Source: Owenia fusiformis | Lineage: Eukaryota | Direction: 5' to 3' | DNA: 64,000 nucleotides | NCBI GenBank assembly: GCA_903813345.2 | Contig: CAIIXF020000001.1 | Span: 992,001-1,056,000 of the forward strand | Translations under genes and position numbers: made by a program | Notes under the pieces: model-generated | Told to the model about the DNA's origin: nothing | The model's input: the letters and a program-made list of their open reading frames with translations, nothing else | Databases searched by the model: none | Shown here: positions 1 to 64,000 of the stretch, piece after piece | Layout of the letters: every line of letters begins with the position of its first letter | Numbering within the stretch: position 1 is the first letter of the stretch

Positions 1-933
1 TAAACAATGAATATAAAAATTAAGTTATATAGTTCAACACTTGTGAGAGAGATTTAATTAAAAATGGTACTTTTCACTAGAATATTTTATCTTTCAATGA
101 TAATGGTATTTTGGGCAAGCTTTAAAAATAATTTAAAAGCGTTTTTATTCATGTGATGTGTTTTGCGAAACAAAATGTTAACGTTAATTAAAAAAGTATA
201 AAAAAGGATTTCCAGCCGAACCTCGGAAAATTGAATAAAGGTTTAAACCTGCTTTTTGAGTTGCCAATCAGTCAGTAATCAACACTCGTTCCAAAACGCT
301 ATCACATCTACCTAAAAAACTTTGTTAAATTGATATGGAAAATACAAAAATACAAGGTTCGTGTTATCGATCAAATAAATAGTGTAACTTCTTCGTTTAT
401 TTCGAATATTTGAAAGGTCAAAAGGATCAGACCACGTACCTAATTTTGTCTCTCGTATTTTACAACAGGCCTACTTTGATGTAGAAATTATTGAATTTAG
501 ATGCAGCACACAGAATTTAAGATGCCTATCTAGTATCCCGACACCTAAACGATTTCTTGTATGCTTAGATGAGCTGTGGATTATCCCGATTTTATACTCT
601 TCCGTCGAAATGACTTTCTTTATTCCAAGATAAAAATAAAGCAGGGAATTAGCGATTGCACGTTAATCTAACGCATTAGTTTTTTACAACTCCCTTGATT
701 ATATTTATAGTAAAATTCTATTCTGGGTGTCTCAAAATGAGTTAAGTTTTATTCAAGCTCACTTTTAATACTTCAAGTATTGCACACATAGGTACTATGA
801 TATAACAGTTGATGAATAATTCAATCGTTCTAATAAAATGATATATAACATGATAAATGGATAAAAATATTATCTATAATGTAGTTTACCGCTGAGCCAC
901 AAGGTTGTGGTAAATTTTACAGTAGTACATGTA

Positions 934-1487
934 CGAGGGGTTATCATAAAGTTCTCATAATATGTCTGTAAAACAAGCAATGGAATCGATTTTCGTGAAT
1001 TTTTTCACATTTTTTCACTTACCTATCTAGCGTACAAATAAAATTAACATAGGTTTTAGAACAAAAATGTTAGTGGGTTTTAACCAACATTCAATCTGCA
1101 CCCACGGGGCAAATTTTCTAAGGTGCAGTTTTACCTAAATTTTGCCAGACTTCTGAATTGTTGATTCACATATTCAGAATAACCCATTCCTTCAAAGTAG
1201 TTTCTCTTTGCTTTTGTGACACCACGTGTGTTGATATTTAAACTTATTCTATGACACATGTTTCTGAGCATTTTAGGGTGATAAAGGAAGTTTTCATATT
1301 GAATTGTACTTTGCCTCTGGTCACATGATTACTGCTTGCTACAGCAACCATATTTTATTTAATTCTCATATTAACATAAATATTTTATGATGAATCAATT
1401 CACCATTGATGCTAACACATCCCGTGAAAATATATAAAAAATAGTAATAAAAGAGAGGTATTATGATAACTTTATGATCACCCCTCG
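934..1487. mobile_element. Tc1/mariner-type MITE
   Basis: TIRs cgaggggttatcataaagttctcataa / ttatgataactttatgatcacccctcg. TA on the left, TG on the right. Confidence 0.8.
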
Positions 1488-3312
1488 TGATAATAATATA
1501 ATATAATAATATTATATAATAATAATAAAGAGAGAATCAGATATAGCGAGCAGGCTAAACAAAAAATTGTTTCAGTTTTAGAATATTTTTGGCTCATGTC
1601 ATTCCTTGTCATGTCTATTTTCTAAAAATCACAAAAGTGCATACTTTATTCCAGGAAAATTTAAGATTTTTACAATAATGTACTATTTATCTATAAGAAT
1701 GGTTACCATTCTTATTATTTGGGAGAATTTAAACATTTTTGACCCATTTTTGCACTTTGAATCATTAATAACTTCACCAATTTATAACATATTGTGAATC
1801 TTTTCGGAGATATTGTATTTGATAGTGTAAGGAATAGATTGGTAGGTCAATTATACATGTTGCTTGTAATTTTGTCACCCCCTATAGATCAGATTCTGCC
1901 TTTAATGTTAATGATTCTTTATTCACACATAGTTACACGGGTGTTAAAACACGAATATACCATGAGCACATGCTTTGAGGATCCGCGTTGTTTGAACCTA
2001 CCGCCGAGCACACTTATACATTAAGACCCGTTACACAGCCATGATACCGCCGAGCAAGCCTGAAGCTCATTGCATCATCGGGTCTGCTTTACCCCCGTGT
2101 AGTTAGGCAAGATGTGTCCGATTCCAGCCAATCCAAACAGTATTTCATATAACTGCACTGCATTATCCAATAACTCACCCAAGGTCATTCGTTGAATGGT
2201 TGTGACAACTTGACTCTACAAATTGAAAATATTGGTTCGCCAAACTATGTTCTTTGAGTAATTTCGATTTTTTAGGTGGTTTCGGAGAAAAAATATTGCA
2301 ACGTGTGAAAAGAATTTAAACCCAAGACTTGATGCATTCTGGCTGATTCATTCCACCCAGGCTTTATTTCATAAACTTCACAACGAATTCAGTCCTTATT
2401 CAGTCCAATAAATCCAGGGCTTAAATAATGTATACATATTCACGCATCATATAATTTACATCATATTATGTATAATTCAATAATATGTTTTAAATATGTA
2501 CTCATCAAAAATGATGGATAAATAAACATAATAATCATACCAATTTATTTTAAGTAATGTAAGTAATGTAACTCCAAGACTAGAATTTTTTTATTTAAAA
2601 TGTATCAGTCTGTATTATAAAGCACTCTCCAAACGTTGGATGCTTTGAATCCCCGTGAATTTCATTTCTTATGACTTGTATGAGAAAAAAGTTGTTTTGG
2701 AAACTAGTGGAAAGTGGATTTCGAATATTTGAATTTCAAACAGACTTTGTGGAACTTCTAAAAAGCCAGAAACAACAAAAGGCCAAAATTCATTAAGGTT
2801 CTCTTTTAATACACCAAGAAAATGGTTAACTTGATTTTTCTACAAAATTCTTAAATCATCTAGGTCCAGAAAATGATTGTTCTTTACTGAACGTTTGAGT
2901 TTGTGCGCCAACCGTCATTTAATGTGGAACAATACAGTTTGTGCGTTTCCAATAAAATTACGTGATCACTTTTTCTGCTAGATCAAGCAGGGATTAATTG
3001 ACCGTTGATAATATTTCTTCATCTTCAATCTTTAATAACCAACTTCCAATTCAGTAAGATCACAATTTCCCTTTCAGATAATGAAATTAGAACTGTAAGG
3101 GAAACGTTGGCAAACTTTTTGAAAATATTGTTTTCAACATTTATGATATTCTAGTAAACGTACGGCCCCTACTACTTCGATCTTGAAGAAAATGGTACTC
3201 GCAAGGCTTATACTTAACGGGGAATCAAATCACATCAGATGGCATATCATATGTCTAACCTTTCCGAAAGATTGATTTTTCAAAAACACGGTTATTCAAT
3301 ATGGACCATAAA

Positions 3313-3400
3313 CGAGGGTTGTTCCAGAAATATCGAAATATATGCTCTTACTTCCTTGCATATATTATATAAATTGTGCATTACTTCTGGAACAGCCCTC
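3313..3400. mobile_element. Very short mariner-type MITE remnant
   Basis: Inverted ends cgagggttgttccagaa / ttctggaacagccctcg. Confidence 0.6.
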
Positions 3401-3762
3401 GCACTATATCCGCGAGCAGTACAGGGATAAATTTAATCTACTAAGGAAAATTGTTAATCTGTAAAATGATGTACAATGATCCCCGCTTACTAGTAAACTT
3501 CAAATCTATCCACTGTCCTGTTGTCATGTTTTATCGCCCATAACATGCCATGTTCATGGATTTTGTGACAGTTTTACCAGTAGAAGCATAATAAGGAGAG
3601 GTCAGTATGATCAAAGTATAACGTGTAATGTATACATAAAGGTATGTCAAAATAATTGCATAATGTGAATGCCAAAGAAGAAATATCATTTTCGAACAAA
3701 GACGACAGGTAAAAGAAGAAAATTTTAATTGATGGGGTCAATTTCAATGCCTGATTTGAATC

Positions 3763-4580
3763 TTTGTTGGGGTCATGTTACACGCATTGTATCTTTGTTG
3801 GGGTCACGGAACACGCATTGTATCCTTGTTGGGATCAGGTTACACGACACGCATTGTATCTTTGTTGGGGTCATGTTACACGGATTGTATCTTTGTTGAT
3901 CGGTTATGTTACACGCATTGTATCTTTCTTGGTCGGTAATGTTACATGCAATGTATCTTTGTTCGGGTCATGCTATATGCATTGTATCTTTGCCGAGGCC
4001 ATACTGCACGCATTGTATCTTTGTTGGGGTAATGTTACACGCATAGTATCTATGTTTACCTGCATTGTCTCTTTGTTGGCCGGTCATTTTGTTGTATTGT
4101 TGTATTTTGTTGAAGGTGAGCAATAGCTCTTGGGTATAATCCGTATACATATGGTCGTAGTTAACGCATGTAATCATGGAAGGCAGACGCAGGAACCCCT
4201 CCCTGGAGAAGCCCTGTTACTTTTTATGTGCACTCATACATAGTCAAACAAGTGAACACCGCGGCATTTTGTACGAGTTGTGGACCACTCAGTCAAACAC
4301 CCTATTAAAACGCAAACAAGCAAATTAAGTCTCATTATGATACTTATAGCATCTTTCTGTTTCACCTGAAACATCTCAGGGCTGAGAAGAAATAAGATGG
4401 CATGGTTTATGATGATGATTGAGTCTTTCCTGAAGCAGTGATCAAATCCAGGACCTATTGCGTAAAAGGTACACGCGCTACCACTAAGTTATACGGGTGG
4501 ACTATGTTACACGCATTGTATCTTTGTTGGGTCGGGTTACACTCATTGTATGTTTTTATGGTAATGTTAAACGCATTGAA
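3763..4580. repeat. Minisatellite, unit about 34-38 bp (gtcatgttacacgcattgtatctttgttggg), interrupted by a SINE
   Basis: About 9 units at 3763-4085, resuming at 4504-4580. Confidence 0.9.
4091..4503 (-). mobile_element. tRNA-derived SINE, diverged copy of the 43793-44119 family, inserted in a minisatellite
   Basis: Colinear with 43793-44119 (gaaggtgagcaata...ggaacccctcc...accactcagtcaaacaccct...cgggtggact). Carries an extra internal segment at about 4335-4420. Confidence 0.8.
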
Positions 4581-4849
4581 TTTTACACGTTACGTCTATT
4601 GTGCTCTATAAAAATAAACCATATAATACTTCGTGTTTCATTAAATCAAATTACTAATTGCGAAATCTACTGTTTTACTTTTTCTGAATATAAAGACTAA
4701 TTGAAGTCCAGTGAATATGAGCATGGTACGTAAAAAGAGATCGACACAGGTGTTATAGCTATTTTTAAATGCGTCTTATTACGTCAAATATATGCTTTTA
4801 TGCTAGGTTTCCTGATTAATAAAACCATCCATCTATAATATCTCCAATA

Positions 4850-5350
4850 CAGTAAAACCTGTATATCTGAACACCTGGCTAATCAGAACACCTCCTAATC
4901 TGAACACTTTTTTTCGGTCCCATTTTTCCTCCCATTGACTCCCATGTTAAAAAAACCTTGAAATGTGAACACCTCCCAATTTGAACAGTGAACAGTCATA
5001 TTTGAAAAATTCATCCGTCTAATCTGAACACTTTTCATAAAATTTCTGATGTTTCATACAAAATTGCTCAAATATTGTCATGATATCAAAACTTTGGAAA
5101 AAAATCTTGAATGGTCTCAATAATAATGGGGCTTTCCAGCATGACTTGATTCATTTGAATTGAATTTTGAAATTTCTGGAATGCCATAAAGTTATGTGGT
5201 CAAAAGAACTATAAATATTTACCGAGAATGTGTTCACATTTCTTCCAAATCCGGAATATTGCGAATGCCAAAACCTTGAAATGTGAACACCTCCTAATCT
5301 GAACGCTTTTAGCCGGTCCCAATGGCGTTCGGATTAGACAGGTTTTACTG
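4850..5350. mobile_element. Tc1/mariner (pogo-like) MITE
   Basis: TIRs cagtaaaacctgt.tatctgaacacc / ggcgttcggattagacaggttttactg with TA TSD (4848-4849, 5351-5352). Internal tgaacac repeats. Degenerate relatives lie in mTOR introns at about 47270-47412, 56809-57007 and 60960-61138. Confidence 0.9.
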
Positions 5351-8292
5351 TAATTGCTTTTTGAATTTCATTTTCCTGAGACACTCAACATTAATCGTTC
5401 AGTAACCAGTCCAAATGTGAAAACCTACGCAAGCTTCGTGTGTTTAATATAATTCAAAATATTGATTGAAGAACTGATAGTGCAGTCAGTTAGCTGTAAA
5501 ATGCACATACTAGATATAAAACACCATTTTTGACATATAAGTATCATTTATACATCTATTTTTAATATCTAACGAAGTGGTGGTGAAAAGTGGCCCCAAT
5601 ATATTGATAAAACCAGGCCTCGAGAATTTTGATCATTTACATTGAGCTCCATGTTAATTTATATATAATTATCATGCAAAAGACCCTCTGCAGAACAGTT
5701 CTAAAGAAATAAAACCCATATGCCTAGATTCTTAAAATAACATGATTATCTTCAAAATAAGAAGGGTTGTTTTTTATTTTGCTTAGTTCCAAGGGTATTG
5801 GCATTTGAATTTTGGAAAATCTCTATTGGTTGCCATTATAAACCGCTATCAATATGGCTTTATTAAGTCCTTTTTTCAAAATGTCTACTCTAATATTGTA
5901 GATTTCTATGGTTAGTATATTGACAGGCTCATTTCTAAAAATGCTATTTTTTAATAGATTTTGTTCTGCGAAAAGATTTGTATTTCAAAATTTGCTAAAT
6001 GGTATATTTAACAAAAATAATCAAAAACAATAATGCTTGTAATCAAGTTAGGTAAACTTAAATTGATTTTCACTAAAAAATATTTTTTAATGACTTAGCA
6101 TTATCTTAATCTTTTAAAGAAATATCGTTTCTGACGTCGGTGTCGCAACTCGTTCACGTAACAACGCAAGTCCAAATGATTCAATATTTATAAATACAAA
6201 GTAGGAAAGAATGATTATCTTTTATGTCCATGTATTTCAAAGAATCACGGGTGCAATTATCTTGCTTTCTGGTGACAAGATAATGCCTGATAATGTTCAA
6301 TGATTCCTTGTCGTCGTGATGAATTGCCTCGAAAACCAACCAGCAATTTGCTGTTTTTCACAATGCATCGGCCGTTTGCCTGATCCGAGAGCTAATTCAA
6401 CATGTTCCAATCAAACACATTGCTAAAATTGTCATTTAATGAGATAGGGTATGTTCGTATTTATGCTGTAGTGTCGGTTTACGTTGATGCCAAGTAATTT
6501 CCGCATCTTGGAATCTCGGTTATTGTAAGGCACTTATAAGCTATTAAAAACTTATCGGTCGATTTTATAAGCACCAATATCGTTTGATCTGCACTTGTAA
6601 ACTGTTTTGTAGACAATGGACGCTTTTTGAACTTTGGGTAATAGGTTTTCTGTTTCTGCAAAATGATTTTACAAGTTGACTGTAATGCATTTTAGGCGTT
6701 CGGTGTTTCTGGATGAAGTCAGATACTTGTCAATCGTTAATCTGAATATTGCAGTTTCTGGATATACAGTTTCCACATGTCTATTTTATTCCTCCTTGCT
6801 GCGTTATGATTATTCATGAAAGGGTTCAAGTTTCGCCTACATGAAGATCGCCGATTTAATAAAGGATCATTTGAATGGGTCTTGCCTTCGTAACCAATCA
6901 GTCAATACTTTATCACATTTGAAGATATGTCCACATTGAATAGAAGGACACCTTAAAGCTTCACAAGTGAAGTAAATAGGAGTCCGAGCGCACTATCTTA
7001 TCCCGTTATCACCGATACAGTGCCCCTATTTTCTTCCAAAAGCCATAAGTACATGGAGTACAGTACCCAGAGCAACTACCTATCTATGGCATCGCTCAAC
7101 TCTCATGCTATTTAGAAAGTGATTATTAGACATCTATAACACCTAGACTAATTTCACAATTGAATTTACGCTATTTAGTATCTAACGAAAGTTGATTTCA
7201 CATTTCACATATACATAGGTTGGTAAAGGCTGTTGTTTGGTTTTTGACGATCGAATGACTGGGTTGTAGCCAAATGAATAGTAATTTGTAGTTAATATCT
7301 TATTATTATATTATATCATTTTGTATTGGCTTTGATAAAATGTACATTATTCCCATTTTTATAGAAAAATTGTTTCATTTTTATCAGTAAACTTTGACAT
7401 ATAGCGGGTTTACACGCCTGCATTCCTTAGATATGCGTCGCTTATTGTGGCATTTATAAAAAGTCATTGTCATGGCGGAATAACCTTGCATAAAAAATGA
7501 ATATATTTGTTATTATGAGCCAAGATTAACAAGCCCAAATTGTATATGTTTTCCTCAATTGGTTTGTTGACCCGTTCGTAAATATCATGCAAAACATTAT
7601 GACAAATATGGATATACCTAATATGCGTTAAATGTTTCCATTAAGCCTAGACTTCTTTTCAGTTGATATTTTCTTGACAACTTTTCAAGGTTCTACATTT
7701 CTTGAAGCTAGTGCCCAAGTGATTCTTGTTGTAAATAATGTCAAATTGTTAAGAAATGCTTCAGCAGCCATCGGGAAATCATATCGCTATGTATTATTAA
7801 CATTCCGTTAAGCTTTGTCCAGAAGCATGTCCAAGTGTCGGTTTTTCGCCAGCAGAAGTTCATCGATCATCGTGGAAACTATTTGTAGCAGCTATAATTG
7901 AATAAACAATTACAACTGCAATATCAACTAATAAATAAATCATCTATTGCCAAAACTTAATTGCTCTTAAGGCACTCAAAATACCTCAAGGATTCATTTA
8001 TTAAAATAGAAAGCGTGTTTCACTCTCAATAACGGTAAGCCAACGCAATGCGGTGTGTAAATGGCTGACATTTAGTGGCTTAGATAAGATTAATAGCACT
8101 GGTGTGACTGACAGCGAGCGTAGCGAGTCATTTTGGGAGACAGATACATAGCATTATTATTAGAATGTTTTGATTTATGTTTCCAAAGTGTCTCGCAATA
8201 AATCTTGCGAACATCCCAAAGAAAATGTCAAAAATCAAGTGTGTAAAGGAGACCAGTCGGGGCGCATTGCGTTATACGTTTTAATGCAATAC

Positions 8293-8803
8293 TGGAGAGG
8301 TTAAGCTTTGCATATATAATCGAAACTGAACCTGTACGTATCACTCGACCATATACAAATTCATGTAGCCTTCTCATATAAATAGCCGTTCAAATCCAGT
8401 GTTTGTTTAGACTACACCATAGCGTGTAATGATTCTATAGTATGTCATTGATGCGGTTTTATAGCTGGTTTTCTAATACATATTTTAAACGAGCTCGTTT
8501 CGTAAGATTTTTGGCGCTAAATCATGCATGACATACATCATCGTGTTCAGCAAGAATTCAACTGTACACCGAAATCAAAATTGACAGCATAGTGTTCAAT
8601 AGACACGAGTAAAATGGTTCCCGTTGACCCAACGTCAAATATTCAAATCTCCCGTTCTAAACCCGAAACTCTGAAGCTGAAAGAGTATCTGAAGTAGACT
8701 AAGCGCGCATAAAACTATGAGCGCTCGATACATTCCTTTGTTAATTTTTGTACTTTGCGTTCACGGTTACGTTGTGAAAAACATCGATAGCTTAACCTCT
8801 CCA
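8293..8803. mobile_element. MITE with 15-bp TIR
   Basis: tggagaggttaagct at 8293-8307 and agcttaacctctcca at 8789-8803. The subterminal cgttcacg..gttgtgaaaaacat recurs at about 18111-18137. Confidence 0.7.
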
Positions 8804-11678
8804 ATGATTTGGACTTCTACCTGTAAAATCTCGTATTTCACATAAGTAGTACAAATATACCAAAATACTTACAAAACAAAACAAAAATAGCAAAAAGCAA
8901 TACGAGCGTAACCAGTCATGAAAACAAACCCCCAATACCCAAAATAATGACCTACGGTACTAAGAAACGATGTCTAACATACCCTTCCAAACTAAATAAA
9001 TAATAAACAAATAAAACAAACAAAAGAGGGGACATTTCATTCATATTGGAGACGTCACTACAATGCAGACTAAAGAAAAAAACTTAAGACTATAACTGAT
9101 AGATTCTAAATAACCATGACCTAATATGTCATACAATCCCTTGATATTTGGGAAGAACATTTAGCAAATTGAAAATGTCATTTATTACCTTTATTGATGT
9201 TTTATTAAGTGTTTTTGCAAACAGTTCGGAAAATCGGTGAGATTTTACTACTGCAGTTACTATGATATGGCTATTGATACCATGTTTCTATCCATTTTAG
9301 TAATATTGTTCCAATCCGTGATCTTGCCTCAAAAATCAAAAACATTTCACATTGGTTCGAATATTGGTACACTCAGGACATTTTTTCTTACTTTTTTCAC
9401 TTAAAGTGTTACCCCTACCCCAACAATATTTGTGAATTGTTGTAACGTTTTTCCATTAAAAACATATCTTTTTCATTTTCGCATTTTGACACGTTTTGAA
9501 TCGAAAATTACGCAAATTTCCAATGGATTGTGGTATTTTATTTGCTTATTCTAAAAAAGGTGTTCTCGTGTTTATTTTGATATAAAAAAACATAGGGTCA
9601 ACGGTCTGTTTTACGCTTGAAAATGCCGTTGAAGATTGGTGTGCTTTAACAATGATACAAAAGCCACTGGTCAATTCGCGTCATAATTTAACTAAATATA
9701 TGACGTCTTTCTCAAGAATTAACAAAATCGACTGCTCACAAAAACATAAACTAGCTAAGTCCACATGATAAACATCATTCCAAAATATTATAAATTATGA
9801 ATAAATTGAGGGCTAGATGCCCCAGTAAGACATTCATTCAATAAACGATAATGTAAAATGGCTAATAATAGCTATATTTGACTCCTATTCTAATATGCTA
9901 ATATTTCTGTTCATATTTCGGGAAAGGATAACGTTATATTTAAGGTTAACAGTTGTGAAAACTCAACATGTCCCGTCTTAATGAACCGCCTTCACAAGTA
10001 TAACCTCACAGAGCAGGCATGAATGATTTCGCTCGTGATATATAGCATGCGTGCTTTTTGATGATTTTCGGGTGGGGTTGTACATTCCCTGTGCATTCCT
10101 CACCCCGAGGTCCCCACTTATGTAAAGCTGTCGGATTTGAGCAAGATACGTCTACTGAATGTAGTACACGAATAATGTGTTTTAGTGAACGGCTATGGAC
10201 GTTTTTCGCATTTTATCCGGCATGTCCGATCATGGTCGTTTATACTCACTGGGAAAATATTTTTAACTGGTAACTATAATTATAAAAAATATAGAATAAT
10301 AACATAAATTGAACAAAGGTTTGAATGGCTTGTTTCACATGTTTGATGGTATTTGTTTTGACAGAAAGGAAAAACGAAAAAAGTAATGATTTCAATAGAA
10401 ATAAATATAAATTAATGTTCATGCACGGACTTTAAGTGTCCGTGTCCGTGGTTCATGTAATAAGTGTATACATGAATTATAGAAATTCCAAAATAGAATA
10501 CTGTATTTTACAATTGCCTTTTGATATTAAATACCCCTGGTCAATACATAGGCTATACAATATTACTTGATGAAAACGCATACATAGATTTGTCGTGTTT
10601 GTAATACATGGGCACATAGTATACACATATACTGCTGGGATAAACGAAAGAAACGGACACGAAACTGAAACAAGAATATACAAAAAATTACTGAATTATT
10701 TTGAAGAATTGATGACGTATAGTTCATTTGTTTGTTTATTTGTTGATGGGGCAATATGTCACTGACGTCACAGATAATGGTATCATATTCCTAGAACCCA
10801 TTAACAAAAATGTTATATGACGTCATGATAAAACAACATTGAAAATGAGAATCTCTTAGTCTGCTCTTAGTTGCTATGGATTACTATGTCGTAAAGCGTC
10901 ATTTATCGTCATTCTGCGTCCTTGATATTTAATACGGAACACTTGTCAAACGTGAAGTTAACAAACGAGCTTTTCATAGAGGTGTTAATTTTCTATTTCT
11001 GTAATTTAAAAATATATCACCATTGTCGTAAGGGTTACACTGGTATATCCTTAACTGACATTTTGGCGTTGCAGAGGTAATTAATTACAAATGTTTACAA
11101 AGTTAGTGACTCGTTATTAAATTAAATCCAGTAAAGGACATTGCATTGGGACAGAAGGGTGTAGCCAACTCCCGACGTGCAGGTTCAATGAATTCCATGG
11201 ATATTTCAAAAAGAAGTAAATCAAATTACAGTATATGGAAAACAAATTGAATGTCCGTTTAGCGCTATCTGTCTTGTCATTTTACACCCCTCGTCGTCTA
11301 ACCTAGATTCTGGCTAGCTTCTCCAATATTGACAGGTATTCTCTGAAGAAAAATGGCCACCTTTTCCTTTTTTAAACAAATCAACTGCGCTAAACACACA
11401 ATTAAACTGCAAGACACGAATCGTATTAGATAATCTAGCATCTAGCCATAGAATTTGTCGACTACCATTATTTATGACTCAGTTATTAGGTTTCTGAGGA
11501 TAGAGAAGGGCTAAGAAGTTAAATGTAAGTCGCAGAGATCATCATATATAAAACCTAGGTGTCATAAATAACTTATCAATAATCCAGAAAACCTTAACAA
11601 TTTAACCCCACTAACTAAAACATCGTCAATCTTATTAAGCAAGGATGCAGAAAGGTATAATGGAACGAAATAAAACAT

Positions 11679-12943
11679 TAACTATATCAAATTGTGACCA
11701 ATTTTGACCAATTGTTGGGTGCTGTGGTTATTCTATGGAGGGGAGTGTAACCATATCAAATGGCTGACCAGTTGTTGGGTGCTGTGGTTATTCTATGAAG
11801 GGGAGTGTAACTATATCAAATGGCTGACCAATTGTTGGGTGCTGTGGTTATTCTATGGAGGGGAGTGTAACTATATCAAATGGCTGGCCAATTGCTGGGT
11901 GCTGTATGTATATTATGGAGTGGAGTGTAACTATATCAAATGGCTGACCAATTGTTGGATGCTGTATGTATATTATGGAGTGGAGTGTAACTATATCAAA
12001 TGGCTGACCAATTGTTGGGTGCTGTATGTATATTATGGAGTGGAGTGTAACTATATCAAATGGCTGACCAATTGCTGGGTGCTGTATGTATATTATGGAG
12101 TGGAGTGTAACTATATCAAATGGCTGACCAATTGCTGGGTGCTGTATGTATATTATGGAGTGGAGTGTAACTATATCAAATGGCTGACCAATTGCTGGGT
12201 GCTGTGTGTATATTATGGAGGGGAGTGTAACTATATCAAATGGCTGACCAATTGTTGGGTGCTGTGGTTATTCTATGAAGGGGAGTGTAACTATATCAAA
12301 TGGCTGACCAATTGCTGGGTGCTGTATGTATATTATGGAGGGAATTGTAACTATATCAAATGGCTGACCAATTGTTGCTTGCTGTGGTTATTCTATGGAG
12401 GGGATCGGAGTGTAACTATATCAAATGGCTGACCAATTGCTGGGTGCTGTGGTTATTCTATTGAGGGGAATGTAACTATATCAAATGGCTGACCAATTGC
12501 TGGGTGCTGTATGTATATTATGGAGTGGAGTGTAACTATATCAAATGGCTGACCAATTGTTGGGTGCTGTATGTATATTATGGAGTGGAGTGTAACTATA
12601 TCAAATGGCTGACCAATTGCTGGGTGCTGTGTGTATATTATGGAGTGGAGTGTAACTATATCAAATGGCTGACCAATTGCTGGGTGCTGTATGTATATTA
12701 TGGAGTGGAGTGTAACTATATCAAATGGCTGACCAATTGCTGGGTGCTGTATGTATATTATGGAGTGGAGTGTAACTATATCAAATGGCTGACCAATTGC
12801 TGGGTGCTGTATGTATGTTATGGAGTGGAGTGTAACTATATCAAATGGCTGACCAATTGATGGGTGCTGTATGTATATTATGGAGTGGAGTGTAACTATA
12901 TCAAATGGCTGACCAATTGTTGGGTGCTCTGGGTATTCTATGT
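11679..12943. repeat. 60-bp minisatellite, about 21 units
   Basis: Unit tggctgaccaattg(c/t)tgggtgctgt(atgtatat/ggttattc)tatggag(t/g)ggagtgtaactatatcaaa, in register with the 60-nt lines. Two main variants. Confidence 0.97.
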
Positions 12944-14373
12944 AGGAAGCACAGACAATAAAAAACGTTTCTAGTCGGCTTATAACCCAATAATTCCTAC
13001 GCAATGGGATTTAATGATTAGATAGAATCGCAGGAAACCCATCTTGGGAACGAAAACAATTTTCGTGCCGTGATTGTAAACGACCTGAACTTCCCTGCAC
13101 AGGCTCTAGAGTTAAGTTTTGGCATTTCATTTATATTTCCAAAGTGAGCACGTTGTGCTTTAGCGTGTGGCTTTACGAGTTTATCTTGTGCTGAGACCAA
13201 CTCTACACGTAGGTTAATTAATGGTCTTGGAACTAGATAAATGAACGGAAAGTAAATGTACACAACGAAGATGTATCTGAAGAGGATTTATAACATTGTA
13301 TCTAAGGAATTTTGTCCAATATAATAAATAAGTGAATAATTAAACAAACAAACAAACAAAAGAACAAACGAACAAATAAAGAACTGGTATGCGTTTTTCG
13401 CCCTGATTCATAGAGGCTAAGCTTCTTTTGTCACCATTGGTATGTGGGAAATATGTTGTTTTCAAGAGTACAGTACATGTATTATATCTCGTTACCTCGT
13501 TATGAATGGCGATATAAATATAACAATCATGAAAAAATCATTATCATGGCTATGATTATTTTTTGAAACAGATATATTCGATTGTGTACAAATGTTTGGT
13601 GTAATGTTATTTCATTCATCATGTTTCTATCTCATTTATTTGTTATATCACACGCGCAAATGACACGCTGCCTTGGAAAGCATACATCAATTAATTTCGT
13701 TCAATCATTCTGACAATGCAAAGTATATTCGGTGTCACATATCTAATCAAAGGCGATAACCATCCATAGGCGAGATTGATTACGTCATTTGTCGTGTATC
13801 GATATATATTCCATTAACTCAATTATGTCATTCGATATGATATCGATGTTGTCTACATGTATCGAACTAGCCCTTTTGTATCGATCCTACCTTTTGATAT
13901 TAACAATATCTTTCAAATAAATTCATAAACTCCAATACGCAAATAGTTGTTTTTCTGATCTGTTTAGCATATTAAGATCGCAACTAAGATCTCAACTTTA
14001 CGATTTATTGCAAACATATGACAATAGATTTTTATTTATTTTCCTGATTGCCAAAGACAGAAAAACCTCAATCGCTTTGCGATATCAGTAGTTTAATAAT
14101 GATCCGAAAATATCATTGGTCATATTTTGCGCCATTAATCATGAAACCTTGGTTTTAATTCCTTAAATAAAGAAAATATTGCTGGAAAGTTCCAATTTCA
14201 ATGAATGCATTTGATTTGATTCGGTATTTTCAAAAATCAAACTTTTCATATGTAGCCATGGCACACTGAAAAAATACCTGGAATACATTTCAATGACGTT
14301 TTGTATTAAAATGTCAAAATGTTACTAACAAAATATTAAAAAGAACTTAATATTAATTAATAATATTTTTCAG

Positions 14374-14568
14374 GGTGGTGATATGTTTCTGAAGAAAGCT
14401 CTGCTCTCCGCATATGAAAAAGAATTAGAAAACTTAGAAGCTCTCGAGATGGACCTCAAAAAGAACATTGCATCAATCCTCAACAAAAAAGAGGAACTGC
14501 GCATGAGAAAGCGGCAGCCAATCCAATGCTTGATTAGTGCAGTATCTTGTTATGGCAAGAAGAAATAA
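14374..14568 (+). CDS. AstC: Terminal coding exon of an allatostatin-C/somatostatin-family neuropeptide precursor; predicted mature peptide pQPIQCLISAVSCY-amide with a disulfide ring
   Basis: Acceptor tttttcag at 14366-14373, phase 0. Reads GGDMFLKKALLSAYEKELENLEALEMDLKKNIASILNKKEELRM-RKR-QPIQCLISAVSCY-G-KKK-stop: helical propeptide, basic convertase site, N-terminal Gln, C-x6-C-aromatic ring, Gly amide donor plus basic residues. AATAAA at 14803-14808. The upstream signal-peptide exon was not identified. Confidence 0.85.
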   Translation, partial: GGDMFLKKALLSAYEKELENLEALEMDLKKNIASILNKKEELRMRKRQPIQCLISAVSCYGKKK

Positions 14569-15822
14569 ATCAGGACGGTGCCGACCATACATTATGGTGG
14601 AAACAAGAAAGGCAATACACGCCCTACGCCTTTACTAATATCAAACTGAACGCTGGCGTCTACGACTCTACATCTTTAAGCTTTGGGTTATGCCAACAAT
14701 TAAATTGAATATAATATGTGACCTGTAAAGATCAATGGCATTTTCAACTCATAAACGTGCTATTTGATTTTGTTATATTTGGAAACATTGGTGTATTGTT
14801 TAAATAAATAGAAATTTTAAAAATATACGAACCAACATCTCATTTTATTTTTTCGGTGGATAAGTGAATCGGTATATTTCAAAACAAGTATCGGTATAAA
14901 ATCATTTAATATTCATTAAAAGCTAGTCAATAATGCCTTCCGTGGAACATAAAAACCGTAACATTTTCAGTTGTTCCAGTTTCGAGTACGTGTTAACGCT
15001 ATGATATAACAGTTAGTACCCTGCGTGCAGAGTCTAGTTAAACTGAAGACGAAGCTCTCTTTTAAGAAGTGAAGTCAAACGAATGCAAAGGGTAAACAGT
15101 TAGGGTATGGCAACGTGAATTCTTCTTTGTTTTTGAAGTGATACTGTAACATTATTTAAGGGGGCCTTTAAGAGTTTATAAAAGAGCTTTAGATTTCCTT
15201 AATCTGATAGTAATACAGGCAGGGGTTGTTCTCGTAGCATGCAATTCACGTTAACGATAGATTATATTTTTGGATCATAGCGTTCACACATGATACAGAA
15301 ACTATTTATTAGGTTGAGGAATAAAGCAGATGCGAGTAGGTAGTTACCAGATTCACCACCAGGTGGCTCGTTCGGGTCAGATAGCATGGCGGGTATAGTA
15401 GAAAGTTCCCTTTAACTTAAATTACATCTATTTGCGTGGTTCAATTTTCATATAACCCTTATGTATCTAATAGTTATGCAAATCAAAATATGTCCAGTAA
15501 AGGAAAATGTTATCTGTCCAATACACGAGAAGATAATTCACTTTTTGTGATTTTGTAACATGGGGTCTATGGGGAATCAACCCGAACAAGAAGTCACATT
15601 TTCAAAAAAAATTAAATTTTCAAAGTTGATAGACAGTTTTCGAAACCATATTTCTAGATGTACTTTTACATGCAGATTTCAAATATGAGATCACTTTGAC
15701 TGAATTTTGAATATTTAATGACGTAAATCAAGATTATTTCTACTCGCATCTAGTCTATTGTCATAGAAGCTTAACATAGTCGAAACTTCAAAGCTGAATG
15801 TCCACGGTAAAGTATTTAATTC

Positions 15823-17872
15823 AAAAAAACACTTTCATACTTTGGATTTGGCCCCTCAATAATAAAATGGATTCAAACTTTTTACAAATCAATAGAAAGT
15901 TGCATCATGAACAATGGCTACTCATCAAACTACTTTTCTCTAGAAAGAGGAGTGAGGCAAGGGTGCCCACTTAGCCCTTACCTTTTCATAATTTGTGTTG
16001 AAATTCTAGGAACAAATATTCGCGTTAACAAGGACATAGAAGGAGTGAACATACCAGGAGAACAAGCAAAGATATCGCAATATGCGGATGACACATGCCT
16101 CTTGCTAAAAAACACCCAATCACTAAAAAAAAGCACTAGATATCTTTAAAACTTTCGGAGCTTGTTCCGGACTTAACATCAATGTCACCAAAACAGAAAT
16201 AGCAACAATTGGAAGCAACGTAGATCAAGACAAAACGGAAGAAGACTGTCACACCTTGAATCTTGCCATCAAGAGAGATGAAGTAAATGTTCTGGGAATT
16301 ACTATACCGCTGGACGGGAGAGATATTAACGATCTGAATTTTCCAAAAGCCATTCTGAGAATAAATAACATTATAAAAAGTTGGACCCCAAGGAACATAA
16401 CCATTATAGGAAAGATAGCTGTTACAAAGGCCCTGCTTATTGCACAGATTACATACATGTCCTCCATACTCAACCCACCAGAAAACACTATCAAGGAAAT
16501 TGAAGATATCCTCTTTAAATTCATTTGGAGCAATAAACCAGACAAAATTAAAAGAAGGGTCCTTATGAACTCATATGAAGAGGGAGGCCTCGAAATGATT
16601 CATATTAAAACATATATACGCAACTTAAACCTTAAATGGATCAAGAAACTAATGGATGAAATCTGTAAAGGGAAATGGAAAAACATATGGAAAAATTATA
16701 TCAAGAACTTAAATGAAGAAAAAATATGGGAGTATAATCTCAAAGAAGACAACAAAGAGATAAATAGGCTCCAACTGAATTCCTTAATGCACTGCTACAA
16801 AAACTGGTGTAACCTAAAGTTTGAATCAACAAGACAAATAAAATGCCCCAAAGAATCCAACATATGGAACAATGACTGTATAAAATCAGGTGGACAGGTG
16901 ATGAATTTCAAAACATGGCAAGAACATGGTATTCACACCATTCAAGATATATTCGATAAAGATAAACCAATGTCAAGAGAACAGATCATCAGAAAGTACA
17001 ACTTTCAAACCATATGTTTTCTGGATGTCATAAAAGTGACATCAGCAATACCAAAAGAATGGAAAGATCGAATGAAGGACAAAAGTACACAAGACTCGGA
17101 GCCAAGCATTAAGGAATGGTTCACAAAGTCACCAAACAAGATGACATACAAATACCTACTAAAAAAGAACAATATACTAAACCCAGCAATAACGACACAG
17201 GAGAAGTGGGAAGAAAAGCTACAAAACCGGAATATAACCTGGAAAAAAATATACCTAAACACAAGGAAACTAACAGTTAACATCAGACATATTTGTTTCC
17301 AATACAAGCTCATATCGAGAATCATATACTTCAACAAAGGCTTATTTGAAATGAAGATACCCAACGTATCTTCCCCAATCTGCGATCTGTGTAAGGAGGA
17401 ACTGGACACGATAGAACATGGATTATATGACTGCGTAGTTGTAAAAGAATTCCTAAAACAATGCAGCAGTATATTGAAAGAAGATATCCCGAAACGAGAT
17501 AGTTTTCTTCTTGGAACAAACAGCCAACCTGAAGACATCTTACTGCACCTGAAACAAAAAACATATATCTACAAGTGTAAAATGAAAAAGAACCGCCCCA
17601 ACATGACAGAATGGAGAAACTATGCAACAAATGATGAACTTATAGAAAGTACATGCGCAAAAAATAAAACACATGACATTCTATGGACAAAACTCAGGAT
17701 GTATACAAAAAAATGAAGAAAACTGAAGACCACTCACATTTTAAGCTATTTTTATTTTTCATATAATACTGGTGCCCCCGTACCATTCATAATCAATAAG
17801 TATTATGTATTTATATAAGTGACTAAGAAATCAAATATACTGTAAACAAAATGTTTTACTGTGAATAAATAA

Positions 17873-17903
<31 letters not shown>
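15823..17903 (+). mobile_element. 5'-truncated L1/Tx1-clade LINE retrotransposon (RT C-terminal half and Cys/His domain) with poly(A) tail and TSD
   Basis: RT motifs GVRQGCPLSPYLF and QYADD (about 16078-16092), ORF continuing to 17716 with CDLCKEELDTIEHGLYDC, AATAAA at 17864, A-tail 17880-17906. 14-bp TSD aaagtatttaattc at 15809-15822 and 17904-17917. One +1 frameshift in an A8 run at 16125-16132. Confidence 0.95.
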
Positions 17904-17906
<3 letters not shown>

Positions 17907-18549
17907 GTATTTAATTCGATGAAAATTAGAAATATAGAAGTCAACATTTCCAGGTATCGCCGCCATTTTGAGAGAAGGTAACGTTCGATACTGACTAGTG
18001 ATCGAGGTGATCATGGTAATAATAGTCAGTTTAAGCTTGTATATAAAATCGAAACGCCAACCTATACGTATGGCCAATTGTCCATACAAATGCATCGATT
18101 ATATATTGTCCGTTCACGTTAGGTTGTGAAAAACATTGCAAGCAGAAACTCCCTATTGTTGGTGTAACGCGAATAAACAAAAATGGTGAAGATGATCATG
18201 AGTTAGACACACATCCACAGCCTCACAAACATTCCGAGCCTTGACATCTACAAATATGCCTATACAGTAAAATATCTGATTTTGTAGCTTGTCTTCCACA
18301 ATACTATCATACTGAACATGCCATCTTTCACTATCAAAATCCTGAAAACGTATGTACATGTATATATAGTGACGAATAACCATATTGCTTCAATGTTTAG
18401 AAGTTCAGAAGTTCAGAATATAGATTTGGCTGCAAGGATCAAATTTTTAGAGGCAGACATTTTAGATAATGCAATAACAGACATTCCATTTGAATATGCA
18501 GATATCCATTGCAAGGGATTATCTCCAATCTTAGCAATGGTAAAGCAGC

Positions 18550-19950
18550 GGGTGTAGATCAGATACTATAGTACTATACCACATGAATTTATTATATACT
18601 CGAAAGATACTTTAATCAAACCAATATAATCCATCCATTCACCCTTATCAAAATGTATGAAACCATGCCAGATGAATGTAAATATGGCCTATTAATTGAA
18701 ACCCTTGCACAAAAGTGGTGATTTTGAAGATATTGATTCTTACAGATGGATAAACGATCACATCTTATGTTAACAAAGTCTTTTCGAGCCTCCTTAAGAA
18801 TTGAAATCATATTACCTTTAGGGGGAAACAATCACTTGGTAATTTCCAAGGTGCTTTAATATCGAAAAGGATATCCTTGTGAAATCATATCTTTTCACTA
18901 AATTTTTTTGTGGTATTCTCGAAAGCTCTCGATGTTTTGGATAGATACATGTATATGTTTTTTATAAAATTATGGAAAAGGGTGTACAAGGTATATGTTG
19001 GAGAAGTCATAGACACTTTTATTCCAATGTTCAAAACAAAGTTATTTTCGGTATTTTTGCACTGACTGGTTTGAGTCTAATGCTGGTGTCAAGCAAGGGT
19101 GCATTATCTCTCGAAATATCTTTTTAATTGTGATGTCAGACTTTGAAAATAGCCTAATGAATTAATGCGGAATTGATCTTTAAAGGAGCAAATTACATGT
19201 TTCCTATTTGCAGATATCATTGAATATGATTTGAAAATTCTTCTCCAAACTGAAAATAATTTTGGTATCAAATTAGAAAGAGACTCGCACCACATAACAA
19301 TTTTGTGATGGCACGTAAAATATATAATTATACCTCAGCAACTCTTACTGAACATTTCAATGTTAATCGCATTGAATGTGGAAACACAATATGCAAGTCA
19401 ATGCTCGAATCAGAGATACTTCCCAGTTGGCCAATTTGGTCTACCTTAACGAAGGAATCAAATAAAACCCTGAAGCCCAATTCGGTATTTAAAATGAAAA
19501 CTTGCCCAATCAGCCTTGATTGTACATATTGGCTGGAGGACCCTGTATAGAGGATTATGAAAAAACGCTTTATTGATTATTTTACGTATATTAAAACAAC
19601 GACTTCTATGGATTGAAAATTCAAATTCTTAGCAAGATGTAACAAATTTGCATTACTGAGTTATGAATCACAAAGCAAGACCGATGGAAAATGCATATTA
19701 TGTAGATATAATGTAGATGTCTCTGTTTAACATAGACTTGTAAAGTACTCTTTCTTAATAAAGTAGAAAGAACACATTTCTATTGTAAATTATTAGACAA
19801 ATGCATTGAGAATGTGTTAGATTACTTTACATAATGAACTTCAGAAAATAAAATTAATTTTATGTTTGGTGATGATGTTTGTAGCAATGGGAGCACGATC
19901 AATTTTGTTTTGTATGTGAACTATTAAATATTTTAACAAAGATGTTTAAA
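18550..19950 (+). mobile_element. Old, heavily degraded non-LTR retrotransposon (RT) fragment; boundaries approximate
   Basis: Broken translation around 18980-19220 gives GVQG..W...YSNVQNKV, TDWFESNAGVKQGCIIS and CFLFAD, i.e. RT motifs with frameshifts and stops. Confidence 0.6.
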
Positions 19951-20176
19951 CATCACTTATAGGAACTATTTGAGATATTTTGTACTATGTCCAGTAGAAG
20001 TGCATGTCTACATAAAAAATTACTGTATTTGGGATATTCAGGATGTAATGTGCCTTCCATAGTCCCCCCTTGTGAATTATTTCAGGGGTATGCTGTATCC
20101 CGGTCCCGCTCCTGAAATATTTTTTTCCTTTTTTTTTAAATTTTTTTTTCAAAGAACGAGTGTCTTTAAGACCCTA

Positions 20177-21312
20177 CAGGGTGTCCCGAAAGTATGCCCC
20201 CCCCCCTAGGCAGACATGTTCCATTGTCCCCATAGTATGTGTCATATATCGTTTTAAAGCTTATCCAAAGTTACATTGATTTGCCAAGTATCATGGTTTA
20301 ATTCCCAAATGGGAAAAAGTTACAGTCATTTTAAAAGTTAGCGTTTTGTCAAAATAAAGTTCAATTTTACACCACATTACTAGTCAATGAGTCCCCCATT
20401 GGCCATGTTAACAGCAGCAATTATTTTCAGTTATGACCTTAAACAGTGAAAGGCCCTTCAAATAGGGGTGTGGACTTTTATAACCCTCTTAAAACCTGTT
20501 AAGGCACATTAGAAGAGTTTCCTTAGATTTTCTACCCTCACCGCTCTCTTTTTCCAACTCAATATCCATCCGAAAAGAATTGCTGCTATTAAGATGGCCC
20601 GGGAGGACACATTGACTTTTGATTTGGTGGAAAATTGAACTTAATTTTGACCAAACACTAAATTTTGAAATGCCTGTAATTCTTTCACATTTGAGAGTTG
20701 AACCATGATACTTGGCGAATCAATGTAACTTTGTGTATCTCATACTTGAGTGGGTTTGGGGTAGATATCACCCGGGAATACATATCGTATCTGAGGAGCG
20801 GGCAGGATATATTGTATATGTCCCGCTCCAGGCCAAATGCGGGCAGATAAAATATATCCATCCCGCTCCCGGGAATTTTTCAAAAGTTTAAAAAAAGTTT
20901 AAATATCAAAAAAAATTTAATTTCAAAATTTAATTATTTTAAGTTTAAATGTTACAATTTCATTGTATTGAACAAAAAGAATATTACAAAAATGTTAAAT
21001 CATAAATATCTTGTCATTTGAAAAAGGTGGAAAAGGTTATATTTACCCTAAACCCACTCAAGTATGAGATACACCAGTTATGCACGGTCGGTTTGGATAC
21101 ATGGAATATCCCTTGGGATATACAATACATCTTCCCTCAGTCCCTTTGGTCCCTTGGGAAGATATATTGTATATCCCTCGGGATATTCCCTGTATCCAAA
21201 ACCTCCCAGTGCATAACCCCTATATACGCTTTAAAATGATATATGACACATACTATGACAATACTTGTATATGTCTGTCTAGGGGGGGGGGGCATACTTT
21301 CGGGACACCCTG
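20177..21312. mobile_element. Tc1/mariner-type foldback MITE carrying a nested insertion (20735-21222)
   Basis: TIRs cagggtgtcccgaaagtatg-polyC-tag.cagaca with TA TSD (20175-20176, 21313-21314). The inverted arms extend over 200 bp once the nested element is removed. Confidence 0.9.
20735..21222. mobile_element. About 490-bp non-autonomous element: IR-bounded body plus terminal hairpin module
   Basis: gtatctcatacttgagtggg...cccactcaagtatgagatac, followed by hairpin ttatgcacggtcggtttggatac...gtatccaaaacctcccagtgcataa. A near-identical inverted copy lies at 37375-37865. Confidence 0.85.
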
Positions 21313-22211
21313 TATACTAGCCCCCGCAAAATTTAGAAGAAATTGTACAGAATATCAAAGAAAGGACTTTGTTTGATAACCACGTTCAAAAATTCTGACC
21401 TTCATATTTCAAAATATAGGTCATTCTATCAACATGTATAAAATGACCTTTTGAAGGAAAAATCACTCTTTTTACATCATTATTCTCACTGTTTCTATTT
21501 ATCATCAAAATAATCATTATTTACAGTCATTCAAGACTTTCTAATTGATCCTCTTGGTATTATCCTACATAATAGTGACAAAGCATAATGGGCAACATTC
21601 GAAAACACATAAAATATAATAAGTCATAAATGCAAAAATACTGAAAAGTGATCTTCTTTATACTTTATTGAGATCAATTGTCTACAAAAAAGTTTGCAAA
21701 ATTGTGACAGAAAAGAATATTGAGTTTTTTAAATTACAACACAATGAGAAAGAACAAGGGACAACATTAAGAAACACATGAAGTAATTAACAAGTCAAAA
21801 ATGCATTTCAGTCAATTATATTATTGATCTGCTTTCTTGAGAGCAATTGGTCATATACAGTTTGCATTAAAGTGGAAGTGAAATACTGAATTCATTATTT
21901 CACATAAATTATGACAATTTCTAAATGGTTACTCTGGACTTTACATAACTGTTGTTCTTCTGTAGTTGAGCAAATGCATGTGTTTGTTCATTATAATAAG
22001 CGACTCTATGAGGTATCATCATCTTCTTCAGATGACAACATTTCAGACATATCTTTTGATTTTAATATGTCAAACTTTGTCCAGTTCTTTTTGCTTTTAT
22101 ACCCCTTGTGCCTACAGCCCTACTGTTTGTGACTTACAGTATATTTCTTCTGCACAATAAAGTTGAGCTGGATTTCTAAATATGAACATTGGTATGATCA
22201 GCCAGTGAACT

Positions 22212-22665
22212 GTGATAATAAAACAAAGATCTGTTTTAGCTAAATTTCGATCTGGCACTTTACCTTTAGAGATTGAAACGGGTAGGTGGCAGAATATACC
22301 AAGTCAAGAGAGATATTGTAGGCAATGTAAGAATGAAATAGGTGATGAGTTTCATTTTTTATTCAAGTGTAAAGTTAATCATAAATTAAGAGAGGAAATG
22401 TTTTGTAAAGTAAAAGGTATATATGATCTATTTGAGTCTTGTGATAATGATAAGAAAACAATGTACTTATTGAATTCTAAATCACTCTGTAAATATGTTT
22501 CAAATTTTTTGCTTTTGTCTTTGGAGGCTAAAGTTAGATTAAAGTAAGTGTTAATTCTGACTTATCTGCTTATAATATGATTGTAATTGTGTCTCATAAG
22601 CCTTTGGAGGCTGACCGTATAATTACGGGTGACACTGTAATAAATAAATAAATAAATAAATAATA
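22212..22665 (+). mobile_element. 3' end fragment of a non-LTR retrotransposon with (TAAA)n tail; clade uncertain (CR1/L2/RTE-X-like)
   Basis: ORF 22212-22547 LAKFRSGTLPLEIETGRW..ERYCRQCKNEIGDEFHFLFKC is a typical LINE ORF2 C-terminus. A short UTR follows, then (taaa)n at about 22639-22663. Confidence 0.85.
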
Positions 22666-23182
22666 TAAAAAAGTATTCATTGACAAAAATGACGCCTGTC
22701 ATATTAAGATTATTATAATTGTACAACAATCATCTCAATTTTGCATGTACATTTATATGAATGTATAGAAAGGAATTACATGTTATTATGTTTTTTAGAG
22801 CCATGGTAAAAATATATGCTTCTCTAGAGGTCATGCTTCAGTGCAACCATAACTATTAGTTCATAAAATGATAATATGAAATAAGAAAATATACTTGAAT
22901 ATATAAAACACAATTGTCACAATCATTCTAAGGATTTTCAAAATGGCTGACATCATTTTATTTCATGCTGAAAATTGCATAAAGGTTCTATTTTTGCATG
23001 ACGCCTGGTCCTTACCTAGATTTTTATACGTATATCTCAAGATGTACCTTAGAAGTAAACTATTCCCTACTACATATAACTTTCTAGGTAAGAACCAGAC
23101 GTTATATGAACAAAGCAAGAGTTTATCATGACCTTCCTCTCTCTAAAAATAAGTAGGTCAACACAATTGCAAACATAACTAT

Positions 23183-23563
23183 TTATCCTATGCCAAGTAG
23201 AATTTTAGGGAGATAAGAAGGTAAGATATATCCCGTATCCTGATTTTGAGGTTTCAATATCCAGAACCTCCATATCTCCCGCTTCGGTGCATATCTTCCC
23301 GCTTCGGTGCATATCTTCCCGCTTCCGGTAAGTAGTGGAAATGCAATAAAATGACTTTGCATATGAATGATTTGTTTATTTTTGCACCTTGTACTATTGA
23401 AATGGCCATATGCCCCTGAAAACTCTACTTGGTATAGGATAAAGCAGTTATGTACGGTCGGTTTGGATATTGGGTTCATCCCATCCCTACGGTCCCTCAG
23501 GTAGATATGCATATCTCCCTCTGGATAAATCCCATATCCAAAACCTCCCAGTACATAACCCTT
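23183..23563. mobile_element. Related IR-body plus hairpin element with a different body
   Basis: IR ttatcctatgccaagtaga / tctacttggtataggataa, internal 20-bp tandem (tcccgcttcggtgcatatct), then the same ttatgtacggtcggtttggata...tatccaaaacctcccagtacataaccc hairpin module. Confidence 0.7.
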
Positions 23564-24896
23564 ATTTATGTGTACAAAATATTAATCCAATGAGTGTATA
23601 GAGTGACACAATCAAACAATGGGACATCTGCCAAGTTGGGTTTATACATTCTTGAGATATTTTCTGAGACTGATAAAAAATTCACATTTTCACAGGAAGT
23701 GATACATACCTCCCAAATCAACCAAAATATACTTATATCAGTAATCTGGAATGTTTTTTATTGCTATTGCTCGAAAATTTACATATTTATCTACAATTTG
23801 ATCTTACATATCAAAGAAATTAACGACATTGCATTTTTCAAAAAATGTTAAGTGATCCCAGGGGTGTTTATAGCCATTCATTATATTTTCAAAATCTTTT
23901 TGTTAACAATTTGTAAACAATTTTTTTTTCACATTTTTTTCAATTATTTTTAAACATTTATTTTTTCTTTTTTTATTGAAAATCTCGCAAACGTTAAGGC
24001 CCAGAAAAAGCGTACTAAGTATGTTTTGGAATTTTGGATCTTTTCAAGGTATGATGTACCTAGAACCTCAGTAGGTATGAAATACATCTGTTACGGGCGG
24101 GCCCTCGGGAGATGCACATATTTCCCTTGGGATAAACCCTATATCCAAAACCTCCCAGTAAATATAACCCTTATATATTTCGAGAACACTACAAAAATAG
24201 ACACCAATATCCTCAGAATCAGTGTAGAATCATGTAGTACAAACAACTGACATAATGAGAATTTTGATAGACGGCAAAACCAAATTTACACTCCTATCTA
24301 TTCCGCTCACATCCCGTAATATTGTAATATTGGGCTATAGTCCTTGGTATAAAATTCTAGAACCTAATAAAACAGTTCGTGATTCATTACGACGTGTCGA
24401 TATTTAACCCGATATATTGTAACGCAATAAGTTATGCATCTCTAACTTATTTAATGAAATTACATTAGCAGCCGACATTGTCATTGTCATTGAGTATTTT
24501 TTTCTAAAAAGGACAATATGTTAATTAAACACATTAAAATTCAAATCGAAAATTCTTTAAGAATACTGCAGTTTAGTCTAGTAATATGCCATACAGTATG
24601 AGATCTACCCTGATTACTTCGAGACAAGGTATCAGGTTCATAAGTGACATCTATTTGAGCTATATTGTAATATCCATTGATTAAATTGTGAATTTGTAGA
24701 TCTAGAATCACTAAGAATCGACTGAAAACGAATAAAAGTTGCCCACATTTCAGCATGGCTACACCTCCGCCGGAAGCAGATATGGAAACAATTTTTGTTT
24801 TCTTTAGTTTATCACATATATCCATGAAACAACGCCCTGGTATTTCGAGATTTTGAAAAACAGATGAGGCCAGTAATTCAGCATTTTGTTGAAAGA

Positions 24897-25060
24897 AAAA
24901 GTGACCAATGAAAACTTAACACTATGCTCTGCACGGCCACAAATGCTTCTCATGGTTAATCTACACATAAAAGTGACCAGCGCCATGCCTAGCACCATGC
25001 TCTGCACGACCACAAATGTATTATATATCATGGTTAATTCACACATTAAAGTGACCCAGT
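24897..25060. repeat. Degenerate 70-80-bp tandem duplication (two units plus a fragment)
   Basis: aaagtgacc...atgctctgcacg.ccacaaatg...tcatggttaat..acacat occurs twice, then aaagtgacc again. Confidence 0.7.
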
Positions 25061-25423
25061 GAAGCTGAACATAACTTACTGCATATACACAATGTGACAT
25101 CAAAATGGCGATTGGTACTCATCCTTACCTTTAGGGTCTGGTGTAAAGGATCGCATGATATAACCAAGGATTGATCACCGGTATGCGTAGAAGGCTAATT
25201 ATGTCACAACATGGTATTCAAACTACATCCGGACGCGTCAATCTCTTATACAACGGGTAAGATCTATTGCAAAGGTGTACACCACGCTGTAAAAATGTTA
25301 AATATTTTACTCCAAAGGAAGGTATATGAGGTCAAAGCGCGAGTCTTAAATAATTGCATTTTCCAATGTAATTGATAAAATAAAGCGAAACACTTTTCTC
25401 GGGTACAAATAGACTGTGTTGTA

Positions 25424-25953
25424 CAGGGTGAGCCAAAAAAGGCAACCCAAACAAATGTTAATAACTTCGTCCTCCAACATTCATTTAAAATCATATTTGG
25501 CACAACTGAAACTTGTTCAATGTTCTTTTAAGGCCATTTTAAAAACATGCTCAAAATGCGAAAAATCACTTCCCAAAACGGTTATCTTTGAAGCTATTTC
25601 AAACCCCCGGGGCAGGGTAAAATTGAACCCCTCTTGGTACATCCTGGTTACACCCTAAGAGAAGCATTTGGGAATTGAAACAAGAGATAAGAAGGATGAT
25701 TAGAGATGTCTGTGACCAAGTAGTCAGAACAAATTCACCCGGTTCATTCAAATTAGCCTCCACAGTTGAGACATTTTGAGGATGTTTTGTAAAATAGCAA
25801 TAAATTAGTGGTCATTTAAAAATGGACCAATGAAACTTTATATAATGAAAGAACATTTAATGATGTTTAATTGTGCTAGATATCATTTAAGCCCTTCCGG
25901 GACAACTGAGTTATTAACATTTGTTTGAATTACCCTTTCTTTGGCTCACCCTG
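25424..25953. mobile_element. Tc1/mariner-type MITE
   Basis: TIRs cagggtgagccaaa.aa.gg.aa..caaacaaatgttaataac / gttattaacatttgtttg...tttggctcaccctg with TA TSD. Confidence 0.88.
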
Positions 25954-27134
25954 TACTATTGAACAATTGAGAGTGTCGGGCCAATTAAATGGATCCATGA
26001 TCTGGCGAAGTCATTAGATTTCAGGGTTAATTGGACGAATTTCAGTTTTATTTTATAGCAAGCCATGCTCTGAATCATAAATAAAAAAACACATTTGAAA
26101 ATGAGATTGAAACACAGAAAATTGTGAAGGAAGAATATTTGTCATTTGGGAAAAGCTTTGAGTGAATGCCCCACGTCTTGCATACAGGCATACGTATATA
26201 ACACAAAGTGCAAGACTCTTAACTGACGAGGCAAGATGGCAAATGGAAATATCAAATCTGATGATTATTTTTACGATACTCTTTGTCATAATTTCAAATC
26301 CTTTAACTTTATTTTACTCAAATTCCTGAATTATTTTTAGAATATTTCGTTTAATAGATGATTTTCATTTGAATCTTATCAAGAAACATCAATGCAATTC
26401 AAGATTGTGACAAAATTCCAAAACAGAAATGAAACATAAAATTCCAAAACATTAATAAAAAGCTTTCCTTGCGGAGGGAATTCTGTTCCTGATTTAAATC
26501 ATTTTCTTGCAAACCCATTGATTCACTTCTATAATTAAAGGTGTCAGTCTTACGACAATGTAGAAGAAAGATTTAGACTAAAATAAAGTGATATGTGAAA
26601 AATAAAAAAAACTATTCATGCATATATTCATATGGGAAGTTTTTAATACAAGGTTTATCTAAGCGAAATGCCATATATTTACCAGAGGGACAGTAGGGAC
26701 CGATCGGGGGTTGATGTATTGTATTTACAGAGCGAAATCCCTCGGATGATATCGATATTTATTATATTGATATCCTTGTGATATTCCCCATATCAAATCC
26801 CTCATTGTGAATAACTTATTTATATATTTTGGATTAGAATAGTGTGATTGCGTCTACCAATTAGACCTTGAAGAAAAACGATGTATCCATGCATTTTGAT
26901 ATCCGCGAGTGGCCGAGACGTCAGGCAATTTAAATGGCTTTCAAAGAAAACACAGACCCTTAGCTCGAACGTAATAAAGCTCAATTCAGGCCAGACATTC
27001 TTTCAAAATAATGCAGTTTTCACACTTCTTAGGAAAAAGAATTGAGACAGGCACCCACCTCGCCAAAATTGTACCCAAAGTTTTTATTCAAACGTTTTTT
27101 CAATTGCAATTGTGAAGTCGTATTCATCCCTCTC

Positions 27135-28507
27135 ACCAAGATTTGCCACGCCAATTTGATTTTGCATCATCTTTCACCCAAATTGCCATGCCAATTTGAT
27201 TTAGCATCATCTTTCACCCAGATTTAGCATCATCTTTCACCCAGATTGCCTCGCCAATTTGATTTTGCATCATTTTCCACCCAAATCGCCATGCCAATTT
27301 GATTTTGCATCATGTTTCACCAGGATTTGCCAAGTCAATTTGATTTTGCATGACTTCTTACCCAGATTCCCTGGCCAATTTGATTTTGCATCATACTATA
27401 CCCAAATTGCCATGCCAATTTGATTTTGCACCATCTTTTAATCCAGATTACCACGCCAATTTGATTTTGCATCATCTTTCACCCAGATTGCCACGCCAAT
27501 TTAATTTTGCATCATCTTTCACCCAAATTGCCATGCCAATTTGATTTTGAATCATCTTTTACCCAGATTGCCACGCCAATTTGATTTTGCATAGTCTTTC
27601 ACCAAAATTGCCTCGCCAATTTGATTTTGCACCATCTTTTACCCAGATTACCACGCCAATATGATTTTGCACCATCTTTCACCCAGATTGCCATGCCAAT
27701 TTGATTTTGCACCATCTTTTACCCAGATTACCACGATAATTTGATTTTGCACCATCTTTCACCCAGATTGCCATGCCAATTTGATTTTGCACCATCTTTT
27801 ACCCAGATTACCACGCTAATTTGATTTTGCGCCATCTTTTACCCAGATTGCCACGGCAATTTGATTTTGCATCATCTTTCACCCAAATTGCCACGCCAAT
27901 TTGATTTTGCATCATCTTTCACCCAGATTCCAACGCCAATTTGATTTTGCATCGTCTTTCACCCAAATTGCCTCGCCAATTTGATTTTGCATCATCTTTC
28001 ACCCGGATTTGCCACGCCAATTTGATTTTGCATCATCTTTCACCCGGATTTGACACGCCAATTTGATTTTGCACCATCTCTAACGCAGATTGCAACGCCA
28101 ATTTGATTTTGCATCATCCTTCACCTAGATATGCCACGCCAATTTGATTTTGCATCATCTTTCACCCGGATTTGCCAAGTCAATTTGATTTTGCATCATC
28201 TTTCACCCAGATTGCCACGCCAATTTGATTTTGCATCATCTTTCACCCATATTGCCACACCAATTTGATTTTGCACCATCTTTCACCCAGATTTGCCAAG
28301 TCAATTTGATTTTGCATCATCTTTCACCCATATTGGCACGCCTATTTGATTTTGCATCATCTTTCACCCGGATTTGCCAAGTCAATTTGATTTTGCACCA
28401 TCTTTCACCCATATTGCCACGCCAATTTGATTCCGCATCATCTTTCACCCGGATTTGCCACGCCAAATTGATTTTGCATCATCTTTCACCCGGATTTGCC
28501 TCGCCTA
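27135..28507. repeat. 40/41-bp minisatellite, about 34 units
   Basis: Unit gccacgccaatttgattttgcatcatctttcacccagatt(t). Confidence 0.97.
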
Positions 28508-30368
28508 TTCTTAGAACCAGCTAGCTACGCCTTTGCATTGCATATTAGAGTTTGGTTAGGGATTTAATCTTATATTCAAAGCGCAGCTTCACGCTTATAA
28601 TTTTAGATATGATTATTGGCGTGTGCTCTGCAAACAGATTTCATCTCACACTGATTGAAAGGATTTCCTGGCTAAGAATATCAAGTTCATGTCCTTCCCT
28701 TCTTTTAATAGACCTTTCTCATAAATCCTGTCATCTTTTGGTACATCAAGTACACCAATGAAGCTATGATATATTACATTAAGTTTAAAGGTTTGAATAT
28801 TTTAGCAAATGTGTTATTCACTTTTGGTTGTGTTGTTCATTTTTGTTGGTATGTGTTTGTGTTTGTTATCTTCACATTTGTTTGTTTCATCACAAAGATA
28901 ATGATAAAGGTCAGGGTTCAAGCTTCCGATTCTTTCAGTATGTTCCAGTTACTTCCAGTTTCACACAAGAGGGGGAGAAACCCCAGGGTTCAAAGATGAC
29001 ATACGCTTATAATGTAAATCTGTATCGAGATGACATCGTCGCTGATTGGTTTAGCGAGTCGATCGTTGATTGGTTTAAAACTAGGTCAATTTGAAAACTT
29101 TAAAAACCAGGGGGGGAGATCTCCCAAAGTTCAGCCTTCGTATTCGATCACGTGGTACTCACGTGCTAGATCCATTTAAGGCTTACATGGCCATATACAT
29201 ATGTATAGGAATCCAACTGATTGTCCGCCATTTTGAATATCATGTGATAGATCCATATAAGGTTTGTATGACCATATAGGATGGCTAAGGGGAATCCCCG
29301 AATACGAAAGAATATGATAGCTATTATTATGGGAGCTACTCATTTCTTCTGTTTAAAAATCAAGGTGGAGGATAAACAAATATACGTACCTTTGGGAAAG
29401 GAGGTGCGCGAAGGAGGAAATCGTATGTCAATTGAATCATGGGGTTTTCCCTCTTAGTTGCACACAGAATTTAAATAAGATTTCAAAACTGAATAATATT
29501 AGCAGGGTTTTTAAGAGTAGGCATCGGTGAAATATGGTATAATTTGACACAATATGGATATATTTCTATACCTCTTCTTGAAAATAACAACGCATGCCTA
29601 AATGAGCTTCAAAAAAATAGGCATTTATAAATACATTTTCCATTCCACAGAAAATACGTTGTAACTTTTTAACATTCTTAACATAACTTTATTCAAATAT
29701 TCACATCAAATAAATTCAACAGAAAGCACAGTTTACAATGCGTGCCCACTTTCGCAATCATGCATGAATAGTTTCAGCAGGTCTAGTAGTTCCATCATAT
29801 TACAGTATCTGAGTATGATTGGGTCGTATTATCGCCCCGGGTATACGATGGGCTCGAGCAGCTCATGGAATAAATTGAGCATGAATACTGCCTGTTACAT
29901 ATTCGATTCTGAAATGATTTAATCTTTAAAATTGTACACATCAGGGTCACAGTTAATGCTCTCTAAGAAATCTGTAACCCTGGATATATAGTATTTTTCT
30001 AAATTATCACGATCAGTCAACTGCATCATCAGTGTATTAAATCATTGTTTCCTCACCGGCATATCCGGTAATATAACGTAAAGAACTAGCAGAGGATGGG
30101 TAGAAATAACATAAGTATCGTCCAATCAGAAATCGAGGTTTTGATATTTGCAATATATAATTCACGCAACAGAGACATTTGGTTTAAATGTGGTAGTAGC
30201 TGGTTCGTTCAGTGCGCCCCTTCCTTGTGATTGGGCAAAGAGGAGGATATACCCAGAATTCATTGAAGCACCTAATAGAGATTTACATGGAGGTAATTGT
30301 AGGATCACATTCGACGAAAAAGCAGACTCATCTGGTTCAATTCGTACAGTGGTTCCGCTCCTTGTAGA

Positions 30369-30602
30369 TTATCTCCGCTTTCTTCTTCCAAAGCACGATA
30401 CGGCCGACCAATAACATTGTTTAGCTTCTTTATGAGTTCTTTGTCTTTGTCCTCCCCCTCTTTTAATGAGACTGTCATTTTCTTCCAGGGAATTAAATTC
30501 AACATTCATGTCAGAGTTTCGTGAAGGAATTTGCTGTTCCATATTGTCTAGGGCATCGAGAAACTCAAGCAATCGCATCAGGAGAGGCTGGATAGTTTCC
30601 AA
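30369..30602 (-). CDS. Terminal coding exon of a second allatostatin-C-family (AstCC/AstCCC-like) precursor; predicted peptide GGGQRQRTHKEAKQCYWSAVSCF-amide
   Basis: Strong acceptor ttttttcatttgtttcag (AG at 30604-30603), phase 0. Reads LETIQPLLMRLLEFLDALDNMEQQIPSRNSDMNVEFNSLEENDSLI-KR-GGGQRQRTHKEAKQCYWSAVSCF-G-RRKRR-stop: acidic propeptide, dibasic site, C-x6-C-F ring, amidation signal. Minus-strand AATAAA at 29688-29693. The upstream exon was not identified. Confidence 0.82.
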   Translation of the reverse strand: METIQPLLMRLLEFLDALDNMEQQIPSRNSDMNVEFNSLEENDSLIKRGGGQRQRTHKEAKQCYWSAVSCFGRRKRR

Positions 30603-31619
30603 CTGAAACAAATGAAAAAAATATAATATAACAGAAAATTAAATTCATCGTCGGATTCAACGTATAGATAAACTGATTAAATTCTACCCTGATTCCAGAT
30701 TCAGGTGAAACAATCACAGTTTTTGGCACAAATCAAAGAAGAAATGACCAGCTAACTTTCTTAAAATCACGAACCATTGAATAGTTAGTGAAGATCTATG
30801 ACCTCAGATTCTTGAGTATACTGTAATAGGAACTTTTGCCCACTCATAAATATTCTTATATACCTTTTGATTGTGTATGAGAATTATGCATGTTATGAAA
30901 TGTTTTGAATTATCAAGGCGATGTGGTAATACACTGAAGGGGACTGTATTCTTGTTTTTTAATACGTACATATTTTCTTATGAATTTTCAGATTTTAGTG
31001 AGGACAATTAGTTGGTGAACCCGTACAATCCCAAAACCGATCAAAATATGAAAAGTCAGATTGGATTGATTCATAAATAATCGTGTATGGCAAGTCAAAT
31101 GGCATCAATTGTAACCAAGACGTATAAACAAAACATTATGAGATAACTCATTATTCTGGTACCAGGTATCACCCATTTGTGATCCATTGTATGTGTGAAG
31201 ATATTGATATCCATGAGTGGATATAACTGATATTTTTGAAAAACCATAGGATTGTCCGTTTATCCCATGGGAAATCTTAACCCAGATTTCGAAAAAATGG
31301 AAGGAAAAAATCTAATTTTTTTTTAAAAAAAATCTTGAAAAAAAATTTTAAGAAAGAAATTATTGAAAAAATCTAAACCATCGAATATCACTTTTAAGAC
31401 CATCGAATATCACTTTTTGAGAGGTGATATTCGATGGTTTGGTGATTTTTTGCTAAAATATGATATCTTGATCCACATATAAAATATATCTAGTTGATAT
31501 TCGATCTATATCCTTGTAACCATGGGATAAGATGAGTATATTATTTACCTGAATATTTACATGTTATAGCTGATCAAATGTGACTGAAGCATAACAAAAA
31601 AATCAATAGACAAGACAAT

Positions 31620-33465
31620 GGTACCTGTTACACTGCTGGGTTGAGTCTAACGAAGCATTTTTGTAACGAAGGTTAGCGAAAAAATTGTGTCCACACTGGC
31701 TTTATCCAACCCTAACGAAGCAATTATTTGGTGTTACACTGCACTTAAAAAGCTTCGTTGCGCGTGCGCAGTACTCATCTGCCCCACCCACTTATTATGA
31801 TTAATATTTTTGTTCTTTTGATATAAACCATTGATCAAACTCAAAAATCTAATTTTTAATGTTTATTTTTAACAATTCAGCACAGAAAAAGACTAGTTCA
31901 AAATTCTCTGGAAAATAAAACCAGATGAATGTGATCATTCCGTACACATGTCCATACATTTTTTCCCATCATTTCGATTTTTATATATTTCAGCTGTCAA
32001 TACGATTACAAGTATTGTTTTCATTTTCTATCATTTCCTTATAGAATAAAAATAGGCCTATGTTAATTACTAGGAGGAATTGGATTTGGGGTTTATACAG
32101 AGGACTAGTCTGTAATATCGTATAAAAACGTTCAATTTCCAAATGGACTTCTCAGTTATATTTCAAATAGTGTAGCCATTACTAAAATATCTCGGTGCAT
32201 TCGGCTGGTGGTTTAACTACTATTTCATGATCAATTCATTTTAATATGAATATTACCCGTCTCGCCAATATTCCATGCATATTTGAGTGCGTTTGACATA
32301 AATTAGTATGTTAATCCATCAGTCGTCCGTTGAATTCGAAAATGGCGCAAATTGGAAGAAACTTAAATATCAGTTATACGCATCGTCTAACGACACATCA
32401 ATAGTGTATGGGGCTGGCCTAAAACATGCAGCCTCTCTGTGGCAAATATCTGTCGACAAGAAACAATTTTGGCCACCGTCCCTTGTCCGCAGGTTTTACT
32501 GTATTTGTATACGGAAGTTTTGAAACGTAATTAATTCAATATATTTAAACATGAAGTTTAAATTCAATTACATTTTAAAATCGTCGAAGAATGAAATAAT
32601 AGAACGACTAGTACAAGTATTGCAATGGGGCGATAATCAGTTGAATACGATTTCTGAAGAGAGACATTTTCGAATCAATCAAATCGGCTAAATTCTCTGA
32701 TATGATTCACCGGGAAGCAATTGTATCAGTATCATGGTATAAACACCTTTAGAATTACATTCAAGGTATAAATATTCGAGGCGCAAGAAAAAATTAATAT
32801 TAAACATGTATGCCACAACTTTCTATTTACTAAGCATATCTTATGTAATTTCAAAAGTTTACCCTTCCACATATGAGACGGAGCTTTCCCGAAAGAGGGA
32901 CATTTAAATATTCTAGCTTTATTCCCTTATAGATCAGATAAACGTTTCAAAAATACCGTATACATATACGGTAAAACCTGAGTGTTTTAGATTTAATAAT
33001 TTTTGTCATATCAATGCGAGGAAAGGCAGGGAATCGAATGAAATGCCACGAAAGACGGTAAATCACATTTGTACGTGGCGTTTAGTGCTTGAGTTAGCGT
33101 CAATCTGTGACGCAAATAGGTAATTATTTTAATCAAAACGTAGCATTATAATAATACGTACTTAAAAACATGTTCTTTCCTCGCGATTCCTCTCATTTAA
33201 TACAAAATGATGAATGTGCTCTTTATTATGCGCATGCGCAAACCGCCAACTAAGCATTTTCTAACGAAGCTACCTGTTACACAGGCAAAAAACGCTTCGT
33301 TGGGACCTAACCTTCGTTGAATTTTCTACTCAATTGCTTCGTTATCAACTAAGCTTTTCTAACGAAGGCGGAGGTGTTACACTGGCCCAAAATTGCTTCG
33401 TTACGAAGCTTTTTGTCAAATTGCTTCGTAACGAAGCATTTCAACTGGCCTGTGTAACAGGGGTC
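31620..33465. mobile_element. About 1.85-kb non-autonomous DNA transposon, copy 1 (PIF/Harbinger-like by 3-bp TSD)
   Basis: Imperfect TIRs GGTACCTGTTACAC / GTGTAACAGGGGTC, flanked by AAT on both sides. Subterminal AACGAAG/CTTCGTT arrays. Near-identical copy at 50480-52320. No transposase ORF. Confidence 0.9.
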
Positions 33466-35079
33466 AATGATAAAGGTTTTGGGCTACTCACGCTCAATTA
33501 TGTTGAGACTACATGTCTAATTGATGTATTAAAGTATATTCATTATTATACTCGGAATTCAAGAATTAAATTCAAGACTTCATAATAAACTAGAAAATCC
33601 TTATTAACTATCTGATTGAATGTGTCTACTAATGAGGAAAGAAATTGTAACCCGACCATTGCATAAGTGTACTATCTTACTATTGAACACTATCTATCCC
33701 TGGGCACAATTGATAACATTCCGTATACATCGATTTGAATCAAGATCTAAAAATGGTCGAAATAGAGTTAAATGAATTGAATCTGTACTTGCTTTGTTAA
33801 AATATCAGAGACATTTGAGATTGTATTTTTATGTAGGACCCCCGGGGTAGGACTCGAGTACTCCCGGTAGAAGAACTGACTGGTGACATTAAACTCCAAG
33901 ACTCCGCCAGCTGAGTCAAGGGTACGACTGTGATAACTGGACAGAATAAGACTGAAAAATGTCGCATATAAACGGCTAGGTTGTTTAACAGATTGGCATG
34001 AAAAAATGATACGACCCCAAAATATTATAAAATAATTAGGACTCCAATCTTCCAAAATAATACTAGTGCCACTGCACTATTACAATGCCAACCTTCAGAA
34101 TCTTTTAGTACCATTTACCTATTTTATTGCTTGTCAAAGCCAAATGTGAACTAAGCGGACCTCTAGCAATCCGAAGGCAAGTCACATTCGTATAAGAAGA
34201 GACATATAAAACTAATATACTTATAAACCCTTAGGTATGAATATAGAAATTGTACATTCTAATTATAACGACGACAATTGCTCTAAATCAACATGTTCGA
34301 TAAGGGAATGTTGCTCTACTGTTCCAATTACATGTATCCTTATACTCTTATTAATTTCTAGAGAATATTTTTGACCTCGTAAAATAGTTGAACTCGGAAT
34401 ACTATTTTGGAACAATATAGTCATCAGAATAGTTGGGGGCTCCATATTAAGAGAGACGTATTTAAAACACAGGTAATTATGGAAGTAATTATATTGATTA
34501 ATATTGAGATGAGGGAGCAAAAATAGGTTGTTATTTTGAAAAGTGATAACATTTGCTATCTGGATTTCTCTAAATATCTCTAAAGCTCTTTAAATCTGTA
34601 TGTTCGTTGAGAGAATATTGTCTCATCAGTTTGTAAAGTATGATACTGATTAATATAATATATATACATATATATATTTGTCAACTGGACGATCAGAATG
34701 TATCTGAGTCGTCATTGCTAATATATCAAATTCCGTGTTGACAAGTCTGTTTGATCGAAATGTTATAAATAATTGAGTTCCAAGACAAGTCATAACTGTC
34801 AATGAGGGCCTAAGAGGTTTGTTCGATTAAATAAATATATATGAAATTATTGAGGCTTTCAAAGACTAATTGATAAGACAAGGACAATAAAACAATGATT
34901 AATATTAAGGCGAAGCACTATAGCTATATATATATTATTGATGTATGACGATCCTCATTCTAGTATCATCATCATTGCATCTTTCTGTTTGACCATAAAG
35001 GTTGAGAAGAAATGAGATGGCATGGTTTATAATGATGGGCGATCTTGTATTATGACTAAACGATTCTGATGTCATGTGA

Positions 35080-35875
35080 ACGAGTATACGACTAACTACT
35101 TTGCCAAACGAGTGTGCGACTTTGATAATAAAGGGTATGTGTGTTGAACGAATGTACGGCTTTGCCGAACGAGTGTACTACTGTGCTACACCAGTGTACG
35201 ACTGTTCTAAACGATTGTACTTAACGGTACGAGTATACGACTTTGCCAAACGAGTGCAATACTTTGCTACATGAGTGCGCGACTATGACAAACGAGTGTA
35301 CCACTTCGCTACACGAATGTGTGACTTTGCTAAAGGAGGGTACGAATGTGTCAAACGAGTGTACGACTTTGCTAAAGGAGGGAACGAATGTGTCAAACGA
35401 GTGTACGACTTTACTAAAGGAGGGTACGAATGTGCCAAACGAGTGTACGACTTTGCTAATGGAGGGTACGAATGTGTCAAACGAGTGTACGACTTTGCTA
35501 AAGGAGGGAACGGGTGTGTCAAACGAGTGTACGTATTTGCTAAAGGAGGGAACGAATGTGTCAAAAGAGTGTACGACTTTACTAAAGGAGGGTACGAATG
35601 TGTCAAACGAGTGTACGACTTTGCTAATGGAGGGTACGAATGTGTCAAACGAGTGTACGACTTTGCTAAAGGAGGGAACGGGTGTGTCAAACGAGTGTAC
35701 GAATTTGCTAAAGGAGGGAACGAATGTGTCAAAAGAGTGTACGACTTTACTAAAGGAGGGTACGAATGTGTCAAAAGAGTGTACGACTTTACTAAAGGAG
35801 GGTACGAATGTGTCAAACGAGTGTACGACTTTGCTAATGGTAATCGTAGAAAGAGTACGATTTTGTTAAACGAAG
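35080..35875. repeat. 21/42-bp minisatellite with a 168-bp higher-order repeat
   Basis: Unit cgagtgtacgactttgctaaa+ggagggtacgaatgtgtcaaa. Degenerate 21-bp monomers lie on the left. Confidence 0.95.
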
Positions 35876-37374
35876 TTTTTCGTAGTCAATGGCTATTCCG
35901 GTGTGAGATTCTCATATAGACAATAGTGTACAGAAGTAGTACATAGTGGCGTTTCAATCTGTTCTCCTGAAGACGTTAATAAAAAGCGACTAATGTATCT
36001 GGATGCTAATAGTTGATTATTTCATTTACAAAATACAATTCTAGAACAATAGAACAGAGAAAAGACAAATGTGTTTCTTTATTCCTGGTTGACGGACCAA
36101 TGTAGCTAATTTGCACTATTGACGAACACGCGTTGATTAACTATAATTCCTGTTTCAAGAAGTTAGTTTTGCATCAAATGTCTGGAACACCCACATCTCG
36201 CTCCCCCTCGACCTCCCACTGTCTTCTTCTCGTGTAGGTGTGAGGGCACTAGTGTAAACAATAAAAGTAGGCGAGCAGTGTGAACATGGATCCATTTGAA
36301 ACAGACACATTGAATGTCTGTTTGTGTAAATAAAGTTGACAATAAAATTTGGTTTTTGCAAAACAAAAATGACGCCATTTATATTATGGGCGCTGGTTGA
36401 CAGACATTACAATAAATTTTTATTAAACTTAAACTTATTATATACCAAATTAAAGATAAGTAAATTCCCTATCCACTGGTATATAATATGACATGTTTTC
36501 CTGAAGAAAATCAATATTTATTTTTGAAATACGAGTGTCCCATTTTTTGGACCACCTTTGCTCATCAGAGTGTAATGGGAAATCAAAGTTAGCTTAACCG
36601 GCCACACCAAAACATGCAGTACTACCAACCACATACAATCACAATACAATAAAATATGTATTTTCATGAATTACATTTCTTAGAAATAAATGAATTTGTA
36701 GCTTGCTTTACAAATTATAATAAGTATAGTGCACAGTAGCACAGTATAATGCTAAATAGCCATTGTCTTGCGATGAGCACATTGTAAATAAATTTCATAA
36801 ATATTCTTACATTGACATAGACCCTTGATTTCTGTCTCTTTTTAGCAATTTTATTTTTATATGATGAAATAAGTAGGAATACACTCATTTGAATTAAGAA
36901 TGCCAACAGGAGTAAGATACACGTGAAGTTTCCGATATTTCAAGGAGAATTCACACTTATTACGGCCAAATAAGATAATGAACCGGTTGTAATTAAAATG
37001 TATATTTTTGTTGTTTATGGGTCCAATGAAAATGTGATTTCTTATCTCATTCCAGCACAAATTTTAGAATAATTGGTTTTTAATGACACTGGTCCTGGAA
37101 TAATTCTTTCAGCATTTTAGTTTTGAAAATGTTCATCCCGAAATTCATATAAACCCCGAGATATTGTTGTCTTATCGAGTCATATCACGGTAACAAAGGA
37201 TCAATTAAATGGGACAAACGTCCCCTCGGACCACCACATTCTTGAATGAGACCGAAGCCAAATAGATTACAAAAATAATCTCAATCACAGGTATTCTACT
37301 TGGTAATCGACAGTCATCGGATAAAATGAGTTTTCGCATTATTTTCCTTTAAACACACAAAAATTATACGTACA

Positions 37375-37865
37375 TAGGGGTTATGCACTGGGAGGTTTTG
37401 GATACAGGGAATATCCCGAGGGATATACAATATATCTTCCCGAGCGACCGAAGGGAACGAGGGAAGATGTATTGTATATCCCAAGGGATATTCCATGTAT
37501 CCAAACCGACCGTGCATAACTGGTGTATCTCATACTTGAGTGGGTTTAGGGTAGATTTAACCTTTTCCACCTTTTTCAAATGACAAGATATTTATATTTA
37601 ACATTTTCGTAATATTCTTTTTGTTCAATACAATGAAATTGTAACATTTAAACTTAAAAAATTTAAATTGTAAAATTGAAAAATTAAAACTTTTGATATT
37701 TAAACTTTTTTAAACTTTTGAAAATTCCCGGGAGCGGGATGGATATATTATATCTGCCCGCATTTGGCCTGGAGCGGGACATATACAATATATCCTGCCC
37801 GCCCCTCAGATATGATATATATTCCCGAGTGATATCTACCCCAAACCCACTTAAGTATGAGATAC
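37375..37865. mobile_element. Inverted copy of the 20735-21222 element
   Basis: Reverse complement of 20735-21222. The spurious ORFs 37314-37517 and 37364-37579 match 21080-21376 and 21018-21239. Confidence 0.85.
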
Positions 37866-40800
37866 AACTCTATATAGTCACACGGTATGACTCTCACTTC
37901 TAATTGCACATGAGAGCTGCATTGTTCGAACCAATTAAGTAACTTTCAAGAAAAGATGAAAAATATGTTATAAGTATTGCCTAAATCACTTTAAATGTGC
38001 GCGTGTAATGACTTTCATGGTGTCATATTCCCTCGCTTAGCCAATTTCTGAGTGAAAAACGTCAGCTTGTGGGTTTTTTAACCAAAAATACTTAGTAACG
38101 AGACAACGATTTATGAATACAGTTCCCACAAGTCATGATCATTCTTCAAGATGGGGCTTCGTTGAGATTAGAAGAGAAACGAAATACCCTTGGACTAACC
38201 CTAAAGGCTGCAACCTTTTTGTAACACTTAGTCGCAAGGGGAGGGTCATTTGGACCCAACTCTGACTGATTTCAATAATGTTGGTATTGTTGTTAACCTC
38301 ATTCAATTAACTTTTCACATATTTATTCTTTTTTTTAAAATAGGTCAACAAAGGTCAAATCGAGGTCAACGCGACCTAGGGGTGAACAATTTGACATTTT
38401 GTGATAATTCTTTTACAGGATTAGAAACAAGGTACAGTAACTACAAATATTTTATGATTTTCATTTTTTGTTGGCATCAATTTCCAATCACCTTAATTTT
38501 ACGCCAAAAAGTGTCATTTATCTGTGGCTCGGGCTAAAAATAGGTCTAAAGGAGGCATAACAAAATTTCGCAAAAAAGTACGATTGAAAAAATCGAGGGG
38601 GGATCAGACATTAGGCTAAGGATGCCACGCGTTCGAGAATCGCATTTCTCAAATTGGATGACTATCAAGGAACAAAACAAGAAGCTTTTTATGACAATTA
38701 CACTGGGTGAAAAATATTTTGTTATAAGGACCTTTGCTTCGAAATTTTAGTTTTAGTTTGGAAACAATATTACGGACACGGTCATAAGTGATAACTGGCA
38801 AAATCAACCCTGGCGAACGTGCAATTACAGTAGGTCGAAAATTGATGATAAATCTGATGAATTTTTGAAAATCGACTTTCCCATATAAACCAATCGGAAA
38901 TGGAAGGTTTGCCGCAAGTCATATGACAGAATATTCATTTATCTAAGTTCTTGCAAAAATACAACAATGGTAGTCGATTGAACTTGCTAACTTTATTTAA
39001 TAAAAAGTTGAGACGTGTCTTCAAGTTAAAAAATATTATTTTTCAAAAAACTTCTCCCGTTGAAATAACATATAGTAATTTTATCATTTTGTAACATCAG
39101 CCTTTTCTAGCGCAAATTTGGTTACGGTAGATTGGAACTGATTTTAGTATGCCTAGTGTAGGCCCGCAAATATCCCAAATTGTGTGCTAAAAGGGGTTGA
39201 TTAATTCCACAAAATGGTACACGGCTCATAATACACCATTTTAAAGCTAATGACTTTGGGATTCCAGAAATGAATTTTAGTCTTCTGTGACGCTATATTT
39301 TTGGGATTGAATTAAACTCAGATATGTATTTCTGATTTTTCCAATTTTTCCTTTTTATCAGAGAACCACTGGAATCCGATATAATAATCATAAGACCACA
39401 GAGTATCACCTTTGTGCATGGTCCTATCCCGGCGGGGTCCTATACCTTATGCACATATTGATGACAGCATGGGAATAAAGTTTGACCGAGCGTTAGTAAG
39501 AACAATGTTTGAACCAAACATGTGACATAAAAGTTGATAAAGTTTTGTCTTTCAAACAAACGAAGTAACACCTGGACATTCATAAAACCATTGCAAACAT
39601 CAATGGGCCTCCTCAGGAAACGCCCGCATCCCCACCAAGGCTAAAATATAATTTTTGGAATTAGAAAACAGGTATTATCAGTAGAAATTATAGTAATAAA
39701 AATTGTAAATTACAAACCTGATTATTTGTTGTTTTCTCTTTGTCATATACGTAGAAAGCGTCAGTATATTTTCCACAAATCGAAATAGTCATTATAGTTA
39801 AATATAAGTACTTTACAGCCAAACGTCCCCCAAGCATCCCGTCTTCCACACAGTCGCACAGGAACACGCACGTTATACTTATCTAGAGATATTTGATTCC
39901 TGATTTACTGATACAATCTATGACAACAATTGGTTCTTCAATTCTCTAATTACTTTGAACTGTGTACCTCACGATTAACTTGACAGCTAAAGCGCCTTTT
40001 TATTTTGTCTCATTTGTCGGCAATCAACACTTTAAGAATTGCAACTAATGATGATTGTCTCCTCCGGAACTTCTTATTAATATTTTACGCCCTCAGTCAG
40101 TTGATCTCTCGTCTCTATGGCTGAATAATATTCAGTGGATGCGCTCTCCGGAAACTCTATTTTATTTGCCATGAATGCGATACCTTGTTAGTAAAATGAC
40201 TAATAAGACATAGCCCAATTACAAATACTATGAGTATTGACTCTTCTTCCAATTATATTGATCCAACTCCAGATATTACGGTCATAAAAGTGGTGACCAA
40301 AGTCGGTCAGAAGTCGTAAAGATAGGCAGCTGATTACAACGTCCCATTATAGCAAGCCACCGATGTAATACACCATTATAAAGTCGGGTCAAAGTATATA
40401 TCATTGTAAAATTTACGTCCTTTTCTATGACGGAAGGAAAAGAACATGTCCGAAAATCCAGGTTACTGAGACTAACTTTCGCTAAACGAATTTGTTCCCA
40501 AGAGCTCTACTCACACTACCCCGGGATTCTTCACGCTAATCAGTTGTTGAATTGTACTCTCTCCGGGTTGGGCACAACACGACCCTGACAGAACAGATCA
40601 TTGTTGCTATTTGATGCCAGAGAATCCAATGCATTGCTAATTAACTGGATCATGATTAAAAATGGCAAATAGGCAAGACGAGGAATCCTATGAATCCAAT
40701 AGATTTTGAAAATGAAACGATTTTGAAAAAATGCTTTGCTCTTGATCTATCATTCGATTTGAAAAATAATAGTGATGGGCTGCAGATTGATCAACCAACA

Positions 40801-43368
40801 AAAAAATAAGGAACACGAGGCCAAAGTGGGCAACTGAATCGAAATGGAACTCTCTATCAAATGAATAAACGATATTATGATATAGGACAAAGTATCTAGC
40901 ACTACTGAAAAATCTTAAACTGTAATCGCACATTTCAAGTTCGCTTGGAAAGGGGAACACTTGCTTCAAAGACAAACAATGAACAATTTGCTCAGGAAAT
41001 TGCAGCTCGCCGAAAATTAGATGAACCCTTATAAAATGGACAAAAGCTACTTATCAAAACCCAAGGTAGTCTTTGACTATAGGATGTACAGGTCTGTCTG
41101 TATACGTACTTTATTGGTTTACAAACACCCACCCATTTTGTGCATTCACATGAAATCAATTACGCGCAACAAAGAAATTCGAACTCACTAATTGAGAGAC
41201 ATTTTCGGTCAATGAGCTTGTCTTGAGATCACACAAACAACTCGTCTAGAGATCACACAAACAACTCGTAAATATATTTGAAATTCATATTTGTTCTTAA
41301 GATCACATAAAATTGAAATCAATGATATTACTCTTCCAATGGGCGTTAATTCGAGGCACCTCCAAAATTACTCCCATGGGCGTTTATAGCGAGGAAAAAG
41401 TGCCATGCGTTATTCCTTTTTATGGTCATCATATTTAGGATGAACACTCTTTCTTTGAAAAGTATACGCGTTTGTTATAGGCGTTGAATACAAAATGCCA
41501 GTCACGAAACAGTGGATGTTCCATGTGTCACGTCAGAAAAACCGTCACATTTGAACTGCGTCACTTGAATACGGCATTGTTGTATAACGAGCAGGCAGTA
41601 GAGGGATAATTTGTCAAGAATCCAAATTAAAACGTCATTAGTTCACATATTCAATTGATTGTTCTATTGGATTTATGGGGAATATTATACAACAATAACC
41701 ATTGCGGAGGCTTACTCAACAGCAAGAAAAAATAATGTGATATCTGAACGAATAACAACGCAACAATACGATGCAATTCAACAAGATCACAAATAAATTC
41801 AATGCCAATCAGTGTATTAGTGTCTGCATACTCACTCAAAACATTGGACATTATTGGACTCCCTCAGCTCACATTAAGAACAATCTGACGTGATATGTAT
41901 GTATGAATGGGTTATGACGGCCGAACCATGACGTGACTATTTTATAATTAGTGCTAATTTTGATTTGAAGTTAATCTTTGCTCGTTTACACAGTCTATTC
42001 TCATATACGTAATCTTGAAGATCTCGACTTATAAAATATCAAACACACAGATACCATGTCTTCGGTGGGGATTATTTCTATTATTAAACAATACTTGATG
42101 ACACCAATGATGCACTTGGCAGAAAGAGTGTCGATTTACGAAATGCGACGACGATGACAAAGAGACGATTGGTGATGACCCCGTTTCCCTCGACATTGTA
42201 TATCAAGTAGCACCAGCGTCATTATGTTTGATCACAAATGGCTTTCAAAACATTCATTCTCCAGCACATTTCCAAAATGGGATGCTCCTAGTCCTATCCA
42301 GATCAGATATGAAAGTACACAACCCCAATTAAAATGATAGAAAAATCACTCTGTGTTATCAAAATTAAGCTACATACGAACGTTCCACATTGCCTCTTTC
42401 GGAGAGAGTAGTACTTGACAAAAATAATCTCAATTTGACTTCCAAAAGCTGCTATGTAATTTGCACGCTTACTCGATGAGGTGCGATTTGATCATTTCAA
42501 TCACAGTCCCGAAGTGACCATGTATAATTGAACGATTCTAATAGCTGGCTGGTGGTGAATTTGCTATCACACAATATTATATGGAATTAGCCTTTTAGTA
42601 ACAAGATAGAACTTATCCACTGAAATGTTTTGATGTTGCCTTCCTTGACATTTCATAAGGGCCAGAATTTTTAAATGGCTCACAAAAACCTTGAGTCTAA
42701 CTGACATCACATATTAAAAATCCAAATAAGATTTAATAAATCCCGGCTTCTTTATATTTCGCTATTTTCCCCGGATGAAGAAAAAACAGATTATCATTAA
42801 AATAAATCAATTGAGCAATTTAATCAAATTTTTAAACTTGTAAAATATCTGAAGACATCCAGTTTTATAAACCTCTTTTTTGGCTTATATTTTCCAGATA
42901 TTTGACTTTGCACCCGAGTAACAAAATGCTCTCAAAAACAGTGCATCAAAAATCGAAGCCAATCAGGGGGCAAATCATTGCATTTAGTATTCAAAAGGGA
43001 GACCAAAATACATAATACAGGTCTGCTAGTGTGTTGACGAGGCGAGACAAGGATTTGAAAGATCGAAATAAATAATTGACGTATGAAAGAGCCTTATAAA
43101 AATAAGATGCTTTCCAAAAGTTTTATGTTAAACCATGCACTTTTTGTGACGCGTTTCACATAAAATAATGCAAATGGGGCTAACGTGTTCTAAATTCCAG
43201 TCTAAATACAGCTTTTGAGGTAAACCAACGCGATCACGTTACTGGAAATTGCACATTCTTGATTTCAAAATTGGCCATACATCAAAGGATGTCAAGAGCA
43301 ACGTTTCTTCATTATCAGTCCCTCACAATAGTTTTTCAAAAGTTCCTTACAAGTTAAATAAATATGTC

Positions 43369-44552
43369 TATCTTATACTTGAGTGATTTTGGGGTAGATA
43401 TCACCCGGGAATATATCATATCCGAGGAGCGGGCGGGATATATTATATATGTCCCGCTCCAGGAAAAATGCGAGCAGATATAATGGGAATTTTCAAGTCT
43501 AATTTTTTTAATATAAATTGTGCTTTAATTACTATAGGCCTACAATATCTTGTCATTTGAAAAAGGTTGTAATAAGGGTATACCTTCCTCGAACCCTCTC
43601 AAGTATGAGATACACCAGTTACATGGATCTACGATCGGTTTTGGATATAGGGTATATTCCTCCCTATATGAGGTTCAGGATATTGGGATTATCCCGAGGC
43701 CAATATAATATATCTGCCCGAGGGCCGAAAGTCCCGAGGGAAAATATATTATATTGGCCAAGGGATAATCCCAATATCCTGAACCGACTATATTGTATTG
43801 TATTGTTTTTTGTTTACCACCAATGAAGGTGAGCAATACTTCTTGGGTATGTCCCGTATATACGGTCGTAATTTACGTAATTAACATGGAAGATAGACCC
43901 AGAAACCCCTCCTTGGAGGAGCCCTGTGTTCTTTTATGTGCACTTATATATAGAAATACAAGTACACACCACATCCTTTTGTACGAGTTGCGTACCACTC
44001 AGTCAAACACCCTGAAGTACTTCAAACAAGCAAATTTAGTCTTGCCTGAACCGGGGATCGAATCCGTGACCTATTGCGTAAGAGGTACCTACGCTACCGC
44101 TGAGCTACACGGGTGGACTATAGGATGATCTGTTTATCCCAAATCGATCTTGGTCATCTGGTTCACATCGTTCAATTGGCCACCGCGGAAATATTTTAGA
44201 ATATTCATGTCCAGTTTTGTTTTCTTGGCAATTACTTTATCCCATTATCACTTAATCAATCAAAAAATTCGAGAAAATAAATGTGGGAATATTTGAGAGA
44301 ACAGGAAAATCCGCCCACGACCAAGAAAACAAAACTGGACATGAATATTCTAAAATATTTCCACGATTGAACAATGTGAACCAGATGACCAAGATTGGTA
44401 TGGGATAAACATATTATCCTATAGTCGGTTCAGGATATTGGGATTATCCCGAGGCAAATATAACATATTTGCCCGAGGGCCGCATATAGGATAATCTCTA
44501 TATATCCCTCAGGATATATCCTATATTCAAAACCTCCCAGTACATAACCCTT
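43369..44552. mobile_element. Diverged copy of the 20735-21222 family containing a nested foldback element (about 43670-44485) that itself contains the SINE
   Basis: Starts tatcttatacttgagtg..ggggtagatatcacccggg and ends aaaacctcccagtacataaccc. Internal long inverted repeats lie at 43672-43786 and 44120-44228/44320-44424. Confidence 0.75.
43793..44119 (-). mobile_element. tRNA-derived SINE
   Basis: Minus-strand head agtccacccgtgTAGCTCAGCGGtagcg...cacgGATTCGATCCCcggttcaggc (Pol III A and B boxes) and a (CAATA)n tail. A second copy lies at 4091-4503. Confidence 0.85.
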
Positions 44553-45264
44553 ATTTATCAGTGGCTTCTGAACCATTGAAATATTCATTATTGATCAATT
44601 TGTTAAGTGTTTCTTCAAAACAATCCATCTTTAACAATCAATCAATCTGGAGTGGAGATATTTAAACTTTGAAAAATCACTATTGTTCAACCTTTAAAAG
44701 ACAACAAAAATAGAAATAAGTATATTGTACATGTTAATAATAATTTTATATTCTATATACAACTGCGTGTCCAGTACATACATGTACATGTGTACAAATG
44801 CAATGAAGATGATACAATGATCAGTAGATCACATTTAAATTCGGTATAAATGAGTTATTGAATACAACTGTGTTATTCATGTTGTTCATACATGTAATTC
44901 GTTCATAGATCACTTAATCACTGTAAATCACTGCTTAGTGATTCAACAGCTGAGCCTATTTTCAACTCTGTACAAATATGTGCATGACTGGCAAATAAAA
45001 AGTTCTTATATGTGTCACCGTTCCCCAAATTATGGCCTGATTTGTATGCATTTCTCATTTTCCAAAGGAACTTACTGATATATACATCCTTTACTTCCCA
45101 CACCAACCAGATGTCAACTTAACTGTGACTTTTCAAGTCCTTAATACTATTAAAATTATCTAAACCAGAGACATAATATTCATCAATATCCTCTGGCTCA
45201 TTTATGCGACATCCTGCATGAATGACTATATTCAGTTCATTACAGTCCAGTATTCCATCCATGT

Positions 45265-63239
<17,975 letters not shown>

Positions 63240-64000
63240 CTAGAAAACAAGATTTTACCAATACATTTTAGAATTTCACACAATTTAATTTTCAAAACAA
63301 GGACATAAACATGCAAAACAAGTCTCCATCATGAAAATGCGTAGACAATGTTTTTACAGAGAAGATTTTAGGACAGAAAATCCAAAATGGCTGCCTTAAC
63401 ATTGACCCAGAATGCCCAAAAACTAATTAGTTTGAGATTACAAAGAATCATCCCTGAAAAATTCATATTGATCCATCAAAGAGTATGCCTAAATCACATA
63501 GACAAGATTTTACAATGGAAGCTTCAAAAATGGCTGAAGATCAAAAAGCAGATTTTTTTACTATTTTTTTCTTTTTACAAAAATTATCACATTTAATTAC
63601 TGTTAACAGTAACAAGGGTTTTCATACAGGACACCTGAAATTATTTTATAGTTTAATTAGGAAAAATTCAAAAGCATCTTATGAATTTGATAATGTTTGC
63701 AGACAACAATTTTAGCATTTGACTTCAAAATGGTTGACATCGAGTCAAAGATAGTACCGCATCTGTGAGTACTCAAAGTTATCTCTGTGAATTTTAAGGT
63801 GACTATTTCGAATATTAAAGCATATATCATCAGTTGTGTGAAAGTATAAACTAGTACATGGAGTATTGTGCTTGAACAGAATGCCAGCCTGAAATAAGAA
63901 CCAACTGATGCGTTGGCCACAAAAACTAGTCACAAAAATGGTAACTATAACAATATGTCTAAATGTGTTATTGATGACCAAGTATTTAAACAATGACAAT

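Follow-up and report, generated by a model that had tools for sequence, protein, structure and literature searches.

A convergent pair of diverged allatostatin-C-type neuropeptide genes in the annelid Owenia fusiformis

Introduction

Two short terminal exons face each other, tail to tail, in the genome of the annelid Owenia fusiformis, and each ends in a similar cysteine-ring peptide; are they the ends of two genuine allatostatin-C (AstC)-type genes, and did these arise from one another by duplication? The question bears on a wider one, as AstC/somatostatin-type signalling is central to the current debate on the evolution of bilaterian inhibitory peptide hormones. Owenia is placed in the lineage that is sister to all remaining annelids. 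Here we analyse a window of 64 kb, the whole stretch of DNA that contains both exons. We propose, at a probability of roughly 0.85, that the locus carries two functional two-exon AstC-type prepropeptide genes of O. fusiformis, convergent in orientation and related as old local paralogues.

Results

Gene 1 lies on the forward strand. Its open frame (14374-14565) reads GGDMFLKK...RMRKRQPIQCLISAVSCYGKKK and its exon closes with RKR-QPIQCLISAVSCY-G-KKK-stop.

14372..14373, + strand: AG of the splice acceptor of the last intron, phase 0, read in the sequence as tttttcag followed by GGTGGT
14374..14568, + strand: terminal exon, 64 codons and the stop TAA (14566-14568), equal to residues 40-103 of model P0004 / CAH1772247.1
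14506..14565, + strand: processing module, with RKR at 14506-14514, the predicted mature peptide QPIQCLISAVSCY at 14515-14553, the amidation donor Gly at 14554-14556 and KKK at 14557-14565
14803..14808, + strand: candidate polyadenylation signal AATAAA, read from the sequence

A second AATAAA (14564-14569) overlaps the stop codon. When CAH1772247.1 (model P0004) was mapped on the window, it matched from exactly 14374; the model has two blocks, and its phase-0 acceptor lies within the window. Exon 1, known from the NCBI model alone, lies upstream of the window and more than 14.3 kb from the terminal exon.

Gene 2 lies on the reverse strand and is complete within the window. The frame of its terminal exon (30602-30372) reads LETIQ...KEAKQCYWSAVSCFGRRKRR and ends in KQCYWSAVSCF-G-RRKRR-stop.

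39718..39867, - strand: exon 1, as in P0003 / CAH1772248.1, 40 residues MLGGRLAVKYLYLTIMTISICGKYTDAFYVYDKEKTTNNQ, ending in CAG before the donor gt
30603..39717, - strand: intron of 9,115 bp, phase 0, with GT at 39717-39716 and AG at 30604-30603 (acceptor tgtttcag followed by TTG)
30369..30602, - strand: terminal exon, 77 codons and the stop TAA (30371-30369), from the sequence and the NCBI model
30372..30464, - strand: processing module, with KR at 30464-30459, the predicted peptide GGGQRQRTHKEAKQCYWSAVSCF at 30458-30390, Gly at 30389-30387 and RRKRR at 30386-30372
29688..29693, - strand: candidate polyadenylation signal AATAAA, about 680 nt past the stop, read from the sequence

The start ATG of gene 2 occupies 39837-39835, and a TAG at 39885-39883 lies upstream in the same frame. 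The two stop codons are 15,800 bases apart.

14569..30368, no strand: spacer between the stops, with a non-LTR retrotransposon ORF fragment (16127-17716, + strand) and a tandem array of 32 copies of 40 bp (27221-28509)

Tandem arrays occupy 11705-12928, 27133-28509 and 35102-35837 of the window, the last of these inside the gene 2 intron, and the locus adjoins mTOR. A search of the 15.8 kb spacer with a relaxed ring pattern returned no further AstC-like exon.

A sequence-only reading had described this locus as two tail-to-tail AstC-type genes in repeat-rich DNA of a probably non-arthropod animal. The host is indeed an annelid, the three tandem arrays and the retrotransposon fragment bear out the repeat-rich setting, and the coordinates, strands and sequences of the exons were recovered as claimed when re-read in the window. 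The phase-0 acceptors that it predicted for both terminal exons are exactly those of the public gene models. Its remark that annotation easily misses such small exons does not hold for this pair, as both terminal exons are identical (100%, full length) to the O. fusiformis NCBI proteins CAH1772247.1 (gene 1) and CAH1772248.1 (gene 2). These are consecutive accessions, each titled "unnamed protein product, partial", and both supply a first exon whose product begins much like a signal peptide, a charged n-region being followed by a hydrophobic core. In gene 1, MDTTR is followed by a hydrophobic core with a Kyte-Doolittle 9-residue maximum of 3.73 (a heuristic, applied to the NCBI model), and the candidate cleavage sites, ALS before A or LSA before P, fit the -3/-1 rule; by these heuristics gene 1 has the signal peptide expected of an AstC precursor. 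In gene 2, MLGGR precedes a moderately hydrophobic core that is interrupted by Lys/Tyr (maximum 2.17 on the same heuristic), and a possible cleavage site between TDA and F likewise fits the rule.

Chance origin of the peptide pattern is excluded by the pattern controls. A strict pattern (C-x6-C-[FYW]-G-[KR]2+-stop) had two matches across all six reading frames of the window and none in 200 windows simulated with a first-order Markov model. Back-translated into DNA, the pattern again matched twice, and no match arose in any of 100 dinucleotide shuffles. With a relaxed AstC-ring pattern, the two gene sites were still the only ones in the 64 kb window, and the mean was 0.07 per simulated window (100 simulations).

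The two peptide modules align by BLASTP with 9/19 identical residues (E 1e-05, for a single comparison). The sequence-only reading had seen no obvious similarity between the propeptides and had taken this to suggest an old duplication; both points are upheld. Similarity of the proregions is not significant (in 178 of 2000 shuffles the local score was at least as high as the one observed), and among the 8 residues that both genes have in the core from Q-C to G, the same codon is used for 2. One common core Ser is encoded by AGT in one gene and by TCG in the other.

The codons also bear on whether the genes are active. We consider it highly improbable that expression departs from the prediction at one locus or at both, whether through decay of a pseudogene copy or through an artefact of gene modelling in the repeat-rich DNA. 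The 'partial' titles of both unnamed models, the remoteness of the first exon of gene 1 and the only moderate hydrophobicity of the putative gene 2 signal peptide would fit such a reading. However, neither frame is broken, the modules for cleavage, amidation and termination are complete, the splice sites fit the consensus, and the divergence of synonymous codons around a conserved peptide core is as expected of purifying selection on two old copies. Furthermore, the models open a few codons 5' of the ATG rather than at the upstream stop; ORF calls made on assembled transcripts typically look like this, and the models may have such an origin.

The two genes are a real AstC-type paralogue pair and new members of a well-known family. 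In both rings the cysteines are spaced by exactly six residues, as in AstC: C-LISAVS-C in gene 1 and C-YWSAVS-C in gene 2. The residue after the second Cys is Tyr in gene 1 and Phe in gene 2, again as in AstC. Each precursor carries one C-terminal ring peptide behind RKR or KR, with Gly, a basic run and the stop downstream, and past the signal-like N-terminus its only cysteines are the two of the ring. The two-exon structure reported for spiralian ASTC genes is also found, with exon 1 of gene 2 at 39867-39718, a phase-0 GT-AG intron and exon 2 from 30602; in octopus, too, the AstC gene consists of two exons separated by one long intron. The loop Asn and the FxP-type motif are absent from both rings, where Ser takes the place of Asn and Ala that of Pro. 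The loop Asn is present in most AstC rings and the FxP motif is common, though neither is strictly conserved, and Ala at the AstC proline position has been reported for arthropod ASTCC/CCC.

Homology of the whole precursors to named AstC proteins was sought in several ways. Word-indexed searches returned the Owenia proteins themselves alone (0/21, 1/1 and 1/2 candidates), phmmer with P0003 (CAH1772248.1) against 1.84 billion representatives gave the self match alone, and a Pfam search gave nothing meaningful. An ESM Atlas feature search ranked an arthropod 'Allatostatin C' cluster first for gene 1 (0.93, 195/256 features); this match is no more than a lead, since 4-10 of every 100 shuffled proteins also reach 0.9. 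For gene 2 the same search gave no named AstC cluster; unnamed arthropod clusters came top, and urotensin-2 reached 0.91.

Urotensin-2 clusters were among the feature matches of gene 1 too (0.89), and the species key to Fig. 5B in Koch et al. 2022, a figure with both SSRP and ASTC panels, includes an Owenia sequence. Both observations could be read as placing the two genes in the protostome somatostatin/urotensin-II-like (SSRP-like) family instead of AstC, an assignment that we find scarcely credible. SSRP-like peptides are characterised by a WK motif and a Cys loop of four residues, and a typical gene for them has three exons, the second and third of which each encode part of the peptide (Koch et al. 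2022). The Owenia loops both have six residues and no WK motif, and we rejected an SSRP-like or urotensin identity on these grounds; an SSRP-like gene structure was rejected as well, as the Owenia models have two exons with the whole peptide in the terminal one. More generally, urotensin II and SSRP-like peptides combine a four-residue loop with WK, and somatostatin has a loop of 10 or more residues with FWK; the Owenia peptides correspond to neither.

Discussion

We propose that each AstC-type precursor, in which a putative signal peptide encoded by exon 1 is followed by an acidic spacer and, at the extreme C-terminus, one basic-site-flanked peptide, would enter the secretory pathway. Prohormone convertases would cleave at RKR in gene 1, at KR in gene 2 and, in both, at the basic run near the C-terminus, a carboxypeptidase would trim the basic residues, the exposed Gly would be converted to a C-terminal amide, and the two Cys would close the six-residue ring via a disulfide bond. 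The steps for gene 1 follow general prohormone rules; its N-terminal Gln probably forms pyroGlu. We predict two products, pQPIQCLISAVSCY-amide from gene 1 and the N-terminally extended ...KQCYWSAVSCF-amide from gene 2, whose mature N-terminal end is uncertain because monobasic sites lie within the predicted peptide; masses were calculated for several candidate forms of it. Both may be secreted neuro- or endocrine hormones acting on AstC-type (rhodopsin-gamma) GPCRs.

The gene 1 peptide resembles a spiralian member of the family, scallop AstC (GHIQCLVNLVACYamide), with which it has 7 of 13 aligned positions and the Tyr-amide in common (counted by eye): the two are alike in the I-Q-C-L start, the aliphatic first ring residue and the Tyr-amide end. 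The spiralian AST-C-like precursors (scallop; Aplysia SHYSSMCMFNVVACY) and those of Owenia are alike in their signal peptide (putative in Owenia), spacer and single C-terminal peptide, and gene 1 has the same C-x6-C ring followed by Tyr. They differ in that the Owenia rings have Ser-Ala where the spiralian rings have Asn and then V/L/I. Owenia also has two diverged genes, whereas 27 molluscs have a single precursor gene, except T. granosa, which has two genes with identical peptides.

The gene 2 peptide resembles arthropod forms. It has 8 of 13 positions and the Phe-amide in common with decapod AST-CCC, SYWKQCAFNAVSCFamide (counted by eye), and the two have K-Q-C...A-V-S-C-F-amide alike. Ala at the AstC proline position is found in both Owenia rings and in AST-CC (GNGDGRLYWRCYFNAVSCF, decapod) and AST-CCC, whereas Ser replaces the ring Asn of these arthropod peptides. 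The paralogues are physically linked in both Owenia and arthropods, with two genes within 64 kb in Owenia compared with three in arthropods. The arthropod cluster is reported to reflect a local triplication of the AstC gene.

It could be argued that gene 1 alone is an AstC orthologue, and that gene 2 encodes a lineage-specific or unrelated amidated Cys-ring peptide whose ring came to match AstC by convergence, or else has taken on a different receptor. The ring of gene 2 opens with an aromatic residue, where an aliphatic one is reported for ASTC of annelids and molluscs, no AstC cluster was named for this gene in the Atlas search, the proregions are not significantly alike, and the common Ser need not be inherited because AGT and TCG belong to different codon classes. 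Nevertheless, an aromatic residue is normal at this position in arthropod AstC, AstCC and related forms, and the two sites are the sole ones of their kind in the window; we regard this reading of gene 2 as very unlikely.

Among readings that take both genes as AstC paralogues, a more specific one would have gene 1 as the spiralian AstC orthologue and gene 2 as the orthologue of arthropod AstCC/CCC, the pair being a relic of an AstC duplication that predates arthropods. The traits in question are the aliphatic first ring residue and Tyr-amide of gene 1, and the K-Q-C, the aromatic residue and the A-V-S-C-F-amide of gene 2. We consider this deeper orthology unlikely. If true, it would mean that the local AstC cluster regarded as 'arthropod' already existed as a set of linked genes in the ancestor of protostomes, and that the earliest-branching annelid lineage retained it, perhaps along with nemerteans in the form of AstC2, with one gene left in molluscs and most annelids. 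According to Thiel et al. 2021, the nemertean Lineus longissimus has AstC and AstC2 paralogues, of which AstC2 was confirmed by mass spectrometry; on that account it resembles Owenia in having a second AstC paralogue in a spiralian, in a different phylum.

The pair adds modestly to a known family and is no new kind of system. A linked, strongly diverged AstC pair by mTOR offers a concrete locus to seek in other spiralians, and such a search would put a date on the AstC duplications and reveal whether the roots of the arthropod AstC/CC/CCC cluster go deeper. Names can now be given to two unnamed public gene models, and two predicted peptides with masses are available for peptidomics and receptor de-orphanisation; the gene 1 peptide, in its pyroGlu, amidated and disulfide-bonded form, has a predicted mass of 1403.6577 Da.

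Terminal exons and exclusion of a chance origin

Both terminal exons are exactly as the sequence-only reading had described them, with acceptors, frames and stops confirmed in the sequence. In gene 1, on the plus strand, the open frame runs from 14374 after an AT-rich stretch whose last bases are cag; it reads ...EELRMRKRQPIQCLISAVSCYGKKK and stops at 14566-14568. In gene 2, on the minus strand, tgtttcag precedes a frame that starts at 30602, reads ...LIKRGGGQRQRTHKEAKQCYWSAVSCFGRRKRR and stops at 30371-30369. The two genes are convergent, with 15,800 bases between their stop codons.

A chance origin of the two sites is excluded by three pattern controls. A strict peptide pattern, defined as C-x6-C followed by an aromatic residue, Gly, at least two basic residues and a stop, is found at two places when the window is translated in six frames and in none of 200 simulated windows. 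The corresponding back-translated DNA pattern also occurs twice, and none of 100 dinucleotide shuffles contained any match. A relaxed allatostatin-C (AstC) ring pattern recovers only the gene 1 and gene 2 sites, against 0.07 matches per simulated window, and with this pattern no third AstC-like exon was found in the 64 kb. A candidate third paralogue at 62687-62637 on the minus strand was rejected as a chance match, being out of frame and spanning an exon/intron junction of the neighbouring mTOR gene; the other 10 matches to a C-x6-C-aromatic arrangement near a stop lie in repeats or are devoid of AstC-like ring residues. Scanning metagenomes with the back-translated motif returned one locus (L001), which lies on a GC-rich, bacterial-looking contig devoid of AstC context and was likewise judged a chance match.

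Gene models

The sequence-only reading had considered such small exons liable to be missed by annotation, but both are already annotated, side by side and unnamed. At 100% identity and 100% coverage, the gene 1 exon matches a 103-residue NCBI protein (one match from two candidates; CAH1772247.1, here model P0004) and the gene 2 exon a 127-residue one (one match from one candidate; CAH1772248.1, model P0003). Both proteins are titled 'unnamed protein product, partial [Owenia fusiformis]', and the two consecutive accessions lie on one 62.2 Mb contig. When the models are mapped onto the window, gene 2 falls wholly inside it, with the following structure upstream of the terminal exon.

Upstream structure of gene 2
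39867-39718, minus strand: exon 1, with the ATG at 39837, an in-frame TAG 16 codons upstream and the donor CAG|gt
between exon 1 and the terminal exon, minus strand: intron of 9,115 bp, phase 0

None of the six-residue words in residues 1-39 of the gene 1 model turns up in any of the six frames of the window, and the first exon of this gene must therefore be located beyond the upstream edge of the window, at a distance of more than 14.3 kb from the acceptor. At the other end of gene 1, an AATAAA hexamer at 14564-14569 overlaps the stop codon and another lies at 14803-14808; alternative 3' UTRs, one very short and one of about 240 nt, are conceivable. In a search of sequencing runs, 17 rows matched part of the gene 1 exon, and none of the 17 is on record as RNA.

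Family assignment

In the published descriptions consulted, AstC is characterised by one ring peptide per precursor, in which two cysteines stand six residues apart and the second is followed by Tyr or Phe. Gene 1 and gene 2 show all of these features. The Owenia models also resemble the octopus AstC gene in having two exons and one long intron. The SSRP-like (protostome somatostatin/urotensin-like) peptides are defined by a four-residue loop containing a WK motif, and their genes usually have three exons; neither Owenia gene has this motif, loop or exon number, and an SSRP-like identity is considered very unlikely.

Neither Owenia ring has the Asn or the FxP-type motif of AstC; both read x-x-S-A-V-S. 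The source describes the Asn and the motif as common in AstC and not strictly conserved. Zhang et al. report Ala at the proline position in arthropod ASTCC/CCC and V, L or I there in lophotrochozoan peptides. Both Owenia rings carry Ala at this position, as do arthropod ASTCC/CCC. Counted by eye from the printed peptides, the gene 1 peptide agrees with scallop AstC at 7/13 positions and in the Tyr-amide, and the gene 2 peptide with decapod AST-CCC at 8/13 positions and in the Phe-amide.

No match beyond the Owenia proteins themselves was returned by conventional homology searches. The 'longer' search matched 0 of 21 candidates, phmmer with P0003 against 1.84 billion representatives recovered only the query, and Pfam gave a sub-threshold MksE match for P0003 and none for P0004. 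Such a lack of matches is usual for short, fast-evolving prohormones. Family membership therefore rests on architecture and motif rather than on significant alignment. In an ESM Atlas feature search the top cluster for gene 1 was arthropod 'Allatostatin C' (0.93; 195/256 features), and for gene 2 the top clusters were unnamed arthropod ones (0.93 and 0.92), with urotensin-2 at 0.91; since 4-10% of shuffled proteins reach scores near 0.9 by chance, these rankings are leads only.

Proposed processing and action

In a heuristic analysis starting from the first Met, the N-terminus of gene 1 reads MDTTR and continues into a strongly hydrophobic core with candidate cleavage sites of the ALS|A type; that of gene 2 reads MLGGR and continues into a weaker core with a possible TDA|F site. 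We propose that the signal peptide would be cleaved, after which a convertase would cut at RKR in gene 1 or KR in gene 2. The C-terminal basic residues would then be trimmed, the exposed Gly converted to an amide and the disulfide ring closed, with cyclisation also of the N-terminal Gln in gene 1. The gene 1 peptide, in its pyroGlu, amidated and disulfide-bonded form, has a predicted monoisotopic mass of 1403.6577 Da, and the longest gene 2 form one of 2623.2285 Da; cleavage at internal basic residues could also yield shorter products from gene 2. The products would be secreted and would act as ligands of AstC-type GPCRs. In the published accounts, AstC-type peptides are inhibitory in insects and excitatory on muscle in a starfish; because these effects are opposite, the sign of action of the Owenia peptides should not be assumed.

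Relation of the two genes and earlier reports

When gene 1 and gene 2 are compared by BLASTP, the alignment is confined to the peptide module (9/19 identical; E 1e-05 for the pairwise comparison). Between the proregions the similarity falls short of significance, the observed score being reached in 178/2000 shuffles; an L-E-x-L-[ED]-A-L stretch that by eye seemed common to both is covered by the same result and was set aside. Within the Q-C...G core, eight residues are identical between the genes and the same codon is used at only two; one core Ser is encoded by AGT in gene 1 and by TCG in gene 2. The module-only alignment, unlike proregions and diverged codons are consistent with an old duplication followed by selection that kept the ring, and the same comparison argues against a recent duplication or gene conversion. 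The duplication may be confined to oweniids or to annelids, or may be older. The Ser-Ala common to both rings would suggest that it was lineage-specific. This argument is weakened by the differing Ser codon classes, and the AGT of gene 1 stands one step from the canonical Asn codon.

In the literature on AstC repertoires, one precursor each is described for the annelids Platynereis, Capitella, Helobdella and Hirudo, a second paralogue for nemerteans and three paralogues for arthropods; molluscs have one gene, the sole exception among 27 species being a gene pair with identical peptides. In a search of main texts, neither peptide was mentioned and no Owenia AstC or annelid AstC2 was found; AstC2-type terms occurred only in nemertean and crustacean papers, and Koch et al. 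2022 was the sole relevant paper for Owenia and allatostatin. The species key of the SSRP/ASTC alignment figure in that paper names Owenia fusiformis, and therefore one of the two peptides described here, or an Owenia SSRP-like peptide, may already be present in its figure or supplements. PMC10880339, on Owenia neuropeptides, covers FVamide, RYamide, RGWamide and MIP only. What is modestly new here is a diverged, convergent AstC pair adjoining mTOR in an early-branching annelid.

Genomic neighbourhood

The repeat-rich surroundings noted in the sequence-only reading were borne out by three tandem arrays and a retrotransposon ORF fragment.

Features surrounding the two genes
11705-12928: 60-bp tandem array, 20.3 copies, 93% matches, in the final gene 1 intron, some 1.4 kb before the terminal exon
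16127-17716, plus strand: retrotransposon ORF fragment, a 529-codon stop-free frame; zf-RVT E 2.3e-4, below the Pfam cut-off
27133-28509: 40-bp tandem array, about 32 copies, 85% matches, in the spacer between gene 1 and gene 2
35102-35837: 42/84/126-bp tandem array inside the gene 2 intron
about 45265-64000, minus strand: multi-exon mTOR (TOR kinase) gene
45769-45554 and about 45279-45265, minus strand: late mTOR coding exons

The mTOR exon at 62418-62089 matches residues 1132-1218 of human mTOR (E 2e-36). Gene 2 shares its strand with mTOR and is situated about 5 kb downstream of it; mTOR is therefore usable as a synteny anchor.

The array at 11705-12928 yields long spurious ORFs on both strands, and the open frames of about 200 codons on both strands of the array at 35102-35837 were rejected as genes. 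The frame at 16127-17716 resembles the C-terminal portion of ORF2 from a non-LTR retrotransposon; downstream of it is a poly-A run at 17880-17906. An identical 13-residue translated string occurs on the minus strand at 31743-31702, in the gene 2 intron, and at 50603-50562, in an mTOR intron, which suggests two copies of one dispersed repeat.

Follow-up and report, generated by a model that had tools for sequence, protein, structure and literature searches.

A second allatostatin C-type gene beside the canonical AstC gene of the annelid Owenia fusiformis

The window analysed here, a stretch of 64,000 nucleotides from Owenia fusiformis, an early-branching and slowly evolving annelid, harbours two genes of allatostatin-C (AstC) type. 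They lie tail to tail, about 15.8 kb apart. Gene 1 is the canonical AstC gene of this species. Gene 2, on the minus strand, has two exons, of which the last spans 30369-30602, and it is very probably a functional, transcribed gene that encodes a 117-residue secreted prepropeptide of the AstC type. The features of the two genes are as follows.

14374..14565, plus strand: last coding exon of gene 1, ending in RMRKRQPIQCLISAVSCYGKKK and a stop codon; 100% match to P0002
29700..30368, minus strand: probable 3' UTR of gene 2, of uncertain extent, drawn from a chain of overlapping X12 contigs
30369..30602, minus strand: coding exon 2 of gene 2, 77 codons and the stop; 100% match to residues 50-127 of P0001
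30372-30386, minus strand: codons of the terminal RRKRR of gene 2
30387-30389, minus strand: codon of the amidation residue Gly112
30390-30458, minus strand: predicted mature peptide GGGQRQRTHKEAKQCYWSAVSCF, a 23-mer (residues 89-111), by translation and presumed processing
30459-30464, minus strand: codons of the KR cleavage site
30603..39717, minus strand: intron of gene 2, phase 0, 9115 bases, GT..AG, with the spliced contig joining 30602 to 39718
39718..39837, minus strand: coding exon 1 of gene 2, 40 codons, MLGGRLAVKYLYLTIMTISICGKYTDAFYVYDKEKTTNNQ, with the ATG at 39837; matches NCBI protein P0001

An in-frame TAG lies 15 codons upstream of the start codon of gene 2, and exon 1 ends at the donor CAG/GTTTGT. 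As this exon has exactly 120 coding bases, the intron is in phase 0. It is crowded with high-copy repeats, as indicated by read depth, and contains one satellite at 35102-35837. Exon 2 follows the acceptor tttcag/TTG at 30602 and belongs to a stop-to-stop open reading frame on the minus strand (30369..30638) that ends in SLIKRGGGQRQRTHKEAKQCYWSAVSCFGRRKRR before the stop. The database entry for the product bears no other annotation than 'unnamed protein product, partial'.

Exon 1 encodes what is presumably the signal peptide, followed by the first part of the proregion. The signal peptide was judged solely by hydrophobicity, its core LYLTIMTISIC having a mean Kyte-Doolittle value of 2.0 and being interrupted by Lys9. 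Exon 2 continues with the rest of the proregion, which includes a Leu-rich helix, LLMRLLEFLDAL, and then K87-R88, the peptide, Gly112 and RRKRR. The precursor thus has a lone peptide at its extreme C-terminus, preceded by KR, the sole dibasic site ahead of it, and followed by Gly and basic residues. The peptide with a GRRKRR end that a preliminary description had placed at 30369..30470, with no strand given, is real and lies on the minus strand.

According to the standard rules of dibasic cleavage, carboxypeptidase trimming and Gly-directed amidation, the signal peptide would be removed near residues 22-27, a prohormone convertase would cut after K87-R88, a carboxypeptidase would trim RRKRR, and Gly112 would give rise to a C-terminal Phe-amide. 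A Cys103-Cys110 bond would form a ring of eight members. Processing would then yield GGGQRQRTHKEAKQCYWSAVSCF-amide or, with an additional cut at R-Q-R, a 16-mer; this shorter form, which the preliminary description had also envisaged, is a possible one. By analogy with AstC elsewhere, the peptide may serve as a neuro- or endocrine signal through a somatostatin-receptor-like AstC GPCR.

The evidence for transcription of gene 2 consists of one spliced contig, from a run of unrecorded type, and about two raw RNA reads. None of the sequencing runs that contain the sequence is recorded as RNA, the type of X1-X15 being guessed or unknown. The contig, from the public run X12, joins 30602 exactly to 39718, leaving out 9115 bases, and extends 94 letters into exon 1; its depth is 13.5, and the intron ends read CT..AC on the plus strand. 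In run X16, trace raw RNA reads lie over exon 2, and their first mates are confined to the plus strand. Downstream of the coding sequence, X12 contigs form a chain (29700-29985, 29956-30107, 30123-30242 and 30213-30602) that is interrupted for 15 bases at 30108-30122; the end of an RNA cannot be read from contigs. A single variant is listed in the coding exon, at 30423. It falls at the third position of the codon for Ala100 and is synonymous, as read from the codon by eye.

The C-terminal peptide of gene 1 is QPIQCLISAVSCY-amide. Its sequence is that of CAC9671965.1 (Ofus.G2183), taken as the Owenia ASTC in Koch et al. 2022. Neither the first exon of gene 1, with its signal peptide, nor a third AstC-like exon was found within the 64-kb window, which contains only two such exons. 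With gene 2, gene 1 and the AstCs of other spiralians (annelids, molluscs, brachiopods and nemerteans) share a short precursor, a single C-terminal peptide with the Cys-x6-Cys arrangement, and a phase-0 intron immediately ahead of a Leu-rich stretch of the proregion. Gene 1 specifically also has the Q-C, S-A-V-S-C and Gly-amidation features of gene 2, and both genes differ in amidation from the other annelid AstCs printed in the supplement of Koch et al. 2022, which are not amidated. In contrast, the first two ring positions are aromatic (Y-W) in gene 2 and aliphatic (L-I, L-V or M-V) in spiralian AstCs, its N-terminal extension has 14 residues rather than 4, and its proregion lacks the E/K-rich '...KK.QLEIKKR' segment of annelid AstCs.

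In a pairwise BLASTP comparison of the two precursors, the C-terminal 19 residues align with nine identities (E 1e-5), whereas no similarity is detectable between the proregions. Within the window, tblastn between the AstC-type genes gave E values of 0.013-0.021. The ring decapeptides are identical at 7/10 positions (BLOSUM62 score 38). By eye, six of the eight residues of the shared QC..SAVSC.G are specified by different codons, including Ser by TCG in one gene and AGT in the other. A DNA alignment of both C-terminal coding ends, made without regard to codons, gave nothing beyond this comparison. As judged from these sequences, gene 2 is the product of a local and apparently old duplication that involved the canonical AstC gene of Owenia.

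Its structure places gene 2 in the AstC family. According to Koch et al. 2022, protostome ASTCs always have six residues between the Cys residues, and exactly six are found in gene 2 (C-YWSAVS-C). A phase-0 intron interrupts its proregion, and the short precursor carries its peptide at the C-terminus after a basic site, behind a putative signal peptide judged by hydrophobicity alone. The pattern C-x6-C-[FYW]-G-[KR][KR] occurs twice when the window is translated in six frames, in gene 2 and in gene 1 (14527-14565, plus strand), and in none of 100 window simulations with a first-order Markov model. The match of gene 2 exceeds chance. As the window comes from an annelid, the reservation of the preliminary description that the DNA might prove to be arthropod does not apply, and its proposal of an AstC-family amide outside arthropods holds.

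A phmmer search with exon 2 of gene 2 against 1.84 billion representative proteins returned no homologue but itself at E 0.001, and word-index protein searches with exon 2 of both genes retrieved only the two Owenia proteins. Since sequence searches returned only itself, the cross-species support for gene 2 amounts to about 19 residues. Neither precursor had a relevant Pfam match; the one hit listed, to MksE (E 0.059), was taken as chance. In the ESM Atlas both genes are nearest to the same unnamed arthropod clusters (0.92 for gene 2 and 0.91 for gene 1), which we treat as a lead, and gene 1 has a further neighbour at 0.83, a cluster that bears the name 'Allatostatin C'. We abandoned this resource as a means of discriminating paralogue types, as gene 1, used as a control, reached the same clusters with near-equal scores. 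The peptide strings CYWSAVSC and CLISAVSC had no match in the full texts of the literature searched; gene 2 was found under no name in print, whereas gene 1 is already published.

A parallel among spiralians is found in nemerteans, whose Allatostatin C2 (...KRDYVRDCFFHAVSCY-amide) bears the label 'Nemerteans only' in Thiel et al. 2021, where the peptide is reported as confirmed by mass spectrometry in Lineus longissimus. As with gene 2, it is a second paralogue that accompanies a canonical, aliphatic AstC, and gene 2 shows the same aromatic-aromatic-x-A-V-S-C-aromatic ring with Gly-amidation: C-Y-W-S-A-V-S-C-F-G in gene 2 aligns with C-F-F-H-A-V-S-C-Y-G. At ring position 3 the usual Asn is replaced in both, by His in nemertean AstC2 and by Ser in gene 2. 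The nemertean proregion contains, by eye, a similar Leu-rich helix, and the hoplonemertean AstC2 segment LLVQLIDNAIDDM can be matched by eye to the gene 2 proregion with one gap. The two differ in that only 5/10 residues of the ring decapeptide are identical, nemertean AstC2 has no Trp, and its lead is DYVRD where gene 2 has the long basic GGGQRQRTHKEAKQ. Gene 2 shares its aromatic ring with arthropod AstC/CC/CCC, rotifer AstC and nemertean AstC2; the other annelid AstCs compared have an aliphatic one. Our preferred reading, to which we give slightly less than an even chance, is that the duplication is older than annelids and common to gene 2 and nemertean AstC2.

Alternatively, gene 2 might be a lineage-specific duplicate of the canonical AstC gene in annelids or oweniids, in which the Y-W ring and the long N-terminal extension are secondary and convergent. 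We regard this as plausible, if somewhat improbable. The adjacency of the two genes and their tail-to-tail arrangement speak for it. So do the amidation of both, against its lack in the other annelid AstCs of Koch et al. 2022, and the shared Q-C..S-A-V-S-C-[YF]-G. That the adjacent paralogues have in common AVSC, Gly-amidation and, at ring position 3, an unusual Ser where Asn is the rule also counts against an ancient origin. Furthermore, no gene-2-like sequence is present among the annelid entries consulted in Koch et al. 2022 or among the 1.84 billion representatives. However, the proregions cannot be aligned and the synonymous sites are saturated, and the Ser codons TCG and AGT are more than one step apart. 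The gene 2 proregion LLMRLLEFLDAL resembles, by eye, those of arthropod AstCC and hoplonemertean AstC2, and the best match to spiralian AstC1 is gene 1, not gene 2: the ring decapeptide of gene 1 scores highest with nemertean AstC1 (BLOSUM62 42) and Platynereis AstC (40).

A duplication older than annelids invites a bolder reading. It is tempting to speculate that the aromatic-ring lineage of Ecdysozoa, which later triplicated into arthropod AstC, AstCC and AstCCC, is represented in spiralians by orthologues, namely gene 2, nemertean AstC2 and the AstCs of rotifers, and that the aliphatic 'lophotrochozoan AstC' is a separate, linked and ancient paralogue. We consider this unlikely. If true, the protostome ancestor, or at least the spiralian one, had two adjacent AstC-type genes, the aromatic gene was lost in most annelids and molluscs, and equating mollusc or annelid AstC with insect AstC compares paralogues.

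Arthropod AstC, AstCC and AstCCC are said to be treated in work by Veenstra from 2009 and 2016. Their sequences are compared here as printed in the supplement of Koch et al. 2022. The likeness that the preliminary description saw in the peptide is genuine: KQCYWSAVSCF of gene 2 matches KQCAFNAVSCF of AstCCC at 8 of 11 positions, both followed by Gly and basic residues, and CYWSAVSCF matches CYFNAVSCF of AstCC at 7 of 9. With the BLOSUM62 matrix, the ring decapeptide of gene 2 scores 46 with AstCC (7/10 identical), 44 with arthropod AstC (6/10) and 41 with AstCCC (7/10), against 36 with nemertean AstC2, 22-28 with other spiralian AstCs and 28 with typical annelid AstC. The AVSC[F/Y]-Gly ending behind these identity counts, however, is common to gene 1 and nemertean AstC2 and so singles out neither AstCC nor AstCCC.

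It was further proposed that gene 2 might be a specific orthologue of AstCC or AstCCC, in which case the C/CC/CCC duplications would predate the protostome ancestor. We find this improbable. Besides the ring identities, the amidation and the top score with AstCC, the AstCC-like, N-terminally extended peptide has Gly as its first residue behind a dibasic site (KR-GGGQ versus RR-GQAKG), and the proregions match in LL.RLL..L. Against the AstCC motif KR-A-A-L-L-L-D-R-L-[LM]-V-A-L-Q-K-A, LLMRLLEFLDAL and LLDRLLVALQKA are identical at 6/12 positions, ungapped and by eye, but the lepidopteran AstC proregion AALRKLLLQLDAE reaches 6/13, again by eye; the dibasic site before the motif is absent in gene 2. 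As similar Leu-rich motifs occur in arthropod AstC, in nemertean AstC1 and AstC2 and in gene 1, we rejected this one as non-discriminating with respect to AstCC orthology. AstCC reads ...Y-W-[RK]-C-Y-F-N-A-[VI]-[ST]-C-F with a free C-terminus; gene 2 reads A-K-Q-C-Y-W-S-A-V-S-C-F-Gly, and is therefore predicted to be amidated and is devoid of the Y-W-R lead, unlike AstCC. AstCCC is a 14-mer, S-Y-W-K-Q-C-A-F-N-A-V-S-C-F-amide, directly after K-R. Gene 2 shares its K-Q-C...A-V-S-C-F and amidation but has Y-W-S instead of A-F-N in the ring, lacks S-Y-W and would yield a 23-mer.

More generally, the aromatic start of the ring and local clustering are common to gene 2 and the arthropod paralogues, the A-V-S-C-F end to gene 2, AstCC and AstCCC, amidation to gene 2 and AstCCC, and the extended peptide starting with Gly to gene 2 and AstCC. 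The Gln before the Cys is as in AstC and AstCCC, and Tyr at ring position 1 as in AstC and AstCC. Gene 2 has no Y-W before the first Cys, where AstCC and AstCCC read Y-W-[RK](Q)-C, and it differs from all three in having W-S in place of the invariant F-N; none of CYWS, CFWS, CYWN, CFWN, CYWH and CWWN occurs in the supplement of Koch et al. 2022. Being such a mosaic, gene 2 cannot be assigned to one type. The differences among scores of 46, 44 and 41 are trivial, the window has two AstC-like exons rather than three, and in the ESM Atlas control gene 1 reached the same arthropod clusters as gene 2.

That gene 2 could instead encode a somatostatin/urotensin-like (SSRP-like) peptide is very improbable. 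Its disulfide ring does contain an aromatic-Trp pair, the basis on which a somatostatin-like character had been suggested, and its more distant ESM Atlas neighbours include urotensin-2 (0.81) and somatostatin (0.79) clusters, but gene 1, an accepted AstC, has the same neighbours (0.79 and 0.78). Spiralian SSRP-like genes have a W-K motif and three exons, separated by a phase-0 and then a phase-1 intron, with the mature peptide divided between exons 2 and 3, although some annelid members depart from this structure (Koch et al. 2022). Gene 2 has no Lys after its Trp and so no W-K motif, the ring reading W-S. Its first exon is joined directly to the second by one phase-0 intron, giving two coding exons, and the whole peptide lies in the last one, with no phase-1 intron splitting it. 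The ring has the fixed six residues of all protostome ASTCs in Koch et al. 2022, and gene 2 differs in this and in the lack of W-K from spiralian SSRP-like peptides, vertebrate somatostatin and urotensin II alike. The comparison of intron phases that the preliminary description had recommended thus goes against its somatostatin-like option.

Just as remote is the notion that gene 2 is non-functional, as a decaying pseudogene or a chance reading frame, which the meagre annotation and the very low RNA coverage in X16, the sole raw-read run mapped, might suggest: the two-exon frame is intact with canonical splice and processing sites, a spliced contig is present, the one listed coding-exon variant is synonymous by eye, and the AstC pattern is absent from all 100 simulations.

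How AstC, somatostatin and their paralogues relate to one another is a matter of active debate (Koch et al. 2022; Zhang et al. 2022). The schemes now in use grant each annelid or mollusc one AstC with an aliphatic ring, regard AstC2 as restricted to nemerteans and confine the multiplication into C, CC and CCC to arthropods. No gene-2-like gene was found for other annelids in the data sets examined. If the duplication is oweniid-specific, gene 2 is only an ordinary lineage-specific neuropeptide paralogue. Gene 2 of Owenia shows that the AstC hormone family has duplicated outside arthropods too. A linked, expressed paralogue with an aromatic ring and predicted amidation in this annelid means that the age of the AstC duplication can be tested directly, and its peptide would be a natural ligand with Trp-Ser where the arthropod AstC, AstCC and AstCCC sequences compared have F-N.

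Gene 2 is a real, expressed, second gene of the allatostatin-C (AstC) type in an annelid. Its two exons and the last exon of its neighbour, the canonical Owenia AstC gene (gene 1), lie as follows.

14374-14565, plus strand: gene 1, last exon
30369-30602, minus strand: gene 2, exon 2
39718-39837, minus strand: gene 2, exon 1

The open frame around exon 2 (30369-30638, minus strand) ends in NDSLIKRGGGQRQRTHKEAKQCYWSAVSCFGRRKRR followed by a stop codon, and the acceptor at 30602 is canonical (tttcag before TTG). In a word-index search, this exon matched a single protein, at 100%: P0001, an Owenia protein of 127 aa recorded as 'unnamed protein product, partial [Owenia fusiformis]', whose N-terminal part was placed at 39718-39867 on the minus strand. 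The first ATG is at 39837, with an in-frame TAG 15 codons upstream, and the protein counted from this ATG has 117 residues. The exon 1 donor is canonical (CAG before GTTTGT), and as exon 1 comprises exactly 40 codons, the 9115-base intron is in phase 0. At the N-terminus, MLGGRLAVKYLYLTIMTISICG, a core of moderate hydrophobicity (best 11-residue Kyte-Doolittle mean 2.0) is compatible with a signal peptide. Translated in six frames, the 64-kb window contains two instances of the pattern C-x6-C-[FYW]-G-[KR][KR], against none in 100 Markov-simulated windows.

Eighteen public sequencing runs are listed for the gene 2 exon, and four of them (X16, X5, X2 and X12) were compared with 29700-40100. None of the runs that contain the exon is recorded as RNA; X16 is the one run recorded as raw RNA-seq reads. 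In X12, whose type is unrecorded, a contig of 484 bases and depth 13.5 spans 30213-30602 and resumes at 39718, skipping 9115 bases, with 94 letters on the exon 1 side of the joint. The gap ends read CT..AC on the plus strand, which is GT..AG on the gene 2 strand. As this joint is the predicted splice, a processed transcript exists. In X16, of which about 6% was read, coverage of exon 2 is minimal: 0.27 and 0.6 per bin, equivalent to some two reads, with the first mate on the plus strand only. An X2 contig extends 17 bases into the intron, and this run may therefore hold DNA or unspliced RNA. Two variants were seen: 30423 A>C, in X2 and one X16 read, turns the Ala100 codon from GCT into GCG, a synonymous third-base change, and 30224 C>T falls in the presumed 3' UTR. 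As for the intron, four stretches stand out by summed contig depth and raw RNA reads.

31088-33516: high-copy repeat
36293-36639: high-copy repeat
37334-38027: high-copy repeat
38722-39068: high-copy repeat

In three contig-based runs they reach summed contig depths between hundreds and tens of thousands, and raw RNA reads come from both strands; they are transcribed high-copy repeats, not AstC transcript.

In structure, gene 2 shows the defining features of an AstC-type precursor: a single peptide at the extreme C-terminus, one dibasic site ahead of it (K87-R88) and two Cys with exactly six residues between them. According to Koch et al. 2022, protostome ASTC invariably has a six-residue ring, and a phase-0 proregion intron is common to all ASTC and SSRP genes examined. 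The same authors describe spiralian SSRP-like (somatostatin/urotensin-like) genes with a W-K motif inside the ring and, as a rule, three exons, the mature peptide being divided by a phase-1 intron. As gene 2 has neither, the Tyr-Trp pair, from which the preliminary description had derived a possible somatostatin-like character, is no evidence of one on these published features. Sequence statistics for the family placement are weak, as is usual for precursors so short. Only the last 19 residues align with gene 1 by BLASTP (9/19 identical, pairwise E 1e-5), phmmer against 1.84 billion representative proteins returned only gene 2's own protein, and no Pfam model matched. In ESM-Atlas, the nearest cluster is unnamed and mostly arthropod (0.92, 176 shared features), followed by a second arthropod cluster (0.85) and, farther off, urotensin-2 (0.81) and somatostatin (0.79). 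This result backs the AstC family as a lead; gene 1, run as a control, reached the same two clusters (0.91, 0.84) and an 'Allatostatin C' cluster (0.83), so the Atlas cannot separate the two paralogues.

The second pattern match in the window is gene 1, whose last exon reads GGDMFLKK...RMRKRQPIQCLISAVSCYGKKK up to the stop, with 100% identity to the Owenia protein P0002. This gene is CAC9671965.1 (Ofus.G2183), taken as Owenia ASTC in the Koch et al. 2022 supplement. Its peptide ends in Gly-KKK, which predicts amidation and sets it apart from the other annelid AstCs of that supplement. Its signal-peptide exon was not found in the 64-kb window and must lie outside, making its phase-0 intron longer than 14.3 kb. 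Genes 1 and 2 are arranged tail to tail, 15.8 kb separating their stop codons, and tblastn with both proteins revealed no further AstC-like exon anywhere in the 64 kb. Other features of the window are listed here.

11705-12928: satellite array, 60 bp x 20 copies
16127-17716, plus strand: open frame of 529 codons, located between genes 1 and 2; weak match to zf-RVT (E 2.3e-4, not passing the Pfam cutoff)
27221-28509: satellite array, 40 bp x 32 copies
35102-35837: satellite array inside the gene 2 intron, 42/84 bp x 17.6/6.1 copies
53327-53621: satellite array, 56 bp x 5 copies
56908-57375, minus strand: exon of an mTOR/FRAP-type large kinase (Pfam FAT domain, E 2.4e-25)
61236-61670 and 62086-62418, minus strand: ORFs, candidate mTOR HEAT-repeat exons by eye, without Pfam match

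The 529-codon frame probably represents the tail of a non-LTR retrotransposon, and the four satellite arrays are the source of long repeat-derived ORFs. For synteny comparisons of the AstC pair, the kinase gene could be used as an anchor.

BLOSUM62 scores over ten residues, from one before the first Cys to one after the second (motifs from the Koch et al. 2022 supplement)
Compared with: gene 2; gene 1
Arthropod AstCC: 46; 34
Arthropod AstC: 44; 32
Arthropod AstCCC: 41; 38
Owenia gene 1: 38; 54 (self)
Nemertean AstC2: 36; 36
Rotifer: 32; 25
Platynereis AstC: 28; 40
Nemertean AstC1: 27; 42
Gastropod AstC: 22; 35

By these scores, gene 1, which scores best with nemertean AstC1 and Platynereis AstC, behaves as a canonical aliphatic-ring spiralian AstC, and gene 2 belongs with the aromatic-ring forms, an assignment made from ten-residue motif scores and comparison by eye. 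Judged by its sequence, gene 2 is a mosaic within those forms. It shares Gln ahead of the Cys with AstC and AstCCC, Tyr at ring position 1 with AstC and AstCC, amidation (predicted for gene 2) with AstCCC and nemertean AstC2, and a long extension starting with Gly with AstCC; a Y-W ahead of the ring is missing. W-S at ring positions 2-3 is without counterpart: CYWS, CFWS, CYWN, CFWN, CYWH and CWWN are all absent from the Koch et al. 2022 supplement, and CYWS from that of Thiel et al. 2021.

How old is the duplication? At somewhat less than even chance, we favour an event older than annelids and shared with nemertean AstC2. The Thiel et al. 2021 supplement lists the second paralogue under 'Allatostatin C2 (Nemerteans only)', an AstC2 peptide being confirmed by MS in that study, and rotifer entries in the Koch et al. 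2022 supplement have aromatic, amidated rings. A duplication specific to annelids or oweniids is nearly as probable: the two genes adjoin, both peptides carry an unusual Ser at ring position 3, a site occupied by Asn in almost all others, and both are predicted to be amidated, unlike other annelid AstCs in the Koch et al. 2022 supplement. Moreover, the literature and supplements examined hold no aromatic-ring AstC from other annelids: a mollusc study, which examined two annelids, reports that each mollusc precursor has a single AstC-like peptide, an Aplysia study gives four annelids one AstC entry each, and the two Glossoscolex entries in the Koch et al. 2022 supplement are both aliphatic. However, the proregions of the two Owenia genes cannot be aligned by BLASTP, which points to an old event, and codons differ at 6/8 residues common in Q-C..S-A-V-S-C.G, the ring Ser codons (TCG in gene 2, AGT in gene 1) being separated by more than a single mutation. 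Neither recent duplication nor gene conversion is thus indicated.

That gene 2 is a specific orthologue of AstCC or AstCCC is improbable: the preliminary description had counted 8/11 identities with AstCCC (...KQCAFNAVSCF-Gly) and 7/9 with the AstCC ring, and both counts agree with the Koch et al. 2022 supplement, but the likeness is not specific, A-V-S-C-[F/Y]-Gly also occurring in gene 1 and nemertean AstC2. By eye, the proregion stretch LLMRLLEFLDAL matches AstCC LLDRLLVALQKA at 6/12 positions without gaps, lepidopteran AstC ALRKLLLQLDA about equally well, and resembles hoplonemertean AstC2 (...KLLVQLIDNAIDDM...) with one gap; since Leu-rich helices follow the intron in all compared precursors, including gene 1, the motif is not discriminating. 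Two gastropod TSA entries in the Koch et al. 2022 supplement, labelled 'Charonia lampas', are insect-type AstCC and AstC precursors, the former very close to Tribolium AstCC (common ...YQLGVKYDEYPMIVPKKRTA.LVDRLMVAL...). They appear to be arthropod contaminants and are no sound basis for placing AstCC in molluscs.

As for processing, the signal peptide would be cut near residues 22-27, and the proregion helix may help sorting, by analogy with prosomatostatin. A convertase would then cut after K87-R88, a carboxypeptidase would take off R113-R117, Gly112 would give the C-terminal amide and Cys103-Cys110 the disulfide, yielding GGGQRQRTHKEAKQCYWSAVSCF-amide. An extra cut at R93-Q-R95 would release the 16-mer of the preliminary description. 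The expected target would be a GPCR of the AstC type, similar to somatostatin receptors; the introductions of Koch et al. 2022 and the Aplysia study describe AstC peptides as inhibitory in general.

CYWSAVSC and CLISAVSC are absent from the full-text literature searched, where supplements are unindexed and many subscription papers lie outside, and that literature yielded no Owenia neuropeptide catalogue. The Koch et al. 2022 supplement has SAVSC in two places, each of them in gene 1. The AstC family itself is already known; gene 2 is a previously unnamed member, of moderate interest for neuropeptide evolution.
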